NCBI GenBank assembly: GCA_049287045.1
Contig: JBAQFC010000008.1
Span: 22,198 to 86,197 of the forward strand
Direction of reading: 5' to 3'
DNA length: 64,000 nucleotides
Origin: Minisyncoccia bacterium
Lineage (GTDB): Bacteria; Patescibacteriota; Minisyncoccia; Phycocordibacterales; UBA9973
Part shown: positions 1 through 64,000 of the stretch, piece after piece
Numbering within the stretch: position 1 is the first letter of the stretch
How the letters are laid out: the number at the start of each line of letters is the position of its first letter
The notes under the pieces: generated by a model
Seen by the model: the letters and a program-made list of their open reading frames with translations, nothing else
Told to the model about the DNA's origin: nothing
Databases searched by the model: none
Position numbers and translations under genes: made by a program

Positions 1-350
1 AGAGCTATAAAAATAGAACTAAGTTGTGTATACATCACAGGATTTATTTTAAAAATTGAGTTGTTAATTAAATATGTGATATGAAACAATGATAGGAAAA
101 GAACTAATGGTAATCCTAAACTTTTATTAATTTTAAAATTAAATTCAATTTGTTTTTTTTCTAATCTATATATGTAAGTAAAAAATAAAGCTATCAAAAA
201 ATTAAATATTGGTATAAGCAATATTGCAAAAAGTTTTGATATTTCGTAAATTTTTTCACTTTCTCCGGAATGTAATGATTGTAACTTTTCCGGTAAATAT
301 GGGTAAAACACTATTGAAATTAGAAAAGAAAAAAATACTATTGCCCACAT
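1..350 (-). CDS. partial membrane protein, N-terminus (DUF1648/SdpI-like); gene runs off window start
   Basis: Minus-strand ATG at 348-350 opens a frame to position 1 (MWAIVFFSFLISIVFYPYLPEKLQSLHSGESEKIYEISK...). Hydrophobic helices and the YPxLP(D/E)xxP-like motif are typical of SdpI/YhfL N-termini. Not in the ORF track because it has no stop inside the window. Confidence 0.3.
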   Translation of the reverse strand, partial: MWAIVFFSFLISIVFYPYLPEKLQSLHSGESEKIYEISKLFAILLIPIFNFLIALFFTYIYRLEKKQIEFNFKINKSLGLPLVLFLSLFHITYLINNSIFKINPVMYTQLSSIFIA

Positions 351-383
351 TATTTGAATTGTGTAATTTTTTTTCATTTAATT

Positions 384-827
384 TTATTTTCTTTGATATC
401 TCCCCATTAATTCTGATTCAGCTAAAATGTGATTTTGCATAGCCTTGATCAATTCTTTTGAACCGGCAGTTTTTGGTAAATCTAAAACTGTATCTAAAAC
501 ATAAAGCTTGAAAAAATATCGATGAGAATTATTTGGTGGACATGGACCACTGTATTCATTTTTCGGCCAACTATTCTCCCCTTGCACTGCTCCAACTGGT
601 ACACTGTTTTCTTTTATTTCTGTAGTATCGGGTGAAATATTCCACATCACCCAATGGTCCCAAGTCACACCTCTCGAGGCATCTGGATCATCCATTATCA
701 AAGCCAAACTCTTGGCTTCTTTTGGAACATCATTGATAATAAGTGCAGGATTTGTATTCTCGCCATCACAAGTATATTGTGCTGGGATTTCCTTTCCATT
801 TTCAAATGCTAAGCTTTGAATATTCAT
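384..827 (-). CDS. YbhB/YbcL family PEBP (Raf-kinase-inhibitor-like) protein
   Basis: Motifs DDPDA...WDHWV, GxNSW, HRYFFKLYVLD are diagnostic of bacterial PEBP. Confidence 0.8.
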   Translation of the reverse strand: MNIQSLAFENGKEIPAQYTCDGENTNPALIINDVPKEAKSLALIMDDPDASRGVTWDHWVMWNISPDTTEIKENSVPVGAVQGENSWPKNEYSGPCPPNNSHRYFFKLYVLDTVLDLPKTAGSKELIKAMQNHILAESELMGRYQRK

Positions 828-1084
828 ATTTAAATTATAGGTAATATTTTTCTTTAATGCAAACCAAAATAAAATACTAGCTCGGTACTATTACTATTAG
901 TAAAGTAATTAACAAAATGTTCCCCCAGGTCCACAATTTTCAATTCTAGAATCATAATCAGGATCATATTTTTCAGCAGGGATAAGTTTAACGGAAAGAT
1001 AAATTAAAACTATAACTCCCACAGGAATCAAGAGCCACAAATAATCTTTAAATTTCATACAGTTTAAACATTTAATATTAATAA

Positions 1085-1432
1085 TTATTTTAAATAAGCA
1101 TTTCTAATTTTTATATTATCAACCTTATTATTTAAATCTTGAACCTTTAGATTTTGTTCGTAAATATCTTTTTCTAAAGCAGAATAAAATTGAGCGTCAT
1201 TTTTGTTTGAAATTAAAATAGACACTGCTGTAGAAGCTACTATAAAGACAAAAGCAAATAAAACGGTAATCATTATATTTTGGTTTCTTACTTCTTGCTT
1301 TTCGTTACGAGATTCCTGTGTATTAACTAAATTTTCTATTCTAGAAAAACGTTTAGATATATCATCAATAGAATTTGCTTGTGCTTCAACAAGTCCAACT
1401 ATTTCTTGTTTCGTGGGTATTGAATCAGCCAT
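1085..1432 (-). CDS. hypothetical membrane-anchored coiled-coil protein
   Basis: 115-aa ORF with one central TM helix flanked by charged coiled-coil-like segments; no recognisable family. Confidence 0.4.
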   Translation of the reverse strand: MADSIPTKQEIVGLVEAQANSIDDISKRFSRIENLVNTQESRNEKQEVRNQNIMITVLFAFVFIVASTAVSILISNKNDAQFYSALEKDIYEQNLKVQDLNNKVDNIKIRNAYLK

Positions 1433-1438
1433 AAAATT

Positions 1439-1663
1439 TTACTGCTGATAAAATCCTTTAATATTCAAAACTCCATCTTTTTCGTCAACTGCAATATCCC
1501 AGTATTTATAAAGATGAAAATCTATACCACCAAAAGCGACTCCTTTTTGAAAAACAACACCTGGCCCAAAACTAATACCATTGACAAATATCTGTCTTTT
1601 TGGAGTTAAAGAACCATCTGAATTTTCGGTGAAAATATCTAAAAAATTGTATCTCTTTTCCAT
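1439..1663 (-). CDS. hypothetical protein
   Basis: 74-aa ORF packed tightly between neighbouring genes; no recognisable motifs. Confidence 0.3.
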   Translation of the reverse strand: MEKRYNFLDIFTENSDGSLTPKRQIFVNGISFGPGVVFQKGVAFGGIDFHLYKYWDIAVDEKDGVLNIKGFYQQ

Positions 1664-1689
1664 ACCTTAATTATATCACAGTAATAAAC

Positions 1690-2400
1690 TTAAAAACGAC
1701 CTAAATTTTCATTATATTTTTTTACAAAAAACTTACCTTTGGGTGTAAATTCTATTTTATTACCTATTATTTTTATAAGCTCATTTGTATCTGAATATAC
1801 TAAAATATCTGTCGGTATTTTATGATTCATTCCATCATCAATAAAACCCCTACGTTCATAAATAGAATTAATTATCAAATAAAATAACTTAAAAAACATT
1901 TCATTTTTTCTAAAATCATTAAACTCTTCCTCCCATAAAATAGTGGGGTCAGTGTCTTTTATTTTTTTCTCCTGAATTACCTTTTGAGCTACTGCAGTAA
2001 TTGTTTTTAAGGCCTCTTTTTCTAAGGCAGTTTCAAGTGATTTAATTTCTTTCTCTTCTATTAATTTAATTTTTTTCTTTTCTGTTTTATATTTTTCCTC
2101 TTTTTTGTAACCAGAAATTAAAAACCAATTTGGAAACTTCCAAATAATTAACCATGTTACAAAAAATGGCATAAACCAAGAAAACCAAAAATAAGGATCA
2201 TGAATACTAAAATATTTTCCCCACAAATAATCATTTTTCAATTTATTAGTTAATTGAAAAATTTTTGTATCATCAAGTGCAAATACTGCATATAAAAAGT
2301 TCCAATGAAAAACAATCCAACACATGGTGAAAGTTCCATAGATTGAATTTGTTAATCTGCTTTTTATGGTATCTGAGATTGAATCAAAGATTTCCTTCAT
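1690..2400 (-). CDS. hypothetical membrane protein
   Basis: 236 aa, Trp/Phe-rich N-terminal TM helices plus a K/E-rich coiled region; stop abuts the atpC start. Confidence 0.4.
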   Translation of the reverse strand: MKEIFDSISDTIKSRLTNSIYGTFTMCWIVFHWNFLYAVFALDDTKIFQLTNKLKNDYLWGKYFSIHDPYFWFSWFMPFFVTWLIIWKFPNWFLISGYKKEEKYKTEKKKIKLIEEKEIKSLETALEKEALKTITAVAQKVIQEKKIKDTDPTILWEEEFNDFRKNEMFFKLFYLIINSIYERRGFIDDGMNHKIPTDILVYSDTNELIKIIGNKIEFTPKGKFFVKKYNENLGRF

Positions 2401-2401
2401 T

Positions 2402-2662
2402 TTATTTCTCGGAGATAATGTCAGCTAAAATAAGTATATTACTCTTTGTTTTTATTTCCAAAACTCCACCAGAGATGGTAAAAGTTTTCTTTTCGTTTGC
2501 GAGGGTCAAAACAATCTCACCTTTTGCAAGAGCTGAAACAAGTTGCATGTGCTCAGGAAGCACTTCGATAATTCCACTTTTTGTAGGAACGATCACAGAA
2601 ATAGCCTCACCTTGGTAGACAACTTTATCTTTAGCTATAATTGAGATTTTTAGATTAGACAT
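2402..2662 (-). CDS. atpC: F0F1 ATP synthase subunit epsilon
   Basis: 86 aa with the typical N-terminal beta-sandwich sequence (LKISIIAKDKVVYQGEA...VPTKSGIIEVLPEH), immediately downstream of atpD. Confidence 0.85.
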   Translation of the reverse strand: MSNLKISIIAKDKVVYQGEAISVIVPTKSGIIEVLPEHMQLVSALAKGEIVLTLANEKKTFTISGGVLEIKTKSNILILADIISEK

Positions 2663-2669
2663 ATTTTAA

Positions 2670-4969
<2,300 letters not shown>

Positions 4970-4983
<14 letters not shown>

Positions 4984-5179
4984 GATTATCTTTATTTTTT
5001 TTAAAATCTTTTCTAAGACTTCTAGCACACATGAATACAACAAACCCTGCTACCGCCCAGATCGGAAGAATAAAAACTCCGTTAATTGCTAAAAATGAAA
5101 GCCAAATAAATACAATAGCGCTTAACGAGCCTAAAAGAATTGCAACTATTACACTTATTGATTTTCTTATATTATCCAT
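4970..5179 (-). CDS. small two-TM membrane protein encoded between atpA and atpG
   Basis: 69-aa ORF whose ATG lies 2 nt after the atpA stop; two clean hydrophobic helices and a basic C-terminal tail (RSLRKDFKKNK). Confidence 0.3.
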
Positions 5180-5181
5180 AA

Positions 5182-6669
5182 TTACATTCCCATGAATTCT
5201 ACAATCGCATTTCGTAGGTCAGCTTCTATTTTATCATCCCAACCTGTAGTAAGCTTTGTCAGTAAATCTTTTTTGGTGCGGTCAAGATGAGCGTAAAAAC
5301 TCTCTTCCCAAGCTCTGATTTCTGTAGTTTCTAGTTCATCCAAATATCCTTCGTTTACAGCAAAGATACTTGTAACTTGTTTCGCGACAGATACAGGAGA
5401 ATATTGATTTTGTTTTAGAAGCTCAGTCACTCTCTTTCCTCTGTTGATAGCTTTTTTGGTTTCGGGATCTAGATCAGAATCAAACTGAGCAAAAGACTCT
5501 AGCTCACGGTATTGAGCCATCGCTAGTTTCATCTTACCCGCGACTTTCTTCATTGATTTTATTTGAGCAGAAGAACCGACGCGAGAAACAGAAAGACCGA
5601 CGTTGATAGCTGGGCGAAGACCTTTGTTAAAAAGACCTGTCTCTAAGAAAATCTGTCCGTCAGTGATAGAAATAACGTTGGTAGGAATATAAGCAGACAC
5701 GTCACCAGCTTGAGTCTCGATAATAGGCAAAGCAGTGATAGATCCACCACCGTAATTTTTATTCAATCGGCAAGCACGTTCCAATAAACGAGAGTGCAAA
5801 TAGAAAACGTCTCCAGGGTAAGCTTCACGACCTGGTGGACGGCGAAGAAGAAGAGAAATTTCTCGGTAAGCGACAGCGTGTTTAGAAAGATCATCGTAAA
5901 TTATTAAAACGTCTTTTCCTTTGTCCAAGAAATATTCTCCGAGTGCTGTACCAGAGTAAGGAGCAAGATATGAGAAAGCTGGACCATCAGATGCTCCGGC
6001 TGAAACAACGATAGTGTAATCCATCGCTCCTGCTTCTTTTAATTTTGAAACGATACGAGCAACTTTTGATTGCTTTTGTGAAATAGCGACATAGATACAA
6101 ATAATATCTTCGCCTTTTTGGTTGATGATAGTGTCGATAGCTATGGCAGTCTTTCCTGTTTGACGGTCACCGATGATAAGCTCGCGTTGTCCGCGACCAA
6201 TCGGAATCATGGCATCTATGGCCTTTATACCAGTCTGTACGGGTGTTTTCACAGGTTCACGAGTCATAACACCTGAAGCTACTTTTTCTACAGGATAGAC
6301 AGCATCTGACTGAATAGCTCCAGCTTCATCGATGGGTTCACCTAGAGGGTTTACCACACGTCCAATGAAACCTTTACCGACAGGGATAGAAAGAATTTTG
6401 TTTGTTCTCTTTACAGTTTCTCCTTCTTTAATTTTAGAAAAATCTCCGAGCACGATAGCTCCAACAGAATCTTCTTCCAAGTTGAGTGCGAGCCCAATAG
6501 CTCCGGAATCAAAAGAAACCATTTCTGAAGACTGACACTTTGCTAGGCCAGAAATCTTTGCGATTCCATCTGCGACAGAAAGCACTGTGCCGTATTCATA
6601 CATCTCGGCCCCTCCTTCAAAACCAGCAATTCTCTTTTTTAAATTTTCTATTGTTGCATTCGCACTCAT
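5182..6669 (-). CDS. atpA: F0F1 ATP synthase subunit alpha
   Basis: Walker A GDRQTGKT; 495 aa; alpha-specific C-terminus. Confidence 0.95.
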
Positions 6670-6682
6670 AATAATTTTTTAA

Positions 6683-7057
6683 TTAACTTGTAATAGTTTT
6701 TTCTAATTTTTTCAGACCAGTCATAATGCTCGAATCATAAATCTTTCCTCCGAACTTCGCTCTAAATCCTGCAACCAGTTCTTTTTTGATTTTTAATGAT
6801 TCAGTCAGGTGGTCAGCTTTCAGGAAACTCTTTATTTGTTTTGCAGTCTCACTCTTTATCTCATGAGCTGTTTCTATCTGGATACCCTTCTTTTCTTTAT
6901 CTTGTTCAGTGATTCTTTCTAAGTGATAAAGAACTGAGTTCATCTGTCCTTTCAAATTTCTCTTTTCAATAAAACTAAAAAACTTCTGGTCTAAGCCTTC
7001 AGTATTCTCTTCAGACAATTCGAATAAAGCCTGAGCCAGTTGTTTTGATTTAATCAT
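6683..7057 (-). CDS. atpH: F0F1 ATP synthase subunit delta (short OSCP-like)
   Basis: Sits between atpF and atpA; 124 aa with weak OSCP-like similarity; shorter than the usual ~180 aa. Confidence 0.65.
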   Translation of the reverse strand: MIKSKQLAQALFELSEENTEGLDQKFFSFIEKRNLKGQMNSVLYHLERITEQDKEKKGIQIETAHEIKSETAKQIKSFLKADHLTESLKIKKELVAGFRAKFGGKIYDSSIMTGLKKLEKTITS

Positions 7058-7059
7058 TA

Positions 7060-7587
7060 TTATTTCTTAGCCAACATTGCATTGATAATTTCATCACCTT
7101 TACCAGCAGCTACGTAGCCTTCAACCATTTTTCGTACACCGACAGAGACGAGCTCTGCAGCTTCTTTTCTGATAGCTTCGTCGCCAGTCTTCTTTTCTTT
7201 TTCTACATCAAGTCGAGCTTGTTTTAATATTTCTTCTTTTTCAAGAGTAGCTTTGTCTTTTGCCTCTTTTACTATGTCTCTACCGTCAGCTTGTGACTGA
7301 GAAATAATATTTTTTGCATTGTCCTTTGCTTCTCTTGTGATTTCTTCCTTTTTTAGACTTGCTCCTGCGAGCTCTGCTTTTGCATTTTCGGCATCAGTCA
7401 ACCCGGTCTTTATCTCATCTTCACGGTCATCCATCATCTTGCGAAGTGGTTTCGCGGCAATAAAATATAAAGCTAGAAAAACCAACGCAAAGTTGAATAG
7501 CTGTGCAAGCATTATCTTCCAATCTATGTGAAATGTTGAAATTAGTTCATTCATGATTTTAATTTTGACAAGGTTGAACCTTGTCAA
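7060..7587 (-). CDS. atpF: F0F1 ATP synthase subunit B
   Basis: N-terminal TM helix followed by a long charged helix rich in E/K/A. Confidence 0.75.
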   Translation of the reverse strand: MTRFNLVKIKIMNELISTFHIDWKIMLAQLFNFALVFLALYFIAAKPLRKMMDDREDEIKTGLTDAENAKAELAGASLKKEEITREAKDNAKNIISQSQADGRDIVKEAKDKATLEKEEILKQARLDVEKEKKTGDEAIRKEAAELVSVGVRKMVEGYVAAGKGDEIINAMLAKK

Positions 7588-7592
7588 AAAAA

Positions 7593-7841
<249 letters not shown>

Positions 7842-7888
7842 TTATATTAACCTTTTAATAAAATCGACTAACTTATAATAATAAATAA

Positions 7889-8752
7889 CTATGCATGTGC
7901 TTCACTGTGTTTCTCCTCGTGCTCAGTGTGATCCTGTGCCGCCATTGCAAAATACACAGTGGCAAGCAGACTAAATACAACAGCCTGAATCAATCCAACG
8001 AACACTTCCAAAAATAAAAATGGTGCAGGGACGAGGTATGACATAATCGCACCCATAGAAGCTAGTAACACTTCACCCGCAAAAACATTTCCGAATAGTC
8101 GGAAGGACAAGGAAGCAATTTTTGCCATCTCACCTACTAACTCAAGAACTCCAACAAAGAAATTTATAGGGGCTACAATGAGCACTGTCGGATCTTTTTT
8201 CACTTTTGTGAATACAGAACCAAGCGATATTAGATTAACATATTTATTAAAAGTTTTCCATAATCCAACCATAAATATACCAAAAATATTTGAAGCAATA
8301 ACTACAACGATAGAAAGAGCCAATGTGGTGTTTATGTCAGCTGTAGCAGATCTGAAAAGAGGCACGAAAGCAGCATTTCCTCCCTCAAAAGAGGTAAAAC
8401 CCAAAGAACCTAGAAAAGGAACAAGACCGAGCCAATTGCTGATTAAAATAAAAAAGAAAAGAGTTAAAGAAAAAGGAAATACTTTTTTGGAAATTTTTCT
8501 GTCACCTGTCACCTGATCACAAAGGGACAAAGCACCGTCCATAATGATTTCAAAAAAATTTTGGAGCTTGCCTGGAATTTTTTTTATTTTTAGACGTATA
8601 GCTAAGGCGAGGACTGTAATAACAATAAGAGTCAACCATGAAGTAATAACGGAATTAGTAACAGTAAAATTACCCACACTAAAAATAGGTTCGGCAAAGA
8701 TAGTCACTTCGTGGGACACTGCAGTATTTGTATTTTGTGTATTATTTTCCAT
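7889..8752 (-). CDS. atpB: F0F1 ATP synthase subunit A
   Basis: Polytopic membrane protein with the conserved Arg region (SLSFRLFGNVFAGE). Confidence 0.85.
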   Translation of the reverse strand: MENNTQNTNTAVSHEVTIFAEPIFSVGNFTVTNSVITSWLTLIVITVLALAIRLKIKKIPGKLQNFFEIIMDGALSLCDQVTGDRKISKKVFPFSLTLFFFILISNWLGLVPFLGSLGFTSFEGGNAAFVPLFRSATADINTTLALSIVVVIASNIFGIFMVGLWKTFNKYVNLISLGSVFTKVKKDPTVLIVAPINFFVGVLELVGEMAKIASLSFRLFGNVFAGEVLLASMGAIMSYLVPAPFLFLEVFVGLIQAVVFSLLATVYFAMAAQDHTEHEEKHSEAHA

Positions 8753-8981
8753 TACTTTCTATACTCTTTTGATAATTTTTTATTTCTTTAAAAATACCGA
8801 AACATGAAACACCGAAACTTAATCCAATCAAAATTGGAAAAACTAAATCAGAATTTATATTTAAAAAAGATTTAACAAACAAAGACAACAATGCTGGGAT
8901 GATTATCCACGCGGTAGTCTTGGCATAAAAAATCATTGCTGTCATTTTCCAATCATTCCCTTTTTTATTTAATTCTTTCAT
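8742..8981 (-). CDS. small membrane protein, AtpZ/AtpI-like
   Basis: Two-TM small ORF directly upstream of atpB. The track start at 9008 overlaps the tRNA-Ile 3' end, so the internal Met (MKELNKK) is the more plausible start. Confidence 0.35.
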   Translation of the reverse strand: MKELNKKGNDWKMTAMIFYAKTTAWIIIPALLSLFVKSFLNINSDLVFPILIGLSFGVSCFGIFKEIKNYQKSIESNGK

Positions 8982-8984
8982 TTG

Positions 8985-9056
8985 TGAGTGTGGATGGAAT
9001 CGGACCATCGACCTCTGTCTTATCAGGACAGCGTTCTACCACTGAACTACACACTC
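8985..9056 (-). tRNA. tRNA-Ile (anticodon GAT)
   Basis: Manual fold: acceptor GAGTGTG/CACACTC, D stem GTTC/GAAC, anticodon stem CTGTC/GACAG with loop CTGATAA, T stem GATGG/CCATC; no encoded CCA. Confidence 0.75.
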
Positions 9057-9099
9057 AAATCAACCCATAAAATATAACAAAAATATATAAAAAAAGAAA

Positions 9100-9131
9100 G
9101 CCCCGTTATCATTTAGGATAATGGGGCTTTT
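9100..9131. terminator. Rho-independent terminator after the 9147-9536 gene
   Basis: gccccgttatc-atttag-gataatggggc stem-loop with T-runs on both sides. Confidence 0.5.
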
Positions 9132-9146
9132 ATTTATTCAATTCTA

Positions 9147-9536
9147 TTAATCAGGTTTGTAGTTGTTATTTAATAATTTGAACTGACTGCAAGCAATATC
9201 GCTTTCTTGCTGAGCTTCGGCTGCAACTTCTTTTGCTCTTAAAATAGCATTATTTTGATCAATCATCTTATTTAGAAAGCTAATCGAGACAGTTTTACTT
9301 TTTTTAATCTGTTCAATTTCAAAATAAATTTTTTCCAGAGAGTCCAGCACAGAATATTCATAAATAACATTTTGTACGGTATTCATAAACTTATTTTCTG
9401 TTTCTATCGCTTTTTGCTTCATATAGAAATATTCATTCAAAGTAGGATTTATATCCGAGCTTTGTTTTTCTTGTGCTCTTACATTTTGAAAACAAAATAC
9501 AAGTATAAACAAAATGGTCATCAATGTTTTATTCAT
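9147..9536 (-). CDS. secreted hypothetical protein
   Basis: N-terminal signal peptide (MNKTLMTILFILVFCFQNVRA|QE), then an alpha-helical charged domain. Confidence 0.4.
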   Translation of the reverse strand: MNKTLMTILFILVFCFQNVRAQEKQSSDINPTLNEYFYMKQKAIETENKFMNTVQNVIYEYSVLDSLEKIYFEIEQIKKSKTVSISFLNKMIDQNNAILRAKEVAAEAQQESDIACSQFKLLNNNYKPD

Positions 9537-9618
9537 TTTTTCAAGGTATTAAGTTAATATTTAAATTACTTTTTCATTTTAGATAGTACAATACTATCTA
9601 AAAAAAATCAATAAAAAA

Positions 9619-9641
9619 TACCCTGACTGAAAGTCAGGGTA
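9619..9641. terminator. Rho-independent terminator downstream of the RRM gene
   Basis: taccctgactgaaagtcagggta perfect hairpin flanked by A/T runs. Confidence 0.55.
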
Positions 9642-9669
9642 TTTTTTATTTTGAGTCTCTAATAAGAGA

Positions 9670-10020
9670 TTAGTACTCTCGGCGTCCACCACTGCGATTT
9701 CCACCGCCGTATCCACCACTATTGCCTCCACTACTGTATCCACCTGCTCCACCAGTTCTTGGTGGGCGAGCTTCCATAGGGCGAGCTTCATTAACTGTAA
9801 GTTTGCGTCCTTCGAATTCCTGACCGTTAAACATTGAGACAGCACCTTGTGCTTCCTCGTCTGTTGACATTTCAACGAATCCAAAACCTTTTGAGCGACC
9901 GGACATTTTGTCCATGATAATCACAGCGGAAGTTACATTTCCTGCTTGTGCGAAAAGCTCTTTAAGAGCATCTTCTTGGGTACTGTAAGGAAGTCCCCCT
10001 ACGTATAGCTTTGTAGCCAT
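9670..10020 (-). CDS. RRM-type glycine-rich RNA-binding protein
   Basis: RNP-2 (LYVGGL) and RNP-1 (KGFGFVEM) motifs plus a C-terminal GGYGGGN-rich tail. Confidence 0.85.
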   Translation of the reverse strand: MATKLYVGGLPYSTQEDALKELFAQAGNVTSAVIIMDKMSGRSKGFGFVEMSTDEEAQGAVSMFNGQEFEGRKLTVNEARPMEARPPRTGGAGGYSSGGNSGGYGGGNRSGGRREY

Positions 10021-10224
10021 ATTATTATTTCTCCCGTTTTAAAAAATCGGGCAAAAACTAATTATAATGCGTAGATACTCTTGTCGCTCAATTGGCCTAA
10101 TTGGTGCCAAAAATTCAAAACTCACAACTCAAACAAAAAGCTATTGGAGAAACTACTGGAGCAGTATAGCACAAAAGTGAGAAAAAGCAATGAAACTATA
10201 CTGTGTGGATAAATACTATAAACA

Positions 10225-10253
10225 ATATGTCAAAGGGCATCTTTGACATATTG
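10225..10253. promoter_or_regulatory. perfect inverted repeat aatatgtcaaag-ggcat-ctttgacatatt (terminator of prfA and/or operator)
   Basis: 12-bp perfect stem just downstream of the prfA stop, inside the long leader region of the RRM gene; carries TTGACA on both strands. Confidence 0.35.
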
Positions 10254-10273
10254 TTGACATATTTAACACAAAG

Positions 10274-11245
10274 TTATTCTTCGTCTTCATCCCCCACGAC
10301 CCCGGATTCAATAGATTCTATAACCTCTCCGATTCCACCTTCCATTATTTTTGGTAGGTTATGCCATGATTTTTTAATACGGTGATCAGTCACACGGTCT
10401 TGAGGAAAATTATATGTACGAATTTTCTCACTTCTGTCCCCTGTACCAATTTGTCCTTTACGTTCACTAGAATATTTTTTTGCTTCCTCTTCATCTTTTA
10501 ATTGCTGAATTTTAGCAGTCAAAATCATCATCGCTTTTTCACGGTTTGCAAGCTGACTTCTTTCATTCGTCGAACGAACATCAAGACCTGTAGGTATGTG
10601 TATCAAACGCACAGCCGTCTCAACCTTGTTCACATTCTGTCCGCCTTTGCCCCCGGAGCGAGAATATTCCATTTCCAAATCGACTGGATTGATAACAAAA
10701 TTAACTTTTTTCTTGATAGGTAAAATAGCCACCGATGCTGTCGAAGTATGAACTCGGCCATTTTTTTCTGTTGCAGGAATTCTCTGGACACGATGCACAC
10801 CAGTTTCATAACGCATTTTTTTATAAACATCTTTTCCTTTTATTTCAAAACTCGCTTCTTTATATCCACCGATATCATTTTTGGATTCATCATTTACTTT
10901 CCACTGCCAACCCTGAACTTCAGCAAGTCTTTCATACATATGAGCAAGTTCCCAAGCAAAAAGAGCTGCTTCATCACCTCCAGCTCCAGCTCGTACCTCG
11001 AGTACGATTTCATTTGGAAATTCTTCTTCCTCTTTGTCTTTATCTAAAATTTCTTGTATCTGCTTCTCAGTACCTTCTTTTTGTTCTTGAATTGACTTAA
11101 GCTCAATTTGAGCCATTTCGTGCAAAGTATCATCACCTGCAAGCATTTCTCTTACCTCAGCCTCTTCGCGAGCTAATCGCTCTAAAATACCCGCCAAGTA
11201 GCTGGTGTTGTGATTCTTTTTAAGTTCTTCTAAATCTAAAGTCAT
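10274..11245 (-). CDS. prfA: peptide chain release factor 1
   Basis: GGQ motif (SGGKGGQNVNKVET) and the RF1-type PAT tripeptide (RIPATEKNGRVHTS). Confidence 0.85.
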   Translation of the reverse strand: MTLDLEELKKNHNTSYLAGILERLAREEAEVREMLAGDDTLHEMAQIELKSIQEQKEGTEKQIQEILDKDKEEEEFPNEIVLEVRAGAGGDEAALFAWELAHMYERLAEVQGWQWKVNDESKNDIGGYKEASFEIKGKDVYKKMRYETGVHRVQRIPATEKNGRVHTSTASVAILPIKKKVNFVINPVDLEMEYSRSGGKGGQNVNKVETAVRLIHIPTGLDVRSTNERSQLANREKAMMILTAKIQQLKDEEEAKKYSSERKGQIGTGDRSEKIRTYNFPQDRVTDHRIKKSWHNLPKIMEGGIGEVIESIESGVVGDEDEE

Positions 11246-11303
11246 AAATTTATTATATCATCAAAAACACCCTCCTTGTGTAAAGGAGGGTGTTTAGAAG
11301 AAG

Positions 11304-11516
11304 TTATTTCTTTGGAGATGCAGCTCGGCGCTTGTTGAAACGTTCTACGCGTCCAGCAGTATCCATGATCTTTTCATTACCAGTATAGAAAGGGTGACAC
11401 TGACTGCAGATTTCAACTGAAATTTCAGGCAAAGTGGAACCAACTTCAAACTCAGCCCCACACGCACAGGCGGCCTTGGTTTTTGTGCTAAATTTTGGAT
11501 GTATACCTTTTTTCAT
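11304..11516 (-). CDS. rpmE: 50S ribosomal protein L31
   Basis: 70 aa, MKKGIHPKF...CxxC...C..CHPFYTG. Confidence 0.9.
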
Positions 11517-11537
11517 ACTTAAGAGATTATCATAAAC

Positions 11538-12881
11538 CTAGTTTGAAAGCAAATCTATATCAGCTTGGATGATCCTAGCTTTTTTCATAACACCATCACC
11601 ATAGAAAGCATTAGCCTTTTTATTCCAGTTACCACCAGCATAATATTTCAAAGCAGCGGTACGTTCGGCAGTAAATCCACCTTTTGAGGCACCTAATTCT
11701 CCTAAATAAATAGAAGATGCAAAGAAAGCGTCTTTAGGCTCCCATGGATTTGGCATTCCACTTATACCAAGTGCTTTCGCAATTTTTGATGCATAAAGTT
11801 CCCACGTAGAAGGAATAAATTGTGAAGGGCCCATCGCTCCACCATAACCACCATTCCAAGGACAAGAAAGTGGAGTACCTTCTGGATTAATTCCTAAGGC
11901 CGAAGTGATTCTCTTAAATGGTTCCAAGTCACGGCTTGGTTTCATAATATTCGTCCAGTTTTTTGCAGCTGAATCAGTAACACGGTTACATGTACCAATA
12001 TTTTCGCCCAAATTTGTTTCTTGAGTAAGAATAGCTAGTACAAATGCTGGACGTACCCCGGTCTTTTTCTCAGCCTCTTGAGCATACTTCAAAGCTGTAC
12101 CGAAAGGAATTGCTTTAGTGTCACGCAATGCAAAAAGTGCAGAACGAATTTTGTCAGCTCTAGCTTTTTTATCAGCAGCAAGTTTTTGATAAGCAGATTC
12201 TTTTTCTTTTGAAATGGCTAATAACTTTTTCTTATCCGCTTCTGATTGAACAACTTTTTTCTGTGCACTTTGTAGTTCATCTCTAGCATCAATTTCTGCA
12301 TTTTGTTTTATCTCTAAATCTTTCTTTTGTATTTCTGTTTCTTGTTTTACTCCAGTAATTTCTTCAACGGAAGCTTTTACAGCTTGCTTGATAGAAGCAT
12401 AAGATTCTAAATCGCTATAAAAATCTGAAACGGATTGATCAGAAAGAATCAAATGTATCATATTTTCATTATCAAACTCATTTGTATTACGTAAAAGCTG
12501 AGCAAGAGATTCATGCTCACGATCTATCTTATCTGAAAGAGTCCCTATTGTTTTTACTTTTTCATTAATAGAAACTTTTAATTGTGCAATGACTAACGCA
12601 CGGGCTTTGATTTTGGTTTTTAAAGCATTAATCTGGCTAGTCAAATAATTAACATCACCTTTCAGTGTACCAGTCTGTTTCTGTTGTTCTTTTTGTTTTG
12701 CTAAGAGCTCAGTCAGCTGTTGCTCAATTTGACTTAATTCACTACGACAGTAATCCTTGTCTGTCTGAGAAGAGGAAATAGAAAGTGTTAAACAATCAAA
12801 AACAGCGAATGTTTTATTCACCGAAAAACTTGAAAATAAAAATATAGCAAAAATAAAAGCCATGACCATTTTCCGTATCAT
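11538..12881 (-). CDS. coiled-coil protein with C-terminal lytic transglycosylase (SLT/MltB-like) domain
   Basis: Signal/TM at the internal Met, long Q/K/E coiled coil, C-terminal ILTQETNLGE...GPSQFIPSTW resembling MltB-type transglycosylases. The track start at 12959 overlaps rplY. Confidence 0.5.
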   Translation of the reverse strand: MIRKMVMAFIFAIFLFSSFSVNKTFAVFDCLTLSISSSQTDKDYCRSELSQIEQQLTELLAKQKEQQKQTGTLKGDVNYLTSQINALKTKIKARALVIAQLKVSINEKVKTIGTLSDKIDREHESLAQLLRNTNEFDNENMIHLILSDQSVSDFYSDLESYASIKQAVKASVEEITGVKQETEIQKKDLEIKQNAEIDARDELQSAQKKVVQSEADKKKLLAISKEKESAYQKLAADKKARADKIRSALFALRDTKAIPFGTALKYAQEAEKKTGVRPAFVLAILTQETNLGENIGTCNRVTDSAAKNWTNIMKPSRDLEPFKRITSALGINPEGTPLSCPWNGGYGGAMGPSQFIPSTWELYASKIAKALGISGMPNPWEPKDAFFASSIYLGELGASKGGFTAERTAALKYYAGGNWNKKANAFYGDGVMKKARIIQADIDLLSN

Positions 12882-12912
12882 AGCTTCTATTATAACATAA
12901 TTTGAATTATTT

Positions 12913-13551
12913 TTATTCTGCAGGAGTAGCTTCCTCTTCTTTCTTTCCTTTCTTTTCAACTTCGATAGCGGATAGATCTACTGGGGAAGCTTCTTCTTCT
13001 ACTTCTTCTACTTGAACAGCAATAGAAGCAATAACTTCATCAGCTTCACCAAGAATTGTAACTCCGGCTGGGACTTTCAAATCTGAAATAAGAACCTGGT
13101 CGTGTAAAGTTTTAAGTTTAGAAATATCAACGACGATATTGTGTGGAAGATCTTTTGGAAGAGCTTCAACTTCGATTTCGTGTGCTACTTTAACAAGAGT
13201 TCCTGTTCCATTTTTAACAACTTCAGAAACACCTTCGAATTCAAGAGGAACACTGACAGTGATCTTCTTGTTCATATCAATAGCCAAGAAATCAATGTGT
13301 ATAGGTTCATCTGTAACAGGGTCAACTTGAACATCATGGATTAGAACATTTACTTTTCCTTCTGGAGTTGTAATTTCAACTGTAGAAGATTCTCCAGCTT
13401 TCAACCAAACTTTTTTAAATTCTATTTTTGATACTGAGATGGAGGTAGTTTTCTTATCTGCTCCATAAAATACAGCGGGTAATTCACCTGCTTTTCGCAT
13501 TTCTTTTAAGTCTTCTTTAATATCTCTACTTTTCGCTGTTAATTTAAGCAT
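12913..13551 (-). CDS. rplY: 50S ribosomal protein L25 / general stress protein Ctc
   Basis: L25 beta-barrel N-terminus (LKLTAKSRD...ELPAVFYG) plus the Ctc-type C-terminal extension. Confidence 0.85.
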   Translation of the reverse strand: MLKLTAKSRDIKEDLKEMRKAGELPAVFYGADKKTTSISVSKIEFKKVWLKAGESSTVEITTPEGKVNVLIHDVQVDPVTDEPIHIDFLAIDMNKKITVSVPLEFEGVSEVVKNGTGTLVKVAHEIEVEALPKDLPHNIVVDISKLKTLHDQVLISDLKVPAGVTILGEADEVIASIAVQVEEVEEEASPVDLSAIEVEKKGKKEEEATPAE

Positions 13552-13624
13552 GAAGACATTATATACAAAATTTTAAAAAAGGCAAATTATTGTATATAAA
13601 ATGAGCTAACTTGATAATTTCCTA

Positions 13625-14278
13625 CTAAATTCCCTCTTTTTTCAACTCTTCTAGAAGCTCACGGGCTTTCTTGGAAATCTTACTTGGTATTTTTATTGTA
13701 ATAAGAATATACAAATCTCCGGGTTTTCCATTTTTTATTTGCTCTCCACCACCAGTCATTTTTATGGTCTGACCACTCTGAATTCCAGCTGGAATTTTTA
13801 TTACAATATCGTCATGTCCACTAATGGATATTTTTTTATCTGAACCTAAAATAGAATCAACAAGAGAAATAGATAATTCAGTCTTCATATCTCTTCCACG
13901 TGGAGTTCTCTGAGTACGAAAACCACCACCAAAAAATTCACCAAAAATATCATTTAAATCAAAATCTGCACTTCCTCCATTTTGGAAACCAGAAAAATCG
14001 AAACCTTCAAACCCTCCACCGAAACCACCTTGCTGGTATCCACCTTGTCCTCCACCACCTTGCATATTTTCAAAACCGGGACCATATTGATCGTATTTTG
14101 AACGCTTGGAATCATCAGAAAGAGTCTGGTAAGCTTCATTTACCTCCTTGAATTTAGCTTCATCGCCCTCTTTTTTATCAGGATGATATTTGTGAGCCAA
14201 CTTATGAAAAGCTTTTTTGATCTCTTCTTTTGACGCGCCTTTTTCTACCCCTAAAGTTTTGTAATAATCTTTTTTCAT
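13625..14278 (-). CDS. DnaJ-like J-domain chaperone (J + G/F + one CTD; no zinc finger)
   Basis: DYYKTLGV...HKYHPDKK J domain with HPD, a G/F-rich linker, and a DnaJ C-terminal beta domain. Confidence 0.7.
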
Positions 14279-14335
14279 TTAGTTTATGCAATATAACATA
14301 TATTATATTATTTATATAATCATTAACAAATATAT

Positions 14336-15322
14336 TTAATTATTCTTTGAAATAAGATTCAAAATTAGTTTAACAATCTTGTCTTTATGATTTGGATCAC
14401 TTTCCGCAACAAGAACTGTAAGCGCTGTTAAGGCTGAAGGGCTTAATTTTTGTATATCGAGTATATTCGCCTGCTTCAATAACCAAACAAAAGCAAAAGC
14501 TCCTGAACGCTTATTACCATCAGTAAATGGATGGTTCTTTACCATAAAATACAAAAGATGTGCAGCCTTTTCTTCAACTGTTGGATAAAGTTCATTGCCT
14601 CCGAATGACTGCATTACATTACCAACTATTCCCGACACAGAACCAACATTTCTTTCGTGACCAAAAATATCTGTCGCTTCACCTTTTTCAATAAGAATTT
14701 TTCTAAGCTCGGATAAATCTCGTGAAATTTTTTCGGAGGTGATGTTAACTTTCTTTTTTGTAAGCTTTCCTTTCGATAAAATTTCTCGATCATAAGCATC
14801 CAAAGAAAGCCAAGTATCAGCAAAAAGTGATATAAGTTCTATAGCATCTTTTGGATTAACCGCAGATTCAGCTGGCAAAAGTTTTTTAATATCATCAACA
14901 ACATTTAAAAAATGTTCATAATTTTTAGCAATTCGGTTTTTATTTATTGCAAAACCATCTACGATATAGCTTCGTAACGTTTTTGTTGCCCACTGACGAA
15001 ATTCAATAGCCTTCTTTGAACTTGTTCTATATCCAACAGCTAAAATAACATCAAGATTATAAAATTGTACCTGATACACCTTTCCATCATCTGCAGTATG
15101 TGCAAATTTTGCACATACTGAACTAGCATTAAGTTCTTTATCATTAAGAATATTTCTTATATGCTTAGTCACAACAGATCTTTCAGTCTGAAAAACATCA
15201 GCAATCTGCGCCTGAGTAGCCCACACAGTTTCACGAGAAAAATCACCACGAAGTTCAATAGCTCCATTTTTAGCTTGGTAAATAACTACATCTTTCTTTT
15301 TTAGTGTCTTTTTTAATACCAT
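14336..15322 (-). CDS. RhuM-family N-terminal domain fused to Doc/Fic toxin-like domain
   Basis: N-terminus KNGAIELRGDFSRETVWATQAQIADVFQTERSVVTKHIRNI...FYNLDVILAVGYR matches the RhuM (SPI-3) virulence family. C-terminus HPFTDGNKRSGAFAFVWLL is the Fic/Doc HxFx(D/E)GNKR motif. Confidence 0.7.
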   Translation of the reverse strand: MVLKKTLKKKDVVIYQAKNGAIELRGDFSRETVWATQAQIADVFQTERSVVTKHIRNILNDKELNASSVCAKFAHTADDGKVYQVQFYNLDVILAVGYRTSSKKAIEFRQWATKTLRSYIVDGFAINKNRIAKNYEHFLNVVDDIKKLLPAESAVNPKDAIELISLFADTWLSLDAYDREILSKGKLTKKKVNITSEKISRDLSELRKILIEKGEATDIFGHERNVGSVSGIVGNVMQSFGGNELYPTVEEKAAHLLYFMVKNHPFTDGNKRSGAFAFVWLLKQANILDIQKLSPSALTALTVLVAESDPNHKDKIVKLILNLISKNN

Positions 15323-15330
15323 ACCGAAAT

Positions 15331-15339
15331 ATTATAACA
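15331..15339 (-). promoter_or_regulatory. extended -10 (TGTTATAAT) for the RhuM-Doc gene; transcript likely leaderless
   Basis: Minus-strand TGTTATAAT lies only 8 nt upstream of the ATG at 15322. Confidence 0.3.
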
Positions 15340-15393
15340 TTTTTATGTTTTAAAATAGATAATAATTTTTTATTTTTAGTGAAGATTGAAACT

Positions 15394-15412
15394 ACATAGG
15401 AAACTCCTATGT
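15394..15412. terminator. hairpin terminator after the coupling-protein-like ATPase
   Basis: acatagg-aaact-cctatgt 7-bp stem right after the stop at 15417. Confidence 0.4.
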
Positions 15413-15416
15413 ATAA

Positions 15417-17512
15417 CTATTCTAAAATCTTCTTTAACACATCTTCAGGCACTTCTTTTATATTTTTTGGAGGTGTTGGGACTGGAATTTCTTTTTTTAC
15501 TTCCTCATTCACCGGCTCAACTTTTTTTTCTTGTGATGCTGCTGGTACTTTTTCAAAAATAAAATTTTTAAGTTTATTCATATCTTCTGCACTTGCAGAT
15601 CTATCATTATTTATAGAGGTTGCTGATACAGGATTTGATCTTTTTAAATCACTCAATGACATTGCAGGAGGTGGTACGGGAATTTTAATTTCTTTTACTT
15701 CTGGTACTACAACCGGTTTCTCTAAAACTTTATTCTCAGACAGAGTCTTATTTAAAATATCTCTCAAAGCTGTATTTTCAATAGGCTTTACTGACATCGG
15801 TATAGAACGAACAAATGGCTTTGGAATTTCTTTTTGAACTGGAGGTTCTGAAGCAATAGGAACTTTAGGAAAAATTTTTGGTTCCACAGAACCATGTCGT
15901 GCAATGTCCACTGGACGACTAGAAATAATCGGTATAATAGGCTTCAAAACTTTTGTAAGTGTTGAAAGAATTCCTGGTTTAACAGGCTCCTCAACTTTTT
16001 TAACCTCAGGTTCTTTAACAGGAGCTGGTTGTGGAACAGGTTTTATCTCTCCGGATTTAATTTTAGCTATACAATCCTTACAATATATAGGTCTTCCTGG
16101 TTCAGGTTTAAACGGCACCGATGTTTCCTTTTTACAATTAGAACAAACAGCTGGGAATTTTTCTACATTACTGATAGGACTGGTACTGACAATATTGCCA
16201 ATAGACATACCACTCCAATCATTTATTTCTTGTTCAACAACTTCTTTGGATTTACAGTAAAGAGCACGAGACATACTAATAACTTTATCTTCTACTTGTG
16301 TATCTGGATTTTTCGCTATTGGAGGCAACGTCTTCGCAGAAAAAGGTCGTGAACCGATACCATCAATCATCAGACGAAGATAAATACGGTAGTTCGGTAA
16401 ATTCACAATATCTTGTGGAGTAAATTCTGGTTCAAATTCTTTTTCTAGGAATAATGCATCATCAGCACCCACTCGGAATACAATCATCGTACCAACGTTA
16501 CCGAAGACAGCATCACGCACAGCGGAAGACCCATCAATAACAAGCTGAGCAGTATACTGGTGTGCAACGGTTAGATTCAATCGATACTTTCGAGCTTCAG
16601 ACAAAATACTAGCAAAAGAATCGGTCACGAAGTTTTGGAACTCGTCGACATATAAATAAAAGTCTTTTCTTTCATCTTCTGGAATACGCACGCGCTCCAT
16701 CGCAGCGAGCTGGATCTTGGTAATAATCATACCTCCAAGCAATGCGGAATTATCTTCACCAATACGTCCCTTGGAAACGTTCACCAAGAAAATTTTACCT
16801 TCATTCATGATATCAAAAACATTGATGGTACTCATTGATTGACCTACAACATTTCTAATGATGGAAGAAGAAAGAAATTGTCCGACTTTGTTTTGAATCG
16901 GAGCAATAGCTTCATTTCTAAATTTTTCATTCCAAGCTTCATACTCGTGAATCCAAAAAGCTTTGATGACCGGGTCTTTCAAATTTTCAATTATTTTTTT
17001 ACGGTACTCTTTGTCCACCAACATTCTAGGAATACCAAGAAGAGTCGAACCCGGAGTATCGAGCAATGCAAGAATTGTATTATTCAAAATATATTCCATA
17101 CGAGCAGACCAAGCATTCGCCCAGATCTTGGTGAAAATTCCCATCAAACCTGAAGCAACCAAATGTTTATATTTTGGATCTAGAATTTCAATAACATTAA
17201 AGCCGATATGATAATCCGTATCGGCTGGGTTGAAATAAATAACATCTTTGATACGGTCAGTTGGAATAGATTGTAAAACACTTTCAACTAATTCTCCGTG
17301 CGGATCAACAACACAAACACCATCACCGTTTTGTATATTCTGAACAATCATATTGGAAAGAAGCACGGATTTACCGGTACCTGATTTTCCGAGAACATAT
17401 ACGTGCTGGCGTCTGTCTCTGCGCTTCATACCAAAAATCTGATTCTTATCTCGAAAGGTTGTCTGACCTATATATGTCATATCTTTATTGATTGGTATTT
17501 TAGGATTCTCCA
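15417..17512 (-). CDS. type IV secretion coupling-protein-like (TraG/TraD/VirD4 family) ATPase with C-terminal zinc ribbon and Pro/Lys/Glu-rich tail
   Basis: Walker A VLGKSGTGKS, VVDPHGEL, Walker B YVDEFQNF and a TVAHQY...QL region resemble TrwB/TraG-type NTP-binding domains. Then CSNCKK...CKDC, followed by ~230 aa of PxxPxK low-complexity. Start at the internal MENPKIP (ATG 17510-17512). Confidence 0.5.
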
Positions 17513-17562
17513 TAAATTGAATTATAGCAAAAATTAAAAATAGGTGAAAGTAAAAATCCCCT

Positions 17563-17596
17563 CCAACCAAAGTCGGAGAGGATTTTTACTTTCTGC
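17563..17596. terminator. Rho-independent terminator downstream of dnaK
   Basis: aaaatcccctcc...ggagaggattttt stem-loop followed by a T-run on the minus strand. Confidence 0.5.
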
Positions 17597-17623
17597 GGAA
17601 GACTGTCCTTCGCAATATTTATA

Positions 17624-19540
17624 TTATTTTGCAGCTTCGTCAGCGGCTGGAGTTTCACCCTCCTTAGAATCAGCTTCATGAGTAGTAGCTTCTTCTTTTG
17701 GCTCTACTGGTGGTGCACCGGCATCATCTACTTTAGAAGATGCTTTTGCCATCTCTTCACCGATCTTGGACATCTCGCTAGAAAGTTCTTCAGTAGATTT
17801 TTTAATTGCATCCAAATCTGAACCTTCTTTCACTCCACGCAATGCTGTTATTTTTTCTTCAACACCTTTCTTTGTATCTTCAGAGATTTTTCCTTCATTA
17901 TCTTTCAATGCTTTTTCTGCTGTAAAGATAGTCATGTCGGCTGTGTTTTTTGCATCAGCGACTTCTTTTTTCTTTTTATCTTCATCAGCATGAAGCTCTG
18001 CGTCTTCTTGCATTTTTTTAATATCTTCAGGTTTCAATCCAGAACTAGCTTCAATTCTGATAGTCTGAGTTTTACCACTAGTTTTTTCTTTCGCAGTAAC
18101 ATTTAAGATTCCATTGGCATCAACATCGAAAGTCACTTCAACTTGTGGCATACCACGAGGAGCTGGAGGAACACCGTCCAAGATAAATCTTCCTAGAGAT
18201 TTGTTATCAGAAGCCATTGGACGCTCTCCTTGCACGATATGAATTTCGACAGAAGTCTGATTGTCAGCTGCAGTTGAAAATGTTTGTGATTTTGAAGAAG
18301 GGATAGTTGTATTTCTTTCTACAAGTTTTGTCGCAACTCCTCCAAGTGTTTCGATACCCAAGGAAAGAGGAATAACATCAAGCAAAAGAACATCACGTAC
18401 ATCACCTTGCAATACTCCAGCTTGGACAGCAGCACCGAGAGCTACCACTTCATCAGGATTGATTGTAAGGTTTGGAGTTTTACCGAATAATTTCTTTATT
18501 TCTTCGACAATTTTTGGCATTCTGGTCTGTCCTCCGACCATTATGATTTCATTTATTTCTTCGATTTTAAATCCAGATGCTGCAACTGCACGCTTTGCAA
18601 TATCTATCGAACGAGTAATATATTCATCAGCAATAGATTCCAATTGAGCACGAGTCATTTTCAACAACAAGTGTTGAGGACCAGCTGCGGTGGAAGTTAT
18701 GAAAGGAATATTTATTTCAGTTTCAATAGCTGTTGAGAGTTCGATTTTTGCTTTTTCTGCAGCTTCATCAAGACGCTGCAATGCCAATGCATCAGTTCGT
18801 ACATCTACACCGGAAGTCTTTTTAAATTCATCAGCAATCCAATTTATAATTTTATGATCAATATCGCGTCCACCAAGGTGACTATCACCATCAGTAGATT
18901 TTACTTCAATAACATCATCACCAACTTCAAGAACAGAAATGTCAGTTGTTCCGCCTCCGAAATCGTAGACTACAATCTTTTCATTTTTCTTTGAGTTCAA
19001 ACCATAAGCCAATGCTGCAGCTGTCGGTTCATTGATAATTCTTTTTACAGTCAGGCCAGCAATTTTACCCGCATCAATAGTTGCTTGTCTTTGTGTGTCA
19101 TTAAAATATGCAGGTACAGTAATAATCGCTTCAGTGATCTTCTCACCGATCTTTGCTTCCACGTCTGTTTTTATTTTTGACAAAATCATCGCAGAAATTT
19201 CTTCTGGACGCATCCACTTGTCTCCGATTTTTACTTCAACTCCACCATTTGCGCCTTTCTGAATTTTGAAAGAAGCATTCTTTAAATCTTTCTGCACTTC
19301 CGGATCTTCAAAATTGTGACCCATAAAACGCTTGATACCATAGATGGTATTTTCAGGATTTGTAACTGCTTGTCTTTTTGCTAAAAGACCGACAAGTCTG
19401 TCTCCATTTTTTGCAACAGAAACTACCGAAGGAGTCGTACGAGCACCTTCAATATTTTCTATTATTTTTGGCGCACCACCTTCGATGATAGCGACCGCTG
19501 AGTTTGTTGTACCTAAGTCTATTCCTATTATTTTTGCCAT
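17624..19540 (-). CDS. dnaK: molecular chaperone DnaK (Hsp70)
   Basis: [18 protein letters not shown], full 638-aa Hsp70 with an acidic C-terminal tail. Confidence 0.95.
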
Positions 19541-19645
19541 AATTTTATTTTATTAAGTTTATAAGGTAAATTAAAATTAATTTTTTTAGAAAGTCTTGCA
19601 CAGGAGCTTAGAAAATAAAAATGGTATTCCATTTATTATTTTCTT

Positions 19646-19680
19646 GAGCGACGAGCAGTTCGCTGGCGAAGCTTCGCCAG
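19646..19680. promoter_or_regulatory. GC-rich tandem palindromes in the dnaK/paaX divergent intergenic region
   Basis: agcga-cgagcagt-tcgct, overlapped by the 18-nt perfect palindrome ctggcgaagcttcgccag. Further imperfect inverted repeats (tagcaagc...gcttgtca, ttgtcaaaagacaa) lie at 19747-19789. Confidence 0.3.
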
Positions 19681-19803
19681 ATAGATTGCTTTATAAAAAA
19701 AATTAATTTTAATGAACATAGACAATTATACACACCATATTATTTTTAGCAAGCTTTTCGTGGTCGCGGAATGCTTGTCAAAAGACAATATATAGGATAA
19801 TAT

Positions 19804-20343
19804 ATGAATATGTCAACTAAACCCGACTATTCCAAGAAAATACTTAAGATTTTAGGCGAAAAAACAGCTATTTCCCTGCCTGATTTAACTAATCAAGTAA
19901 ATAGTAAAGACTGCTCTCAAAGCTCCGTATACGCCATCACACGCTCATTAAAAGGGCTTCGTGAAGCTGGTCTGATAGAAAATATTTCCTCCGGGCAAAA
20001 TGATTATGCTCGCCTAACAAAAGAGGGCAAAAAGAAAATAAACAGCCTAAAGCTCGACAGTGACACCACCCTCGTTGATACTTCCTGGGACGGGTTTTGG
20101 AGAATTATTTTACTCGACTTACCAGAGACTAGAAAAAGCGAACGTGAATCTCTTCGTTATTTATTAAAAAAGGCTGGGTTCGTGTGTCTCAAAAATTCCG
20201 CATGGATCTCCCCTTACCCTTATGAACATCTTTTTGAAAACATCAAAAAAGATTTAGAGCTCACTACTGAGATGATGATAATAAAAACTCAATTCATCGA
20301 CGAAGAAACTAAAAAGTTTTTATTTGATACTTTCAAGAAATAA
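19804..20343 (+). CDS. PaaX-family transcriptional regulator (wHTH + Cas2-fold C-domain)
   Basis: C-terminal WDGFWRIILLDLPETRKSERESLRYLLKKAGFVCLKNSAWISPYP matches the PaaX_C signature (WDG.W.....IPE..R..R..LR..L...GF..L.NSVWISP). Confidence 0.6.
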   Translation: MNMSTKPDYSKKILKILGEKTAISLPDLTNQVNSKDCSQSSVYAITRSLKGLREAGLIENISSGQNDYARLTKEGKKKINSLKLDSDTTLVDTSWDGFWRIILLDLPETRKSERESLRYLLKKAGFVCLKNSAWISPYPYEHLFENIKKDLELTTEMMIIKTQFIDEETKKFLFDTFKK

Positions 20344-20370
20344 AAAATCTCACAGTGATGTGAGATTTTT
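20343..20370. terminator. bidirectional terminator between paaX-like and grpE
   Basis: aaaaatctcaca-gtga-tgtgagattttt perfect 12-bp stem with flanking A/T runs. Confidence 0.6.
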
Positions 20371-20374
20371 TATT

Positions 20375-20992
20375 TTATTCTTTATGTCCAAAAACTTTTA
20401 CTCGAGCAGCTCTTAGTACTTTGTCTTTTGTTTTGTATCCTTTTTGTAAAACCTGAGCAATAGTGTCATCTTTAGTTTGGTCAACAGTTTCTACAACCTC
20501 CACAGACTGATGAATTTCAGGATTAAATTTATCACCTACTTGCCCAATAGATTTTATACCGTATTCTTCAAAGATATTACTCATCTGAGAATAGATATAT
20601 TCCACACCAGTCCTCCATGTTGCATCTACTTTCTCCCAAGCTTCTTTGTTTGAGAAAGCCATATCGAAACTATCCATTACAGAAAGGAAATTTTCTAAAA
20701 TTCTTTCTTGAATAATATTTCTGAAATTTCTATTTCTTTCTTCTTCTTCCTTACGGTAATTCACAAAGTCCGCTCGCTCTTTCTGCCAGCCGGTTAGGTA
20801 TTCTTCCTTTTGAGCTTTGAGTTCTTTTATATCAGCCCTAAATTTCTTTAAAGTTTTCTTTAAATCTTCCTCACCGTCATCATTGAATTCAAACTCAACA
20901 ACTTCTGATTCTGGTTCTGTTGGTTCTTTAATTATTTCCCCGCCTGCATCGCTTTGCGAAGCATTGCGGGCAGGTTCATTTTCTTCACTCAT
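20375..20992 (-). CDS. grpE: nucleotide exchange factor GrpE
   Basis: Acidic N-terminus, coiled coil, and the C-terminal GrpE beta domain (FNPEIHQSVEVVET...AQVLQKGYK). Confidence 0.8.
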   Translation of the reverse strand: MSEENEPARNASQSDAGGEIIKEPTEPESEVVEFEFNDDGEEDLKKTLKKFRADIKELKAQKEEYLTGWQKERADFVNYRKEEEERNRNFRNIIQERILENFLSVMDSFDMAFSNKEAWEKVDATWRTGVEYIYSQMSNIFEEYGIKSIGQVGDKFNPEIHQSVEVVETVDQTKDDTIAQVLQKGYKTKDKVLRAARVKVFGHKE

Positions 20993-21023
20993 ATTTTTAT
21001 ATTAACATAAAAAATTTACAATA

Positions 21024-21050
21024 AAAAATCCCTCGTGAGAGGGATTTTTT
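21024..21050. terminator. bidirectional terminator between grpE and rpsI
   Basis: aatccctc-gtga-gagggatt with flanking A- and T-runs. Confidence 0.6.
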
Positions 21051-21054
21051 GAGA

Positions 21055-21465
21055 TTAACGTTTTGACCACTGTGGAGCTTTTCTGGCTTTCTTCAAACCG
21101 AATTTTCTTCTTTCTTTCGCTCTTGAATCACGCATTAGGTATCCTAATGATTTTAGTTTTCCACGAAGTTCTAAGTCAGAATCAACAAGGGCACGAGATA
21201 GACCGTGACGGACAGCCTCAGCTTGGCCATGAATTCCTCCACCGTTAACTCTTGCTTCAACAGCATACTTCATTCCAGGAGTAGCTTTGACCATAGGGTC
21301 TTGGATAAGACGTCTCTGGTCTGCAGTCTGGAAATATTCATTAGAGTCTTTCCCATTCACTACGAAACTTGATTTTGTAGCTTCAAAAATACGAACTCTG
21401 GCTGTGGAAGTTTTTCTTCTTCCTACTCCTTCAATATATATATCTTTTGTTAATGTTTTTGCCAT
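21055..21465 (-). CDS. rpsI: 30S ribosomal protein S9
   Basis: GGGIHGQAEAVRHGLSRAL and the C-terminal RDSRAKERRKFG...R. Confidence 0.9.
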   Translation of the reverse strand: MAKTLTKDIYIEGVGRRKTSTARVRIFEATKSSFVVNGKDSNEYFQTADQRRLIQDPMVKATPGMKYAVEARVNGGGIHGQAEAVRHGLSRALVDSDLELRGKLKSLGYLMRDSRAKERRKFGLKKARKAPQWSKR

Positions 21466-21470
21466 TTTAT

Positions 21471-21824
21471 TTAATCTTCGATAGTTAAGTGTTTCATCAT
21501 CTCTCTTCTTAGTTTATTTCCAGGAAGCATTTGGTAGGTCGCAAGTCTGATTAATTCTTTCAGTCCTTTTTTCTCAGCTGTCTCAGTACCTTTTGTGATA
21601 CGTAGACCGCCTGGATAACCGGAATACTTGGTGTGATAAATTTCAGCCAATTTCTTTGTAGTAATACGAAGCTTTGAGGCATTCGTGATATTTACAGGAA
21701 AACCAGAATAAACATTCCTCTCAAAGGTAGCTTTGGTCTTGCCCATTAAAGACATAGCTGCTTCTGATGCAACTCTGCCTAGTGTTCTTCCTGATGCGTC
21801 AATTGTTTTCATGTGTTTTTCCAT
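21471..21824 (-). CDS. rplM: 50S ribosomal protein L13 (short form)
   Basis: L13 N-terminus (KTIDASGRTLGRVAS) plus the conserved rpsI-rplM pairing. Confidence 0.8.
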   Translation of the reverse strand: MEKHMKTIDASGRTLGRVASEAAMSLMGKTKATFERNVYSGFPVNITNASKLRITTKKLAEIYHTKYSGYPGGLRITKGTETAEKKGLKELIRLATYQMLPGNKLRREMMKHLTIED

Positions 21825-21854
21825 ACTAAATCATTTTTAAAAAAAATACAAATA

Positions 21855-22208
21855 TTATACGAATTCTATTTGTGCCATCTTGGCACCATCAGACTTTCTA
21901 GCGCCTAATTTTAATACTCGAACGTATCCACCTTTTCTATCAGCATACTTCGGTGCAATGACATCGAACAATTTCTTTACCTCTTTACTTCTGTTTGAAA
22001 GTTTAGAAATAACCAAACGACGTGTTGCAAGGTCTCCTGCTTTTGCTTTTGTAACAAGCTTCTCAATAAAAGGTCGTAGTTCTTTTGCTTTAGGTTCAGT
22101 TGTCTTAATTTTTTCACGCACAATCAAATTGAGCGCCAATGAATTGATCAAAGCGTTTCTCTGATTTTTCTCTCTTCCAAATTTTCTTTTTGAATTACCG
22201 TGTCTCAT
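21855..22208 (-). CDS. rplQ: 50S ribosomal protein L17
   Basis: MRHGNSKRKFGR...; follows rpoA. Confidence 0.9.
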   Translation of the reverse strand: MRHGNSKRKFGREKNQRNALINSLALNLIVREKIKTTEPKAKELRPFIEKLVTKAKAGDLATRRLVISKLSNRSKEVKKLFDVIAPKYADRKGGYVRVLKLGARKSDGAKMAQIEFV

Positions 22209-22220
22209 AAATTTTTAAAA

Positions 22221-23204
22221 TTATTCTTTCAAATTAAGCCCGAATTTTCCGAGCACTTTTTTAATCTCTGTTATTCCCTTTTCACCAATACCCTCTACTT
22301 CAAGCAAATCTTCTCTTTTCTTGCGAGCAAGACCTCCAAGAGTACGAATATTTGCGGCTGTAAGAGCATTTAAGGTTCGAGTAGAAAGATCAAGAGTATC
22401 TGTGCGTGTCTTTAAAACATCAGTAAAATCATCTCCTTTTTTATCATCCTCTTCTTCAGATTCTTTTTCTTCTTCCTTTGAAGCTTTCTTTTCAATCTTA
22501 ACTTCTTCTTCAGGTTCTTTGAAATCGATAATAGCCTTAAGCTGATTGATCATGATTTCGATAGATTGTGAAAGAACTTCACGTGCAGTCAAAGTACCAT
22601 CTGTTTCGATTGAGATTCTTAGGCGATTGTGGTTTGTTCTGTCTCCGACGCGCATATTCTCAACCTCGTAAGCAACACGGCGAATAGGAGTAAAGATAGC
22701 ATCAACAGCGATTGTGCCGACATCAACTTTTTCTTTTTGTAAAACTTCTTTTGAGATAAAGCCTAAGCCTTTCTCGATTCTCATTTCAATATTTAAATTA
22801 ACCTTACCAGTAACTTCAGCAATATGAAGATCTGGGTTTAAAACTTCAACTTGTCCACTTGTTTTAATATCTGCTGCTGTGACTTCCTTTGGTCCTTTTA
22901 TGGAAAGAGTCACTGTCTGAGGTTCATCAGAAGTCATTTTAAAACGAGTCTTTTTCAAATTTAAGATCATAACAATCACATCTTCTTTAACTCCCTCAAG
23001 TGTTGAGAACTCATGAGAAACACCATCAATTTTGATTGATGTTATACTTGCGCCTGGTAGAGAAGAAAGAATAATTCTTCGTAGACTGTTACCAAGGGTA
23101 TGTCCGTACCCAGGATATAAACCGTCTATTTCAAATACTCCTTTGTTTCCTTCTTCAACAACAACGCGAGGCTTAGATGGCATGATTATTTTATATTCAG
23201 GCAT
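22221..23204 (-). CDS. rpoA: DNA-directed RNA polymerase subunit alpha
   Basis: N-terminal dimerisation domain (GYGHTLGNSLRRILLSS) and the C-terminal alphaCTD HhH. Confidence 0.95.
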   Translation of the reverse strand: MPEYKIIMPSKPRVVVEEGNKGVFEIDGLYPGYGHTLGNSLRRIILSSLPGASITSIKIDGVSHEFSTLEGVKEDVIVMILNLKKTRFKMTSDEPQTVTLSIKGPKEVTAADIKTSGQVEVLNPDLHIAEVTGKVNLNIEMRIEKGLGFISKEVLQKEKVDVGTIAVDAIFTPIRRVAYEVENMRVGDRTNHNRLRISIETDGTLTAREVLSQSIEIMINQLKAIIDFKEPEEEVKIEKKASKEEEKESEEEDDKKGDDFTDVLKTRTDTLDLSTRTLNALTAANIRTLGGLARKKREDLLEVEGIGEKGITEIKKVLGKFGLNLKE

Positions 23205-23264
23205 GTTTTTTTATAAAAAGTTATTTTTAAATTTTTAATAATAAATAAAACGAATCTAAGTGAA

Positions 23265-23867
23265 TTAACGACTGTAGAATTCAAGCACAGCATTAAGGTC
23301 AAGGAAAGTTTCTGTATTCTTTGGTTTAGCTGAAACCTTGCCTTCCATTGTTTTTGCATCGAATGCTACCCATGCTGGAGATTTATAATCTTTTAGTTTA
23401 TCAGACATACCTTCAAAAATTTTCTTTCCTTTTGAACCTTCACGGATCTTTATGATATCTCCAGGCTTCATTTCGTATGAAGGAATAGTAACTTTGTGAT
23501 CATTAACAATAAAATGTCCATGTGACACCATTTGTCTAGTTGCACGTCTTGAACTTCCAAGACCCATTCTGTAGATTACGTTATCAAGACGAGTTTCAAG
23601 TCCTTCGTAAAATTTCTCTGCTGTACCAGCACCTTTGATATGAGTAGCTTTTTTAACATAGTTTGAAAGCTGGCGTTCAGTGATTCCATAAGAAAAACGA
23701 ATTTTCTGCTTTTCAATAAGCTGAGCTCCGTATTCAGAAGGAGCCTTTGGGCGACGTGCGCCAGGTCCAGCAAACTTTGCGGAAGGCTTAAATTTAGAAG
23801 TCTGACATTTGTCATAAACTCCTGGTCCTAATCTTCGGCAAATTTTAAATTTTGGTTTAGTAATCAT
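23265..23867 (-). CDS. rpsD: 30S ribosomal protein S4
   Basis: S4 domain (RLDNVIYRMGLGSSRRATRQMVSHGHFIVN). Confidence 0.9.
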   Translation of the reverse strand: MITKPKFKICRRLGPGVYDKCQTSKFKPSAKFAGPGARRPKAPSEYGAQLIEKQKIRFSYGITERQLSNYVKKATHIKGAGTAEKFYEGLETRLDNVIYRMGLGSSRRATRQMVSHGHFIVNDHKVTIPSYEMKPGDIIKIREGSKGKKIFEGMSDKLKDYKSPAWVAFDAKTMEGKVSAKPKNTETFLDLNAVLEFYSR

Positions 23868-23888
23868 TTTTGTTTAGTAATTTATTAA

Positions 23889-24317
23889 TTAAACTCTTCT
23901 AGGCTTCTTAGCTTTGGGACCATTGTGTGGTACTGGTGTGGCATCCTTGATTGTAACTATTTCAATATTGTGAGCCATGAATGCTCTGATAGCAGGTTCA
24001 CGTCCAGAACCAACTCCTCGGACAACTACATCTGCATCTTTAACTCCAAGAGTAGCTGCTTTGTCTCCAACAATGTCTCCAACCTTAGAAGCTGCGAAAG
24101 GAGTACCCTTTTTTGCTCCACGGAAACCTAGTGAACCTGAACTTGACCAAAACAATACGTTGCCTAATTTATCAGCGAAAATAACTTTAGTATTGTTGAA
24201 AGTAGCATCAACATACAAAATTCCAGAAGTTATTTTCTTCTTTGCTGTTTTAGATGGAGCAGCTTTTACTTCTCCTTCTGTCTTTACTTCTTCTGTTGTT
24301 GTTTTTGTCTTTGCCAT
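23889..24317 (-). CDS. rpsK: 30S ribosomal protein S11
   Basis: GILYVDATFNNTKV...GSLGFRGAKKGTPFAA. Confidence 0.9.
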   Translation of the reverse strand: MAKTKTTTEEVKTEGEVKAAPSKTAKKKITSGILYVDATFNNTKVIFADKLGNVLFWSSSGSLGFRGAKKGTPFAASKVGDIVGDKAATLGVKDADVVVRGVGSGREPAIRAFMAHNIEIVTIKDATPVPHNGPKAKKPRRV

Positions 24318-24331
24318 TTTAATTAATTATC

Positions 24332-24712
24332 TTATGTCTTACTCTCTTTTCTCTTTCCAGATGCCATGGTCTTTCTTACGTTACCTCGGACAGTTCTAGA
24401 GTTGGTCTTTGTACGTTGTCCTCTGACGGGTAATCTCTTCATATGTCTGACACCTCTGTGAGTTTTGATATCTTTTAGTCTTTTGATATTTCCAGAGATT
24501 TCTCGCTTTAGATTTCCTTCGATAGTCATTACTTCAATGATTGCACGAATTTTATTTTCTTCATCAGGTGTTAAGTCTTTAGCTTTTTTTCCATGATCAA
24601 GACCAACTTGGTCTAATATCTTGCGGGCAGCTGGGATACCGATTCCAAAAAGAACGGTTAAACCGATTTCAAGTCTCTTTTCATTTGGTATTGTAATTCC
24701 GAGTATTCTCAT
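24332..24712 (-). CDS. rpsM: 30S ribosomal protein S13
   Basis: MRILGITIPNEKRLEIGLT..IFGIG. Confidence 0.9.
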   Translation of the reverse strand: MRILGITIPNEKRLEIGLTVLFGIGIPAARKILDQVGLDHGKKAKDLTPDEENKIRAIIEVMTIEGNLKREISGNIKRLKDIKTHRGVRHMKRLPVRGQRTKTNSRTVRGNVRKTMASGKRKESKT

Positions 24713-24717
24713 AAATT

Positions 24718-24828
24718 TTATTGTTTTTGTTTATGTTTAGGATTAACGCAAATAACTCTTAAATGCCTCTGGCGCTTGACCATTTTGCAATTATCACAAA
24801 TTTTTTTTACTGATGCTCTGATTTTCAT
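24718..24828 (-). CDS. rpmJ: 50S ribosomal protein L36
   Basis: Hand-translated 36-aa [39 protein letters not shown], matching the C..C...C...H L36 pattern. Below the ORF-track length cutoff; sits between rpsM and infA as expected. Confidence 0.8.
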
Positions 24829-24851
24829 ATAAATTTTGAAATTAAGATAAA

Positions 24852-24870
24852 ATAAGGGGAAAACCCTTAT
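24852..24870. terminator. hairpin (partial terminator) between infA and rpmJ
   Basis: ataaggg-gaaaa-cccttat, then TTTTAT on the minus strand. Confidence 0.4.
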
Positions 24871-24931
24871 TTTTAATAACACTTATCGTCTTCTAAAACC
24901 GTAATTACTATAATACACTATTCCAAATAAA

Positions 24932-25153
24932 TTACAACCTTTTAACGATTCTACCCTTTCCACCGTACGGATCAAGCACAACTTCAACCTGATCTCCTAT
25001 CAAAATCTTTATACGGTGCATACGCATCTTTCCAGATAAGTAAGCAAGTATTTCCTTTTGATCATCCATCATCACTCGAAATAAAGTACTAGGCAATGCC
25101 TCAGTGACAACTCCTCTCGCTGTCAAAATTTTTTCATTTCTTTGATCACTCAT
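24932..25153 (-). CDS. infA: translation initiation factor IF-1
   Basis: S1-like OB fold (GVVTEALPSTLFRV...MRMHRIKILIGDQVEV). Probable start at the internal Met (MSDQRNEK); the track start at 25195 adds 14 codons. Confidence 0.85.
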   Translation of the reverse strand: MSDQRNEKILTARGVVTEALPSTLFRVMMDDQKEILAYLSGKMRMHRIKILIGDQVEVVLDPYGGKGRIVKRL

Positions 25154-25253
25154 TTGATGTTTGGTTATTTTAACAAAATTAGATAATAAAGTCAAAATAT
25201 ATTATGTTAATAACAACATATAATACTTAACGTAAATTTCTTGGAAATATTTA

Positions 25254-26528
25254 TTATGGGTAATTCACTATAATATCTATTTTTTGTTTTTTATCAGGTA
25301 AGGAACTCTTCCATGCTGGACGTAAAACTAAGTCAGCTGAATTGATATTAGAATATTTAGAAAATATACTATTAAAATCCTTCTTCTTTGTATTTAAAAG
25401 ATCAATAACAAGCTTTTCATTTTCTACTTTCCAGACAATCTTGGTTTTACCTTTTAATGTGAAATTTATATTTTTTACATCTCCGAATGATATATTTTCC
25501 TTGTTGGTAAGAGAGAATAATAAATCTTTAATTTTGGAAACATAGACATCACTGCCATCATAATCTTCAATATTTGAAGTAGCAATTTTTTTTGTTAAAT
25601 CTTTTTCATTAAAGAAAAAACCATATAGTGTTCCTTTTACACCGATTGAAACTTGACCACTCGCAGGGATAAAATCAACTGTCGCATCTTCGTTCTTAAA
25701 AAAGACTGCATCCTTAAATAAAATATATTCACTTGGAATTTGTTCAGTGGCCTTTTTAAATAATTTTGCTTGTAAAGTAGTCTTTAAATCATTTACAATA
25801 GTTTCTTTTTCAGTGTCAGAAATCTGACCAAATTTACCTTTGAGTCCACCAGTTATTGGTGACTTTGATCTAGCATAAATTTTTGAATATTTAGAAGTTC
25901 CCTTAAAACCAAAAATCTTAAAATCAAGTGGAGCACTATTATACTCACTCCCGGCTTCTTTTCCAGAGATATTTACTTCTACACGCCCTGGAGTGCCGTC
26001 TTTAGCCATTCCTGGCACGACAATCTTGGCATCTGTTGTGTACATCTTACCGTTTGACCCTTCAAGCCGTGTATCGATACTGAGAGACTGTGGAGCAGAA
26101 CTAAAAGTATTAAAAATAGTAACAACTCCTTTAGCTTTTGCAGAAACATCTTTTTCCTCTCCACCTGGTACTATTTTAATTTCTTTGTCAGAAATTGAGA
26201 TTAACTGAAAAGATAGACCGTCTGTACTTGAATCCTTGGTGGCAGACAAAGTCTCATTTAATTCCAAATCTTTTACTTTTGGATTAACAGTAACTTTTGC
26301 CCTAGAGAACAAAAAAGAAAAAGCAAAAAGTAGAAATACAACAGAAACCAACGCAACAAACCAAAGTGCATATCTGGAATTATTATTTTCCTCTACATGA
26401 TAATTAAAATGAGATTCTTTAAATTCAGGTTTTTCTATTTTTTCTTTCTTTTCTATTTTTCTTTCTGTAAGTACATCTCTATTTATACGTTTTATTTTTA
26501 CAATATCTTGAAAAGACTTTTTGGGCAT
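25254..26528 (-). CDS. hypothetical bitopic membrane protein (cytoplasmic K/E-rich N-terminus, one TM, ~350-aa external domain)
   Basis: TM segment YALWFVALVSVVFLLFAFSFLF; sits downstream of the actin-like ATPase gene. PilN/FtsQ-like topology but no sequence call possible. Confidence 0.4.
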   Translation of the reverse strand: MPKKSFQDIVKIKRINRDVLTERKIEKKEKIEKPEFKESHFNYHVEENNNSRYALWFVALVSVVFLLFAFSFLFSRAKVTVNPKVKDLELNETLSATKDSSTDGLSFQLISISDKEIKIVPGGEEKDVSAKAKGVVTIFNTFSSAPQSLSIDTRLEGSNGKMYTTDAKIVVPGMAKDGTPGRVEVNISGKEAGSEYNSAPLDFKIFGFKGTSKYSKIYARSKSPITGGLKGKFGQISDTEKETIVNDLKTTLQAKLFKKATEQIPSEYILFKDAVFFKNEDATVDFIPASGQVSIGVKGTLYGFFFNEKDLTKKIATSNIEDYDGSDVYVSKIKDLLFSLTNKENISFGDVKNINFTLKGKTKIVWKVENEKLVIDLLNTKKKDFNSIFSKYSNINSADLVLRPAWKSSLPDKKQKIDIIVNYP

Positions 26529-26537
26529 ACTTATATT

Positions 26538-27725
26538 TTAGCGAAGAAAACTACTAATGTAAATAGATTCAATAATAAGAGAAGGATCACGAATTATATT
26601 TTTTTCTAAAACAACAAAACCATGGAGTGTTTTTGTATCGAGCAAGACAACATTAAATTTTGATTCAGTTAAAGCATACTGATTAAACTGTTCCATTTTA
26701 ATAGTTCCTGAGAAAAAATCTGCTAAATCTTGATCTGCCATCACAAAAATAGACGATGGAACAGAAATATTATTTGAAAGGTTACCAAGAGACATCTGAA
26801 AATTTTTAAGCCATTCTAATTTTAATTCATCAACAACAGGCTTGAGTTTCCTTTCAGTTTGTTCATTAGCATGACCATCTTTATAGAGAGAAACAAGAGA
26901 CTTTGCTTCATGTAACGAGGTTTTCAAAACAGATGAGGCCTTTCTTATTATAAAATTCTTACCTAATGGAAAAGAAATTGATTCACATAATATGTCATTT
27001 TTTATTAGAGAAATATCTGTGACTTCCCCACCAATATCAACCAATAAAAAATCTTTCTGGTTTATAAACATGTCACGAGTAACAACAAAGGATGCCATCG
27101 CTAATGACGAGAACTTGATACTACTTGGATAAAAATATCTACCAACAGCATGTTTAAACTTTTCCAATACAACGTCAGAGCTCATTGAAATAAAAATAGT
27201 CATTTCGAGTTCTTTGGATTTCTTACCCAAAGGGCTAGATGTTGTATAACCGTTTAGTTTGGTCTTCATATTTTTAAGTTCGATCAATTGAACTCCGGAA
27301 TTTGAGTGCTGGATAGAATGTTCTTCTTTAAATAGAGATAGCTCTCTTTGAGTTAAACTATCAGCAAGTTTCGCAGTAAAAATGAAAGGTGTATTTTTTT
27401 CTAGGTTGATGGTTCTGGTTTGAGATGTATACCAAGGAGACGAGAGGATACAAAAAATGTCCTTTGGTGCACCAAGTTTCTTTAGAAGAATTTTATTGGC
27501 AACAATTTCAAGAGATTTTGCAGTCAAAGAAAGTAGTCGATCAAAATCAACTTCTTTTTCAAGAAAAATAGGTTCACGAATAGTACAAATTATTTTAGGA
27601 ACACCGGATTTTTGCAAAAAGAAAAGTGCTGCACCGACAGACGTCGAGCCAATATCAAAAACAAGAGTTAATTCTTTTTTTTCTTTGGATTTAGAAAAAA
27701 TCTTCATGAGATAATTGTACCACAA
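26538..27725 (-). CDS. actin-fold ATPase (PilM/FtsA-like)
   Basis: Two phosphate-binding motifs, LTLVFDIGSTSVGAALF and FLLVDIGGEVTDISL, typical of the ASKHA PilM/FtsA family. Confidence 0.45.
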   Translation of the reverse strand: MWYNYLMKIFSKSKEKKELTLVFDIGSTSVGAALFFLQKSGVPKIICTIREPIFLEKEVDFDRLLSLTAKSLEIVANKILLKKLGAPKDIFCILSSPWYTSQTRTINLEKNTPFIFTAKLADSLTQRELSLFKEEHSIQHSNSGVQLIELKNMKTKLNGYTTSSPLGKKSKELEMTIFISMSSDVVLEKFKHAVGRYFYPSSIKFSSLAMASFVVTRDMFINQKDFLLVDIGGEVTDISLIKNDILCESISFPLGKNFIIRKASSVLKTSLHEAKSLVSLYKDGHANEQTERKLKPVVDELKLEWLKNFQMSLGNLSNNISVPSSIFVMADQDLADFFSGTIKMEQFNQYALTESKFNVVLLDTKTLHGFVVLEKNIIRDPSLIIESIYISSFLR

Positions 27726-27732
27726 ACAAAAA

Positions 27733-29508
27733 TTATTCTAGAGTTGCTTTGATTCTACGTATTCCCGCAGCGACGGCTTCTTCTTTTAGAATTTTGAAAT
27801 GACCTAGTTCTGAAGTATTTTCAACATGCGGACCACCACAGAATTCTTTACTAAAAGCTTGTCCTGAGCCTGCCGAAGGATCTTCAATAAAATAAACACT
27901 CACCACTTCTGGATACTTAGCACCGAATTCCATTTGTGCACCAATTTTTTCTGCTTCAACAAATGGCATCTCGCGACGGACAACATTCAAACTAGCTTTT
28001 ATTTTTTCATTTACTAAATCTTCTACTTTTTTCTTTTCTTCATCGGTCAGTTTATGATCACATAGAAAATCAATACGTAAACGCTCTTCGGTAATATTAC
28101 TGCCTCTTTGCTTGATATCTGGGTTTACGACTTCCTGTAGTGCTGCTAAGAGCATATGGTGCGCTGTGTGAAGTCTAATAGTCTTTTCGTTATGATTCGC
28201 TAGTCCACCCTTAAACATACCGGCTGAGGCTGTCTGGGATAGCTTCTGGTGTTCAGTCATTTTCTTATGAAAATCTTCAAGGTCAACTGTCTGACCTTTT
28301 TCTTTTGCCAGTTCAACAGTAAGCTCTACGGGGAAACCATAAGTAGTAGCAAGAATAAATGGATCAACTCCTTTTTCAAATTCTTTTAATCCATATCCAA
28401 GTGTCTGACGGAATTTATTTTCTTCTTTTTCAATTTCTGCAAAAATAAAATCTGATTGTGAAGATAGATTCATATAATCATTCCTGTATTTTTTTATAAA
28501 TATATCTGCAATATTTGAAATATCACCAGGATTATTTTCTTGTCCTTGTTTCAATCCTAAATTGTCAGCATGACGAACAGCACGACGAACAAGGCGACGC
28601 AAAACGTAGCCTTGGTCTTTGTTTGAAGGAATAACTCCATCAGCAATAAGCATGACTGATGTCCTGATATGGTCAGTAACTATACGAGCAGATTTTTCAT
28701 TATATTTCTCTCCAGAGATTCTTTTGATTTCATTCATTACCGGAGCGAGCAGATCAGTCTCGTAGGCAGTCTGTTTTCCTTGCATCACTGCAGTAATACG
28801 TTCAAGACCAGCGCCAGTATCTACATTTTTCTGTTTTAGTTTACCAATTACTTTTCCATCTTTCTTTTCGTACTCCATAAAAACATCATTCCAAATTTCT
28901 ATGACAGTTTCTTTTTTATTCGCATCAGCAAAACCCTCTAGATTTAGATCACCAACATTTCCAGTCATATCATAAAACATTTCACTACATGGACCACACG
29001 GGCCATTGTCTCCAGGACTCCACCAATTGTCTTCTGCAGGTAAAGGATAAATGCGATGTTCTGGGACACCCAGGCTCATCCAAATATCTTTAGCTTCTTG
29101 ATCGAAAGGTGCATTTTCATCACCCTCAAAAATCGTAAAATATAAACGATTTATATCGAGGCCAAGACCTTCTTCTTTGGAAGTTAAAAATTCATAACTC
29201 CATTTGATAGTGTCTTCTTTAAAATAATCTCCGAGAGACCAGTTACCCATCATTTCAAAAAATGAAAAATGACGACTGTCACCAATATCATCCAAATCAC
29301 CGGTACGGACACATTTCTGAATATCAGCAATGCGCTTACCCATAGGGTGTTCTTGTCCGAGTAAATACGGTACAAGAGGTTGCATGCCGGCAGTATTAAA
29401 AAGCACAGAAGGATCATTCTCCGGTACTAGTGAAGCTGAAGGAATTATTGCATGTCCTCGTTTTTCAAAAAATTTTAAAAACCTAGATCTAATTTCGCTT
29501 GATTGCAT
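27733..29508 (-). CDS. alaS: alanine--tRNA ligase (truncated; lacks C-Ala domain)
   Basis: Class II catalytic core (FNTAGMQP...WSLGDYFK) and editing-domain motifs (HTAHHML, CGGPHV); only 591 aa. Confidence 0.85.
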   Translation of the reverse strand: MQSSEIRSRFLKFFEKRGHAIIPSASLVPENDPSVLFNTAGMQPLVPYLLGQEHPMGKRIADIQKCVRTGDLDDIGDSRHFSFFEMMGNWSLGDYFKEDTIKWSYEFLTSKEEGLGLDINRLYFTIFEGDENAPFDQEAKDIWMSLGVPEHRIYPLPAEDNWWSPGDNGPCGPCSEMFYDMTGNVGDLNLEGFADANKKETVIEIWNDVFMEYEKKDGKVIGKLKQKNVDTGAGLERITAVMQGKQTAYETDLLAPVMNEIKRISGEKYNEKSARIVTDHIRTSVMLIADGVIPSNKDQGYVLRRLVRRAVRHADNLGLKQGQENNPGDISNIADIFIKKYRNDYMNLSSQSDFIFAEIEKEENKFRQTLGYGLKEFEKGVDPFILATTYGFPVELTVELAKEKGQTVDLEDFHKKMTEHQKLSQTASAGMFKGGLANHNEKTIRLHTAHHMLLAALQEVVNPDIKQRGSNITEERLRIDFLCDHKLTDEEKKKVEDLVNEKIKASLNVVRREMPFVEAEKIGAQMEFGAKYPEVVSVYFIEDPSAGSGQAFSKEFCGGPHVENTSELGHFKILKEEAVAAGIRRIKATLE

Positions 29509-29519
29509 AATTTTATATT

Positions 29520-29996
29520 TTAAGTAGTTGGTTTATCTGCTTCACCATCACCTGCCATTTTTCTAATAGGTTCTTCAAGAATATTCATTGCGATAAAAAT
29601 AAAAAGAACTAAAATAGTTGAAATAGTTGCAAGGCTAAATAAACCTAATCCAGCAGCCATACCTATACCTGCTGTTACCCAAAGACCTCCTGCGGTGGTA
29701 AGACCCTTAAGTCTAGTACCTTGTAGGATTATTGAACCGGCACCCAAGAATCCTATTCCCGTCACAATCTGAGCAGGTATCATCGTTGGATTCAAACCAT
29801 TAAGACCAGCGTATTTTTCAACCATAGATTCAGAGACCAACATAAAAAGTGCTGCTCCCATAGAAACCAAAGCATGTGTCTTCATTCCGGCTTCTTTGTG
29901 TACAAAAAGACGTTCTGCCCCAATAAGCATACCAAGTACCACTGCTAAAATTATTCTTAAAATAAAATCACCATTTTCTATAAAAAATTGAGACAT
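29520..29996 (-). CDS. MgtC/SapB family membrane protein
   Basis: ILAVVLGMLIGAER...GIGFLGAGSII...GLTTAGGLW is the MgtC signature. Likely starts at the internal Met (MSQFFIENG); the track start at 30086 is over-extended. Confidence 0.7.
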   Translation of the reverse strand: MSQFFIENGDFILRIILAVVLGMLIGAERLFVHKEAGMKTHALVSMGAALFMLVSESMVEKYAGLNGLNPTMIPAQIVTGIGFLGAGSIILQGTRLKGLTTAGGLWVTAGIGMAAGLGLFSLATISTILVLFIFIAMNILEEPIRKMAGDGEADKPTT

Positions 29997-30086
29997 GAGC
30001 TTATTATACTTCAAAAAAAAGTGAAAGCAAAATAAAAATTCCACACTGTTTTTGAAGTGTGGAATAATAAAAAAATTTAAAAACAT

Positions 30087-30674
30087 CTATTGAGCGGCGC
30101 GTATACCACTAACACAAAAAACTCCATTCAGAAGAATGCAACTAACTTCTACTCTTTCTTCAACCTTACCTTTTTTACACCAATAAATAATTGGAATAAA
30201 ACCTTCAGAATCACGAGAGCCTGAACAAATAGTCATTCCTCTTATATCAAGATGATTACCCGTTTCAGTAAGATACCTTACTCCTAAAATAATCCTTTCG
30301 AGCAAGGTAACACCTAGCTTCATATCAGGATCTGACTGTTTTGCAGATTTACCTAAAAACTCACGATCTGGTTCAACTTCATCTTGTACCCACACAGCAT
30401 AATCACAATTTGTATCACGAACATTTTTTGTTATATGCTCATTTAAATTATTATAACAATTAGTACTATTAAAAAGTTTTGAATAAACTTTAAAAGCAAG
30501 ATTTAAATTTAAACCTTTAGGAATAAAGATTAACATCCATTCACCAAATACAGGTTTAGGAGAAATCATTACCTGACTGAAATCTACTTCTAAACCAAAA
30601 AAATTAGAATAGAATTTACGCCATTCTTCACAAACCTGCAGACTTGGTTTATGGCCATTTACGATACTTATCAT
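30087..30674 (-). CDS. hypothetical protein
   Basis: 195-aa soluble Cys-containing protein with no recognisable family. Confidence 0.4.
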   Translation of the reverse strand: MISIVNGHKPSLQVCEEWRKFYSNFFGLEVDFSQVMISPKPVFGEWMLIFIPKGLNLNLAFKVYSKLFNSTNCYNNLNEHITKNVRDTNCDYAVWVQDEVEPDREFLGKSAKQSDPDMKLGVTLLERIILGVRYLTETGNHLDIRGMTICSGSRDSEGFIPIIYWCKKGKVEERVEVSCILLNGVFCVSGIRAAQ

Positions 30675-30768
30675 TTTGTCCTCCTTTTTTATTTCAAATA
30701 GCAGTATTGCTATCTCAAAAAGAGAATACGACTAAATAAACAAAAAAGCAAATTATAAAATTTACAGT

Positions 30769-31887
30769 TTATATAACGACACCACCACCGAGGCAAACAT
30801 CTTTATCATAGAAAACGATAGATTGTCCTGGAGCAACGAGTACAGGTTTTTCAAAAATCACTTTTGCGGAAGTCGGACTTCCGCAAATTACTTGGCAAGG
30901 TAAAAATTCACCATGATAACGTACTTGAGCTGTATATTCTTTATTTTCATCTGGAGTGCCTGAGATCCAATTAATGTCACTAATTCTAATTTCTTCCCCT
31001 CCTTTTTGAGGAGGGGTGCTCTTTAGAGCGGGGTGGTGATTCTTTGAATTACCACCCCCAACCCCCTCCTTATTAAGGAGGGGGGAAATCTGTGACACAA
31101 TTATGATATTTTTCTTTACATCTTTACTAACAACATAATAAGCCCCATCATTCGGACCTTTTTTGGTAATGGTAAATCCATGTCTTTCACCTAGAGTCAG
31201 AAAAACAGCTCCGTCATGATATCCAATTTCTTCTCCTACCTCATTTAAAACTTTTCCCTTTTTCTCTTTAATATAATGTTTCAAAAAATCTTTCAAATCA
31301 ATATCACCTAGGAAGCAAATTCCCTGACTATCTTTCTTTTCTGCGACAGGTAATTTATATTTCTTTGCCAATTTTCTCACCGCTGTTTTATTCAAATGCC
31401 CTACGGGAAACAAAATATGTTTTAGTTGTTCTTGTTTTAATGTCCACAAGAAATAACATTGGTCTTTGGACGGATCAATGCCTTTAACTAATTTTTTTTC
31501 TAAAACTTGTGCATAATGCCCAGTCGCTACATAATCTGCACCCATTTCTAGAGCCTTTTTCAAGAAAGCACCGAATTTCACTTCTTTGTTGCACATAACA
31601 TCTGGGTTCGGAGTACGTCCCATTTTATACTCAGCAATCATATAGTCTGCGACTTCTTTTTTGTAAACATCTGAAAGGTCAAAAGTTAAAAATGGAATAT
31701 CCAAATGAGCCGCAACGCGCATAGCGTCGCGGCGCTCATCTTCTTCATTACAAACCAAAAAATCAGGGTGCCAGGTACGAATAAAGACCCCGACGACATC
31801 ATGTCCTTGATCTTTTAAAATTGCAGCGGAAACAGAAGAATCCACTCCGCCTGACATTCCTACAAATATTGTCTTTTTCTTCTTCAT
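30769..31887 (-). CDS. mnmA: tRNA 2-thiouridine(34) synthase MnmA (carries in-frame palindromic insertions)
   Basis: PP-loop SGGVDSS, catalytic cysteines, C-terminal beta-barrel. Contains the 90-bp GC-rich element at 30996-31085 and the 25-nt palindrome at 30863-30887, both in frame. Confidence 0.85.
   Translation of the reverse strand: MKKKKTIFVGMSGGVDSSVSAAILKDQGHDVVGVFIRTWHPDFLVCNEEDERRDAMRVAAHLDIPFLTFDLSDVYKKEVADYMIAEYKMGRTPNPDVMCNKEVKFGAFLKKALEMGADYVATGHYAQVLEKKLVKGIDPSKDQCYFLWTLKQEQLKHILFPVGHLNKTAVRKLAKKYKLPVAEKKDSQGICFLGDIDLKDFLKHYIKEKKGKVLNEVGEEIGYHDGAVFLTLGERHGFTITKKGPNDGAYYVVSKDVKKNIIIVSQISPLLNKEGVGGGNSKNHHPALKSTPPQKGGEEIRISDINWISGTPDENKEYTAQVRYHGEFLPCQVICGSPTSAKVIFEKPVLVAPGQSIVFYDKDVCLGGGVVI
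30863..30887. repeat. 25-nt palindrome tttgcggaagtcggacttccgcaaa (copy 1, inside mnmA)
   Basis: Near-identical to the palindrome at 39662-39688; encodes GSPTSAKVIF in frame. Confidence 0.5.
30996..31085. repeat. GC-rich triple stem-loop element inserted in frame in mnmA
   Basis: Three consecutive hairpins: cccctcc/ggagggg (30996-31016), ggggtggt/accacccc (31030-31058), ccccctcc/ggaggggg (31062-31084). The ~65% GC contrasts with the AT-rich surroundings. Encodes ISPLLNKEGVGGGNSKNHHPALKSTPPQKGGEE without stops. Confidence 0.6.
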
Positions 31888-31897
31888 TAAAATTAGC

Positions 31898-32428
31898 TTA
31901 CAGAGACATCAGCTTTTTGTAAAGCTCGAGGGTTGCGCGTATATCTGATAGCGCAGAATGTTCATGTTCATTTTTTATATCGAAATATGCACACAATTCA
32001 TGCAGTGACAACTTCTCAATATCCTCACGGTCATGCAATTTTGCATAAGCAATTGATATGGTATCGAGTAAATGAAAATGAAAAAATTTCTTTTTTGTTT
32101 TCGTTTCAAAAAAAGCTTTATCTAAAAATGCAGCATCAAAAGAAATATTATGTCCTATCATTGTTGAATCTTCTGTTTTATCGGCGAGTATTTTTATTGC
32201 TTCTTTCAAGGTGATAGCCTCTTCCCATTTTTCTTCATCGTAATGAACTATTTTTAGAGACACAGGATCAGCCGTCTCAATGTGTATTGGTTTTATTTTT
32301 AATGCGAACTCTTCTAGAATTTCAAAAGTTGGGCTCACAACAATACAACCAATCTCGATGATCTCATGCTGCATCAAGTTGAGGCCTGTAGTTTCTATAT
32401 CTATAAATGCTAAATTATGTTTTTTCAT
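31898..32428 (-). CDS. DEDD 3'-5' exonuclease (DnaQ/epsilon-like)
   Basis: Exo I FIDIETTGL, Exo II (HNISFDAAFL), Exo III (HSALSD). Confidence 0.7.
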   Translation of the reverse strand: MKKHNLAFIDIETTGLNLMQHEIIEIGCIVVSPTFEILEEFALKIKPIHIETADPVSLKIVHYDEEKWEEAITLKEAIKILADKTEDSTMIGHNISFDAAFLDKAFFETKTKKKFFHFHLLDTISIAYAKLHDREDIEKLSLHELCAYFDIKNEHEHSALSDIRATLELYKKLMSL

Positions 32429-32449
32429 AATGTTTAAATAAATTTGTTT

Positions 32450-33394
32450 CTATTTTAAATATCTAGCTATATTTTTTTTGTGTTCTGTAAAAGTGACAGC
32501 ATAATGAATCACACCATTTTTATCATGTAGATAAAAAAGATAAGGTGAATTTTCTGGTTTTAATGCAGCATTAATAGCTTCAATACCTGGATTCGATATA
32601 GGATTCTCAGGTAATCCCTTTGTTTTATATGTGACGGGTACAGCATCCACCTGGAGCATCATTCCTTTACTCAATCTATTCCAAAGAATACCAGAGATAA
32701 CACCTCGATCTGCATCTCCTTTTGCTTCACGTTCTACAATAGATGCCATAATAATAATGTCTTTTTCACTTTTACCAGATAAATTAATTTCAGATTGGAT
32801 TGGTTTAATTTTTTTACTAAAATTATCACTCATAGCCTTTAATACATCTTCTTCGTTTGCAGTAGTAAAGAAAAAATATGTATCAGGGAAAAGATACCCT
32901 TCTTTTTTTTGTGCTTCTAATAAAAATTTTTCTTTATTAAAATTTAATAATTTAGTAGACATGATATTTGAAATATCAGAAATATTAAATCCTTCTGGTA
33001 TAGTAATTTTTACAGGAAGTAAATGATGATCCCCATATGAGACTCTTCTAGCTACTTCAAAAACAAGGGACTTATTTTCAAAAAGATAATCTCCGGGTAC
33101 TATATGTTTTTCACCTCCATAAATAATGACGAAAGTTTCAAAAGCAACTCTAGATTTTATTATATGTTTTATTTCCAAATCTTTAGAAATACTTCTGAGA
33201 CTTGTTCCTTGTTCTATATTTATTATTTGCCCAACTGGAAAATTATTTGGTGCACTTAAAAATAAAAAATAGAAAATAATTACAATAACAAATATTCCGA
33301 TAGAACCAAAAAGAACTATCTTTAAGTAAGAATTTTGTTTAAAATTACTACCTAATTTATAGGCTGAATTATCTAAAGAAGGAATATTATCCAT
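32450..33394 (-). CDS. mltG: endolytic murein transglycosylase MltG (YceG-like)
   Basis: N-terminal TM, the YceG hallmark EGYLFPDTY, and a C-terminal catalytic region. Confidence 0.8.
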   Translation of the reverse strand: MDNIPSLDNSAYKLGSNFKQNSYLKIVLFGSIGIFVIVIIFYFLFLSAPNNFPVGQIINIEQGTSLRSISKDLEIKHIIKSRVAFETFVIIYGGEKHIVPGDYLFENKSLVFEVARRVSYGDHHLLPVKITIPEGFNISDISNIMSTKLLNFNKEKFLLEAQKKEGYLFPDTYFFFTTANEEDVLKAMSDNFSKKIKPIQSEINLSGKSEKDIIIMASIVEREAKGDADRGVISGILWNRLSKGMMLQVDAVPVTYKTKGLPENPISNPGIEAINAALKPENSPYLFYLHDKNGVIHYAVTFTEHKKNIARYLK

Positions 33395-33397
33395 AAA

Positions 33398-34651
33398 TTA
33401 TATAGGCAGATTAGAAGGAGGAGCTGCCTCTTTTGATTCAATACGTTCAAGAGTAGGAACCTGTAATATCTGACCTGGAAAATGAAAAATAGTAGCCAAC
33501 TCTTCAGTGTTAAGAACCGAAATATTTGGATGACTATATTTTGGAAAAAATAATGAAACAGGAAAAGGAATTGGAATATGGTGTATAAGAGGTGGGTAAA
33601 AGAAAGCTCTCTCTCTGTACTCTTCAAGCATTCTGTCTTTAAATCTAAAAAGAGAAGTAGAAGTGTATTGCCAAAAATGACTGAAACTTGTTGTATTCAC
33701 TCTCTTAAAACTATTCAAGGATGCTGACTCATACTGGCGGAAAATTAAACGAAGATTACGCTTGGTATTGTTTTGAAAATTTTCTTTCTTTGCCACATAA
33801 CAAACTCTTATTCCTGTATCGAACCCAACCTTGGCGCTTTTTTTGGTCATACCTTCCAAGACAGGATCCAACCATTTTGGTAATAATTTAAATGAAGATT
33901 CACCCTCTCCTTTTGTATATTTTTCGGTAAGCTCTTTCATTACATGTTCTGATTCTTCAAGCCATCCATGATGTTTTGATCTTGTGCCATGAGTATGAAA
34001 TTTTTTTTGTGAAGGTGCTATAACTATTTGCATCCATACTTGTTCACCTTTTTCGATTGAACCAAAAAGTTCTATAACCGGAGAAATCGGATCAACCTTG
34101 AATTCTTCTTTAGGGTCTTTATCTAATCCAAAATCAACATAAGTTTTAATAGGATATGCATCAGGTTTTGCTAAAGTAAATTCACACCCCCAAAGATCCC
34201 ATCCGCTCTGAGGTGATATTTTATTAACAGCTAAAGTATAATCCTCTGCTACTTTTACTTGTGCTTGAGGATACTGCGCATACAATTGAGTCTCGATTAA
34301 ACTCTTCATTCGGGATGGAGCTCGAAGATAAAAATGAACCTGACCTCCAATAGAAACAATCTCAAGTGAAAACCACAACTGAACTGCTCCAAGCCAGTAT
34401 GTTTCAAGAAATCCTTTATTACTTAAAGAATAAAGTCCGTTAGTAAAAAATAATTCCATTGCCTTAGGTGATCTTAAAACATCTCGTGGAGGAACTATTT
34501 CAAGCAGAACCCAATCAATACCAGCAATGAAATCATGTTCTACATAGTGATGCCAAAAAAGCCATGCAAAATGAGCAAGGAGTGCGAACCCAACAAAGGG
34601 CCAAACTGCGGAAAAAATATACGAAGAAAAATAAACTATTGAATCAACCAT
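33398..34651 (-). CDS. hypothetical membrane protein
   Basis: 417 aa with two N-terminal TM helices and a Trp-rich soluble domain; no family assigned. Confidence 0.4.
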   Translation of the reverse strand: MVDSIVYFSSYIFSAVWPFVGFALLAHFAWLFWHHYVEHDFIAGIDWVLLEIVPPRDVLRSPKAMELFFTNGLYSLSNKGFLETYWLGAVQLWFSLEIVSIGGQVHFYLRAPSRMKSLIETQLYAQYPQAQVKVAEDYTLAVNKISPQSGWDLWGCEFTLAKPDAYPIKTYVDFGLDKDPKEEFKVDPISPVIELFGSIEKGEQVWMQIVIAPSQKKFHTHGTRSKHHGWLEESEHVMKELTEKYTKGEGESSFKLLPKWLDPVLEGMTKKSAKVGFDTGIRVCYVAKKENFQNNTKRNLRLIFRQYESASLNSFKRVNTTSFSHFWQYTSTSLFRFKDRMLEEYRERAFFYPPLIHHIPIPFPVSLFFPKYSHPNISVLNTEELATIFHFPGQILQVPTLERIESKEAAPPSNLPI

Positions 34652-34845
34652 TAGTTATATTTTAATACATAAGTGAGACAAATCAAAATAAATTGGGGAT
34701 AGATTATTACTATTGAACCTGAGATGAATCAATTTCTGAGTTAGAACCTTGTTGCACAGAAAAAAAACCTAAAAGTACCAGGATAACTAGAACACCAATT
34801 AAAATTAAAATAATGTGAGCGATACCCTTATTGTACATAATAAGA

Positions 34846-35874
34846 TTAAGCTAAAGTATAAAGTCCGTTTTTGTTCTTCTTAAAGTATTTTGGATTCTGT
34901 AGATTTACTAAAATAGTATTCTTTTTAAAATATCTTTCTTTCATTACTCTTTCTACTACATCTTCTTTTGAAAGTGGTCCTTCTCTTTTTAGAATGTCAC
35001 GGATAACTTCACGAGCGATTCCTGTCTTGTAGCCCCATTCTGCAAGAGCGTACATTCCACGTCCAACAAGGACAAAGCGAGGGTCTTTGATAAGTTCATT
35101 GTGACAAGTTGCATAGTGTGTCTTTCTTCCAAAAGTTTTAGAAATAGAATCAGCAACTTCACGGAAGTGCATAGGATTACCATGTTTTCTCATTACTAAA
35201 AAGGCATAGTCTTTTACTCCACGAGTGTGAATATTTGGTGATGTTGATTTACCCCATTCTCCAAGAGGATTCTTTGATATAGTTTTAGAAATTGTCAGCC
35301 ATCTCTTAGCCATCTCTTCATTTTTGAACTGTTCAGAAACATCTTTCATTTGATCAAAAAACTTTTTAATCATTTCAGTTTCAGGAACAAGATCTGCATC
35401 ACTCAAACTTGAATAAAGTTTTTTTAGAGAATCATGAACTTTAGAAGCCATATCATCATCAATACTCCAACGTGTTTGGAAATGATCGTCTTCACGATGT
35501 TTCTTGAAGGAATCACCTAAAACCATATAAAAATGAATGTGGTTCTGAGTAGCTTTATCTTTTGATATTGAAGGCAAAAATTCATGTTCAGCGACAATTG
35601 AACCAAGAGAATGTATCAATTGTTTTATCTCATCAAAAGTAACCTGTTCTGCTTTATAAGCATCAGATTTCTTGATTGAAGCCAAAGCGGCATCTTCAAT
35701 CTGTCGAACACGTTCTCGTGTGATACTGTATTTCTTACCGATTTCTTCTAGAGTTTTACGTTGAGCATCAGCAGTCAAACCAAAACGATTCATGATAACA
35801 TCGCTCGCACGATCCTGAAGATGTGAAGTTATTTTCTTTGTTACTTGTTTTGGTTTAAATGATATTGTTGACAT
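34846..35874 (-). CDS. DNA-binding protein with N-terminal sigma-70 region-4-like HTH and C-terminal HARE-HTH domain
   Basis: SITRERVRQIEDAAL is the sigma r4 motif. The C-terminus FREVADSI...IKDPRFVLVGRGMYALAEWGY matches the HARE-HTH pattern seen in the RNAP delta subunit. Confidence 0.5.
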   Translation of the reverse strand: MSTISFKPKQVTKKITSHLQDRASDVIMNRFGLTADAQRKTLEEIGKKYSITRERVRQIEDAALASIKKSDAYKAEQVTFDEIKQLIHSLGSIVAEHEFLPSISKDKATQNHIHFYMVLGDSFKKHREDDHFQTRWSIDDDMASKVHDSLKKLYSSLSDADLVPETEMIKKFFDQMKDVSEQFKNEEMAKRWLTISKTISKNPLGEWGKSTSPNIHTRGVKDYAFLVMRKHGNPMHFREVADSISKTFGRKTHYATCHNELIKDPRFVLVGRGMYALAEWGYKTGIAREVIRDILKREGPLSKEDVVERVMKERYFKKNTILVNLQNPKYFKKNKNGLYTLA

Positions 35875-35924
35875 AATCTTTAAAAATAATTTTTAATAAT
35901 AAATAGTATTTTGGTTACATATAC

Positions 35925-35951
35925 ATATTACACTCATTTTTAACAATGTCA
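35925..35951 (-). promoter_or_regulatory. sigma-70-like promoter (TTGACA-16-TAATAT) for the sigma-r4/HARE-HTH gene
   Basis: Minus strand ttatgtcaaggtaaaatTTGACAttgttaaaaatgagtgTAATAT. The -35 lies in an atgtcaa...ttgacat palindrome. Confidence 0.35.
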
Positions 35952-35980
35952 AATTTTACCTTGACATAAATGCAATATTT

Positions 35981-37786
35981 TTACTTTCGTAAAGCTTTGA
36001 TACGGTCTTGTTCTGTAAGGTACTTCTTGCGTAGTCTGACTGATTTTGGTGTTATTTCTAAGTACTCATCTGAATTCATAACTTCAAGAGCTCGTTCGAT
36101 GGTCAAAGTATAAACAGGCTTAAGGAATAAGGCTTCATCGGTACCAGAAGCACGCATATTTGTAAGCTGCTTACCTTTTGTAGGATTCACTGCCATATCT
36201 TCCCCTTTTAATACGTTACCAACAACCATTCCTTCGTAAACCTCAGTTCCGTGTTCAATAAAGAGAACTCCACGATCCTGCAAGTTTGCTAGAGAGAAAG
36301 CAACTGCTTTACCAGCAACCATAGAGGTCATAGCACCGTATTCTCGTCTCTTGATTTCTCCTGCATAGTCCTGGAATCCTGTTACTCGTGAGGACATAAT
36401 ACCCTCACCTTTTGTGTCCACAGTAAATTCTCCACGGTAACCCAAAAGTCCACGTGTAGGAATATCGAAAACGATTCTCGCAATACCTTCCTTTTCAGTC
36501 ATATCTTTCATGATACCGCGGCGCTTTCCCATCTTTTCAATAACAACACCGGAAGATTCCATAGGGACATCAACAACCAATTCTTCGTAAGGTTCTGTCT
36601 TTTTACCATTCACTTCTTTGATGATAACCTCGGGCTGAGATACCTGCATTTCGAATCCTTCTCGGCGCATGTATTCCAAAAGAATCGCAACGTGTAACTC
36701 ACCTCTTCCATAAATTTTAAAGAAACTAGGACCTGATTTTATTTCACCTTGATCGGGAGAAAAATCTACTTTAAGACCAACGTTAATTTCAAGTTCTTTT
36801 TCAAGTCTTTCTTTGATCTGTCTTGAAGTAACAAATTTTCCTTCTTTACCTGCGAATGGAGAATCGTTCACTAAAAGGTTCAAGGAAATTGTAGGCTCAT
36901 CAATAGCAATGTGTGGTAAAGGTTCTACACTTTCATCTCCACAAATTGTCTCACCGATATAAATATCAGGAATACCAGCAAGAAGCACGATATCACCTGA
37001 TGTCGCTTCTGTGACATCTTTTCTACTAATACCTTCAAAGGTAAATAATTTTGTAATTCTTGCTGGTCTTGTACCATTTTCTCCTTTAACAAAGAGCTGA
37101 CTATTTGGAGTTATTTTTCCGGAATAAATTCTAGCGACAGCCATTCTACCTAAAAAGTTATCATAACCAAGGTTGAAAACCTGTGCAGACATTTTTGCAT
37201 CTTCATTTACAGATGCTGCTGGAACTTTTTCTAAAATAAGATCTAGAAGTGGAGACAAATCTTTAGATTCATCATTAAGATGTCTCTTTGCTAAACCTTG
37301 ACGGCCGATAGCATAAATAGTTTCAAAGTTTGCTTGTTCATCAGTTGCACCAAGTTCAAAAAACAAACCAAGAACTTCTTCGTGTACACGATTTGGATCT
37401 GCAGCGGGCTTGTCGATCTTATTAATAACGACGATAGGTTTAAGTCCTAACTCTAGAGACTTCTTTAAAACGAATCGAGTCTGAGGCATAGGTCCTTCAA
37501 CAGCATCCACCAAAAGAAGCACGGAATCAATCGCACGCAAAACACGCTCGACTTCAGAACCGAAGTCAGCGTGTCCAGGAGTATCAACAATGTTGATCTT
37601 TGTACCTTTATAATTAATAGAAGTATTTTTAGAATAAATAGTAATACCACGCTCTTTTTCAATAGCGTTTGAGTCCATGGTCAATCCTTCATCTTGAAGG
37701 CCTCCATTTTGTTTCATTAGGGCGTCGGTCAAGGTAGTCTTGCCGTGGTCAACGTGTGCGATAATTGCGATGTTTCTGATTTCCAT
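35981..37786 (-). CDS. typA: translational GTPase TypA/BipA
   Basis: G1-G5 motifs ([18 protein letters not shown]); 601 aa; TypA-specific C-terminus. Confidence 0.9.
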
Positions 37787-37918
37787 TTTGTGTATTTTTT
37801 ATAATAATAATATTGCCTCATCGGCAATCCACCGTAGAGGCGGAATAAAACAAAAAAGCCCGAGGGCTTCATTTGAATAAATCTATAATAGCATAGTTTT
37901 TCTAAAACAGCAAATAAA

Positions 37919-37946
37919 AAACACCACATAATATCGTGGTGTTTTT
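37919..37946. terminator. Rho-independent terminator after the 550-aa secreted protein gene
   Basis: acaccac-ataatatc-gtggtgt followed by a T-run. A second hairpin, aagcccgagggctt, lies at 37852-37868. Confidence 0.5.
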
Positions 37947-37968
37947 TATTTGCTGAAAGCTTTAAAAA

Positions 37969-39621
37969 TTAATTTATATTAATAGTATTACCCAAAATTG
38001 TAGGTCCAAAACTTAACGCATTACCATTAGAATTATCAATAGCAGTAAAATTAGTAAGTTGTATCAGAACATCCCTGCCTGCAGATGTAGATGACAAATC
38101 ACCTTTAATGGTTAGTGGTATTGTTTGTCCAGCAAGAATAGTGACAGCATCATTTATACCTGTATTTATATTAACCACAACAGATGGTGAAGATACCACA
38201 GACCCTAATTGAATTGAAGAGTTGTATGCAGATACATTAGTAAGACCGTCAGAAATAGATCCTGAAATATTCAGACTTACACCCGTCAATTTTACATCAC
38301 AAGAAGATGAAGCAGTCAGATTAAAGATTGCTAAATTTGCTGCAACGGTTCCAGCTTGAATATAACCACTAGGAGAATTATTTGCTTTAGCCACAGAAAG
38401 ACCACAAGCAGTAGAAGAAGTAGAACTCGAATTTATTGTAAATAGATTATTTGATTGACCATAAATCACATTAGTACCAGAACCCCAATTACCACTAGGC
38501 TGAAGATAATGAACTGTAAGATATATATTAAAGTTTTTTCCATAACCATAAATAGAATTTCCTAGTGGAGGTAATGTAAATAATTCTATCCCATCATCAG
38601 CAGTTGTCCCTACTAATTGAGTGGTAATTTTATTCTGAGGTGTAAGAGGTGAAATAGCTCCAATTGTTCCTGTGCCATTGGGATTATTAAGCTGTGCAGT
38701 GATAGCACTACCATTTGGTAAATTACAACTCGTCCATTTAACCATCATTTGTTGACCTGCTGTATATGTCTCTCCACCGTAAGGTGAAAGGACTGTTATG
38801 CTTGGTGATGAAGTTGAAGTACAACCAACTGTTGTCTGAACAGGAGCAGCAGTAGGAAGCGGAACAGGAAGTTGAGAAGAAGTAAGAACAGGGGTGGTTG
38901 TAACTGGAACAGGAGTAGCTGTGGTTGCAGTAGTAGGTGAAACATAATTAGTTGGATATACGTTTGGAACTTCAGGAGTCATAGTTGTAGTTAATTGTAT
39001 TGTACTAGTAGTACATGGCAATCCTGTCATTGAACTAAATTTATGACCCAGTAAACAACCGTCATTATATTTTTGATCATTCATTTTTGTACCAGAAGCA
39101 TTAAAAGATGTAGTTGTGGGCATCGCTTGTGTTGTCATTACAGGTACAGCCATTGCTTTTGGAACTGTTTGTGGAATATTTGATGTTGGTGTTGTTGGTG
39201 CAGGAGCAGGAGCAGTAGCAGTGGTTGTGGAAGTTGGTTGCTGAATTGTACTAACAGGTGTTGTAGTTGTGTTGTCTGTATTTACACAATCAATTTCTTT
39301 TATCTTTGCAATAGTAAAAGAACCGACATATCCTGTAGGACTTATACCATTTGATTTTTGAAAAGTCTTAACAGCTTTCAAAGTCGCATTACCAAAATAG
39401 CCACTAGCGGTAGCAGTTAAAAACTTATTAGTATTAAGAAAATCTTGTAAAAGAGAGACGTCATCGTTAGTATTAACATCTCTACTACCTAAACGTAGGT
39501 TGTGAGTAATAACAGCGCAATTAGAATTACCTAATGGATCAACATCTGTTTGTTGAGCAAGAGATAAACTTGGAATAATAAAAAAACCAACTAGAAACAA
39601 AATTCCTATATATTTTTTCAT
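37969..39621 (-). CDS. secreted cell-surface protein with peptidoglycan-binding (PG_binding_1-like) domain and Thr/Pro-rich linkers
   Basis: Signal peptide; the segment GSRDVNTNDDVSLLQDFLN...LKAVKTFQKSNGISPTGYVG resembles the PG_binding_1 fold; long T/P/A low-complexity; beta-rich C-terminus. Confidence 0.5.
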   Translation of the reverse strand: MKKYIGILFLVGFFIIPSLSLAQQTDVDPLGNSNCAVITHNLRLGSRDVNTNDDVSLLQDFLNTNKFLTATASGYFGNATLKAVKTFQKSNGISPTGYVGSFTIAKIKEIDCVNTDNTTTTPVSTIQQPTSTTTATAPAPAPTTPTSNIPQTVPKAMAVPVMTTQAMPTTTSFNASGTKMNDQKYNDGCLLGHKFSSMTGLPCTTSTIQLTTTMTPEVPNVYPTNYVSPTTATTATPVPVTTTPVLTSSQLPVPLPTAAPVQTTVGCTSTSSPSITVLSPYGGETYTAGQQMMVKWTSCNLPNGSAITAQLNNPNGTGTIGAISPLTPQNKITTQLVGTTADDGIELFTLPPLGNSIYGYGKNFNIYLTVHYLQPSGNWGSGTNVIYGQSNNLFTINSSSTSSTACGLSVAKANNSPSGYIQAGTVAANLAIFNLTASSSCDVKLTGVSLNISGSISDGLTNVSAYNSSIQLGSVVSSPSVVVNINTGINDAVTILAGQTIPLTIKGDLSSTSAGRDVLIQLTNFTAIDNSNGNALSFGPTILGNTININ

Positions 39622-39661
39622 ACTATAAGTATATCACAACACAAAATAAGCTGGTATACTA

Positions 39662-39688
39662 GTTTGCGGAAGTCCGACTTCCGCAAAC
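39662..39688. repeat. 27-nt palindrome gtttgcggaagtccgacttccgcaaac (copy 2; also a likely terminator)
   Basis: 13-bp perfect stem abutting the znuB-like stop; near-identical to the element at 30863-30887. Confidence 0.5.
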
Positions 39689-40491
39689 TATTGACCTCTT
39701 TTAAAGAAGAAAACAATAGCGAAAATAGAAAGCATTAGTAAGACTATTGTCCCACCGGTAGAAAGATTTAAATAAAAAGAAAAAATGATTCCGGAAATTA
39801 CAGAGAAAATAGAGATAATTTCTGCATAGATGATTGTCTGTATAAAACTTTTACGTAGTTGTAATGCTGTGACCACTGGAACAACTATCAAAGCAGCAAT
39901 TAATAAAACACCTACGATTGGCATTGCAAGAGACACTGTTAGGGCTGTAAGAAAAATAAGGGTTGTATTAATAAAACGAACTGGTACACCACTAACCTTC
40001 GCGGCTTCTTCATCGAAGGTCACATATACAAGTTCTTTATAGAAAGTAAATAAAGTAATGACAACTACAATAGCTAAAAGGCTAATCATAAATACATCGT
40101 TTGCTGTAACAGTGACAATACTTCCAAATAAATAATTAAAAAGATTCGCATTCAAACCATTAGAAAGACTGAGTAAAACAATAGCCAACGCCAAACTACC
40201 AGACATAAATAAAGCTAAAGATGATTCACCATAAACTTTTTTAGAAGTACGAAGACGTTCGATTCCAAATGAAGCTAAAACAGTCGAACCCAAAGCAGTT
40301 ACCATCGGATTCAAGCCAAGAAGTAATCCGATTGAGATACCTGCCAGAGACACGTGAGAAAGAGTATCAGCAATAAGAGAGTATCTTCTAAGAACAAGAA
40401 AAATACCTATCAATGGAGCAATAATAGCCACGACTATTCCAGCTTCCAATCCCCTGACCACAAAACCATATTGTAAAATATTTTCTAACAT
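39688..40491 (-). CDS. metal (Zn/Mn) ABC transporter permease
   Basis: ZnuB/TroC-like 8-TM permease. Confidence 0.7.
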   Translation of the reverse strand: MLENILQYGFVVRGLEAGIVVAIIAPLIGIFLVLRRYSLIADTLSHVSLAGISIGLLLGLNPMVTALGSTVLASFGIERLRTSKKVYGESSLALFMSGSLALAIVLLSLSNGLNANLFNYLFGSIVTVTANDVFMISLLAIVVVITLFTFYKELVYVTFDEEAAKVSGVPVRFINTTLIFLTALTVSLAMPIVGVLLIAALIVVPVVTALQLRKSFIQTIIYAEIISIFSVISGIIFSFYLNLSTGGTIVLLMLSIFAIVFFFKRGQ

Positions 40492-40509
40492 TTTTTTATA
40501 TTATTTTTA

Positions 40510-41283
40510 TTAATTATTATGGTGATGCGAAGTGATAATTTTTACTGGTAACCCAGAAATATTTACTGCGTGACTTTCTTCTATATATTCCTCTGGAGAC
40601 ATGTGACAAACCAGAGTTTTATCTATACAAGCAATATGCATTACTTCTTTAGTAATCTTTTCTATATCATGAGAAACAAGAACTAATGTCAAAGAAAATT
40701 CCTGGTTTAATTTTCTAAGTAAACTAAAAAATTCATTTTGAGTTTTTTCATCTACACCAGAGGTAGGCTCATCCAAAAAAATAATTTCTGGTTCAGAAAC
40801 AAGAGCTCGTGCGATAAAAACACGCTGTTGTTGTCCACCAGAAAGATCTCCAATAAGTCGATCTTTATATTCCCACATATCAACTTGTTTTAAAGATTTT
40901 TCAACCAAGACTAAATCTTTTTCTGTTACTCTACGAAAAAGTCCAACACGAGCATATCTGCCCATTAACACTACTTCTTTTACTGTTGCAGGAAAATTTA
41001 TGTCAAAACTGGTCGCCTTTTGTGGTACATAACCTATTTTTTGCCAATCTTTAAAATTCTTAATATCCTGTCCAAATAATTTAACAGAACCACTACCAGC
41101 AACAAGAAGTCCTAGCATTATTTTTAATAAGGTTGTTTTACCCGCTCCGTTTGGTCCTATCATTCCTAAATAATCACCTTGATGTACATCAAAAGAAATA
41201 TCTCGAATAACCTCTTCTTTATTATAAGAAAAGAAAATATTTTTTACTTCTATAATATTTTTTGTATGATCTACTGTTTGCAT
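40510..41283 (-). CDS. metal ABC transporter ATP-binding protein
   Basis: Walker A GPNGAGKTT, signature LSGGQQQR, Walker B IFLDEP. Confidence 0.75.
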   Translation of the reverse strand: MQTVDHTKNIIEVKNIFFSYNKEEVIRDISFDVHQGDYLGMIGPNGAGKTTLLKIMLGLLVAGSGSVKLFGQDIKNFKDWQKIGYVPQKATSFDINFPATVKEVVLMGRYARVGLFRRVTEKDLVLVEKSLKQVDMWEYKDRLIGDLSGGQQQRVFIARALVSEPEIIFLDEPTSGVDEKTQNEFFSLLRKLNQEFSLTLVLVSHDIEKITKEVMHIACIDKTLVCHMSPEEYIEESHAVNISGLPVKIITSHHHNN

Positions 41284-42194
41284 TGTAATGCTATTTCTAA
41301 ATTTAATAAATTATTCTGCATTTCAGAAAAATAATCTTTGCCTTGTGTTACCTCGTCCGCAGTCAGACCTTCAAGTGGATTCAAAACCAGCGTCTGTGCA
41401 CCAATCTCATTTGCTATTGTCTCTGATAACTTTGGACTAACAAGACTCTCAAAAAATATAAATTTAACATTATTAAGTTTAGCAAATTTTACGATATCTA
41501 CCAATTGCTTAGTAGAAGGTTCCGCATCAGGTGACAATCCTGCGATTGATACTTGATTAAAACCATAAGTTGCAGCTAAATATCCAAAAGCAGTATGAGA
41601 TGTAATAATATTTTTTCCTACGCAGTTACTTAAACCTTGCTTGTAAGACAAACTAAGGTTACTCAATCTTTCTTTTAAAATATCTGCATTAGCAAGATAG
41701 TAATCTTTATTTACAAAATCAACCGATATAAAACCTTCTGTTATTTTATCCACTATTTTTATTGATACTTCTGGTGAAAGCCAAATATGTGGATCAATAC
41801 TTTCTTTTCCATTTTCTGTTATTTGTCTATTTAATAAACCATCTCCTACTGTTAGTATTTTTGTATGTTCGGGGTTTATATTTATTTCAACATTTTTACC
41901 CCAAGATTCCAAACCACCACCATTTAAAATCAATAAACTACTATTTTCTATTTTGGCCATATCTTGAGCTTTTGGTTCATAATCATGTGGTTCAATACCA
42001 GCAGGAGTAATATTTATTACTTGAGCTTTGTCTCCACCGATTTGGCTCGCAAAAAAATACAAAGGATAAAAACTGGCTACTACTTGTAATTTGTTGGATT
42101 GAGCTGGTGTTTGTTTTTGAATGCGGAATAAAAAGACCAGAAACAAAACAATAGAAATTATTAGAATGAAACCGATAATATATCTTTTATTCAT
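41271..42194 (-). CDS. metal ABC transporter substrate-binding protein (ZnuA/TroA family)
   Basis: Cluster 9 SBP fold with His/Glu metal ligands (EPHDYEP, HIW). Confidence 0.7.
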   Translation of the reverse strand: MNKRYIIGFILIISIVLFLVFLFRIQKQTPAQSNKLQVVASFYPLYFFASQIGGDKAQVINITPAGIEPHDYEPKAQDMAKIENSSLLILNGGGLESWGKNVEININPEHTKILTVGDGLLNRQITENGKESIDPHIWLSPEVSIKIVDKITEGFISVDFVNKDYYLANADILKERLSNLSLSYKQGLSNCVGKNIITSHTAFGYLAATYGFNQVSIAGLSPDAEPSTKQLVDIVKFAKLNNVKFIFFESLVSPKLSETIANEIGAQTLVLNPLEGLTADEVTQGKDYFSEMQNNLLNLEIALQCKQ

Positions 42195-42238
42195 AACATA
42201 CTTAATTTATCATCTTAAACCAATAAAGCAAACAACTC

Positions 42239-44866
42239 TTATATCCATTCATATTTTTTAATAAACCACATCTTTAGTAATTGAGTTAATATAAAGTAAA
42301 GAATAAGCCCAATAACTAAAAATATAAAATATGACACTGGTAGTGCAACGAGTTTAAAGGCTTCAGCAAATGGTGAAAATGGAAGGAAAATACCAAATGC
42401 AATTACAGACAAAGTAGAAACAATAAGAGGCCAGCTAGCCATACTCTGGAAAAATGGAATCTTACTTGTTCTAATAATATGTACAATCAAAGTCTGAGTA
42501 AGTAATGATTCAACAAACCAACCAGTCTGGAAAAGAGCAGGATTACCCCAAGCGTGAAAAACATAAAGCATTACAAAAAAAGTAGCATAATCAAACAAAG
42601 AACTTATCGGACCAAAAAACAAAATAAATCTTTTGATATTTTTGAAGTCCCATTTTTTAGGTTTCAACAAACGTTCCTCGTCCACATTATCTGTTGGAAT
42701 AGTCATTTGTGAAAAATCATACAAAATATTATTAGTTAAAATCTGAATAGGCAACATTGGCAAGAAAGGTAAAAATATACTACCTCCGACTACACTGAAC
42801 ATATTTCCAAAGTTTGAACTCGCGGCCATCTTGATATATTTGATTATATTATCAAAAATTCTTCTTCCCTCTTTAATCCCTTCTTTAAGAACAAGCAAAC
42901 TTTTTTCCAATAAGATCATATCTGAAGACTCTTTCGCTATATCGGCTGCTGTGTCGACAGATATCCCTATATCAGCAGAAATTAAAGAAAGAGAATCGTT
43001 GATACCATCTCCAAGAAAACCAACTACATGATTATTATTACGTAAAGTTTTTATTATTCTCTCTTTATCATATGGAGAAAGTTTGGCATAAACTGAAACT
43101 AGTTCAACTTCCTTGGCTAACTCCTCATCAGAAAATTTTTCAATGTCTTTACCTAAAAGTATTCTGTCTATCTGCATACCTACCTCTTCACATATTTTTC
43201 TTGTAACTATTTCATTGTCACCTGTTAAAATTTTTACACTCACACCTAGCTCTTTTAAATCTTCTATCGTTTCAGCAGCACTTTGTTTGGGTGGATCAAA
43301 AAAGGCAAGAAATCCAACAAAAATAAGATCATTTTCATGATCACTGGTAAAAATCTTTTTATCTTTATCAACCTCTTTGTATGCAATAGCGATAACACGA
43401 AAACCATCTTTGTTTAATTCCTTTTCAATTTGTATTTTTTTATCTTCGCTGAAACTACTTAAAGAAACTACTTTATTGTCAACCAACACACCACTGCAAG
43501 AATCTAAAATCTCTTCTACTGCTCCCTTGCAAACAAATAAATTTTTATCTTTATTATTTGATACTATCACCGACATTTTCCTTCTATTGTAATCAAAAGG
43601 AATTTCATCTACCTTTTGATAGTTTACTATTTCTAGTTTTTCCTTGGCTTCTTCATGTTTTAAAATAGCGTCATCAATAATATCGTTTAAACCTGTCTGA
43701 AAATAACTATTTATAAATGCACAATGTAACGCCTCAACACTTTCTTTACCATTAATATCTAAATGTTTTTCTAAGACAATTTTTCCTTCTGTTATTGTTC
43801 CCGTCTTGTCTGTACATAAAACATCCATTACTCCTAGATTCTCGATAGCATCCAGATGTTTTACAATAACTTTATTTTTGGACAAAACTAAAGCTCCCTT
43901 TGATAAATTTACAGCCACAATCGTCGGAATCATTTCTGGCGCAATACCAACAGCGACGGCAATAGCAAACAAAAAAGCTTCAAACCAATCCCCTTTAAAA
44001 AAACCATTTAACAAAAAAACAGCTGGCACCATGACTACCATAAATTTTAAGATCAAAACAACAAATCGCTTCAACTCTTTATTAAAATCAGAAACATGGT
44101 TATTTTTATTTATATCATGCGAGATATTACCTAAATAAGTTTTTCTTCCTGTACTCAAAACCAGAGCTGTAGCCACACCGCTTTCAACACTCGTACCCAA
44201 AAAACACAGATTACTAACTTCTAATACAGTTTTATCTTTTAAATCAACATCAGTAACATGTTTTTCTACTGGCATTGATTCACCAGTCAATGTCGCCTGA
44301 TTTATGAATAAATCTTTTGAAGAAATTAACCTAACATCTCCCGGAATAATCGTACCGGAATACAAAAAAACTATATCACCAGGGACAATTTCTCTTAATA
44401 AAATTTGAGATTTAATTCCACCTCTTATTACGGTAGATTTTGTATGAATTATTGATTTTAATTTATCAGCAGCTATTTCAGCTTTTGTTTCTTGATAAAA
44501 ATTCAAAACAATACTCATTAAAACCATTATCGTAATAATGGTAGCAGCTTTAGTATCACCAACAAATAAAGAAACTATAGCAAGGATAGCCAAAAGTAAA
44601 TTTAAAGGATCTTTTAAGATTTTAAATAATCTAAATAAATGATTTGTTTTTTTCTCTTCAGAGAGATCATTAAAACCAAAAATTTTAATTCTTTTTTGAG
44701 CTTCTTCTCGGTCTAAACCACTCACTCTAGATTCTAGTTTGTCTAGTGCAAAATTAGAATCATTAATAGCAAATTTTAATAAATTATCAGAAAGTTCCTT
44801 CTGCGAAGAATTATCAATTTCTTCTTCTCCTTTAATTTTTAAAAAAATATGCCTAAGCCAATTCAT
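42239..44866 (-). CDS. mgtA: Mg2+-transporting P-type ATPase (MgtA-like)
   Basis: DKTGTIT, TGDN, GDGINDS; MgtA-like N- and C-termini (NPALFQTGWFVESLLTQTLIVHIIRT). Confidence 0.75.
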   Translation of the reverse strand: MNWLRHIFLKIKGEEEIDNSSQKELSDNLLKFAINDSNFALDKLESRVSGLDREEAQKRIKIFGFNDLSEEKKTNHLFRLFKILKDPLNLLLAILAIVSLFVGDTKAATIITIMVLMSIVLNFYQETKAEIAADKLKSIIHTKSTVIRGGIKSQILLREIVPGDIVFLYSGTIIPGDVRLISSKDLFINQATLTGESMPVEKHVTDVDLKDKTVLEVSNLCFLGTSVESGVATALVLSTGRKTYLGNISHDINKNNHVSDFNKELKRFVVLILKFMVVMVPAVFLLNGFFKGDWFEAFLFAIAVAVGIAPEMIPTIVAVNLSKGALVLSKNKVIVKHLDAIENLGVMDVLCTDKTGTITEGKIVLEKHLDINGKESVEALHCAFINSYFQTGLNDIIDDAILKHEEAKEKLEIVNYQKVDEIPFDYNRRKMSVIVSNNKDKNLFVCKGAVEEILDSCSGVLVDNKVVSLSSFSEDKKIQIEKELNKDGFRVIAIAYKEVDKDKKIFTSDHENDLIFVGFLAFFDPPKQSAAETIEDLKELGVSVKILTGDNEIVTRKICEEVGMQIDRILLGKDIEKFSDEELAKEVELVSVYAKLSPYDKERIIKTLRNNNHVVGFLGDGINDSLSLISADIGISVDTAADIAKESSDMILLEKSLLVLKEGIKEGRRIFDNIIKYIKMAASSNFGNMFSVVGGSIFLPFLPMLPIQILTNNILYDFSQMTIPTDNVDEERLLKPKKWDFKNIKRFILFFGPISSLFDYATFFVMLYVFHAWGNPALFQTGWFVESLLTQTLIVHIIRTSKIPFFQSMASWPLIVSTLSVIAFGIFLPFSPFAEAFKLVALPVSYFIFLVIGLILYFILTQLLKMWFIKKYEWI

Positions 44867-44972
44867 GTTTATATTATATGTTATATATATAAATTCGCCA
44901 TCTTTAGATATAAAAATATGACCTATTACATTAACGATAGTAAAATTACTTACAAAGTCCTATAATACAGAA

Positions 44973-46874
44973 ATGTTTAAACATCTTCCACATAAACATC
45001 TCAAAAAGAAACACCACAAAAAAGGTGTGGACGAGACACAAACGGAGAAGCCGAAAGAACCAGTTCCTCCTTTTGTTGCTTTTGGGCTCTCGTTTTTTGG
45101 CTTATTATTTTTATTATTACCATTACTCATAGGAATATGGGTATTCATAGCTTTTGAAACAAAATATAACGACCGATTTTATCCAGGTGTTTTTATTGGT
45201 AGTGAATCTATTGGTGGTCAGACCTATGATGAAGCACTCGGTCATTTTAAAGAAAAAGCAGAAGAACTACAAAGGAATGGGCTGAATGCAAGCTTTGAAA
45301 CTTCCAAAGGAATTCAAAAAATAAATATACCAATATCCACAACAGGATTAACTTCAGATAATTCTGTGGAATACTTTACACTCGATGAATGGGAAAATGA
45401 TTTAAAAGAAGCTTACGCTTGGGGTCATGAAAAAAATATATTACACAGACTAAAAGAACAATTTTCTCTCTTATTTGTAAGAAAAAATTTCAAGTTTTCT
45501 ATTTCTATTCAAAAAGAAGCCGTGAACTCATTACTTGAAAATGATCTTTCTGGTTTTTTGAAGAAAAATATACCTGCTAGATTTTTATCCACTGAAAATG
45601 AAATTTCTATTTCTAAAGAAGAGACAGGAGAAATTATAAACAAAGAAGAAATTCTAAATATTTTAGAGAAAAAATTAATTCAATTTGATACGTCTCCTAC
45701 CGTTTTCAAAACAGAAACAGACATCCCCACAGTAAAACAAGATGACCTAAAACCATTTTTGATTTTTGCTGAAAACTTTTCACAAAAAACAAATTTTGTA
45801 TTTCAATATAAAGGACACAAATGGAAAATAGCAGGACCAAAGCTTGTAACATGGCTGACAATAAATAAAGAAGGCAAAATCGATATTGACAACACAAAAC
45901 TAAACGATTATTTTAGTACAACAGTTACTAAATTTATTAATAACCCACCTCAAAATAGCCGTTTTGAAATTCAAAATGGAAAACTGATTGAAATAGCTCC
46001 AGGTAAACCTGGCAACATCATAGATATAGAAAACATTGTACAAAAAATTGAAAAAATAATTCATGAATCAGAAATGAATTTAGATACCCTAAATAATATC
46101 CAATATTTACCTATTGAAACTATTAATGTTGAACCCAACATAACAAAAGAAACAATATCAAAATATCAAATAAGGGATTTAGTTGGGGAAATACGTACAA
46201 GTTTTAATGGGAGTAGTAAAGATCGAGAACATAATATAAAAATAGGAGTCGCTGCTATCAATGGAATATTAATAGCCCCAGGCGCAGAATTTTCTACTGT
46301 ATCTTCTATTGGTCCCGTTACAGGAAAAGAAGGTTATGTAAAAGAAACGGTAATCAAAGAAAATAAAACCACCAAAGAATTTGGAGGAGGTTTATGCCAA
46401 GTTGCTACTACCCTTTTTCGTTTAGCTCTTAACGCTGGATTATCTATTACAGAAAGAATGAATCACCGTTTTGTTATTGGTTATTATAATCCACCAGGAC
46501 TCGATGCAACAATCTACGGCCCTCATCCAGATCTTCGTTTTGTAAATGACACAGGTGGTTTTCTGCTCTTACAAGCAAGAGTAGAAAATAAACAAGTTAT
46601 AATGGAACTTTACGGACAAAAAGATGGCCGCTCTGTAGAGATATCAAAACCATATATACATGACAAAATTCCTGCACCAAAAACAAAATATATACAAAGC
46701 AAAGATATTCCTGTTGGAAAAACACAATGCACAGAGACACCACACGATGGTGTGACTACTGAAGTTTTATATTCTGTAAAATACCAAGACGGTACAACTA
46801 AAAAAAGAATTTTCAAAAGTATCTACCAACCTTGGCAAAAAGTATGCCTTGTTGGTACAGCCTTAACGCGCTAA
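44973..46874 (+). CDS. VanW family protein
   Basis: N-terminal TM; VanW core GGGLCQVATTLFRLALNAGL...YNPPGLDATI. Confidence 0.7.
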   Translation: MFKHLPHKHLKKKHHKKGVDETQTEKPKEPVPPFVAFGLSFFGLLFLLLPLLIGIWVFIAFETKYNDRFYPGVFIGSESIGGQTYDEALGHFKEKAEELQRNGLNASFETSKGIQKINIPISTTGLTSDNSVEYFTLDEWENDLKEAYAWGHEKNILHRLKEQFSLLFVRKNFKFSISIQKEAVNSLLENDLSGFLKKNIPARFLSTENEISISKEETGEIINKEEILNILEKKLIQFDTSPTVFKTETDIPTVKQDDLKPFLIFAENFSQKTNFVFQYKGHKWKIAGPKLVTWLTINKEGKIDIDNTKLNDYFSTTVTKFINNPPQNSRFEIQNGKLIEIAPGKPGNIIDIENIVQKIEKIIHESEMNLDTLNNIQYLPIETINVEPNITKETISKYQIRDLVGEIRTSFNGSSKDREHNIKIGVAAINGILIAPGAEFSTVSSIGPVTGKEGYVKETVIKENKTTKEFGGGLCQVATTLFRLALNAGLSITERMNHRFVIGYYNPPGLDATIYGPHPDLRFVNDTGGFLLLQARVENKQVIMELYGQKDGRSVEISKPYIHDKIPAPKTKYIQSKDIPVGKTQCTETPHDGVTTEVLYSVKYQDGTTKKRIFKSIYQPWQKVCLVGTALTR

Positions 46875-47420
46875 TGCTACTTGTATTTTTGTTTCAGGAG
46901 GTCTTACAACAATAAGTCTTTTCTTCCAACCCTTCATAAAATCTGTAACTGATACTTTTCTGATACCATCGTGTTTTCCTGGATCGTTGTAATAAATAAA
47001 ATCTTCGTCAAAACCAGTTACGACAACGAGGTGACCATAAGGACTTTTTGGATTAAAACCACGATGAATTGATGCCACAGCAGGACCCTCTTTTATAATA
47101 TCTTGAAACTCAATAAAGGCACTCTTTTTGTCTAGTTTTGAAAAATCAAAGGTTCTACCGACTAGGCCGTGTTTTACAGCCAAGGCTGCAAGCCCGTCAT
47201 GTTTCCACCCTACGTTCTTTTGGTAAGCACCTCCAGCAATACCTTCCTCAAGAACCTTTTGAACTGAGGTTGTGTTGGGTTTATAGTATTCAATTATCAT
47301 TGCAAGGTCTGCTACTCCGCAACCTTTTTGCTTCCATGCAACAGATGAAATATCACTTATTTGGGAATATAAGGGTACGTTATAAGGCATTGTAGGCGGT
47401 ATCGTTACTGGTATTATCAT
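46863..47420 (-). CDS. papain-like cysteine peptidase (C39-like domain)
   Basis: YSQ...GCGVADLAM (Cys) and GHLVVVTGFDEDFIYYNDP (His region) are typical of Peptidase_C39_2. Confidence 0.55.
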   Translation of the reverse strand: MIIPVTIPPTMPYNVPLYSQISDISSVAWKQKGCGVADLAMIIEYYKPNTTSVQKVLEEGIAGGAYQKNVGWKHDGLAALAVKHGLVGRTFDFSKLDKKSAFIEFQDIIKEGPAVASIHRGFNPKSPYGHLVVVTGFDEDFIYYNDPGKHDGIRKVSVTDFMKGWKKRLIVVRPPETKIQVALAR

Positions 47421-47457
47421 ACTACAATTCTAACATAAATTGACCCAAAGTCAATAT

Positions 47458-47826
47458 TTATAGAGTTTTATTATTCTGTTCTCTGTAGGAGTATATAATT
47501 AAAAAAACAGCGGTTGCCAAGATAGATACATCTCGAAAAATAAGATCTAACAGTTTGTAATTAAAAATCAAGATACCAACAAGCATGAACGCAGCAATTA
47601 TACTTGGAATTAAAATTTTTCTACCAATAACAAGCCATAAACCAACCGTGATTTGCAAAATTGCCCAGCCTGTAATTAGAAATCCTTGAGGTAATAAATT
47701 CGTCATAAAAGGAGGAAAAAATCCAAGCCAAAAAGAAGGATTAATCAAACTAGCAATAGCTGCATAAATAAAAGGAAAAGCTAAACCAATCCTAGCTATT
47801 AAAATTTCTATTTTATTAGTATTCAT
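47458..47826 (-). CDS. DoxX-like small membrane protein
   Basis: Four TM helices, 122 aa. Confidence 0.35.
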   Translation of the reverse strand: MNTNKIEILIARIGLAFPFIYAAIASLINPSFWLGFFPPFMTNLLPQGFLITGWAILQITVGLWLVIGRKILIPSIIAAFMLVGILIFNYKLLDLIFRDVSILATAVFLIIYSYREQNNKTL

Positions 47827-47863
47827 ATCCCCTAATTATACCAAGCCATAATTTATTTTCAAA

Positions 47864-47912
47864 ATAAAAAATCCCCAACAAAGAGTTAAGGATTTTTATG
47901 TTGTGCGTTGTA
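47864..47912. repeat. ~45-nt partial duplicate of the tRNA-Tyr 3' end plus its terminator hairpin
   Basis: ataaaaaatccccaacaaagagttaaggatttttatgttgtgcgtt aligns with ataaaaaaatcccttaacaaagttaagggattttttattgtgcgtc at 49551-49597. Confidence 0.4.
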
Positions 47913-47939
47913 ATAGAGGATGTTAGGCATTATATATTT

Positions 47940-49307
47940 TTATTTAATACAAGACCTCACCCCTTCTTTTTTGATGATATCCCTAACACTAACCTGTTTG
48001 TAAACTGATTCCATCGCCATACGTTGGGTATTTCCATCTTGGTAACTTGTCTCTTTTTGTAAAATATCAAACTTTGTATCATATTCAGCCTGTGGAAGTA
48101 GCCCCATAAAATATATGGTAAAAGGGTGATCTTTTATTAGGTTAGATGCATTATCCTCGTCATATATGTAGGCAACTGAATTATTAGAGCTTTTTTTCCA
48201 TGCTATACCACCAAGAGTATCTTTGGTGCCCGCAGGAGAGGTCAACAACATAGAATAGTGAGCTCCTGAATTTTTTACAGGAAGATCTAACCCCGTTGGG
48301 TCACTGGTATCAAGGGAATCTCCCACAAAAACTCCCCACTGGTGTGCAGTTTCATGTAGTAATGTTAGCATCCCGCAATTATTTCCTATTGTTAATAGAC
48401 CTAAATTGTTCTTTTCCTGAAGATAACAATTTTTAGTAGAATCGACATCAAGTAAATCATCTAAATAATTTATACCCTCTAATTTCCTGTTGCTTCCATA
48501 AGTTGAAGAATTATTGGAGTACGAACTAGAAAGTCCTATACCACCAATATTGTTTATTGTATTAAAATGATAATTACTTCCGGTCGTATTTGTTGTATTT
48601 GTAAAAATTGAAATAAAATCATAATTATCACCGTGTGTTTCATAAAATTTTTTTGTTATTAATGCTATATTGAAATTTTCAGGAGTTATTCCAAGGATTT
48701 TTCCATCCATAAAAACTGCGTCATCAGGTATAGACATTATGGCAAGTCCTCCAGTTGCAAAACCAAAAGACCAAGGAAAACGATTTTTCACATATGCAAG
48801 TTCATCTGTGTATCTCTGTTTTTGCGAAAGAAAAGTCGGATCATTAATGTCTCTAGCAACAAAAATCAACGCCATTGTGAAACTTTTTTGATTACAATCA
48901 TATAAGGAAGTGGGCGTATTATCAGGAATAGTAGAAAGTGTGGGTGTGTAAATAGTTACAGAGTTAGGAGTAGAGATATTTGTATTAGTAGGGTTAGGTG
49001 TAAGTGAGAAATTCATCATTGCTTTAGTATTTTTACCAATAAAACCATCAGCTTTTAACCCATGGTCATTTTGCCATTTTTTTATAACAATAATTGTTTT
49101 TGGACCCAATTTACCATCAACTATTAACCCTAGATTTAGAGTTGTATTTAAAAATCTTTGAAGCTCCATAACTGCTTCACCTCTACTCCCATTTCTAAGA
49201 GTTGTGGCACCAAAATTGTAGATTGTTGTTGCCTTAATTGTAAATGGAATGATTAAGAAACCAAAAAATAAAAATATTAGAACAACTTTATATTTTTTCA
49301 TTTTCAT
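47940..49307 (-). CDS. secreted zinc metallopeptidase-like protein with peptidoglycan-binding domain
   Basis: Signal peptide, PG_binding_1-like segment (LRNGSRGEAVMELQRFLN...ADGFIGKNT), and HETAHQWG (HExxH) near the C-terminus. Confidence 0.5.
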   Translation of the reverse strand: MKMKKYKVVLIFLFFGFLIIPFTIKATTIYNFGATTLRNGSRGEAVMELQRFLNTTLNLGLIVDGKLGPKTIIVIKKWQNDHGLKADGFIGKNTKAMMNFSLTPNPTNTNISTPNSVTIYTPTLSTIPDNTPTSLYDCNQKSFTMALIFVARDINDPTFLSQKQRYTDELAYVKNRFPWSFGFATGGLAIMSIPDDAVFMDGKILGITPENFNIALITKKFYETHGDNYDFISIFTNTTNTTGSNYHFNTINNIGGIGLSSSYSNNSSTYGSNRKLEGINYLDDLLDVDSTKNCYLQEKNNLGLLTIGNNCGMLTLLHETAHQWGVFVGDSLDTSDPTGLDLPVKNSGAHYSMLLTSPAGTKDTLGGIAWKKSSNNSVAYIYDEDNASNLIKDHPFTIYFMGLLPQAEYDTKFDILQKETSYQDGNTQRMAMESVYKQVSVRDIIKKEGVRSCIK

Positions 49308-49369
49308 ATTATACCAGTTTCAATCCAATAACAGCTAGCAAAAATAATCTTATAAAATAAGCCTGAAAA

Positions 49370-49490
49370 AAGTGTGCGTTAGGAAGGAGTTTCTCTCCTT
49401 ACAGGAGCAGTAGGCCTTTTCTAATTCTTCGGGAAGGAGTTTCTCGGCTTACAGCCGCAGTATACCTTTTGCATCCCGCAATGCGGGATA
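49370..49490. repeat. two tandem ~53-nt tRNA-Tyr-derived degenerate repeats plus a 17-nt palindrome
   Basis: Unit 1 (49372-49420) begins gtgtgcgttaggaaggag, cf. the tRNA 3' end gtgcgtcgggaaggat. Both units carry a hairpin with loop TTACA (anticodon-loop-like TGTAA on the minus strand) whose stems differ compensatorily (ctcc/ggag vs cggc/gccg). Palindrome atcccgcaatgcgggat at 49472-49488. Confidence 0.45.
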
Positions 49491-49558
49491 AGCAAAAGCT
49501 TTTCGAATCCTTCATAAGAGCAAATAAATTTGCTCTTACTCGACGACACATATAAAAA

Positions 49559-49581
49559 AATCCCTTAACAAAGTTAAGGGA
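49559..49581. terminator. terminator hairpin downstream of tRNA-Tyr
   Basis: atcccttaac-aaa-gttaagggat flanked by A/T runs. Confidence 0.55.
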
Positions 49582-49591
49582 TTTTTTATTG

Positions 49592-49674
49592 TGCGTCGGG
49601 AAGGATTCGAACCTTCGAAGCCCGAGGGCGAGAGATTTACAGTCTCTTGTGATAGACCACTCCACCACCGACGC
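49592..49674 (-). tRNA. tRNA-Tyr (anticodon GTA), type II with long variable arm
   Basis: Acceptor GCGTCGG/CCGACGC, anticodon stem AGAGA/TCTCT with loop CTGTAAA, variable arm GCCC-TCG-GGGC, T arm GAAGG-TTCGAAT-CCTTC. Confidence 0.8.
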
Positions 49675-49680
49675 ATATAT

Positions 49681-50058
49681 TTAAACTTTCTTTTTATACT
49701 TTTGATATTTTATATTATCAATAGTAATTTCATTTCTACAATCAACCTCTTTCCAAGGAATAGAATACATTTCTCCACGTTCTGTATAAACAAAAAGGAA
49801 ATCGAAGGAATTTAAATTATATTTCTTTGAATAATTAAAAGATTGATTACCGCCCGTGATTCTAAGACCTACTTTGCATTTGTCATCACTATAGATACCT
49901 GCAAATTTTACTTGGACACGATGCAGAATGTTATTTTTTTCTACTACAAAATCGTAATCTTTTTTGTCGCCTATAGGCAAGCAAACCTCGTAACCACAAG
50001 TTACATAATACCGTATTGCATTAGCAACTGCAAGGTCCCCTTTTTCTTTGGTTTTCAT
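49681..50058 (-). CDS. PD-(D/E)XK-fold nuclease-like small protein (Hjc/Mrr-like)
   Basis: GDLAVANAIRYY...GYEVCLPIGDKKDYDFVVEKNN...VQVK fits a D-x(n)-(D/E)xK restriction-endonuclease-like core; 125 aa; abuts tRNA-Tyr. Confidence 0.35.
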   Translation of the reverse strand: MKTKEKGDLAVANAIRYYVTCGYEVCLPIGDKKDYDFVVEKNNILHRVQVKFAGIYSDDKCKVGLRITGGNQSFNYSKKYNLNSFDFLFVYTERGEMYSIPWKEVDCRNEITIDNIKYQKYKKKV

Positions 50059-50143
50059 ACTGTCTATTATAACAGACTACTACACTGCTAACAACTTTTT
50101 TAACAAGGTTCAACCTTGTCATTAAAATAGAATCATAGTTTAT

Positions 50144-51007
50144 TTACTCAGGTTTATTAGCTTTAAATATAGCCTTGGGAGCAGTGTAAATAGTATCATT
50201 TTCTGTTTCAGAATAATTCATTAAAAGTTTTTCTTCTTCTGAAAGATTTTCTTTAATAAAAGAACGAAGTTGTTCTATTTTTTCTTCAGATATTTTTTCT
50301 AGTTGTTCATTGTCAGATTCTTCAAGGAAACCTTTTTCTTCTAAGATTCTCAATCTGTCAGCAGAAACAAATTCTTCTTTTCTATTACGTATTGAAAGAT
50401 TAGGAAAAACATTATGTTCAACATTTGAATTCTCAAAACCAGTATTATCAAGCAAAGAAATAACTTCTTCTTTTTTAGGGAAATATCGGTTTCTTACCAA
50501 AGAATCAAAACCAGCGAGTTCATCCTTTTTTTGAACTATTTTTGAAAAAAGTTGCTGTGATTTATCATCAAGAGCTAATTCCCAAATTATCATTTTTCCA
50601 CCTGGTTTAAGAATTCTATAAAATTCCTTCATCATTTGTTCTTGGCTTTCTTTATCTACTTCATGTAATCCCATTTTATTTACAATAGTATCAAAGTGAT
50701 TTTCTGGAAAAGGAGTTTTTATTGCATCTGAAATAACAAAATCAAGGTTTTGTCCTTGTAAACTTTCTTTGGCTCTTGATAATTGTAAATCACTACTATC
50801 AAGCAGGGTAATTTTTGTATCTAAATTTTTTAATTTTATTGTTTCTAGTAATCTCTTTGAGACAGCACCATAACCACAACAAGCATCTAAAATAACCTGC
50901 TCATTTTGTGGGTTAACAATTGAAACTAATTTTTCGAAATCACTTTCATCTATTGAGTGTATTTTCTCATATGAGACTATACGTTTTTGATATGAATTAT
51001 TTTCCAT
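50144..51007 (-). CDS. class I SAM-dependent methyltransferase
   Basis: Motif I ILDACCGYGAVS, motif post-I LLDSSD; small-molecule/rRNA-type MTase fold rather than a DNA MTase. Confidence 0.7.
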   Translation of the reverse strand: MENNSYQKRIVSYEKIHSIDESDFEKLVSIVNPQNEQVILDACCGYGAVSKRLLETIKLKNLDTKITLLDSSDLQLSRAKESLQGQNLDFVISDAIKTPFPENHFDTIVNKMGLHEVDKESQEQMMKEFYRILKPGGKMIIWELALDDKSQQLFSKIVQKKDELAGFDSLVRNRYFPKKEEVISLLDNTGFENSNVEHNVFPNLSIRNRKEEFVSADRLRILEEKGFLEESDNEQLEKISEEKIEQLRSFIKENLSEEEKLLMNYSETENDTIYTAPKAIFKANKPE

Positions 51008-51015
51008 ATTTACAA

Positions 51016-53691
51016 TTAAGCTTTCACCGAAGAATTAGTTCTCACTCTCAAAGAGCTCTTGATTTTGGCTTTCTTAGTATCAATTACAATCTCATTATCT
51101 TTCATTGAGACAAAAATAGTATCCCCTTTTTTCGCTTTAAGAGAAATAATAAAAGTAGCAACAGAATTTAAAATCTTATTTTGAATTAGACGATTTAATG
51201 GGCGTGCTCCATAAGAAGGATTGTAACCTTCTTTTGCAAGGTAAGAAAGAGTCTCGTCTGAAATTTCAAAACCAATTCCTTTTATGGATAATCTATCTTT
51301 GACAACCTTTATTCTTAGGTCAACTATTTGTCTAATAGCTGCCTCCGGCAAGATATCGAAAACTATAGTCTCATCTAATCGATTCAAGAACTCTGGGCGA
51401 AAATGATCTTTCAAAGTCTCCATGACTTTATCTTTCATGCTGTTATAGTTTTGTTGGTCGGACGCATTTGAAAATCCGATTGATTCCATTTTATTTATAA
51501 ATTGGGAACCAATGTTGGAAGTAAGAATAATAATTGTATTTTTAAAATTGACTACTCTTCCCTTTCCATCAGTCAATCTGCCATCATCAAGAACTTGCAA
51601 TAATAGATTGAAAACTTCTGGGTGTGCTTTTTCAACTTCATCAAAAAGTATCACTGCATAAGGTCGATGTCTGATTGCTTCTGTTAATTGACCAGATTCA
51701 TCATGACCGACGTATCCTGGTGGAGAACCAATAAGTTTCGAAATAGAGTGACGCTCCATGTATTCAGACATATCAACTCGAACAAGAGATTTGTCATCGT
51801 TAAACATAAATTGTGCCAAAGCTTTTGTTAGTTCTGTTTTTCCAACACCAGTGGGTCCCAAGAATATAAAGGAACCGATTGGGCGGTTTGGGTCAGAAAT
51901 ACCAGCTCGTGAACGACGTATAACGTCTGCCACGCGTTTGATTGCCTCGTCCTGCCCAATAACTCTATTACGTAATTCATCTTCCATTTTCTCTAGTTTC
52001 TCACGTTCTTCTTCAAGCATTTTAACAAGAGGAATACCTGTCCAACGAGCAACAACTTCTGCAATATCCTCAGAGGTTATTTCTTCTCTTAAAATTTTTC
52101 TAGATTTTTGTAATTTTTTCAAACGTAAAAGTTTTGTTTCGAGTTCTTTTTTTAAACTTGGAATTTTTCCATAACGTATTTCTGCGGCACGAGAAAGATC
52201 AGCTCGAGCTTCGGCATTCTCTGCTTCAAGACGAAAAATCTCAAGTTCTTTTTTGATTGAACGTATTTCTGTAACAGTTGTTTTTTCATTCTGCCATTTA
52301 AGTTCTAATTCTTTTGTTTTTTCACGCAAGTTACCAATCTCTTTATCAATATCTTTCACGCGTATCTTGGCTTCTTTATTTTCTGCAGTTTCTTTTTTCA
52401 ATGCTTCTTTTTCAATTTCAAGACGCATTATTTTTCTATGTGCTTCTTCTAAAATTGGAGGTTTATTTTCAAGTGCAATTTTTAAGGATGAAGCAGCCTC
52501 GTCAATAAGGTCTACAGCTTTATCTGGCAAAAATCTATTTGTGATATATCGAGTACTCAAATTAACAGCTGAAAGAATCGCATCATCAGTAATGCGTACA
52601 CCATGGAAAAGTTCATATTTTTCTTTAAGTCCACGTAAGATAGCTATTGCATCTTCCACAGAAGGTTCATCAATAAAAACAGGTTGAAAACGACGAGCCA
52701 AGGCTGGGTCTTTTTCTATATGCTTTTGGTATTCTTTCAAAGTGGTTGCTCCGATTGCACGAAGTTCCCCACGAGCCAAGGCAGGCTTTAACATATTTGA
52801 AGCATCCATAGTTCCCTCTGCACCTCCAGCACCGACGATGGTATGAATCTCATCAATAAAAAGAATTATTTTACCGTCAGACCTCTCTATTTCTTTCATT
52901 ATGCCTTTTAATCTTTCTTCAAATTCTCCACGATATTTGGTACCAGCAATCAATGAACCCAAATCCAAAGAAACAAGTTCTTTGTCTTTTAAAGATTCTG
53001 AAACATCGTTCTTGGCTATTCTTTGAGCTAGACCTTCTACTACAGCAGTTTTACCTGTACCTGCTTCACCTATCAATATAGGATTATTTTTAGTACGACG
53101 GGAAAGAATCTGCATTATGCGCATAATCTCACTATCACGCCCAATAACTGGATCAAGTTTATCTTCCTTGGCCAACTTGGTCATATTACGAGTATATTTG
53201 GTAAGTAAACGAAATTTTTTGGTCTCTGATGTATCGGTAATATTTTGACTACGAAGTTCTTCTAAAATTTTTATTACCACATCTTTATGAATTCTAAATC
53301 GAGCTAAAAGTTCACGCGCTTCACCTGGTATTTCCAACATCGCGATAAAAAGATGTTCTGTCGAAACAAATTCATCCTTTAATGACTCTGCTAATTTTAC
53401 TGAATGTTCTATTGTTTGTGCCAAATCAGGATTCAGATAAATCTGGAATGAAGGAGAAACAGTTGTTTGCGACTCAGGTGATTCAATTAATTCTAAAACA
53501 GAATCGGTCAAGAGCATCGTATCAATTTCCATTTTATCTAAAATAGAATTCACCATACTCTCCTCCTGGAGTAATAATGCAGCAAGTAAATGCAAAGAAG
53601 AAACGTGGTTTTGTCCACGTTCAATCGCCAGCTCGTGAGCTTTTTTTATTGCGTCTTTGGCTTTAGTTGTAAATTTATTTAATGGTGGCAT
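51016..53691 (-). CDS. clpB: ATP-dependent chaperone ClpB
   Basis: N-domain, two AAA+ modules (GEAGTGKT; GPTGVGKT), long M-domain coiled coil; 891 aa. Confidence 0.9.
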
Positions 53692-53763
53692 ATGTTTGAA
53701 TGTTATATAATAGAATAAATAAATTAAATGTCAATGCTGTCACCAATAAGTAATAAGATTAAA

Positions 53764-54552
53764 TTATTGAACTTTAGGTACTTCTGTTATTGAAACAGGA
53801 ACCGGTACTGGTTTTAATGCCTCAGTAATTACAGAAATTTGGGCAAAAGAGGAGTTATCACCTGATAAAGCAATTCCAAGAACGTTTCCATCTAGGTCAA
53901 GAACTACTCCCCCAGCATTTGATTTTGTAACATTAATTTTAAGATCTTTTGATCCATCGAACATAAAAGAAGAAATCGATCCACCTAGGACTATTATTTT
54001 CTGTCCTATTTTCATTTTAGTAAAATCTCCCCAAGTAGGTAAAGCGAAAACTAGTTTATTTTTTTCATCCAACGGTGCACCAATTTTTAAAAATGAAAAT
54101 CCATCTTTTGTAGAAACGAAATCTGCTTTAAATGTACCTGAACTATTTTTAACATAATAAGCCACACTATTATCCGGCACTAAGGCCGCATCAGTTACAA
54201 TCATACCATCGATAGATATAACAAATCCTTTCCCAGCAGAAATTTCAATGATTGCACCAAGTTCATCAACCGACTCCTTGGTAACTGAGAAAATAGCAGA
54301 TTTATTTTTAGCAATCGCATCCACTACTAAATCTTCTTCCTTAATAATAATTGTCTGCGCTGGTTTTCCCATATCTGTCGGTACTATTTTTTCAACAGTC
54401 TGCCTAATAATTCTATTAATAGGTACCGTTACAGAATCTGGAGCTTGTTGCATTAGAGCAACAGTTGTAATACCAGTAGCCAATGAAGTAACGAAACTCA
54501 AAAGTAATGCCAATAATATTAATTGTGGTTTATTTAAATCTTTGATATCCAT
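53764..54552 (-). CDS. membrane-anchored trypsin-fold (S1C/HtrA-like) domain protein, possibly catalytically inactive
   Basis: N-terminal TM; the C-terminus TKSNAGGVVLDLDGNVLGIALSG parallels GNSGGPLVNxxGxVIGI, but the nucleophile position reads Ala. Confidence 0.35.
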   Translation of the reverse strand: MDIKDLNKPQLILLALLLSFVTSLATGITTVALMQQAPDSVTVPINRIIRQTVEKIVPTDMGKPAQTIIIKEEDLVVDAIAKNKSAIFSVTKESVDELGAIIEISAGKGFVISIDGMIVTDAALVPDNSVAYYVKNSSGTFKADFVSTKDGFSFLKIGAPLDEKNKLVFALPTWGDFTKMKIGQKIIVLGGSISSFMFDGSKDLKINVTKSNAGGVVLDLDGNVLGIALSGDNSSFAQISVITEALKPVPVPVSITEVPKVQ

Positions 54553-54555
54553 TGG

Positions 54556-55923
54556 CTAATTATACCACTTTTTTAGTTTGGTCAAAATTTGAGACAAAGC
54601 CTTTAGTGTGTAGTCAATATCTGCTTTAGTTGTCTGTCTGCCAAGAGAAAATCTGATTGATCCATCAATTTCTTTATTAACCAATAACTCCCCTAACTGT
54701 GCTTCACGGATAGCTTGTATTACATGAGAAGCCTTTTCATCACCTGATTTACAAGCACTTTTGACAGAGGCCATAATTCCATGAGCAGAAAGTTCGATTA
54801 CCAAAAGATCACTTGGAATTTTTGGAATCGTGATGTTTATATTGTTAGGTAGTCTGTTTTTTAGGTCACCATTTAAAATTACTTTCCCCGAAACCAGGTT
54901 TAGGGGAAAATCCCCTAAACCTGGTTTCTGGAAATGTGTAGTGTCAAGGCTTAACCTTGACATTTTTTTAATAAAATAATCACGAAGTTTAATTAAACGT
55001 TTTACTTCTTTGTCTTTTATTTGTTCAACAGTTTTTAAAGCTTTTGCTAGTCCGACAATCCCGACAATATTTTCTGTCCCTGGTCTTAATCCAAATTCTT
55101 GGTCACCACCAAATATAATATTAGTGATAGGTGTCATTCTTTTTATATACAAAACCCCAACACCACTAGGCCCATAAATTTTTGATCCATTAAATGAAAA
55201 CAAATCAACACCAAGTTTTTCAACATTGATTGATAAATAGTTTATTGCTTGTGTGGCGTCGGTATGAAAAACTGGAAAAATACCAAGGTCGGACCTTTCT
55301 AAATTCTTAAGGTCCGACCTTTTTGCAACTTTATTTTTTCGATAATGACGAATCTCTTTTGCAATTTCTCTTATTGGTTGAATCGTACCAATCTCATTAT
55401 TTGCGTACATTACAGAAACCAAAATCGTATTTGATTTTAATGCTTTTTTAATTTTCTCGGGATCTACTATTCCATTTTCTTCTACTGGCACATAAGTCAC
55501 TTCTATTTGTTTTGTTTTTTCTAAATGTTTACACACTTCCAGAACGGAAGCATGTTCTATATTCGTGGTGATTATATGAGGAATAATTTTTCGAGTATTT
55601 TTTGAAATGCCTTGCGCAGGCTGACGAGCCGAGCAGAGCAATTTGCCAGCAGGCAAATATGTGTGCATTTGAAAAAATGACTCGTAAAATTTATTAATCA
55701 CACCAAGTAGAGCCAAATTATTACTCTCTGTTGCACCAGAGGTAAAAACCACTTCATTAGAGTGTGCACCTAAAATCTTGGCAATTTCTTCTCTTACTTC
55801 ATTCAGTTGTTTTTTCGCTTTCACACCAAAATCGTGAATTGCTCCAGGATTAGCAGGATTAGCTGAAGCACCACTGGCATAATCCATATATATATTCTTT
55901 GATTTTTTGATTGATTTAACCAT
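54556..55923 (-). CDS. cysteine desulfurase (NifS/IscS family) carrying two in-frame repeat-element insertions
   Basis: PLP-lysine region FNGSKIYGPSGVGVLY and the active-site Cys loop SVKSACKSG. Two extra segments, encoded by the repeats at 55600-55677 and 54889-54929, interrupt otherwise IscS-like sequence. Confidence 0.8.
   Translation of the reverse strand: MVKSIKKSKNIYMDYASGASANPANPGAIHDFGVKAKKQLNEVREEIAKILGAHSNEVVFTSGATESNNLALLGVINKFYESFFQMHTYLPAGKLLCSARQPAQGISKNTRKIIPHIITTNIEHASVLEVCKHLEKTKQIEVTYVPVEENGIVDPEKIKKALKSNTILVSVMYANNEIGTIQPIREIAKEIRHYRKNKVAKRSDLKNLERSDLGIFPVFHTDATQAINYLSINVEKLGVDLFSFNGSKIYGPSGVGVLYIKRMTPITNIIFGGDQEFGLRPGTENIVGIVGLAKALKTVEQIKDKEVKRLIKLRDYFIKKMSRLSLDTTHFQKPGLGDFPLNLVSGKVILNGDLKNRLPNNINITIPKIPSDLLVIELSAHGIMASVKSACKSGDEKASHVIQAIREAQLGELLVNKEIDGSIRFSLGRQTTKADIDYTLKALSQILTKLKKWYN
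54889..54929. repeat. perfect 18-bp-stem hairpin element in frame inside the cysteine desulfurase gene
   Basis: gaaaccaggtttagggg-aaaa-tcccctaaacctggtttc encodes QKPGLGDFPLNLVSG; a second small hairpin, caagg-cttaa-ccttg, follows at 54945-54959. Confidence 0.55.
55600..55677. repeat. 75-nt structured repeat, copy A (in frame within the cysteine desulfurase gene)
   Basis: aaatgccttgcgcaggctgacgagccgagcagagcaa + 18-nt hairpin + atgtgtgcattt, bounded by the inverted ends tttgaaatgc/gcatttgaaa. 49 of ~75 nt are identical to copy B at 58720-58795. Confidence 0.6.
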
Positions 55924-55947
55924 TAAAATAGTATATATTGAAAAGGC

Positions 55948-56409
55948 ATGAATATAAAGCTCGAGATCGCTTTTTTTATTTTAACTGGAATTTCCGTCAT
56001 TGTTGGCGTTATTTGGGTTATAAAAACAGAGAAAAGATTGAAAAGATTTTTTGTTGGTAAAAAAGCAAAAGATTTAGAGGATACTATCATCGCGCTAGAA
56101 AGTGACCTTGCTAACTTAATAAAAATAAAAGAGGAACACGAAAAAGAAATTATTGAGATAAATGCAAAATTAAGAAAAAGTATTCGTGGACTCGAGACTG
56201 TTCGTTTCAATCCTTTTCCAGATCAAGGTAGCAACCAAAGTTTCGCAATAGGATTATTAAATGAAGATGGAGATGGTGTCGTCCTTTCTAGTTTGTATTC
56301 CCGTGAGAGAATGAGTGTTTTTGCTAAGCCTATTAAAAAAGGAAAATCAGAATACGAATTAACAAACGAAGAAAAAGAAATACTAAAAAAAGCTGAAGTA
56401 AAACAATAA
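55948..56409 (+). CDS. hypothetical membrane-anchored coiled-coil protein
   Basis: N-terminal TM, a coiled coil, and a conserved-looking C-terminal domain (RFNPFPDQGSNQSFAIGLL...). Its stop overlaps the infB start. Confidence 0.4.
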   Translation: MNIKLEIAFFILTGISVIVGVIWVIKTEKRLKRFFVGKKAKDLEDTIIALESDLANLIKIKEEHEKEIIEINAKLRKSIRGLETVRFNPFPDQGSNQSFAIGLLNEDGDGVVLSSLYSRERMSVFAKPIKKGKSEYELTNEEKEILKKAEVKQ

Positions 56410-57905
56410 TGAAAAATAAAACAGAAAACATAATAGAACGTCCACCGATAGTAGTAGTCATGGGTCATATCGACCATGGTAAATCTACGTTGCTGGACTA
56501 TATCAGAAAGACAAATATTGTCGACCGTGAAGCTGGAGGAATTACTCAGCATATTTCTGCATATGAAGTTATTCACAAAGACGAACATGGCAAAGATAAA
56601 AAAATTACTTTCTTAGATACTCCAGGACACGAAGCTTTTTCAAAAATGCGTGAACGTGGAGCAGAGGCAGCTGATATAGCTATTCTAGTTGTTTCAGCAG
56701 AAGACGGAGTAAAGCCACAAACCATAGAAGCTTATAAAACAATCCTTGAAAGTAAGATTCCTTTTATTGTAGCTATTAATAAAATAGACCGCCCAGCTGC
56801 TAATATCGAAAAGACAAAAATGGAACTGGCTGAAAATGAAATATATGTTGAAGGATACGGAGGCAAAACACCTGTCGCTGAGATTTCTGCAAAAGTTGGT
56901 ACTGGAGTAGATAATCTTTTAACTCTAATTCTCCTTATTGCTGAGATGGAAGAATTTACAGCAAATACGGAGGAAGGAGCAACGGGATATGTTATCGAAG
57001 CAAACTTAGATCCAAAGAGAGGAATCCAAGCTACTTTAATTATTAAAAATGGAAAACTTAAAAATGGTATGACTGTGGCAGTAGAAGATGCTTTATGTTC
57101 TACCCGTATCATGGAAAACTTTTTAGGAAAAATGGTTAAGGATGCTAGTTTTTCCTCCCCTGTTCGACTAGTTGGCTTTAGTAAAGTTCCAAAAGTTGGA
57201 GCAATGTTTAAAGCTTTCGAAAAGAAAGGTGATGCTGAAGAATACGCAAAAGAAATATTAAATAAAAAAATAACCAAAAATGAAAAGAGAGAGATAAGTG
57301 ATAAAAAAATGATTCCAATAGTTTTGCGTGCAGATGTCATGGGATCTATTGAAGCAATCGAAAAAGAAATAAAAAAAATACAAAGTGAAGGTGCAGAATT
57401 CAAAATAATCCAGAAAGGTGTCGGACCTATTACTGAGTCCGATATTAAATCATCCCAGGGTTCAGAAATCATTGTAATCGGGTTTAATGTAAAAGCAGAC
57501 AGAGGTGCCAATGACTTAGCTATAAAGCAAAACATTCCAATTCTATTTTTCGATATCATTTACAAAATGACAGAATGGTTGACAGAAGAAATGGAAAAGA
57601 GACGCCCTAGAGTAGAAACAATCGAAGTTACCGGACGAGCTAAGATAATCAAAGCTTTCAGCCGTACCAAGGAACGCCAAGTTGTCGGAGGAAAAGTTAC
57701 TGAAGGAAATATCTCTCTTGGTGAAACAGTTAAAATAATTCGTCGTGAGTTTGAAATAGGTAAAGGTAGAATCGTAAACCTAGAAAAATTCAAATCAAAA
57801 ACAAACAAAGTAGAAGAAGGTTCAGAATTTGGTACTATGATCGAATCAAAGATTGAGATAGTAGCAGGAGACATTCTTGAGTCGTTTTCAATAACACAAA
57901 AATAA
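56409..57905 (+). CDS. infB: translation initiation factor IF-2 (short form without the long N-terminal region)
   Basis: G domain ([24 protein letters not shown]) plus the C-terminal beta-barrel domains; 498 aa. Confidence 0.9.
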
Positions 57906-57906
57906 T

Positions 57907-58230
57907 ATGATCCCACGAAACGAAAAAATAGCACAATTTGTAAAAGAGCTTGCTGCTCAGTTTTTGGCACGCGAGAACAATAATACCTCACTCATAACTG
58001 TTACTTCATGCAACACCTCCCCTGACATGAAACGTGCAACTATATTTATCACTGTGCTCCCTGAATCAAAAGAGAAGCTGGCATTGGAATTCGCAAAACG
58101 CAGAAGAGCAGACCTACGAGACTTCTTGAAAAAGAATATGGAAGTAAAAACAATCCCATTTATTGATATTGAGATAGATAAAGGAGAAAAAAATAGACAA
58201 AGAATTGACGAACTGCTTCGAGAAAAGTAA
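57907..58230 (+). CDS. rbfA: ribosome-binding factor A
   Basis: 107-aa KH-like protein directly downstream of infB (conserved infB-rbfA order). Confidence 0.65.
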   Translation: MIPRNEKIAQFVKELAAQFLARENNNTSLITVTSCNTSPDMKRATIFITVLPESKEKLALEFAKRRRADLRDFLKKNMEVKTIPFIDIEIDKGEKNRQRIDELLREK

Positions 58231-58258
58231 GATAGATAGGCGTTGGTTGTGCGCCTAC

Positions 58259-58330
58259 GGCCTGGTAGCCAAGTGGTAAGGCATTCCTCTGCAAAAGGAA
58301 TATACGGCGGTTCGATTCCGCCCCAGGCCT
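58259..58330 (+). tRNA. tRNA-Cys (anticodon GCA)
   Basis: Acceptor GGCCTGG/CCAGGCC, anticodon stem TTCCT/AGGAA with loop CTGCAAA, T arm GGCGG-TTCGATT-CCGCC. Confidence 0.8.
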
Positions 58331-58360
58331 CAAGTGTAATTTGAAAAAAGAATCATATTT

Positions 58361-58430
58361 GCCCGGATGGATAAAAATCAAACTGCTTTGATTTTTATCC
58401 GAACAAAGTGAGGAGGCCGTCATCCGGGCA
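58361..58430 (+). ncRNA. tRNA-like structured element sharing the tRNA-Leu acceptor stem (pseudo-tRNA or small RNA)
   Basis: 5' gcccggatgg and 3' catccgggca duplicate the acceptor/D start of tRNA-Leu(TAA) located 48 nt downstream. The interior is replaced by a perfect 14-bp hairpin, ggataaaaatcaaa-ctgc-tttgatttttatcc, plus aaagtgaggaggccgt. Confidence 0.35.
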
Positions 58431-58477
58431 ATGGTTTTGTTTACAAAATTTAAAATATGAAATATATTTTAAAAATT

Positions 58478-58559
58478 GCCCGGATGGCGGAATTGGTATA
58501 CGCGCACGACTTAAAATCGTGTCTCGCAAGGGATGTGGGTTCGACCCCCACTCCGGGCA
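58478..58559 (+). tRNA. tRNA-Leu (anticodon TAA)
   Basis: Acceptor GCCCGGA/TCCGGGC, anticodon stem CACGA/TCGTG with loop CTTAAAA, long variable arm, T arm GTGGG-TTCGACC-CCCAC. Confidence 0.8.
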
Positions 58560-58624
58560 CAAGACATATTGAAAATAAAATAAATATGTTAAAGTAGAAA
58601 GTAAGTTTTTATATTTGTTTTTAT

Positions 58625-58697
58625 GCACCCATAACTCAGCTGGTAGAGTAGCTCCCTCTTAAGGAGAATGTCGGAGGTTCGATCCCTCCTGGGTGCA
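58625..58697 (+). tRNA. tRNA-Lys (anticodon CTT)
   Basis: Acceptor GCACCCA/TGGGTGC, anticodon loop CTCTTAA, T arm GGAGG-TTCGATC-CCTCC. Confidence 0.7.
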
Positions 58698-58719
58698 CAC
58701 ACGAGAGAAAGAAAATGTT

Positions 58720-58795
58720 TTTAAAATGCCTTGCGCAGGCTGACGAGCCGAGCAGAGCAAAAATTCAGCAGAATTTTATGTGTGCATTTTAAAAA
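58720..58795. repeat. 75-nt structured repeat, copy B (intergenic, between tRNA-Lys and tRNA-Leu)
   Basis: Identical 37-nt and 12-nt blocks to copy A. The internal hairpin aaaattc-agca-gaatttt differs from copy A (atttgcc-agca-ggcaaat) by compensatory changes that keep a 7-bp stem and the AGCA loop. Perfect terminal inverted ends ttttaaaatgc/gcattttaaaa. Confidence 0.6.
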
Positions 58796-58862
58796 TTTTT
58801 TCTTACTCTCGTGTTTGATTTATTATCAAAAGAAAGCTATTCTATATAGTAATCGAAAAAAT

Positions 58863-58944
58863 GCCGGGATGGCGGAATTGGTATACGCGCTAGTCTTAGG
58901 AACTAGTGGGGCAACCCTTGGGAGTTCGAGTCTCCCTCCCGGCA
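58863..58944 (+). tRNA. tRNA-Leu (anticodon TAG)
   Basis: Acceptor GCCGGGA/TCCCGGC, anticodon stem CTAGT/ACTAG with loop CTTAGGA (G37), long variable arm, T arm. Confidence 0.75.
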
Positions 58945-58987
58945 CAATGTTTATAAGCTTTAATAGGCTTGACTTTTAAATTTATAT

Positions 58988-59752
58988 ATGGTATACTTTA
59001 TGTATATGAATAAAACAACTAACAACTTAATAATAAAGACTTTAGGAGTATTAGGTATATTTGTTTTCAGTATCCTAGTTTTGCCTGTAAAAGCTAATGC
59101 TTATGGTGGCTTTTCTTATGACGGCGGAGCTGGTAGTTACTACAATGGATATTCTTATGTAGGTGATATTAATACACCCACAACAGCAACACCCACGCCA
59201 ACAGTCAATTTAGTTCCAACCATAAATTCAATTAGTCCTGATTCTGCAGTTTCAAGTAAAGCTGCTACTGTTGTAACAATCATAGGAACCAACTTTTCAT
59301 TTGGATCAGTTGCTAAATGGAACGGTGAAGAAAGAGCAACAACTTTTGTAAACTCAAATAAAATTACAACAACCCTTACCCCATCCGACATGTCTGGATT
59401 AGGTGCTTACACAATAACAGTTTTTAATCCTCTACCAGGAGGTGGAATGTCAAATTCCGCTATATTCCAACTAAACAAAGCTTCTGTCGCAAAAGCGACA
59501 ACTACAACAACCGCAACGACTGTAACAACAGCAAAGGTGGTAAAGAAAACAACTGTTGCTAAAAATACAACTAAAACAACAGATTCTAGTAGTAGTCTTA
59601 TGGCCAACGCACTGTTTGGAACAAATGGTTTAATGCCTTCAAGTTTAATCGGATGGCTTTTGCTTTTAACTCTAGTTCTGCTAATAGTAATATTTGCTAG
59701 AAAAGCCTTTGTTAAAGAAGACAAAAAACATACTCCTTTAAAACACGCTTAA
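58988..59752 (+). CDS. secreted surface protein (IPT/TIG-like beta-sandwich, Thr-rich stalk, C-terminal TM anchor)
   Basis: Signal peptide, the segment PTINSISPDSAVSSKAATVVTIIGTNFSFGSVAKWNGEE (IPT/TIG-like), T-rich linker, C-terminal LIGWLLLLTLVLLIVIFARK. Confidence 0.45.
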   Translation: MVYFMYMNKTTNNLIIKTLGVLGIFVFSILVLPVKANAYGGFSYDGGAGSYYNGYSYVGDINTPTTATPTPTVNLVPTINSISPDSAVSSKAATVVTIIGTNFSFGSVAKWNGEERATTFVNSNKITTTLTPSDMSGLGAYTITVFNPLPGGGMSNSAIFQLNKASVAKATTTTTATTVTTAKVVKKTTVAKNTTKTTDSSSSLMANALFGTNGLMPSSLIGWLLLLTLVLLIVIFARKAFVKEDKKHTPLKHA

Positions 59753-59770
59753 TAACACTACAAATAACAC

Positions 59771-59802
59771 AAAAAAGTCAGCCCAACAGGGTTGACTTTT
59801 TT
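59771..59802 (+). terminator. Rho-independent terminator
   Basis: gtcagccc-aaca-gggttgac followed by TTTTTTG. Confidence 0.55.
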
Positions 59803-59859
59803 GCTTATATATGCTATACTTTATAAATAATAAGTTGTTTGAAAACAGGTTAGAAAAAT

Positions 59860-59921
59860 AGTTATGTTCAGCAAAGATGCTCAGTCCCCTTTTACACTGA
59901 GCCGTTTCGCTGAACATAACT
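59860..59921 (+). promoter_or_regulatory. 62-nt extended imperfect hairpin in the 5' leader of the SPFH operon
   Basis: Outer 13-bp stem agttatgttcagc/gctgaacataact and inner 7-bp stem gctcagt/actgagc, 40 nt upstream of the AGGAG RBS and ATG at 59962. Confidence 0.35.
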
Positions 59922-59961
59922 ATTAATTAAACTAATCTAAAATAAAAAGGAGAAACAAAAA

Positions 59962-61038
59962 ATGACAGCACTAATTACATTTGCCATCTTAGCGATATTA
60001 TCACTAGGTTGGTTAGGCTTTACTTTGCTTTTAAAGCAATTGGGAAAAAATGACACTCACTTTACAGAACTTACAAAAGAAACTGGTAAAGGTGTTGTAA
60101 AGGGAAAGAACGTTGTAAACTTATTATTTAATTCCAAAAATGGTTTCTATGACAAAGAAGGAAACTGGAAGGAATGCAAAGACAACGAAGGAAACTTTAT
60201 ATGCAGACCACAAAATTTAGGTTCTTTGTTTGAAAAACTTGGCATAACCTTCTTTGGGTTAAGTCCAATTAATGAAATCCTTAAATTTAAAGTTTATCAA
60301 AATGATGAACAATTTGAAGAACATACATCTTTCAAGCATCTCTATGACTTTAGAATCATAGTAAAGGAAGTTGAATTATTGGGTGGTGAAATTAAAATAG
60401 ATTTAGATCTAAAGTTTAGGTTTAAGGTAATGAATATTACCAAACTGCTCTTTCTCTCACAACCTGATGGAATCACAATCTACAAAGCTTCAGCTGACAT
60501 AGAAACAGCTGTCAACAATTTTGTGAGAAATAAAGAATGGGATGCGTTTGAAAAAGCAGACAAAACAAGTAAAGATTCTGATTTTATCAGACAAATTACT
60601 GAATCCATTAATGAAACCACATTAAGAACCCTAGGAATAGAGGTTGATAGTATGAAACTTGCAAACTATGGCATAAGCAAAGGTCCATCAAATGAAGAAG
60701 TAGATAAATCGCTTTCTGAAAATTTAATAGCGGAAAACGAAGGAAAAGCTCTGATTACGAGATCAGAGACCGCAGCCAAGGTTTTGGAAATTAAAACCAA
60801 TTCTGAAGGCAAGGCCTTAATCGACAGCGCTAAATTTGCAAAAGATGCACACATACTTACGACAGAAGCTGAAGCACACCGCTTTGGTGAGATGAGTAAA
60901 GTTGCAAAGAAAAATCCTGGGATAATCCCGTTTATGAATTTGGAACAAGTGAAAGAGACACAGATACGTGTCCTTGGAGCTAATGTAATATCCACCATTA
61001 ATGTTGATGGTGATGAAACTAAAAAGGAGGGAAAATAA
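59962..61038 (+). CDS. SPFH/Band-7 (flotillin/HflK-like) domain membrane protein
   Basis: N-terminal TM, a central SPFH-like region, and C-terminal Ala/Glu/Lys-rich helical repeats (AENEGKALITRSETAAKVLEI...). Confidence 0.5.
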   Translation: MTALITFAILAILSLGWLGFTLLLKQLGKNDTHFTELTKETGKGVVKGKNVVNLLFNSKNGFYDKEGNWKECKDNEGNFICRPQNLGSLFEKLGITFFGLSPINEILKFKVYQNDEQFEEHTSFKHLYDFRIIVKEVELLGGEIKIDLDLKFRFKVMNITKLLFLSQPDGITIYKASADIETAVNNFVRNKEWDAFEKADKTSKDSDFIRQITESINETTLRTLGIEVDSMKLANYGISKGPSNEEVDKSLSENLIAENEGKALITRSETAAKVLEIKTNSEGKALIDSAKFAKDAHILTTEAEAHRFGEMSKVAKKNPGIIPFMNLEQVKETQIRVLGANVISTINVDGDETKKEGK

Positions 61039-61655
61039 TGGAAACATTTTTAGAAATTGCCTTAGGCATAGTAGCTTTTGTTGTATTAATTTTTGTTATC
61101 TCGTTAATTAAAAAAGGTGGCAAGGTTAAAGTAAAAGTAGAATTGGGATGGTTCAAAAAAAATGGACTGTTTATAATATTCTACATACTAGGAATAATCT
61201 TCATGCAAATGCAGTGCCCTCTACTTTGGCACGTGTGGTATGATTTTCCTTTATTCTTTTGGATTACCAATGCAATTGTTTTAATTGTATTGATCTTTTT
61301 TAGAGATTTTTTGTTTTTTGCGGTTTTGATTATTATTGTATTGATTGGTTTGAATTACACAATACCCTTTTTTGCACACAGCAGTCATGGTACACCAACA
61401 ATACAAACAATAGAAAAACAAGAAGCAAAAAAAGTATTTTATAAGTTTTCTGCAAATGTAAAATGTATTTCAGTTTATTTAAAAAGTGAAACTGCATTTT
61501 ACCCTAAGGGTGGAAAAATAATTATAAAATCTCCATCAGGGACTACATGGGAATTAAAACCAGGTGAAGTCCTAGATATGGGTCGCCAACTTGCAGGCTG
61601 GTTTTCGGTCTGCCAAGGTGAACCAAGTAATTATGGAGTAGAAGTATTGAATTAA
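61038..61655 (+). CDS. polytopic membrane protein translationally coupled to the SPFH gene (possible NfeD-like partner)
   Basis: ATGA start/stop overlap; ~4 TM helices followed by a ~90-aa beta-rich soluble C-terminal domain. Confidence 0.4.
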   Translation: METFLEIALGIVAFVVLIFVISLIKKGGKVKVKVELGWFKKNGLFIIFYILGIIFMQMQCPLLWHVWYDFPLFFWITNAIVLIVLIFFRDFLFFAVLIIIVLIGLNYTIPFFAHSSHGTPTIQTIEKQEAKKVFYKFSANVKCISVYLKSETAFYPKGGKIIIKSPSGTTWELKPGEVLDMGRQLAGWFSVCQGEPSNYGVEVLN

Positions 61656-61685
61656 GGGCATAATATCGCATTGCCCAATGCAAAC

Positions 61686-61720
61686 AAAAAGCCGTTCACA
61701 AATTGTGAACGGCTTTTTTT
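61686..61720. terminator. bidirectional Rho-independent terminator
   Basis: aaaaagccgttcaca-aatt-tgtgaacggcttttt perfect 15-bp stem. Confidence 0.6.
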
Positions 61721-61728
61721 ATTTTAAT

Positions 61729-62097
61729 TTAATTTATCTTCAACTCACCACTCCCTGCCGGAGGATTGTAATTACCTAAATCAACTTTACCTGTACTAGG
61801 ATTGATCTCTGTTGTGGAGATGTTTAGAGTATTCATAACAATTGAAAGAATAGTCCAGACTCCCATCATAATCGTAATCCCTATCAACCCATAAACCATG
61901 TGACTTTTTCCTGTTGTTTTCTTTTCTTCATTGTCTTGATTAGAAATAAAGACAAATACTCCCCAAAGAAAATAAGCTAAAGCTAAAGCAAAAAGTAAAA
62001 CGATTAGCGGATTGATAATCAGGTTGTTGACGTTCTGGATAAATTTATCCAGACTCTCACCAGCGGCATAAGCGACATTTGTAAAGAAAAAATTCAT
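61729..62097 (-). CDS. VirB2/TrbC-like pilin-family small membrane protein, paralog 1
   Basis: Hydrophobic N-terminus; core PLIVLLFALALAYFLWGV - charged loop (NQDNEEKKTTGKS) - MVYGLIGITIMMGVWTIL; architecture shared with the four paralogs upstream. Confidence 0.4.
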   Translation of the reverse strand: MNFFFTNVAYAAGESLDKFIQNVNNLIINPLIVLLFALALAYFLWGVFVFISNQDNEEKKTTGKSHMVYGLIGITIMMGVWTILSIVMNTLNISTTEINPSTGKVDLGNYNPPAGSGELKIN

Positions 62098-62117
62098 TAA
62101 TTTTTTAAGTAATTAGA

Positions 62118-62480
62118 TTAACAACCGATTGTTCCTGGGATACAAGGAGCAGTAATGCCCTGTGAACCACCACCAACACCGATACCGAAAGTATTAGCGA
62201 TAATACCAACTAGACCCCACATACCAACGATAACTACTAGACCGATAAGACCGTAGATCATTTTATCTCTTCCGGCCGTTTTAGCTTCTTCTTCTTTTGC
62301 AAGAACATAAGAAACAACTCCCCAGATGAAATAAATAACGGCTAGAGTAATAAGAATAGGTACTACAGTGTTAAGAAGACCTCCGATTGTAGTAATGATA
62401 TCACCCACTGTATTTACAGCGAAAGCAAAAGGAGCTAAGACTAAACCAAAAGCGACTAATGGAATTAATTTATTTTTCAT
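62118..62480 (-). CDS. VirB2/TrbC-like pilin-family small membrane protein, paralog 2
   Basis: Sec signal (..APFAFA|VNT); LLNTVVPILITLAVIYFIWGVVSYVLAKEEEAKTAGRDKMIYGLIGLVVIVGMWGLVGIIANTFGIGVGGG parallels the VirB2 mature region. Confidence 0.45.
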   Translation of the reverse strand: MKNKLIPLVAFGLVLAPFAFAVNTVGDIITTIGGLLNTVVPILITLAVIYFIWGVVSYVLAKEEEAKTAGRDKMIYGLIGLVVIVGMWGLVGIIANTFGIGVGGGSQGITAPCIPGTIGC

Positions 62481-62590
62481 ATGATTTTAATTTTTAATTA
62501 ATAATAATTGATAATTTAAAGCGACCTTTTATAACTTTCCTAAATATTAGGGTAATTTAATTATAACAACAAAAACCTCAAAAGCAAATA

Positions 62591-62977
62591 TTAATGGGTC
62601 TGAAGTTGTGGAATGGCATTGTTTATACCAAAAGTATTTCCGATGATAGCCACAAGGCCCCATATCGAAACCATCACGGCCAAAGCAATAAGACCCCATA
62701 TCATAAACTGTCGACCTTTTGCCCTTTTTGACTCTTCTTCAGCGCCCAAAATCACATACTGAACTACTCCCCAAATGAAAGCAGCTACAGCCAAAGCAAA
62801 CACAAGAGGAATAACTGATCTAGATATATTACAAGTAACAAAATTTAATAAATCACCAAATTTAGGATTTGGTACCAAGGTACAACTGGCAACAGTTGTG
62901 GTTTGAGCAAAAGAAACAATCGGTAAAAGAAAGGAAGTGACAAAAATTATAGAAGAAAGTTTTTTAAAATTTTTCAT
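62591..62977 (-). CDS. VirB2/TrbC-like pilin-family small membrane protein, paralog 3
   Basis: Sec signal (..PIVSFA|QTT), two Cys in the mature N-terminus, then the FIWGVVQYV...EEESKRAKGRQFMIWGLIAL...NTFGI core. Confidence 0.45.
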   Translation of the reverse strand: MKNFKKLSSIIFVTSFLLPIVSFAQTTTVASCTLVPNPKFGDLLNFVTCNISRSVIPLVFALAVAAFIWGVVQYVILGAEEESKRAKGRQFMIWGLIALAVMVSIWGLVAIIGNTFGINNAIPQLQTH

Positions 62978-63024
62978 TTGGTTTAATAAAATACTGTTGA
63001 TATAAATTGATTAGCTTATAAAAA

Positions 63025-63399
63025 TTAAAGTGCCAGTATTGTATTCGTTATAATCTGAGCAATTGCCCATGCCCCTAAAAGAATTGCTGCACCTATTACT
63101 GTATAAAGTAAGGATTTTTTGGCTACTTCAATTTCTCCAGGGTTACCACGAGCTTTTACAAAAAGAAAACCACTGTATATTATAGCCAAGGCAATAATAG
63201 GAATACCTATTTTTATAGCTCCTTGAAGAAGAATTTTTATAAAATCATTTAAACTAGTAACACTAATCGGTGGGCAAATTTTACCACCAGCTGGGTCACA
63301 AATTTGAACAGTTCCTTGAGCAAAAACGGTAAAAACTGGAACAAGGAGAATAAAGGCAAATAGGGACAATTTATGTATATTTTTCTTAATAAAATTCAT
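63025..63399 (-). CDS. VirB2/TrbC-like pilin-family small membrane protein, paralog 4
   Basis: Sec signal (..FTVFA|QGT), a CDPAGGKIC pair of Cys, and the same two-helix core. Confidence 0.4.
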   Translation of the reverse strand: MNFIKKNIHKLSLFAFILLVPVFTVFAQGTVQICDPAGGKICPPISVTSLNDFIKILLQGAIKIGIPIIALAIIYSGFLFVKARGNPGEIEVAKKSLLYTVIGAAILLGAWAIAQIITNTILAL

Positions 63400-63418
63400 G
63401 TGTATATTGTAACACTAT

Positions 63419-64000
63419 TTAAAACCCAATCCAAGAACCTTCATAACCTAGAGTTGTTAATATTAGCTCAATAATCAACCAGGAACCAGCGGCCAAGGCA
63501 ATACCAATAACTGCATTAGAAAATATCTTTTTGGCTTGTTCAGACTTGTGTGCATTACCACCCGATGTCACCATTTGGAACCCAGCGTAGACAAACATCA
63601 GAGCTGCAATAGGTACAGCCAAAGCAAATAAAACAAACTTAATAACATTGTTTACAAGTTGCATTAATTCATTAAATCCGCAGCCATTGGGACAGGCAGG
63701 GATTAACCCGCCAGCTGGACTGGAAGTATCTCGGACAAAAGAACCAGTGGTTGTGCTATTAGAACCCATACTTGTACTATTGGTAGAGTTAGCGTTAAAT
63801 TCTGTTACGGTCGACGCTGTGGGAACACAAGCACTTATTACTGTATCCCATGTAAAATTAGCAGGACATGTTTGAACTGTGTTTGCATTAAAATCTGTTA
63901 CAGTCGCGGCTGTGGGGACACAAGCACTTATTACTGTATCCCATGTAAAATTAGCAGGACATGTTTGTGATGTGTTTTGTGCGAAAGAAAAAGATGGAAT
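63419..64000 (-). CDS. larger secreted protein with N-terminal Cys-containing 25-aa tandem repeats and C-terminal VirB2/TrbC-like two-TM domain (5' end beyond window)
   Basis: The frame stays open upstream of the Met at 63769 through 63770-64000, encoding ...TCPANFTWDTVISACVPTA(S/A)TVTEFNA... repeats. The C-terminal half matches paralogs 1-4. Confidence 0.4.
   Translation of the reverse strand: MPSFSFAQNTSQTCPANFTWDTVISACVPTAATVTDFNANTVQTCPANFTWDTVISACVPTASTVTEFNANSTNSTSMGSNSTTTGSFVRDTSSPAGGLIPACPNGCGFNELMQLVNNVIKFVLFALAVPIAALMFVYAGFQMVTSGGNAHKSEQAKKIFSNAVIGIALAAGSWLIIELILTTLGYEGSWIGF
63790..63941. repeat. tandem 75-bp direct repeat (two near-identical units) encoding 25-aa Cys-containing protein repeats
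   Basis: Units ...ctgttacggtcgacgctgtgggaacacaagcacttattactgtatcccatgtaaaattagcaggacatgtttg... are repeated with ~90% identity. A third partial unit appears to start at the window end. Confidence 0.6.

Follow-up and report, generated by a model that had tools for sequence, protein, structure and literature searches.

An in-frame palindrome, probably a tolerated intragenic repeat element, within the cysteine desulfurase gene of a Minisyncoccia bacterium

A palindrome at the domain junction of a cysteine desulfurase

The stretch of DNA analysed here (64,000 nucleotides in total, hereafter the window) carries on its minus strand, at positions 54556-55923, an open reading frame (ORF) of 455 aa encoding a NifS/IscS-like cysteine desulfurase (class-V aminotransferase). 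The ORF matches the Pfam family PF00266 (E-value 4e-53, 181 bits), its best matches among PDB structures are NifS/IscS proteins, and these are also the top Foldseek matches of the desulfurase model (TM-scores of 0.80-0.87, target-normalised). K248, the PLP lysine, and C391, the cysteine, do not vary across the alignment (120/120 orthologs). The PF00266 fold, the PLP-binding lysine and the catalytic cysteine loop place the protein in the cysteine desulfurase class. It is 100% identical to a protein (P0001) from an NCBI MAG of a Minisyncoccia (Patescibacteria) bacterium. The orthologs range in length from 370 to 484 aa; among the 600 pattern matches listed per scan of the collections, most were distant orthologs. 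A strand switch is located near 55.9 kb, with an intergenic gap of 24 bp; a replication origin was considered as the cause of the insertion hotspot and this idea was dropped.

The desulfurase gene holds three palindromic insertions, at sites that we call A, B and C; the initial annotation correctly recognised that there are several structured insertions in this gene but counted two. The site-C palindrome (54881-54937) is composed of two arms of 27 nt (54881-54907 and 54911-54937) that are 89% complementary. They include a perfect 18-bp core stem, reading on the plus strand gaaaccaggtttagggga (54890-54907), a loop AAA (54908-54910) and tcccctaaacctggtttc (54911-54928). This perfect stem had already been noted, and its loop turns out to be 3 nt long (18 bp plus 3 rather than 17 bp plus 4). 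The sequence of each arm, CCCC-G-AAACC-A-GGTTT-A-GGGG, is quasi-palindromic, and over 18 nt the two arms, separated by a 3-nt spacer, are exact reverse complements of each other; the whole element (57-59 bp) is an inverted dimer of a 21-nt unit. MITEs are recognised by terminal inverted repeats and a target-site duplication; the site-C element is an inverted repeat over its whole length, and no target-site duplication was recognised at its borders, where the empty-site orthologs are too divergent.

The minus strand of the segment 54870-54965 folds as DNA with an energy of -31.9 kcal/mol, against -9.3 +/- 2.4 kcal/mol for shuffled sequences (z = -9.5), and 0 of 200 shuffles folded as well. As RNA, the site-C segment reaches -50.6 kcal/mol (z = -10.4). 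The core 18-mer with up to three mismatches is expected by chance 0.04 times per 64-kb window. These data confirm that the palindrome is real and far beyond chance. An Rfam search returned only sub-threshold matches to generic miRNA precursor hairpins (e.g., mir-551, with 30.8 bits for a threshold of 51), and the same search with the whole window detected only six tRNAs.

Four of the six reading frames are open across the element. The desulfurase ORF reads ...MSRLSLDTTHFQKPGLGDFPLNLVSGKVILNGDL... around site C, exactly the translation first given for this region, and the peptide stretch spanning the insert is ...DTTHFQKPGLGDFPLNLVSGK... According to ortholog alignments, the codons added by the element (54886-54939, minus strand) correspond approximately to T329-G346 (THFQKPGLGDFPLNLVSG, 18 aa, with boundaries placed to within 1-2 codons). 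The linker from LRDYF to NGD measures 33 aa in this protein and 10-21 aa in 86 of the 120 aligned orthologs, and the closest full-length ortholog (P0005, encoded at locus L003, 79% identical) reads KKLLKFNFVVNG, with no insert and no hairpin. Because it is absent from this closest ortholog, and because the linker is short in 86/120 proteins, the site-C segment is an insertion, extra to the short linker of most orthologs, in line with the initial proposal of an insertion relative to the IscS family. In the AlphaFold2 model, residues 327-343 form a coil with pLDDT < 50 between a helix (286-325) and a strand (349-350), and the insert residues are unaligned with the IscS2 protein of A. fulgidus. 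The insert is predicted to be a disordered surface loop leading from the last helix of the PLP domain to the first strand of the C-terminal domain.

A related site-C peptide is present in only two other orthologs, P0002 (DNA locus L001, 90% identical) and P0011 (DNA locus L002). We looked in both for an equivalent peptide encoded without DNA symmetry, and found that the two site-C elements are perfect palindromes at the DNA level. L001 carries the same element as the window, with 27 of 28 positions paired over 57 nt; the 36 paired core bases are identical between the two, against a divergence of 9% of sites between the genes (P ~0.03, marginal). In L002, the inner sequence differs at five positions per arm, all of them mirrored on the other arm, so that pairing is kept. 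GTAG or CGTC tags are absent from the ends of the element in the window, L001 and L002. The site-C loops are AT-rich palindrome centres that differ between orthologs, and the possibility of a tRNA anticodon-loop mimic was rejected on these grounds. An intein or an intron was likewise rejected, the segment being far too short, always in frame and stop-free.

A search for other copies of the 18-bp stem had been proposed; the 18-mer with up to three mismatches gave only self-matches in the 64-kb window. In the window and the 169 fetched loci together, neither the 18-mer, the 11-nt inner palindrome nor the site-C dimer architecture was found beyond L001 and L002. A word-index protein search with the two open-frame peptides of the element gave no candidates, and a HMMER search with the 30-aa insert region against 1.84 billion representative proteins retrieved only the 90% ortholog P0002. 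The sole relative of the element found at another locus is a ~74% identical palindrome in the mnmA gene of L167 (alignment score of 19, against -11 +/- 5 for symmetry-preserving shuffles).

A small hairpin (tgtcaagg-cttaa-ccttgaca, encoding MSRLSLD) lies next to the site-C element at 54942-54962, with two 8-bp arms (54942-54949 and 54955-54962) and a 5-nt loop. Its existence had been correctly noted, but the end at 54959 first assigned to it clips the hairpin by 3 nt, and it does not belong to the inserted part: it sits in the part of the linker that has native length, and orthologs without the big insert read ...SR(V/L)xLD... at this position. Locus L085 carries a 13-bp version of this hairpin at the same place (TGTCAAGGTTCAACCTTGACA), and similar palindromes are present at 7563-7589 and 50100-50123 of the window. 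The small hairpin is probably an older, decayed small palindrome. Programmed -1 frameshifting was considered at this position and rejected, since the A-run is located ~2 nt upstream of the small hairpin, an unsuitable spacing, and there is no alternative ORF.

Palindromic inserts at other sites of the gene and in mnmA

Repeat searches and folding identified at site B (55285-55321) an inverted dimer, AAGGTCGGACCTT-N11-AAGGTCCGACCTT, that encodes RSDLKNLERSDL. The same dimer is present in frame in the IF-2 gene of locus L086, and across proteins it is read in three frames (RSDL..RSDL, GRxLRIQKGPT and KVGPFDKVRP). The site-A insertion (55597-55678) is 82 nt long, combines 14-nt terminal inverted repeats with two inner hairpins (z -4.6) and encodes FFQMHTYLPAGKLLCSARQPAQGISKN. 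It is ~95% identical to the site-A element of L166, whose host protein is only ~57-63% identical, and it occurs reversed (reverse-complemented) at the same site in L171. A second copy is intergenic (58699-58815, blastn identity of 97.7% over 43 nt), between tRNA-Lys (58625-58698) and tRNA-Leu (58863-58945); the two share a core of ~70 nt with compensatory changes in one inner hairpin, and the DNA of the intergenic copy folds with -34.4 kcal/mol (z -8.4). In L170, one element occupies both site B and site C of a single gene, in opposite orientations, with an identical core of 47 nt. The sister elements in the desulfurase gene are dispersed and independent of frame and orientation. In seven orthologous genes, every insert examined at sites A-C forms a strong hairpin (z -3 to -12.7), whereas empty sites do not. 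The inverted dimer of quasi-palindromes is a design found in at least 10 other cysteine desulfurase genes. Tags exist in elements at related loci of the same gene family, the one in L098 beginning with TGTAGGAG... (GTAG) and the one in L091 with CGTCGGG...

The mnmA gene of the window (30769-31887, minus strand) contains an in-frame composite insertion of three hairpins (30994-31089, minus strand), supported by folding and by comparison of orthologs, which encodes SPLLNKEGVGGGNSKNHHPALKSTPPQKGGEE between the PRC-barrel and the C-terminal barrel. Its folding energy (-41.8 kcal/mol) is the lowest of all intra-ORF segments of the window, and the element recurs in orthologs at the same or another mnmA site. 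The gene also contains a 25-nt palindrome, TTTGCGGAAGTCSGACTTCCGCAAA (30863-30887), that encodes CGSPTSAK in a loop of normal length. An intergenic copy of this palindrome (39660-39690, blastn identity of 100% over 25 nt) immediately follows the stop codon of the gene for an ABC-3 permease (39688-40491, minus strand). MnmA orthologs vary from 343 to 459 aa, and their genes carry the same element families at two hotspots. The two lowest intra-ORF folding energies of the window belong to the genes of the two tRNA 2-thiolation enzymes, the desulfurase and MnmA. In the BipA gene, a stable structure (37516-37605) was considered as an insertion and rejected, as it corresponds to a conserved GTPase motif of 15 residues.

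In related Paceibacteria, many element families are present at four loops of the desulfurase gene and two of mnmA, and across the clade the DNA of these families recurs in more than one gene, reading frame and orientation. Wherever their DNA was examined, inserts at sites A-C and at the mnmA hotspots are palindromic. A six-frame scan of ~2.4 Mb of fetched loci with the peptide motifs of element families other than the RSDL one identified the desulfurase and mnmA as the only hosts. In cysteine desulfurase genes, strong hairpins reach a density ~15-fold that of the remaining ORFs of 250 aa or more at the same loci (21 in 190 kb against 8 in 1065 kb; Poisson P ~1e-17). We tentatively raise the possibility, which we still regard as doubtful, that Paceibacteria/Patescibacteria harbour a large and diverse population of REPIN-like elements that enter, in any frame or orientation, fixed loops of the desulfurase and of MnmA (tRNA 2-thiouridine synthesis), and that the cell does more than tolerate them there, at ~15 times their density in other genes: insertion would be targeted, or the elements would be used by the cell. 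The hairpins could then, for instance, co-regulate the desulfurase and mnmA messages, or the loops could undergo continual hairpin-templated turnover.

Origin of the site-C element

We propose, with a probability of about 0.68, that the site-C feature is a short non-autonomous palindromic repeat, similar to intragenic REP dimers or to RPEs, which would be translated and tolerated. Two inverted 21-nt quasi-palindromic units would form one hairpin of 57-59 nt, placed in the desulfurase gene where the last helix of the PLP domain gives way to the C-terminal domain. The gene would stay intact because the length of the element is a multiple of three and its frame is free of stops. Translation would add ~18 residues to a disordered, solvent-exposed loop, and the element would persist because it does little harm. 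The same process would have repeatedly filled four loops of the desulfurase and two of MnmA in related Paceibacteria with elements of many families. We infer that the site-C element arrived by the same route as its sister elements, that it is translated and that it is nearly neutral. The initial annotation suggested that this genome tolerates, or exploits, in-frame palindromic elements: tolerance agrees with the three desulfurase inserts, those in mnmA and the families recurring across the clade, and the evidence favours tolerated selfish or structural DNA over a function.

Insertion most likely involved a single-stranded hairpin, mobilised in trans by a Y1/HUH (RAYT-like) transposase or copied by template switching during replication. 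Genes of the Y1_Tnp family, distantly related to RAYT, are present in the related loci L168, L086, L160 and L071, and the copy of L168 is flanked by palindromes. Their best NCBIfam match is REP_Tyr_transpos ('REP-associated tyrosine transposase'), with 39 bits for a cut-off of 80. No Y1 transposase was detected in the window by tblastn, and the palindromes beside the Y1 genes of L160, L086 and L071 show no resemblance to those inside genes. Mobilisation by a Y1/RAYT-like transposase is a lead, not a result. The presence of a single site-C copy in the 64-kb window speaks against a repeat element, as does a copy number per genome that appears to be low, unlike that of classical REPs and RPEs.

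This single copy, together with a peptide found nowhere else, would be explained if the palindrome had formed locally and de novo by template switching during replication or repair (fold-back copying of a quasi-palindrome), had been kept perfect by correction within the element and had never been mobile. The correction of quasi-palindromes by template switching is an established source of mutations. A nested hairpin of hairpins is what iterated inverted duplication is expected to produce, the five differences per arm in L002 are all mirrored, and even the short baseline linkers at site C are small palindromes. The palindrome of ~74% identity in mnmA of L167, which is neither the same gene nor the same genome, is nevertheless at odds with a local origin, and local copying leaves unexplained the dispersal of the sister insertions in other genes, frames and orientations. 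We consider such an origin unlikely.

The unchanged stem in L001 and the pairing-preserving changes in L002 could also reflect selection on the structure rather than neutrality. The hairpin might work in the mRNA, as an RNase III site, as a ribosome pause at the domain boundary or in a control shared by the desulfurase and mnmA, or it might work in DNA. The ~15-fold hairpin density in cysteine desulfurase genes and the occurrence of the two lowest intra-ORF folding energies of the window in the two tRNA 2-thiolation enzymes are compatible with this idea. The P value for stem conservation is, however, marginal, the closest ortholog and most others have no insert at site C, and sequence diversity at a single site is extreme. 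Moreover, imperfect elements are found in either orientation, a reversal that would not preserve any RNA structure containing G-U pairs, and no Rfam family reached its threshold. A selected nucleic-acid structure is, in our opinion, rather improbable as an explanation.

We regard it as very improbable that the added loop serves the protein, for instance as a surface that binds a partner, with the DNA symmetry being incidental. Three orthologs have kept the in-frame insert and share a similar PG(L/V)G(D/E)(F/L)PL motif; however, it is absent from the closest ortholog and its region is predicted to be disordered (pLDDT < 50). The palindrome exceeds chance by far, and no ortholog was found that keeps the peptide with non-symmetric codons. 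The sister elements, read in three frames, yield unrelated peptides, and the conserved entity is accordingly the DNA. Finally, chimeric palindromes can be created when metagenomic DNA is amplified or mis-assembled, but a spurious inverted duplication is effectively refuted by the occurrence of the element in assemblies that are independent of each other (one NCBI MAG, one Logan contig from four samples), by analogous elements in JGI, ENA and NCBI assemblies, and by its position in mid-contig, always in frame and with an intact ORF.

Significance and relation to known palindromic elements

Palindromes that code for protein were first presented as peculiar to Rickettsia, and intragenic REP dimers were noted later in a few other bacteria (Di Nocera et al., 2013; PMC3733652; see also PMC10969869). 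The phenomenon, known from Rickettsia and others, is apparently unreported for Patescibacteria. A repeat element at site C would extend it, at a striking density, to the candidate phyla radiation (CPR), and palindromic inserts could account for some of the numerous odd 'insertions' seen in proteins of the CPR. Annotators and structure predictors should be cautious, as such segments may be selfish DNA, not functional motifs. The inserts would also represent dated natural experiments in which proteins absorb random peptide loops, and they raise the question of why two functionally linked sulfur-transfer enzymes are the preferred hosts.

In quasi-palindrome mutagenesis of the Ripley type, template switching creates or perfects hairpins, and later work has indicated that template switching can create RNA hairpins. 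This process produces perfect inverted repeats and coordinated changes of both arms without selection, matching the comparison of the window with L002. It copies only neighbouring sequence, though, and leaves unexplained how one element comes to be present in several genes, genomes, frames and orientations.

REPINs consist of two inverted REP units with a short spacer that form a hairpin, and their mobilisation is attributed to a Y1/HUH transposase that is present in single copy and acts in trans (Bertels and Rainey, 2011; PMC3116915, PMC3337134). The Y1_Tnp genes of related loci, one of them palindrome-flanked (L168), recall this system. REPINs are however extragenic and abundant, there is no RAYT in the window, and the palindromes flanking Y1 genes are unlike the in-gene elements.

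RPEs are palindromic selfish DNA inserted in frame in unrelated housekeeping genes of Rickettsia, which have a reduced genome (Ogata et al., 2000, 2002, as summarised in PMC10969869). According to the same summary, they are ~150 bp long, and their translation yields additional peptide segments that were judged to fit the protein fold (PMC10969869). The Patescibacteria host similarly has a small genome, and its inserts are in frame, in a predicted surface loop, and leave the ORF undisrupted. RPEs differ in being ~150 bp long, specific to Rickettsia and present in dozens of copies per genome, whereas the site-C element is a 57-59-bp dimer of nested palindromes from another phylum, apparently with a low copy number. 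These differences in size and host, which rest on descriptions of RPEs, weaken the view that the element is an RPE, but not the view that it works like one.

Intragenic REP dimers are GTAG- or CGTC-tagged short palindromes of 20-40 bp, arranged as inverted pairs (Di Nocera et al., 2013; PMC3733652), which fold separately or as one large stem-loop (PMC3733652). They are in frame and encode ~20-30 aa, and some genes carry two or more of them (PMC3733652). Unlike these, the site-C element has no GTAG/CGTC tag and is present as one copy in 64 kb, where REP dimers form high-copy families; many unrelated low-copy families occupy a few fixed loops of two genes here, whereas REP dimers are mostly extragenic. 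The element nevertheless shares with them the same architecture and size class, its unit being a short imperfect palindrome, organised as an inverted pair with a short spacer.

A palindromic insert in the cysteine desulfurase gene

The cysteine desulfurase gene (class-V aminotransferase; 54556-55923, minus strand) is a 455-aa ORF that matches PF00266 (Pfam, E 4e-53); its product has NifS/IscS as nearest PDB relatives and is 100% identical to a Minisyncoccia (Patescibacteria/CPR) MAG protein. Three insertion-prone loops of this gene (sites A, B and C) carry palindromic inserts. The site-C element reads gaaaccaggtttagggga-aaa-tcccctaaacctggtttc on the plus strand, with a stem that is perfect over 18 bp (54890-54907 / 54911-54928) and arms extendable to 27 nt at 89% complementarity (54881-54937). 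Direct reading thus bears out the perfect stem described in the initial annotation, with a loop of aaa rather than aaaa, and its translation was correct. Searching the window for the 18-mer with up to three mismatches (chance expectation 0.04) returned self-matches only, and no second copy of the element is present within the 64 kb. Each arm is a quasi-palindrome, CCCC-G-AAACC-A-GGTTT-A-GGGG, and the two arms are reverse complements of each other rather than direct repeats. Inverted dimers built in this way from a small palindrome also occur at site B of the related locus L165 (GCGGAAGGACAGTCCTTCCGC-GTCT-reverse complement) and in at least 10 other cysteine desulfurase genes (L009, L086, L091, L098, L101, L120, L124, L160 and others). 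Folded as single-stranded DNA, this segment reaches -31.9 kcal/mol vs -9.3 ± 2.4 for shuffles (z -9.5), and as RNA the fold z is -10.4. A small hairpin of 8 bp (54942-54962) lies beside it.

The linker between LRDYF and NGD measures 33 aa in this protein vs 10-21 aa in 86 of the 120 aligned orthologs, and the nearest full-length ortholog (P0005, locus L003; 79% identical) reads KKLLKFNFVVNG and lacks the hairpin, in agreement with the proposed in-frame insertion. A related peptide is found only in P0002 (locus L001; 90% identical) and P0011 (locus L002), P0002 being the sole protein with the window's peptide among 1.84 billion representative proteins. Both loci are palindromic at the DNA level, and no equivalent peptide devoid of DNA symmetry was found among the orthologs. 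The L001 palindrome is better than the window copy (27 of 28 positions paired over 57 nt), and that of L002 is a perfect 23+23 palindrome whose inner part has changed from AAACCAGGTTT to CCCCTGGGG, every change being mirrored on the opposite arm. Over the gene, the window and L001 differ at 9.1% of sites; within the element, all 36 bases that pair in the core are identical, two changes fall in the loop and two in the outer part of the stem (P about 0.03).

P0105 reads MSRLNLDSKLVI at the linker, and comparison with orthologs of this type shows MSRLSLD to be part of the native linker. The added part is therefore about THFQKPGLGDFPLNLVSG (18 aa or 54-57 nt), essentially the palindrome alone; the initial annotation had counted as inserted both the large palindrome, which is indeed added, and the small-hairpin peptide MSRLSLD. 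In an AlphaFold2 model derived from the 120 aligned sequences (mean pLDDT 82.7), residues 327-343, which lie between helix 286-325 and the strand that opens the C-terminal domain, are coil with pLDDT < 50, and the remaining model superposes on NifS/IscS structures, so the insert would occupy a loop. The site-C element is therefore a real in-frame palindrome, located in a loop of the predicted model and polymorphic among orthologs. It is probably translated and presumably near-neutral.

Dispersed elements in desulfurase and mnmA genes

The site-A insert (55597-55678; 82 nt) has 14-nt terminal inverted repeats, and the site-B insert (55285-55321) is an inverted dimer, AAGGTCGGACCTT-N11-AAGGTCCGACCTT. 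In seven orthologous genes, every insert at sites A-C is folded much more stably than its shuffles (z from -3 to -12.7); the empty sites show no such excess. Site D, a fourth length-variable loop (residues 404-421; window position 55923 - 3 × (404..421)), reads IREAQLGELLVNKEID here, 16 aa vs 9 in most orthologs, with no DNA symmetry (fold z -0.3). In other orthologs this loop holds recurrent inserts, e.g., KPARNAFSIADAG.

The other inserts of the host gene are dispersed repeats. A second copy of the site-A element lies at about 58699-58815, between tRNA-Lys and tRNA-Leu in a tRNA cluster (Cys 58259, Leu 58478, Lys 58625, Leu 58863), with 97.7% identity over 43 nt, a common core of about 70 nt, compensatory changes in one inner hairpin and strong folding (z -8.4). 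Because this is an intergenic repeat copy, the ORF listed at 58731-58979 is probably spurious. The site-A elements of the window and L166 are about 95% identical vs only about 57-63% for their host proteins, and that of L171 is reverse-complemented relative to the window's. The site-B dimer also occurs in frame within the IF-2 gene of L086 (SRSDLGDSKRSDL). Translated in six frames, element DNA matches peptides inserted in other orthologs, with the frame and orientation differing: site B of L164 gives FSRVLGLEPDQLEN in the +1 frame, a peptide that many orthologs have at sites B and C, and TKHLENFRAGLAPNRGPEKILL in the -1 frame, which matches P0009 (84% over 25 aa, E 7e-17). Similarly, the RSDL dimer reads RSDL..RSDL, GRxLRIQKGPT (MnmA P0124) or KVGPFDKVRP (P0010). 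Site B of L170 is the reverse complement of that of L164 (67/76), and the L170 gene carries site-B (1040-1114) and site-C (1460-1519) copies in opposite orientations with a 47-nt identical core, which points to an element recently duplicated or transposed inside this gene. These sequence comparisons are evidence that the entity being conserved is mobile DNA.

The mnmA gene (30769-31887) contains two palindromic features, an in-frame three-hairpin insert (30994-31089; SPLLNKEGVGGGNSKNHHPALKSTPPQKGGEE) and a 25-nt palindrome (30863-30887). In a sliding-window fold, the lowest ORF-internal energies of the 64 kb are those of mnmA (30961-31120, -41.8 kcal/mol) and then of the site-C element (-36.9). 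The 25-nt palindrome recurs, save for its central base, at 39660-39690 (TTTGCGGAAGTCGGACTTCCGCAAA), directly after the stop codon of an ABC-3 permease. MnmA orthologs range from 343 to 459 aa, with two hotspots filled by desulfurase element families, including GLAGVGDPENRGPEK, ALPASGLRHG, RGRAQG and RSDL. The best relative of the site-C element at another locus is a palindrome of about 74% identity in one of these hotspots, M2, in mnmA of L167; the difference is compensated on both arms (GAAGCC...GGCTTC vs GAAACC...GGTTTC), and the alignment scores 19 vs -11 ± 5 for symmetry-preserving shuffles. Cysteine desulfurase and MnmA are both sulfur-transfer enzymes and act successively in tRNA 2-thiolation.

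Among 146 low-GC loci, strong GC-rich hairpins number 21 in 190 kb of desulfurase genes vs 8 in 1065 kb of other ORFs of at least 250 aa, an approximately 15-fold higher density (Poisson P about 1e-17). In syntenic contigs, the desulfurase varies from 427 to 484 aa, and its neighbours are near-constant (IF-2 498-510 aa, ClpB 891-898 aa, DUF4446 152-153 aa, RbfA 106-108 aa). This hotspot may reflect unusual tolerance, targeting or use.

Other palindromes and strand asymmetry

Two near-identical intergenic palindromes (7563-7589 and 50100-50123), (T)TGACAAGGTT(G/C)AACCTTGTCA(A), contain TTGACA / TGTCAA and may serve as an operator or as a -35 motif for both directions. Both are similar to the 54942-54962 small hairpin and to its 13-bp version in L085. 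The longest inverted repeat of the window (59857-59924; 29-nt arms, 86% complementary, 10-nt spacer) is intergenic, between an ORF ending at 59752 and one starting at 59962. Many intergenic perfect hairpins with A-run and T-run flanks (9610-9650, 20338-20375, 37908-37955, 49555-49587, 61684-61720 and others) have the appearance of intrinsic terminators acting in both directions; one of them, at 11265-11295, has a stem (CACCCTCCTT...AAGGAGGGTG) similar to the hairpins of the mnmA insert.

The direction of the genes and the GC skew both reverse at about 55923-55948, in the 24-bp intergenic gap between the cysteine desulfurase gene and the divergent DUF4446-IF2-RbfA operon, an arrangement kept in related contigs. 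The skew is negative nearly throughout to the left, except for one positive 2-kb bin (38-40 kb), and mostly positive to the right, with a cumulative minimum at about 56 kb. This switch may mark a candidate replication origin.

Possible origin and relation to known elements

The site-C element would most plausibly have arrived through a single-stranded hairpin. Genes for Y1_Tnp (HUH) proteins are present in the related loci L168, L086, L160 and L071, their best NCBIfam match being the REP-associated tyrosine transposase (39 bits vs a cut-off of 80); there is none within the window. That of L168 (11601-12245, minus strand; 214 aa) has AATACAYAGGANNTTCCTATGTATT palindromes on either side and occupies a position that is empty in the syntenic L169, but palindromes flanking Y1 genes are unlike the in-gene elements. 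For this single-copy element, the main rival is template switching, which could generate and perfect such hairpins locally. Selection on an RNA or DNA structure is a less favoured alternative, given the extreme sequence diversity at one site, the lack of an insert at site C in most orthologs, the imperfect elements in both orientations and the lack of any Rfam family match.

The initial observation of a second in-frame palindromic insertion in this gene is thus confirmed and its interpretation supported. Intragenic REP dimers encoding 20-30 aa have been described in Opitutus terrae, Thauera and Rickettsia conorii, in the latter as the Rickettsia palindromic elements RPE-4 and RPE-6 (PMC3733652), and the RPEs themselves are the classic case of palindromes inserted in frame (PMC10969869). 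The site-C element agrees with both in architecture and behaviour and, like REP dimers or REPINs (two inverted REP units), it and its kin are inverted dimers of a small palindrome. Unlike REP dimers, it bears no GTAG/CGTC tag; it is shorter than classic RPEs and, unlike repeated REP families, has one copy in the 64-kb window. Full-text literature searches returned no report of in-frame palindromic elements in Patescibacteria, Candidate Phyla Radiation or Parcubacteria. The kind of element is already known; the clade-wide pattern in Patescibacteria to which it belongs is apparently undescribed.

Follow-up and report, generated by a model that had tools for sequence, protein, structure and literature searches.

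To our knowledge, the supply of tRNA in bacteria is thought to be regulated almost wholly through transcription and degradation. Partial copies of a tRNA are found beside its own gene in the rtT repeats of tyrT (Rfam RF00391), where it is the 3' end of the adjacent tRNA that is copied. Bacterial RNase P is inhibited by pairing of the leader of its substrate (PMC9433436), and in E. coli a designed hairpin sequestering the leader controls processing by this enzyme, access control by a structured leader having so far been engineered only (Ender et al., 2021, NAR; PMC7897497). Spacers of tRNA operons can also be functional. This is the case for the 3'ETS-leuZ of the E. coli glyW-cysT-leuZ operon, which acts in trans as a sponge for sRNAs (PMC6191717).

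The 70-nt element at positions 58361-58430 of the window (the whole stretch of DNA analysed, 64,000 nucleotides) belongs to a conserved family of structured RNAs, not described before, whose copies lie immediately upstream of tRNA-Leu(UUR) genes. A full-text literature search retrieved no account of such a leader. A first-pass annotation had proposed that a structured element reuses the acceptor sequence of tRNA-Leu within the tRNA cluster; the present analysis agrees, and places this element on the tRNA strand. That reading missed the antisense 3' arm, which is directed against the leader and the D-stem strand and generates two exclusive helices, as well as the tracking by the element of the tRNA-Leu of each genome.

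Sequence and Structure of the Element

The features of the locus are collected in Table 1. The element begins 29 nt past tRNA-Cys, so that read-through transcripts would carry it, and it ends 47 nt (not 48 nt, as first stated) before tRNA-Leu. It is constituted of an outer stem of 9-11 bp (P1) enclosing a perfect 14-bp hairpin, which had been noticed at the first pass and is confirmed here as an inverted repeat of 58369-58382 and 58387-58400 with the loop CTGC. The outer arms TTGCCCGGATG and CATCCGGGCAA (58359-58369 and 58421-58431) are complementary at 11 of 11 positions. Both ends of the element had been described as identical to the termini of tRNA-Leu. This holds for the ten nucleotides of the 5' end, but the 3' end CATCCGGGCA agrees with ACTCCGGGCA over the last 8 nt only, and it is more aptly viewed as a reverse complement of the tRNA 5' end; indeed, 58417-58432 (CCGTCATCCGGGCAAT) is complementary to 58475-58490 (ATTGCCCGGATGGCGG) at 15 of 16 positions. 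Folding of the 70-mer yields -31 kcal/mol, whereas shuffled sequences give -15.4 +/- 3.3 (z = -4.7, 0/200 shuffles as good), and it is mainly by conservation and covariation in at least 22 other distinct copies that the element stands beyond chance.

Table 1. Features of the tRNA-Cys to tRNA-Leu interval, in coordinates of the window.
Feature	Position	Strand	Basis
tRNA-Cys(GCA), upstream neighbour	58259..58331	+	ARAGORN; Rfam tRNA, 68.4 bits
E5', spare copy of tRNA-Leu nt 1-10, GCCCGGATGG	58361..58370	+	Identity to 58478-58487 of tRNA-Leu(TAA) (sequence comparison)
P2, A/U-rich hairpin of 13-14 bp	58370..58399	+	Perfect inverted repeat; same helix from RNAalifold
J, conserved single-stranded CCGA-N6-8-(U/C/G)GAGGAGGCCG-N	58400..58420	+	Invariant columns
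E3' block	58417..58432	+	Covariation of P1 (3' strand 58421-58429/30) and Helix II
P3, small variable hairpin GUUUUG UUUA CAAAAU in the Helix II loop	58434..58449	+	Minimum free energy (MFE) fold of the window
P4, hairpin UUAAAAUAUG AAA UAUAUUUUAA immediately before the tRNA	58450..58472	+	Covariation; RNAalifold
Helix II 3' strand, leader -3..-1 (ATT) and tRNA nt 1-13	58475..58490	+	Complementarity, covariation, folding
tRNA-Leu(UAA)	58478..58559	+	ARAGORN (58478-58560); Rfam (58478-58559), 59.5 bits

The apex of P2, AAACUGCUUU, is invariant and carries the loop CUGC at 58383-58386. P2 starts at the position where the D-arm starts in a tRNA. GTGAGGAGG is found at 58408-58416, and J contains the SD-like GGAGG; the SD-like box reported at the first pass precedes no conserved ORF, and a small ORF was rejected as no more than about 7 of 23 copies have an ATG behind the box, with frames that are not conserved. 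The final CCG of J (58417-58419) can pair with tRNA C11-G13, and no other partner of J was consistent in 21 MFE folds. At the site of P3 the other copies present, by inspection, different and yet self-complementary sequences (for example TTCCGAC..GTCGGAA or TCTCC GAA GGAGA). P4 was also found at L077, a locus devoid of the element.

Known classes were considered in turn. Searches of Rfam 15 at permissive E-values, with the window region and two other members, returned the flanking tRNAs and chance matches only, and for the same three regions there was no match to viral tRNA-like structures (TLS), mascRNA, YrlA or tmRNA. As first proposed, the element is not a normal tRNA: ARAGORN made no call at 58361-58430 and RF00005 gave no match even at E<=10. 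The cloverleaf was rejected, the interior being one 14-bp hairpin plus 21 unpaired nt. A tRNA pseudogene carrying a hairpin insertion had been suggested; the element resembles tRNA-Leu over nt 1-10 and the last 8 nt only, and the remainder is conserved and covaries across lineages of about 70% identity, which does not fit this idea. Relatives have at this position either nothing or the same conserved covarying structure, and in no case a normal tRNA of which the element would be a decayed copy. A T-box was also rejected, as the three members gave no match at a permissive E-value, the downstream gene is a tRNA and no terminator was found.

Distribution and Linkage to tRNA-Leu(UUR)

At least 29 homologous copies (at least 23 distinct) were detected in Nomurabacteria/Paceibacteria genomes and in metagenomes, six of them from 80 related infB loci and at least 23 among the 120 metagenome matches listed. 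The element is absent from about 90% of the 80 infB loci. Judging from sequence, the leader family would be one of Patescibacteria (Nomurabacteria/Paceibacteria and related uncultured lineages).

The linkage to tRNA-Leu(UUR) is exclusive. Each of the 26 testable loci listed has a tRNA-Leu (UAA or CAA) 31-53 nt downstream of the element and on its strand, and nt 1-10 of the element are those of this cognate tRNA, across six acceptor variants. This identity was found in each of the 21 distinct copies and none of 10000 permutations was as good. An upstream direct plus inverted copy of tRNA nt 1-9 accompanies 13 of 70 Leu(UAA) genes and 6 of 8 Leu(CAA) genes. It was seen at 0 of 59 Leu(UAG) genes and, among all other tRNAs, at a single gene (tRNA-Lys, 1/65). 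The same architecture is present in two unrelated genomic contexts: in UAA-type loci the element stands 15-74 nt past tRNA-Cys, and in CAA-type loci it follows a divergent parB gene. Many copies, including CAA-type ones, present a -10-like box about 10 nt (9-11) upstream of the element G1.

Covariation and Folding

In the 23 distinct copies listed, 96.4% of the cells of P1 and P2 were paired and 11 of the 23 pairs had changed on both sides, whereas slid controls were 30-47% paired and 0/500 shuffles matched the observed value, a significance that is inflated because the sequences are phylogenetically related. P2 alone had 98.7% of its cells paired, with both sides changed in 6 of 13 pairs, and for P4 these values were 87% and 8 of 11. 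The pairs included 12 G·U against 0 A·C cells in P1 and P2, and 11 against 0 in Helix II. The occurrence of G·U without A·C indicates an RNA read from the tRNA strand.

The three nucleotides past the 3' arm are paired with the leader of the tRNA itself in 57 of 63 cells (permuted 38.2 +/- 3.2; 0/10000), against only 44 of 63 with the leader of the element. The individual pairs are x1:l-1 in 21/21, x2:l-2 in 18/21 (UA 10, AU 8) and x3:l-3 in 18/21 (UA 10, CG 5, AU 3). Helix II thus reaches past the duplicated block and its leader pairs covary. Independently, RNAalifold chose P2, Helix II and P4. Also, in 21/21 copies E5' remains fully Watson-Crick complementary to the 3' strand of the tRNA, but it forms a wobble or a mismatch with E3' in 9/21, and these E5'/E3' mismatches persist, including in a clade with tandem G·A.

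The 3' arm (58421-58429) is the strand common to P1 and Helix II. As the E3' block is complementary both to E5' and to the tRNA leader with nt 1-13, to which it is antisense as the 5' strand of Helix II, these two helices are mutually exclusive. According to the folding, both copies of the 5' strand are possible partners of the 3' acceptor strand of tRNA-Leu (58552-58558, with A73 at 58559), and E5' is either the 5' strand of P1 or the alternative partner of this acceptor strand. Folding of leader plus tRNA gave Helix II together with the pairing of E5' and the tRNA 3' strand as the MFE structure in 21/21 sequences; the state with P1 and the cloverleaf was less stable by 3-16 kcal/mol, in nearest-neighbour energies that leave out tRNA tertiary structure, modifications and folding kinetics. 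In prefix folding, P1 was obtained before the tRNA is made and Helix II once 13-26 nt of the tRNA are present, again in 21/21. In having two exclusive helices with one common strand, each with comparative support, the element agrees with leaders of the riboswitch or attenuator type.

Proposed Mechanism

We propose that the element is a cis-acting strand-exchange leader that would gate or delay the productive folding of tRNA-Leu(UUR) and its processing by RNase P, and we give this reading an even chance of being correct. The leader would be laid out as E5', P2, J, E3', P3 and P4, directly followed by the tRNA. Early in transcription, E3' would pair with E5' to form P1; as the tRNA 5' end emerges, E3' would switch to this genuine 5' end to form Helix II, an exchange that is thermodynamically favoured as Helix II is then the more stable helix. 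Helix II would bury the D-stem strand and the RNase P cleavage site (58477/58478), which falls inside its 3' strand, and the freed E5' would pair with the 3' acceptor strand of the tRNA. It is the early formation of P1, the greater stability of Helix II later on and the burial of the cleavage site that lead us to read this as a gate. In the folding model, the element can thus probably hide or expose the RNase P cut site of tRNA-Leu. The apex of P2 (AAACUGCUUU) and J (CCGA..GAGGAGGCCG) would be likely candidates for the site at which a factor, be it a protein, a small molecule or an RNA, locks one state. From this architecture we infer an effect of sequestration on RNase P, together with the direction of the regulation and its trigger.

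The same-strand position 31-53 nt upstream of the tRNA and the -10-like boxes suggest that the element is co-transcribed with it. At CAA-type loci, where a divergent parB precedes the element and its -10-like box, the element would be the 5' part of the pre-tRNA. In the window, the 3' half of P4 (TATATT, 9 nt before tRNA G+1) fits a -10 box (TTTACA-17-TATATT; match 10/12), and with this promoter-like sequence inside the leader a large share of the tRNA may come from transcripts devoid of the element. If this is the sole tRNA-Leu(UAA) gene, a precursor held firmly in the trapped state would also be costly, which counts against gating. A further point against it is that the element is dispensable, being absent from the closest genome (L001) and from about 90% of related loci.

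A wider reading is that of a natural, sensor-bearing leader which sets the exposure of the RNase P site by co-transcriptional strand exchange, and, in a stronger version, of a swapped-strand RNA which would be the product itself. This RNA of about 200 nt would have its own function, the spare 5' strand of the leader joining with the tRNA 3' end to form its acceptor/T-arm module, in a topology resembling that of tmRNA. With the related 'self-copying' leaders of tRNA-Cys and tRNA-Lys, the tuning of tRNA supply would become a general strategy in Patescibacteria. Taken jointly, these ideas are speculative and we consider them doubtful.

Alternative Explanations

The best-surviving alternative, which we nevertheless hold to be unlikely, is that of an evolutionary by-product without regulatory role, in which the start of tRNA-Leu (promoter, leader and nt 1-10) underwent partial tandem duplication along with an inverted copy. 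The copies would then be homogenised by template switching or gene conversion, and the hairpins would be neutral or at most neutralise the spare strand. Such an origin is suggested by the patchy distribution and the absence of the element from the nearest relative, and by L104, where the 25-nt direct repeat TATAATTTGATAATTGCCCGGATGG precedes both the element and the tRNA. At L011 the inverted copy matches at 16 of 16 positions, non-tRNA leader bases included. Analogous upstream copies of the 5' part, some with 5 leader bases, occur at tRNA-Cys (14/82) and tRNA-Lys (9/65), with no exact or 1-mismatch antisense arm. Direct repeats taking in leader bases being thus present in L104 and in the leader families of these two tRNAs, the identity between E5' and the tRNA might be maintained by gene conversion or template switching and not by selection, a point against the strand-exchange reading. 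On the other hand, conservation is strong in the apex of P2 and in J, and the covariation of P2, P4 and Helix II includes G·U but never A·C, a pattern that is not expected from correction at the DNA level. E5'/E3' mismatches survive, those of the tandem G·A clade included, whereas template switching would erase them, the repeats of only 10-12 nt in most genomes are short for recombinational conversion, and the architecture is kept in the unrelated UAA and CAA contexts.

A further explanation, which we regard as distinctly less probable than the by-product, is a stand-alone small RNA or tRNA-like minihelix, P1-P2-J being freed by RNase P/Z or ending at P4, and serving as a decoy for an enzyme that binds acceptor stems or using its masked antisense arm to act in trans on pre-tRNA-Leu. 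The -10-like box 9-11 nt before G1 in many copies would suit this idea. P1 stacked on P2 resembles a hairpin substrate of RNase P, P4 could terminate the RNA and house a separate promoter for the tRNA, and pairing of the antisense would be just as effective in trans. The ends had been likened to an acceptor stem, and a stem does form, with an A following it in 17/21 copies. The mimicry is nevertheless imperfect: where a tRNA acceptor has 7 bp with -1 and N73 unpaired, the stem here has 9-11 bp, 19/21 copies have a covarying base pair at -1:73 (UA 16, UG 2, AU 1), and 4/21 have G or U as the 'discriminator', which is unfavourable both for LeuRS (A73 identity) and for accurate cleavage by RNase P. 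The element is devoid of T-loop and D-loop and had no Rfam match to tRNA or mascRNA-type RNAs, and no terminator-like site was found. Also, acceptor positions 4-7 vary by lineage and a protein would not require their copying, which is better explained by RNA-RNA pairing.

A miniature mobile element or integration scar targeting the 5' end of tRNA-Leu, with the direct repeat as target-site duplication or att core and the arms as terminal inverted repeats, is in our view very improbable. In its favour, a 12-nt direct repeat TTGCCCGGATGG and 11-nt inverted arms are present, and the element is absent from L001, the closest genome (infB protein 99% identical), the alleles differing by an extra block of about 99-106 nt between flanks of 96.9% identity. 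The L001 allele retains 11 additional nt (TAAATTATAAT) with no counterpart in the window, so that a simple deletion between the 12-nt direct repeats was rejected and a single event cannot account for both alleles. Against mobility, these repeats and arms consist of tRNA sequence and differ according to the tRNA variant of the host, and the wobbles, G·U only, point to a constraint on RNA. A covariance model detected a single copy in the 64-kb window, as in each positive locus, always upstream of tRNA-Leu(UUR) in the copies listed. In the 29 copies listed, the 80 loci and two viral scans, the element was never found away from this tRNA, and a MITE or IS-derived origin was rejected on this copy number. 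When viral contigs were scanned with element patterns, the two scans returned 5 and 3 matches, all of them chance matches in coding DNA without the hairpin, and a viral origin was rejected. As to the att duplicate suggested by the first-pass annotation, only about 100 nt separate the repeats (117 nt apart by their starts) with no plausible protein-coding gene between them, there is neither integrase nor transposase, the G·U pattern is of RNA type, and it is the 5' end (nt 1-10) that is duplicated and not the 3' end used by tRNA-targeting integrases.

A terminator or insulator separating tRNA-Leu from the infB-rbfA-tRNA-Cys unit would agree with the position past tRNA-Cys in UAA-type loci and with the similar A/U hairpins of AACUGCUU apex that follow tRNA-Lys in L031, L046 and L062, but it is hardly probable, as 0 terminator-like sites were found in 57800-59100 (1.2 expected), the A/U-rich P2 is followed by CCGAAC, the divergent parB of CAA-type loci sends no transcription into the element, and a terminator needs neither a copy of the 5' end of the downstream tRNA nor pairing with its leader.

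Significance and Comparison With Known Systems

If the strand-exchange leader is real, this natural leader, carrying a copy and an antisense of the 5' end of its own tRNA, would be the first known case of cis-regulated tRNA maturation, and one that co-evolves with this tRNA across six acceptor variants. It would offer a compact and testable model of co-transcriptional strand exchange, and would suggest that the decoding of UUR leucine codons is regulated in Patescibacteria, whose genomes are reduced and AT-rich. Were the element a mere by-product, it would still show that 10-nt repeats beside tRNA genes evolve in concert, and false 'tRNA-like' calls in Patescibacteria genomes can arise from it.

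Among known systems, the synthetic RNase P riboswitch (PMC7897497) shares with the element a pre-tRNA leader that sequesters or exposes the nucleotides before the cleavage site, and two exclusive helices with one common strand. It is designed, relies on a theophylline aptamer and masks the single-stranded leader only, whereas the element is natural, masks tRNA nt 1-13 too and uses a spare acceptor strand as competitor. The platforms of riboswitches and attenuators, such as the yxjA purine riboswitch (PMC9756952) and the T-box, are similar in that an early helix is displaced by a later, more complementary strand, and the conserved unpaired nucleotides of the element could be a sensor. The UGGU or CGGU that follows the element in about 14 of 23 copies recalls the UGGN by which the T-box reads the tRNA 3' end. 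In contrast, the product here is a tRNA and not an mRNA, and terminator, RBS, Stem I and specifier are lacking. The glyW-cysT-leuZ operon (PMC6191717) has the same Cys-Leu(UAA) gene order as the window; however, both 3'ETS-leuZ and the rtT repeats lie 3' of the tRNA, are not antisense to their own tRNA and have no sequence or Rfam similarity to the element. With the tRNA-like structures (viral TLS, mascRNA, the Y RNA YrlA and tmRNA) the element shares an acceptor-stem-like helix formed by the RNA termini, and in the predicted alternative state the leader 5' end and the tRNA 3' end would form, as in tmRNA, an acceptor/T-arm around a large internal domain. Unlike these RNAs, it has no T-loop or D-loop of its own, and what it copies is the sequence of one neighbouring tRNA and not the tRNA shape.

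Results

The window derives from a Patescibacteria genome (Ca. Nomurabacteria/Paceibacterota), whose closest public infB relative is the MAG JAVHNX010000036 (locus L001; 99% protein identity). The element reads GCCCGGAUG-[GAUAAAAAUCAAA CUGC UUUGAUUUUUAUC]-CGAACAAAGUGAGGAGGCCGU-CAUCCGGGC-A, and tRNA-Leu(UAA) starts 47 nt downstream of it. The perfect 14-bp hairpin described in the first-pass annotation was confirmed, with an outer stem of 9-11 bp, and the first 10 nt are indeed those of tRNA-Leu(UAA). The 3' arm had been taken to repeat the tRNA 3' terminus, which it matches over 8 nt only; it is the tRNA 5' end in reverse complement. Its complementarity continues into the tRNA leader (ATT) and the D-stem strand (GGCGG), with 15/16 positions overall. 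The predicted fold of the element (-31 kcal/mol, z = -4.7) is far beyond that of shuffled sequence. ARAGORN made no call on the element, which had no match in Rfam 15 even at E<=10, and no Rfam family was found for the window region and two other members.

Positions of the element, its neighbours and related features (L numbers denote comparison loci)
Feature	Sequence	Positions	Remark
infB	window	56409-57905	
rbfA	window	57907-58230	
tRNA-Cys	window	58259-58331	
Element	window	58361-58430	tRNA strand
RNase P site	window	58477/58478	
tRNA-Leu(UAA)	window	58478-58559/60	
tRNA-Lys(CUU), then tRNA-Leu(UAG)	window		after tRNA-Leu(UAA)
Long hairpin	window	58696-58862	tRNA-Lys to tRNA-Leu(UAG) spacer
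Different structured insert	L018	5971-6086	Cys-Leu(UAA) spacer
Different structured insert	L036	5991-6092	Cys-Leu(UAA) spacer
Different structured insert	L038	5954-6071	Cys-Leu(UAA) spacer
Different structured insert	L074	6028-6142	Cys-Leu(UAA) spacer
A/U-rich hairpin	L031	6162-6191	directly 3' of tRNA-Lys
A/U-rich hairpin	L046	6881-6923	directly 3' of tRNA-Lys
A/U-rich hairpin	L062	2663-2686	directly 3' of tRNA-Lys
Stretch with TTGAAA-17-TATAAT	L001	5924-5963	no element
Stretch with TTGATA-17-TATAAT-TT	L064	2368-2417	motif before the element

In the 23-sequence alignment, 96.4% of cells are paired over the stem P1 between the spare tRNA copy E5' and the antisense arm E3' (10 pairs) and the A/U hairpin P2 (13 pairs), and 11 pairs show changes on both sides. 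None of 500 shuffles reached these values, and pairing fell to 30-47% when the partner columns were slid as a control. On the tRNA strand, the non-Watson-Crick standard pairs were 12 G·U cells against 0 A·C, as expected for RNA transcribed in the same direction as the tRNA and not for a DNA palindrome. Little or no variation is seen in three stretches: the P2 apex AAACUGCUUU, AUCCGA and GAGGAGGCCG. No conserved start codon or ORF was found behind the SD-like box of the element copies.

All 26 listed copies with downstream DNA lie 31-53 nt upstream of a same-strand tRNA-Leu with anticodon UAA or CAA, and share its nt 1-10. The identity is kept across the acceptor variants of different lineages (GCCCGGAUGG, GCCCGAGUGG, GCCCAGGUGG, GCCGGGAUGG, GCCCGGGUGG, GCCCAGAUGG); it was found in 21/21 distinct copies and in 0/10000 permutations. 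Direct plus inverted upstream copies of the first 9 nt occur in 13/70 tRNA-Leu(UAA) and 6/8 tRNA-Leu(CAA) genes, and in none of 59 tRNA-Leu(UAG) genes. Copies of the UAA type are preceded by tRNA-Cys, whereas the CAA type is found between a divergent parB and an XRE-like gene followed by miaA; thus, the association is with the tRNA and not with the neighbours. The CAA-linked copies L101, L115, L138, L146, L153 and L174 have a common synteny: (topA, relA/spoT-like), opposite-strand parB, element-tRNA-Leu(CAA), a ~500-aa XRE-like protein and miaA, the genes being named by eye, from N-terminal sequences alone. The tRNA-Leu(CAA) of these loci is among the UNN-reading tRNAs whose A37 is modified by MiaA.

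A second pairing, Helix II, is open to the 3' arm together with its flanking nucleotides (CCG-N-CAYYYGGGC-x1x2x3), which complement positions -3..-1 (the leader of the tRNA itself) and 1-13 of the tRNA; Helix II and P1 are mutually exclusive. Positions x1-x3, outside the duplicated block, pair with the tRNA leader in 57/63 cells (permuted mean 38.2 +/- 3.2; 0/10000) and with the element's own leader in 44/63; where the leaders differ, x pairs exclusively with the tRNA leader in 15 cases and exclusively with the element leader in two (hand count). By position, x1:l-1 is paired in 21/21 copies (AU 17, UA 2, GC 1, GU 1), x2:l-2 in 18/21 (UA 10, AU 8) and x3:l-3 in 18/21 (UA 10, CG 5, AU 3). For the leader extended by 13 nt of tRNA, unguided RNAalifold predicted P2, Helix II and the hairpin P4, and not P1. 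Helix II encloses P4, with 87% of cells paired and both-side changes in 8/11 pairs, and the hairpin P3, variable in sequence and, by eye, self-complementary in different sequences. Also, E5' is fully complementary to the tRNA 3' acceptor strand in 21/21 copies, whereas against the 3' arm it has a wobble or mismatch in 9/21, one clade having a tandem G·A; E5' is thus constrained by something besides P1.

In all 21 distinct leader plus tRNA sequences, the MFE structure contained Helix II and E5' paired with the tRNA 3' strand, and a structure combining P1 with a normal cloverleaf was less stable by 3-16 kcal/mol under thermodynamic models that take no account of tRNA tertiary structure. In prefixes ending before the tRNA, the 3' arm prefers P1 (intact in 14/21, partial in 7/21); as soon as 13-26 nt of tRNA are included, Helix II wins in 21/21, with a gain of ~4-18 kcal/mol. 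Such a switch along growing prefixes is the signature of co-transcriptional strand exchange, whose toeholds would be the additional pairs at either end of Helix II.

The comparison set comprised 80 loci around infB homologues, most of them with 11-75 nt between tRNA-Cys and tRNA-Leu(UAA). The element is missing from the nearest genome (L001) and from a 91% relative (L052), and the window holds an extra block of ~99-106 nt relative to them; the L001 flanks have 96.9% DNA identity to the window and are locally identical around the tRNAs. A clearly homologous element occurs at the same place in five more distant genomes (L011, L021, L027, L063, L064; ~70% infB identity). The element is dispensable. 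A pattern scan of metagenome contigs gave 23 true elements among at least 120 loci; its remaining matches were chance, in GC-rich coding DNA, and two scans of viral contigs gave chance matches only. A covariance model of the 23 distinct copies found exactly one copy within the 64-kb window (102.9 bits) and no additional full-length copies over the 80 infB loci. In L001, only 2 nt separate the end of the TTGAAA-17-TATAAT sequence from tRNA-Leu G+1, an odd spacing for a tRNA promoter; in L064 the same arrangement is found before the element instead. This would fit element loss by slippage between direct repeats, the difference between window and L001 needing at least one further 11-nt indel. Also, the labels of L048 (JAMPXW010000002.1; Burkholderiales) and of several 'Saccharibacteria' loci conflict with their gene content: their infB shares 67-72% identity with the Nomurabacteria query and the tRNA cluster is the same, and these contigs are probably mis-binned or mislabelled.

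Other features of the tRNA cluster were also noted. The long hairpin before tRNA-Leu(UAG) (MFE -54.5 kcal/mol, z = -7.4) has 34-nt arms with 88% complementarity. The motif inside it, GYGCGAG..CCG..hairpin GCAC-GACG-GUGC..CGAG..GGUCG..hairpin UUUUUCAGCAGAAAAA..GACCACAA, is shared by most related loci in this spacer; it has no Rfam match and looks like a second undescribed structured RNA. A conserved leader upstream of tRNA-Cys (L009, L010, L014, L017, L021, L024, L032, L033, L053, L068, L070, L072, L074, L077) consists of a copy of nt 1-18, ~17 nt (CAUGAGCGUAGCGAAUAU), a copy of nt 22-34 and a closing hairpin (CCUCUGC/GCAGAGG), the genuine tRNA following after 30-50 nt. An exact 9-nt 5' copy lies upstream of 14/82 tRNA-Cys genes; no antisense arm was found in these leaders, and the window's own tRNA-Cys has no leader of this kind. 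Similarly, 9/65 tRNA-Lys genes (L006, L014, L018, L033, L040, L048, L057, L072, L078) have a second copy of nt 1 to 11-12 of tRNA-Lys(CUU) at 37-80 nt upstream, with GUUUUGGUAGG(U/A)CG after it and, in several genomes, 5 leader bases included. Self-copying leaders thus seem a general trait of the cluster. The different insert of four Cys-Leu(UAA) spacers consists of an A/U hairpin resembling P2 and, after it, an outer stem GCCGGUUC../..GAACCGGC, no tRNA copy, that encloses a small ..GUGA-loop hairpin (GUGAGGCGAAGCCGA); the latter resembles GUGAGGAGGCCGA of the element's single-stranded segment J. The A/U-rich hairpins after tRNA-Lys carry the P2 apex AACUGCUU and are weak, partial covariance-model matches; the P2 module may represent a hairpin type of wider occurrence in these genomes.

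Discussion

The best-supported reading, to which we give an even chance, is a cis-acting leader of pre-tRNA-Leu(UUR) in which E3' acts as sequestor of the tRNA 5' end and E5' as anti-sequestor. Helix II would bury the RNase P site and the D-stem strand. Bacterial RNase P is inhibited by leader pairing (PMC9433436), and a designed leader hairpin of comparable kind switches tRNA processing in E. coli; its authors note the lack of any other demonstration of this kind of control over cleavage-site accessibility (PMC7897497). A single transcript for the element and the tRNA, the identity of the state that is productive in vivo and that of its selector are inferred. Obvious candidates for a binding site are J and the invariant apex of P2; no partner was found for them, the pairing partners of J in the 21 MFE folds being inconsistent except for CCG:C11-G13. 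A promoter-like TTTACA-17-TATATT within P3/P4 could yield leaderless transcripts.

A neutral by-product, namely a partial duplication of the gene start homogenised by template switching, would agree with a 25-nt repeat in L104 and with the Cys and Lys leader families; the conserved interior, the wobbles of G·U type only and the persistent arm mismatches make it rather unlikely. More doubtful still is a stand-alone tRNA-like minihelix or decoy, as the -1:73 position is usually paired, some 'discriminators' are non-A and tRNA elbow features are absent. A mobile element or att scar is very improbable given the single, fixed location and arms that vary with the host tRNA, and we give equally little credence to a terminator or insulator, since the search for a U tract was negative and no co-directional gene lies upstream of the CAA-type copies.

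Our literature search found no paper on such a leader. The element has its alternative-helix logic in common with known attenuators and riboswitches, and differs from them by the literal copy and the antisense of the adjacent tRNA's 5' end and, on the proposed model, by tRNA maturation as the target. There is a real chance that the novelty goes beyond new components and a target swap within this known logic.

What the first reader, a model, noticed from the sequence alone, without database searches (positions are those of the whole stretch)
61729..64000. Tandem array of five paralogous secreted two-TM proteins with VirB2/TrbC (T4SS pilin)-like architecture
Five consecutive minus-strand genes (116-128 aa, short spacers) share the following layout:
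- a Sec signal peptide;
- a variable mature N-terminus, often with a Cys pair;
- the motif LxN(V/F)VxPxxxxLAxxYFxWGV;
- a short acidic/basic loop, then a Gly/Ile-rich second helix ending in NTFGI.
This mirrors mature VirB2/TrbC conjugative pilins, e.g. Agrobacterium VirB2 ...MVNNICTFILGPFGQSLAVLGIVAIGISWMFGRASLGLVAGVVGGIVIMFGA.... Tandem families of divergent VirB2 paralogs are known in Anaplasma/Ehrlichia and in the Bartonella Trw system (trwL copies), where they are thought to give surface variation for host-cell interaction. In a putative episymbiotic reduced-genome bacterium such an array could form a variable contact pilus. No VirB4/B6/B8-B11 genes are in the window; the only other T4SS-like gene is the coupling-protein-like ATPase 45 kb away.
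Basis: partly seen in the sequence, partly recalled or inferred. Interest (0 to 1): 0.8.

Follow-up and report, generated by a model that had tools for sequence, protein, structure and literature searches.

The report
Five-gene T4SS-pilin array, Patescibacteria
Five neighbouring small membrane-protein genes belong to the known "type IV secretion pilin" family that is very common in ultrasmall Patescibacteria. Such tandem pilin arrays are already published, so this is an ordinary instance with a few informative details.

Summary
The five minus-strand genes are real paralogues. All five pass the Pfam PF18895 (T4SS_pilin) gathering cut-off, and no other ORF in the window matches the family.

Three details need correcting:
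- The fifth gene runs off the window end. It is at least 193 aa, not 116.
- The first gene has only a conserved 11-residue N-terminus, not a canonical Sec signal peptide.
- The quoted motif fits only three of the five genes.

The organism is a Nomurabacteria-like member of class Paceibacteria. Tandem VirB2-like pilin arrays in Patescibacteria were described in 2025 (441 arrays). An equivalent array is essential in Southlakia epibionticum.

New details found here:
- The same five genes, in the same order, occur in 64 of 80 related species genomes.
- Each gene is under purifying selection (dN/dS 0-0.13). They are old, non-redundant subunits, not Bartonella/Anaplasma-style variants.
- Only the first gene carries a hypervariable N-terminal head, which is swapped between strains about 96% identical.
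- No virB4 lies within 10 kb of the array. In a relative, virB4 sits elsewhere with its own pilin.

Verdict: a new member of a known kind, of modest interest.

The parts
61729..62097 (-). g1: last gene of the array, 122 aa. It is the most conserved paralogue and lacks a canonical signal peptide (11-residue N-terminus MNFFFTNVAYA). It has two TM helices and a long C-terminal tail.
   Evidence: PF18895 33.2 bits. NF045849 E 6e-8. Identical protein in strain L002, dS 0.013. Orthologues in 80 of 80 related loci, median 61% identity. N-terminus conserved.
62118..62480 (-). g2: 120 aa, with a Sec-type signal peptide (MKNKLIPLVAFGLVLAPFAFA|V), two TM helices and a C-terminal Cys pair.
   Evidence: PF18895 34.9 bits. 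dN/dS 0.13 vs L002. Position-specific orthologues.
62591..62977 (-). g3: 128 aa, with a signal peptide, a Cys pair in the mature N-terminus and two TM helices. About half of related genomes have two or three fused pilin domains at this position.
   Evidence: PF18895 30.1 bits. dN/dS 0.05. 43 of 83 g3-class ORFs have two domains and one has three.
63025..63399 (-). g4: 124 aa, with a signal peptide, the Cys pair CDPAGGKIC and two TM helices. It is the paralogue closest to TrbC/VirB2.
   Evidence: PF18895 32.3 bits; TrbC PF04956 23.8 bits, below the 27.9 cut-off. The orthologue in L081 scores 30.1 bits, above the cut-off. AF2 helical hairpin with pLDDT about 90.
63419..64000 (-). g5: first gene of the array, cut at its 5' end by the window edge (at least 193 aa). 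It comprises the end of a signal peptide, a variable Cys-rich head, a Thr/Ser-rich linker, the Cys pair CPNGC and a C-terminal pilin domain.
   Evidence: Frame open to the window end. PF18895 38-40 bits. The head is non-homologous to the allele in strains about 96% identical. Orthologues have 0-545 aa ahead of the pilin domain, with fn3-like, CHB_HEX_C_1 and InlB-B-repeat-like domains.
63788..63967 (-). 93-bp tandem repeat (1.9 copies) inside g5, encoding two copies of the module TCPANFTWDTVISACVPTA.
   Evidence: Tandem Repeats Finder score 311, 91% matches. Translation. Weak CBM_14 match of 22.6 bits, with no single stretch passing on its own.
61686..61718 (.). Bidirectional intrinsic-terminator hairpin (15-bp stem) between the stop of g1 and the convergent gene 61038-61655. 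It marks the 3' end of the array's transcription unit.
   Evidence: Terminator-like site found on both strands.

Best explanation
The five genes encode members of the PF18895 'T4SS_pilin' family, the VirB2-like pilins of the Patescibacteria type IV secretion system. The genome is a Nomurabacteria-like member of class Paceibacteria.

Shown:
- Family membership of all five genes.
- The 2-TM hairpin architecture.
- Co-orientation with short spacers, and a terminator after the last gene.
- The five paralogues are ancient. Each has its own orthologue at the same position in related species, and each is under purifying selection.

Inferred mechanism:
- The proteins enter the cytoplasmic membrane with both ends outside and the charged loop in the cytoplasm. 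g2-g5 use Sec and signal peptidase; g1 uses its short N-terminus.
- They wait there as a membrane pool.
- A T4SS core encoded elsewhere (VirB4, TrsD, VirB3/PrgI) extracts and assembles them into a short pilus or conduit towards the host cell.
- Because all five are kept in fixed order, they most likely play different roles. g1 is the best conserved and a candidate major subunit; the others would be minor, initiating or tip subunits.
- g5 carries a modular, fast-swapping extracellular head and is the candidate adhesin pilin that sets host contact specificity.
For: Family membership:
- All five pass the PF18895 gathering cut-off.
- They give significant but sub-cut-off hits to the Mycoplasma ICE 'pilin-like conjugal transfer protein' NF045849.
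- TrbC/VirB2 is the runner-up family for g4 and g5. A g4 orthologue passes the TrbC cut-off.
- The family is huge: 47,263 clusters at 50% identity with E<=1e-3.

Conservation:
- 80 related genomes all carry the array, 65 with five and 14 with six pilin ORFs.
- 64 of 80 have the order g5-g4-g3-g2-g1. Orthologues are 50-61% identical; paralogues are 19-45% identical.
- Between strains, dN/dS is 0-0.13 for the pilin genes, against 0.04 for IF-2 and 0.25-0.27 for the two downstream genes.

The g5 head:
- It differs completely between the window and strain L002.
- It ranges from 0 to 545 aa in orthologues, with fn3-like, chitobiase-C and InlB-like domains.

Link to a T4SS:
- A related Nomurabacteria genome carrying the same array has VirB4, TrsD, VirB3 and a further PF18895 pilin elsewhere (Table S3 of PMC12102498).
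- In Southlakia epibionticum the pilin genes sit inside the T4SS cluster and are essential (PMC10633639; PMC12857230).
Against: - No filament made of PF18895 proteins has been demonstrated. The family name rests on architecture and on gene neighbourhood in other lineages.
- In this lineage the array is not next to virB4. No VirB4-sized conserved neighbour lies within 10 kb in 80 loci, and there are no T4SS core genes in the 64-kb window.
- Direct similarity to solved or classical VirB2 is not detectable. hhalign of the family against A. tumefaciens VirB2 gives probability 0.9%. Profile searches of PDB sequences return only TM noise.
- TrbC hits at E<=0.01 occur in only 14 of 108 family members, barely above other TM families.
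- Whether this particular genome has a virB4 could not be checked.
Confidence: 0.6

Rival explanations
1. A variation array like Bartonella trwL or Anaplasma virB2 paralogues: redundant, recently duplicated pilin copies that diversify to vary the surface or to match different hosts.
For: - The genes are tandem, sequence-divergent paralogues.
- The literature offers this analogy for Patescibacteria arrays (PMC12102498).
- The g5 head is hypervariable and swapped between strains.
Against: - The five copies are not recent or redundant. Each has a position-specific orthologue in 64 of 80 species genomes, in the same order.
- dN/dS between strains is 0-0.13 for all five pilin domains.
- g1 is identical between strains.
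- Variation is confined to one module of one gene.
Confidence: 0.1
2. Small two-TM envelope proteins that work independently of a T4SS. One possibility is a membrane complex with the solute-binding-protein-like gene that always precedes them, serving uptake or envelope organisation. In that case 'pilin' is a misnomer in this lineage.
For: - The array is unlinked from virB4.
- An SBP_bac_1-like gene lies directly upstream and co-oriented in 78 of 80 loci.
- There is no significant similarity to classical VirB2.
- The fold is too simple to be diagnostic.
Against: - Same Pfam family as the virB4-linked, essential pilins of Saccharimonadia, and as the virB4-adjacent pilin of a Nomurabacteria genome.
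- A g4 orthologue passes the TrbC/VirB2 cut-off.
- GyrA and a methyltransferase are just as conserved nearby, so the SBP linkage may be inherited synteny within one clade.
- No ABC permease or ATPase lies next to the SBP.
Confidence: 0.2
3. Holins, bacteriocin/immunity peptides or other phage- or toxin-related small membrane proteins.
For: Small size, two TM helices and signal-like N-termini. The only family hit is a weak one, a bacteriocin-like leader at E 0.29 for g3.
Against: - No PHROG family matches at E<=0.01.
- No holin or bacteriocin family appears among the Pfam or NCBIfam hits.
- The context is chromosomal housekeeping, conserved across 80 species.
Confidence: 0.02

Closest known systems
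Pfam PF18895 T4SS_pilin arrays of Patescibacteria (Quinonero-Coronel et al. 2025, PMC12102498: 441 arrays of 2-11 genes in 383 assemblies)
   Same: - Same family; all five genes are above the gathering score.
- Same tandem arrangement.
- Same low identity between copies: the paper reports an average of 25%, and here it is 19-45%.
- Same phylum, and a T4CP located far away.
   Different: - The paper says arrays are most abundant in Microgenomatia and Saccharimonadia. This one is in a Nomurabacteria-like Paceibacteria.
- It is not near virB4.
- For the related genome GW2011_GWE1_32_28, the orthologous array (UR25_C0001G0063-0067) is not among that genome's rows in the paper's Table S3. Only a virB4-adjacent pilin is listed.
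Essential pilin series in the T4SS cluster of Southlakia epibionticum ML1 (Wang et al. 2023, PMC10633639; six VirB2-like pilins according to PMC12857230)
   Same: [quoted passage not shown]
- No relaxase context.
- The coupling protein lies elsewhere.
   Different: - In ML1 the pilins lie inside the T4SS gene cluster and are experimentally essential.
- Here the array sits between an SBP-like gene and a Band_7/TIG block, at least 10 kb from any virB4, and nothing is tested.
- The class differs: Saccharimonadia vs Paceibacteria.
VirB2/TrbC conjugative pilins (Pfam PF04956; e.g. Agrobacterium tumefaciens VirB2)
   Same: - Leader peptide, two hydrophobic helices and a short charged loop, in about 70-90 mature residues.
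- TrbC is the runner-up Pfam family for g4 and g5.
- A g4 orthologue passes the TrbC cut-off.
   Different: - All five window proteins are below the TrbC cut-off, with a maximum of 23.8 vs 27.9 bits.
- hhalign against VirB2 is not significant.
- The host is monoderm, so no outer-membrane core is expected.
- No adjacent virB1/B3/B4, unlike the Ti plasmid.
- Cyclisation is unknown.
Bartonella Trw trwL and Anaplasma/Ehrlichia virB2 paralogue arrays
   Same: Tandem, divergent VirB2-type paralogues in a host-dependent bacterium.
   Different: - Those arrays are interpreted as variants for surface variation.
- Here each copy is a conserved orthologue under purifying selection. Only the g5 head varies.
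- This comparison rests on the literature summary in PMC12102498, not on sequences analysed here.
NCBIfam NF045849, Mbov_0395 family pilin-like conjugal transfer protein of Mycoplasma ICEs
   Same: Significant alignment over nearly the whole 80-position model for g1, g2 and g4 (E 1e-8 to 2e-7). It is a small 2-TM protein of a monoderm T4SS.
   Different: Scores of 19-34 bits are below the equivalog cut-off of 40, so the window genes are not members. The Mycoplasma protein is encoded on a mobile element, not in a chromosomal five-gene array.

Membership tests
Pfam PF18895 T4SS_pilin | Whole-protein score at or above the curated gathering cut-off (26.6 bits) | tested here: met
   g1 33.2, g2 34.9, g3 30.1, g4 32.3 and g5 38.4-39.8 bits. 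All 108 aligned homologues also match.
Pfam PF18895 T4SS_pilin | About 70-residue helical hairpin: two hydrophobic helices joined by a short charged loop | tested here: met
   Hydropathy segments in all five. AF2 model of g4: helices 50-82 and 87-123, pLDDT about 90.
VirB2/TrbC (Pfam PF04956) | Score at or above the gathering cut-off (27.9 bits) | tested here: not met
   g4 23.8, g5 19.0-19.5 and g1 17.4 bits; g2 and g3 have no hit. The g4 orthologue of L081 does pass at 30.1 bits. Only 14 of 108 family members hit TrbC at E<=0.01.
VirB2/TrbC (Pfam PF04956) | Detectable homology to a classical or solved VirB2-type pilin | tested here: not met
   hhalign of A3 vs A. tumefaciens VirB2: probability 0.9%. 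hmmsearch of PDB sequences with A2 and A3: only TM noise, best E 0.05-0.23.
VirB2/TrbC (Pfam PF04956) | Fold match to conjugative pilin structures | tested here: inconclusive
VirB2-like pilin of a T4SS (functional class) | Cleavable N-terminal leader or signal peptide | tested here: inconclusive
   By sequence inspection, g2, g3 and g4 have an n-region, an h-region and an AxA-type site, and g5 shows the end of one. g1 has only a conserved 11-residue N-terminus ending in AYA. No signal-peptide predictor was available and cleavage is untested.
VirB2-like pilin of a T4SS (functional class) | Encoded next to virB4 and other T4SS core genes | tested here: not met
   No VirB3/4/6/8-11 in the window. 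None within 10 kb upstream in the sister strain. No VirB4-sized conserved neighbour in 80 related loci. According to the paper, the pilin is not near virB4 in about 40% of assemblies that have both (813 of 1,948).
VirB2-like pilin of a T4SS (functional class) | A VirB4 ATPase present in the same genome | not testable with these tools
   Only the window and 20 kb of the sister genome could be read. The related genome GW2011_GWE1_32_28 has VirB4, TrsD, VirB3 and a sixth pilin (Tables S1 and S3 of PMC12102498).
VirB2-like pilin of a T4SS (functional class) | Polymerises into an extracellular filament or conduit | not testable with these tools
   This needs microscopy or biochemistry. The papers read here treat the pili as predicted only: 'potential to elaborate conjugative pili' (PMC12857230) and 'predicted pilin subunits' (PMC10633639).
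Variation-type VirB2 arrays (Bartonella trwL, Anaplasma virB2) | Lineage-specific recent duplications and diversifying change among copies | tested here: not met
   Same five orthogroups in the same order in 64 of 80 species genomes. dN/dS 0-0.13.
NCBIfam NF045849 (Mbov_0395 pilin-like conjugal transfer protein) | Score at or above the equivalog cut-off (40 bits) | tested here: not met
   19.4-34.4 bits.

The most novel reading that the evidence does not exclude
The array is a conserved five-subunit heteromeric pilus or conduit module, genetically uncoupled from the T4SS core.
- Four subunits (g1-g4) are invariant structural parts.
- The first subunit (g5) is a modular adhesin pilin. Its extracellular head is exchanged by recombination even between strains about 96% identical.
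- Head modules include Cys-loop, fn3-like, chitobiase-C-like and InlB-like domains.
- On this reading, g5 is the host-range determinant of Nomurabacteria-type episymbionts.
- The always-adjacent solute-binding-protein-like gene may be a functional partner.
Probability: 0.25. Interest if true: 0.6.

Novelty: new member of a known kind. Interest (0 to 1): 0.3.

Why it matters
The Patescibacteria T4SS is essential for epibiotic growth in the one species tested, and what it does is unknown (PMC11665869). This locus does not change that picture. It is one more example of a published feature.

The comparative data do sharpen the question for one large clade:
- The pilin paralogues are fixed, non-redundant parts rather than variants.
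- One of them carries a swappable surface head.
- The array is separate from the virB4 locus, which has a pilin of its own.

Together these give concrete targets for knock-down, localisation and host-range experiments in Paceibacteria: g1 as the candidate major subunit and the g5 head as the candidate adhesin.

Tried and rejected
- Exact 30-mer search for the source genome in genome contigs and metagenome contigs found nothing. Exact-protein look-up of g4 found only a 1.3-kb Logan contig. The region beyond 64000 was therefore read from a sister strain, L002.
- Profile searches of PDB sequences with 5- and 108-sequence alignments returned only GPCR and cytochrome-oxidase TM noise.
- hhalign of the family against a single A. 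tumefaciens VirB2 was not significant. tblastn in plasmids returned only close Rhizobiaceae and Acetobacteraceae VirB2, so no diverse VirB2 profile was built.
- A homologue search with the upstream SBP-like protein, meant to test SBP-pilin linkage outside the clade, listed only orthologues of at least 52% identity (nearly all 62-81%), apparently all from the same clade. The test could not be made.
- The holin/phage hypothesis found no PHROG hits.
- A regex search for the window's Cys-loop head module in 78 g5 orthologues found it in essentially none, and only one under a relaxed pattern. The head is lineage-specific.
- The T4CP-like gene at 15417-17570 was considered as part of the system. It is flanked by DnaK, Fic/RhuM and DnaJ genes. 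The literature reports T4CP homologues as numerous, rarely near virB4, and non-essential in S. epibionticum. It is therefore not counted as a part.
Full report
OBSERVATION

The minus strand of 61729-64000 carries five consecutive ORFs:
- g1: 61729-62097, 122 aa
- g2: 62118-62480, 120 aa
- g3: 62591-62977, 128 aa
- g4: 63025-63399, 124 aa
- g5: from 63419 to beyond the window end

The spacers are 20, 110, 47 and 19 nt. A 15-bp bidirectional terminator hairpin at 61686-61718 follows g1.

In fact the frame stays open to base 64000, which gives at least 193 codons. It begins within a signal peptide (...IPSFSFA|Q). It contains a 93-bp tandem repeat at 63788-63967 that encodes two copies of a Cys-loop module, TCPANFTWDTVISAC.

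The five proteins are 19-45% identical to each other. Each has two hydrophobic helices flanking a short charged loop. g2-g4 have typical Sec-type signal peptides. g1 has only an 11-residue N-terminus, MNFFFTNVAYA, which is conserved in 80 orthologues.

FAMILY

All five pass the gathering cut-off of Pfam PF18895 (T4SS_pilin), scoring 30-40 bits against 26.6. Other family results:
- TrbC/VirB2 (PF04956) is the runner-up family for g4 (23.8 bits) and g5 (19.5 bits). g1 also hits it at 17.4 bits, but among several weak TM-family matches. All are below the 27.9-bit cut-off.
- NCBIfam NF045849, a Mycoplasma ICE pilin-like conjugal transfer protein, matches at E 1e-8 to 6e-4, below its 40-bit cut-off.
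- No PHROG family matches.
- An HMM built from 108 homologues hits only these five among 562 six-frame ORFs of the window, even at E<=10.

The family is enormous: 47,263 clusters at 50% identity reach E<=1e-3. Sources name members 'pilin' or 'TrbC/VIRB2 family protein'.

AlphaFold2 models g4 as a signal helix followed by a helical hairpin with pLDDT about 90. Structure searches cannot tell such a simple fold from thousands of other hairpins. Sequence profiles do not reach solved pilins or A. tumefaciens VirB2.

So membership in PF18895 is established. Homology to classical VirB2 is only weakly supported for the window proteins. A g4 orthologue does pass the TrbC cut-off at 30.1 bits.

ORGANISM AND CONTEXT

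The window is chromosomal housekeeping DNA. It carries ATP synthase, RF, DnaK/DnaJ/GrpE, ribosomal proteins, RpoA, AlaRS, BipA, a Znu ABC transporter, ClpB and IF-2.

No VirB3/4/6/8-11 is present. The only T4SS-like gene is a T4CP-like ATPase at 15417-17570, lying between dnaK and a Fic/RhuM gene. According to PMC12102498 this is the usual situation in Patescibacteria: 5,713 T4CP homologues, of which only 148 lie near virB4.

The closest genome is 'Candidatus Paceibacterota bacterium WB02no17_34_18' (GCA_036169735.1), 95-97% identical in DNA. The remaining relatives are mostly named Candidatus Nomurabacteria or Paceibacterota; Nomurabacteria fall in GTDB class Paceibacteria.

In the sister strain, the genes upstream of g5 are an SBP_bac_1-like protein, a methyltransferase, two unknown proteins and GyrA. 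There is again no T4SS core.

COMPARATIVE ANALYSIS

A scan of species-representative genomes returned 80 loci with a g4 orthologue. The results are:
- **Array size.** All 80 have a same-strand tandem array, with 5 pilin ORFs in 65 loci and 6 in 14.
- **Gene order.** By best match to the window paralogues, 64 of 80 have the order g5-g4-g3-g2-g1. The rest differ by one extra or missing copy.
- **Identity.** Orthologues are 50-61% identical to the window gene at the same position. Paralogues within the window are 19-45% identical.
- **Selection.** Between the window and the sister strain, dN/dS is 0 (g1), 0.13 (g2), 0.05 (g3), 0.07 (g4) and 0.05 (g5 pilin domain). For comparison it is 0.04 for IF-2 and 0.25-0.27 for the two downstream genes.

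The five genes are therefore old, individually maintained and presumably non-redundant. This is the opposite of a recently expanding variation array.

The exception is the mature N-terminus of g5:
- It is non-homologous between the window and the sister strain. Homology resumes at window position 63766.
- dS rises towards it, from 0.013 in g1 to 0.53 in g5. This suggests an imported recombination tract.
- Among orthologues it ranges from 0 to 545 residues.
- Those extensions carry fn3/purple-acid-phosphatase-N-like, chitobiase-C-like and InlB-B-repeat-like domains or Cys-rich repeats.

Other observations from the loci:
- In about half of the relatives, position 3 is a fusion of two or three pilin domains.
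- Conserved neighbours are the SBP-like gene directly upstream (78 of 80), a methyltransferase (72), GyrA (69), and downstream a convergent small TM protein, a Band_7/SPFH protein and a TIG-domain protein.
- No VirB4-sized family is conserved within 10 kb.

LITERATURE

Quinonero-Coronel et al. 2025 (PMC12102498) searched 3,035 Patescibacteria genomes with PF18895, PF04956 and the CONJScan profiles. They report:
- VirB2-like pilins in 1,948 VirB4-containing assemblies, near virB4 in 1,135 of them.
- 441 arrays of 2-11 pilin genes in 383 assemblies, with about 25% identity between copies.

Wang et al. 2023 (PMC10633639) showed that the pilin series within the T4SS cluster of Southlakia epibionticum is essential. 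A 2025 review counts six structurally conserved, sequence-divergent pilins there (PMC12857230). The function of the system remains unknown (PMC11665869).

The paper's Table S3 lists the following for Nomurabacteria GW2011_GWE1_32_28:
- a PF18895 pilin (gene 352)
- VirB4 (gene 354)
- TrsD (gene 355)
- VirB3/PrgI (gene 356)
- four T4CPs

The five-gene array of that genome is not among its rows. The array is UR25_C0001G0063-0067, which is my locus L081. Yet all five ORFs pass the current PF18895 cut-off. The clade therefore has a virB4-linked pilin plus this separate five-gene array. The array may have been under-counted in the survey. I could not determine why.

MECHANISM

Shown:
- Family membership, the 2-TM hairpin and the operon-like arrangement.
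- Ancient position-specific orthology and purifying selection.
- The hypervariable g5 head.
- The absence of adjacent T4SS core genes.

Inferred from what is established for VirB2-type pilins and from the Saccharimonadia data:
- The proteins are inserted into the membrane with both termini outside.
- They are stored there as a pool.
- A VirB4-containing T4SS encoded elsewhere extracts and polymerises them into a pilus or conduit towards the host.
- g1 is the candidate major subunit.
- The g5 head is displayed on the outside as an adhesin.

I put confidence in this mechanism at about 0.6. Family identity alone stands at about 0.95.

Rivals:
- A T4SS-independent membrane complex, possibly with the SBP-like protein: about 0.2.
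- A variation array: about 0.1.
- Holin or bacteriocin: about 0.02.

VERDICT

The feature is a new member of a known, published kind.

The value added here is comparative: fixed five-gene composition, one swappable head, and separation from virB4. Interest is 0.3.

Noticed in passing
window 15417-17570 (-): A T4CP-like ATPase (TrwB_AAD_bind 45.9 bits, DUF87/HerA, T4SS-DNA_transf) with a C-terminal treble-clef zinc finger (zf_Tbcl_2). It sits between dnaK (17624-19540) and a RhuM/Fic gene (14336-15322), with no other T4SS genes nearby.
   Followed up: partly
L002 8670-9956 (just beyond window base 64000); also 78 of 80 related loci: A 428-430 aa SBP_bac_1/SBP_bac_8-like protein always lies directly upstream of the pilin array, co-oriented, and is preceded by a small methyltransferase whose stop overlaps its start. 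It is more conserved than the pilins (most listed orthologues are 62-81% identical) and has no adjacent ABC permease or ATPase. This could be a functional partner or merely inherited synteny.
   Followed up: partly
proteins P0127-P0275; L027 10362-11357, L084 8530-9387, L069 1823-2659: Many database proteins contain 2-16 PF18895 domains in one polypeptide. In about half of the related genomes, the gene at array position 3 is a fusion of two or three pilin domains. I did not check whether the very long ones are true polyproteins or gene-calling or genetic-code artefacts.
   Followed up: partly
window 59962-61038 (+), 61038-61655 (+), 58988-59752 (+): A block convergent to the array is conserved across relatives. 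It comprises a Band_7/SPFH-like membrane protein (weak here at E 0.012, clear in relatives), an overlapping 205-aa polytopic membrane protein of unknown family, and a TIG/IPT-domain surface protein with a C-terminal TM anchor. The first two show the highest dN/dS in the region (0.25-0.27).
   Followed up: partly
window 58259-58945 (+): A cluster of four tRNA genes (Cys-GCA, Leu-TAA, Lys-CTT, Leu-TAG) between IF-2/RbfA and the TIG-domain gene.
   Followed up: no
window about 55900-62000: GC skew changes sign and the cumulative skew reaches its minimum near 56 kb, exactly where gene orientation switches from minus to plus for about 6 kb. No dnaA is present, so this may be only a local strand effect rather than an origin.
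   Followed up: no
window 11538-12959, 37969-39621, 44973-46874, 46863-47420, 47940-49307: Several cell-wall-related secreted proteins: an SLT_2 lytic transglycosylase, two PG_binding_1 proteins, a VanW/PG_binding_4 protein and a Peptidase_C39-like cysteine protease. The transglycosylase could serve a VirB1-like role, but it is not linked to any T4SS gene.
   Followed up: no
PMC12102498 Table S3 vs locus L081 (LBOM01000001.1, genes UR25_C0001G0063-0067): For Nomurabacteria GW2011_GWE1_32_28, the published table lists one virB4-adjacent PF18895 pilin but not the five-gene array. All five array ORFs pass the current PF18895 cut-off, and one passes TrbC. Arrays of this clade may be under-counted in the survey.
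   Followed up: partly
window 25254-26528, 33398-34651, 1690-2400, 30087-30674, 47458-47826 (all -): ORFs of 122-424 aa with no Pfam family at E<=1e-4. The 424-aa one lies next to an FtsA/PilM-like gene (26538-27725).
   Followed up: no
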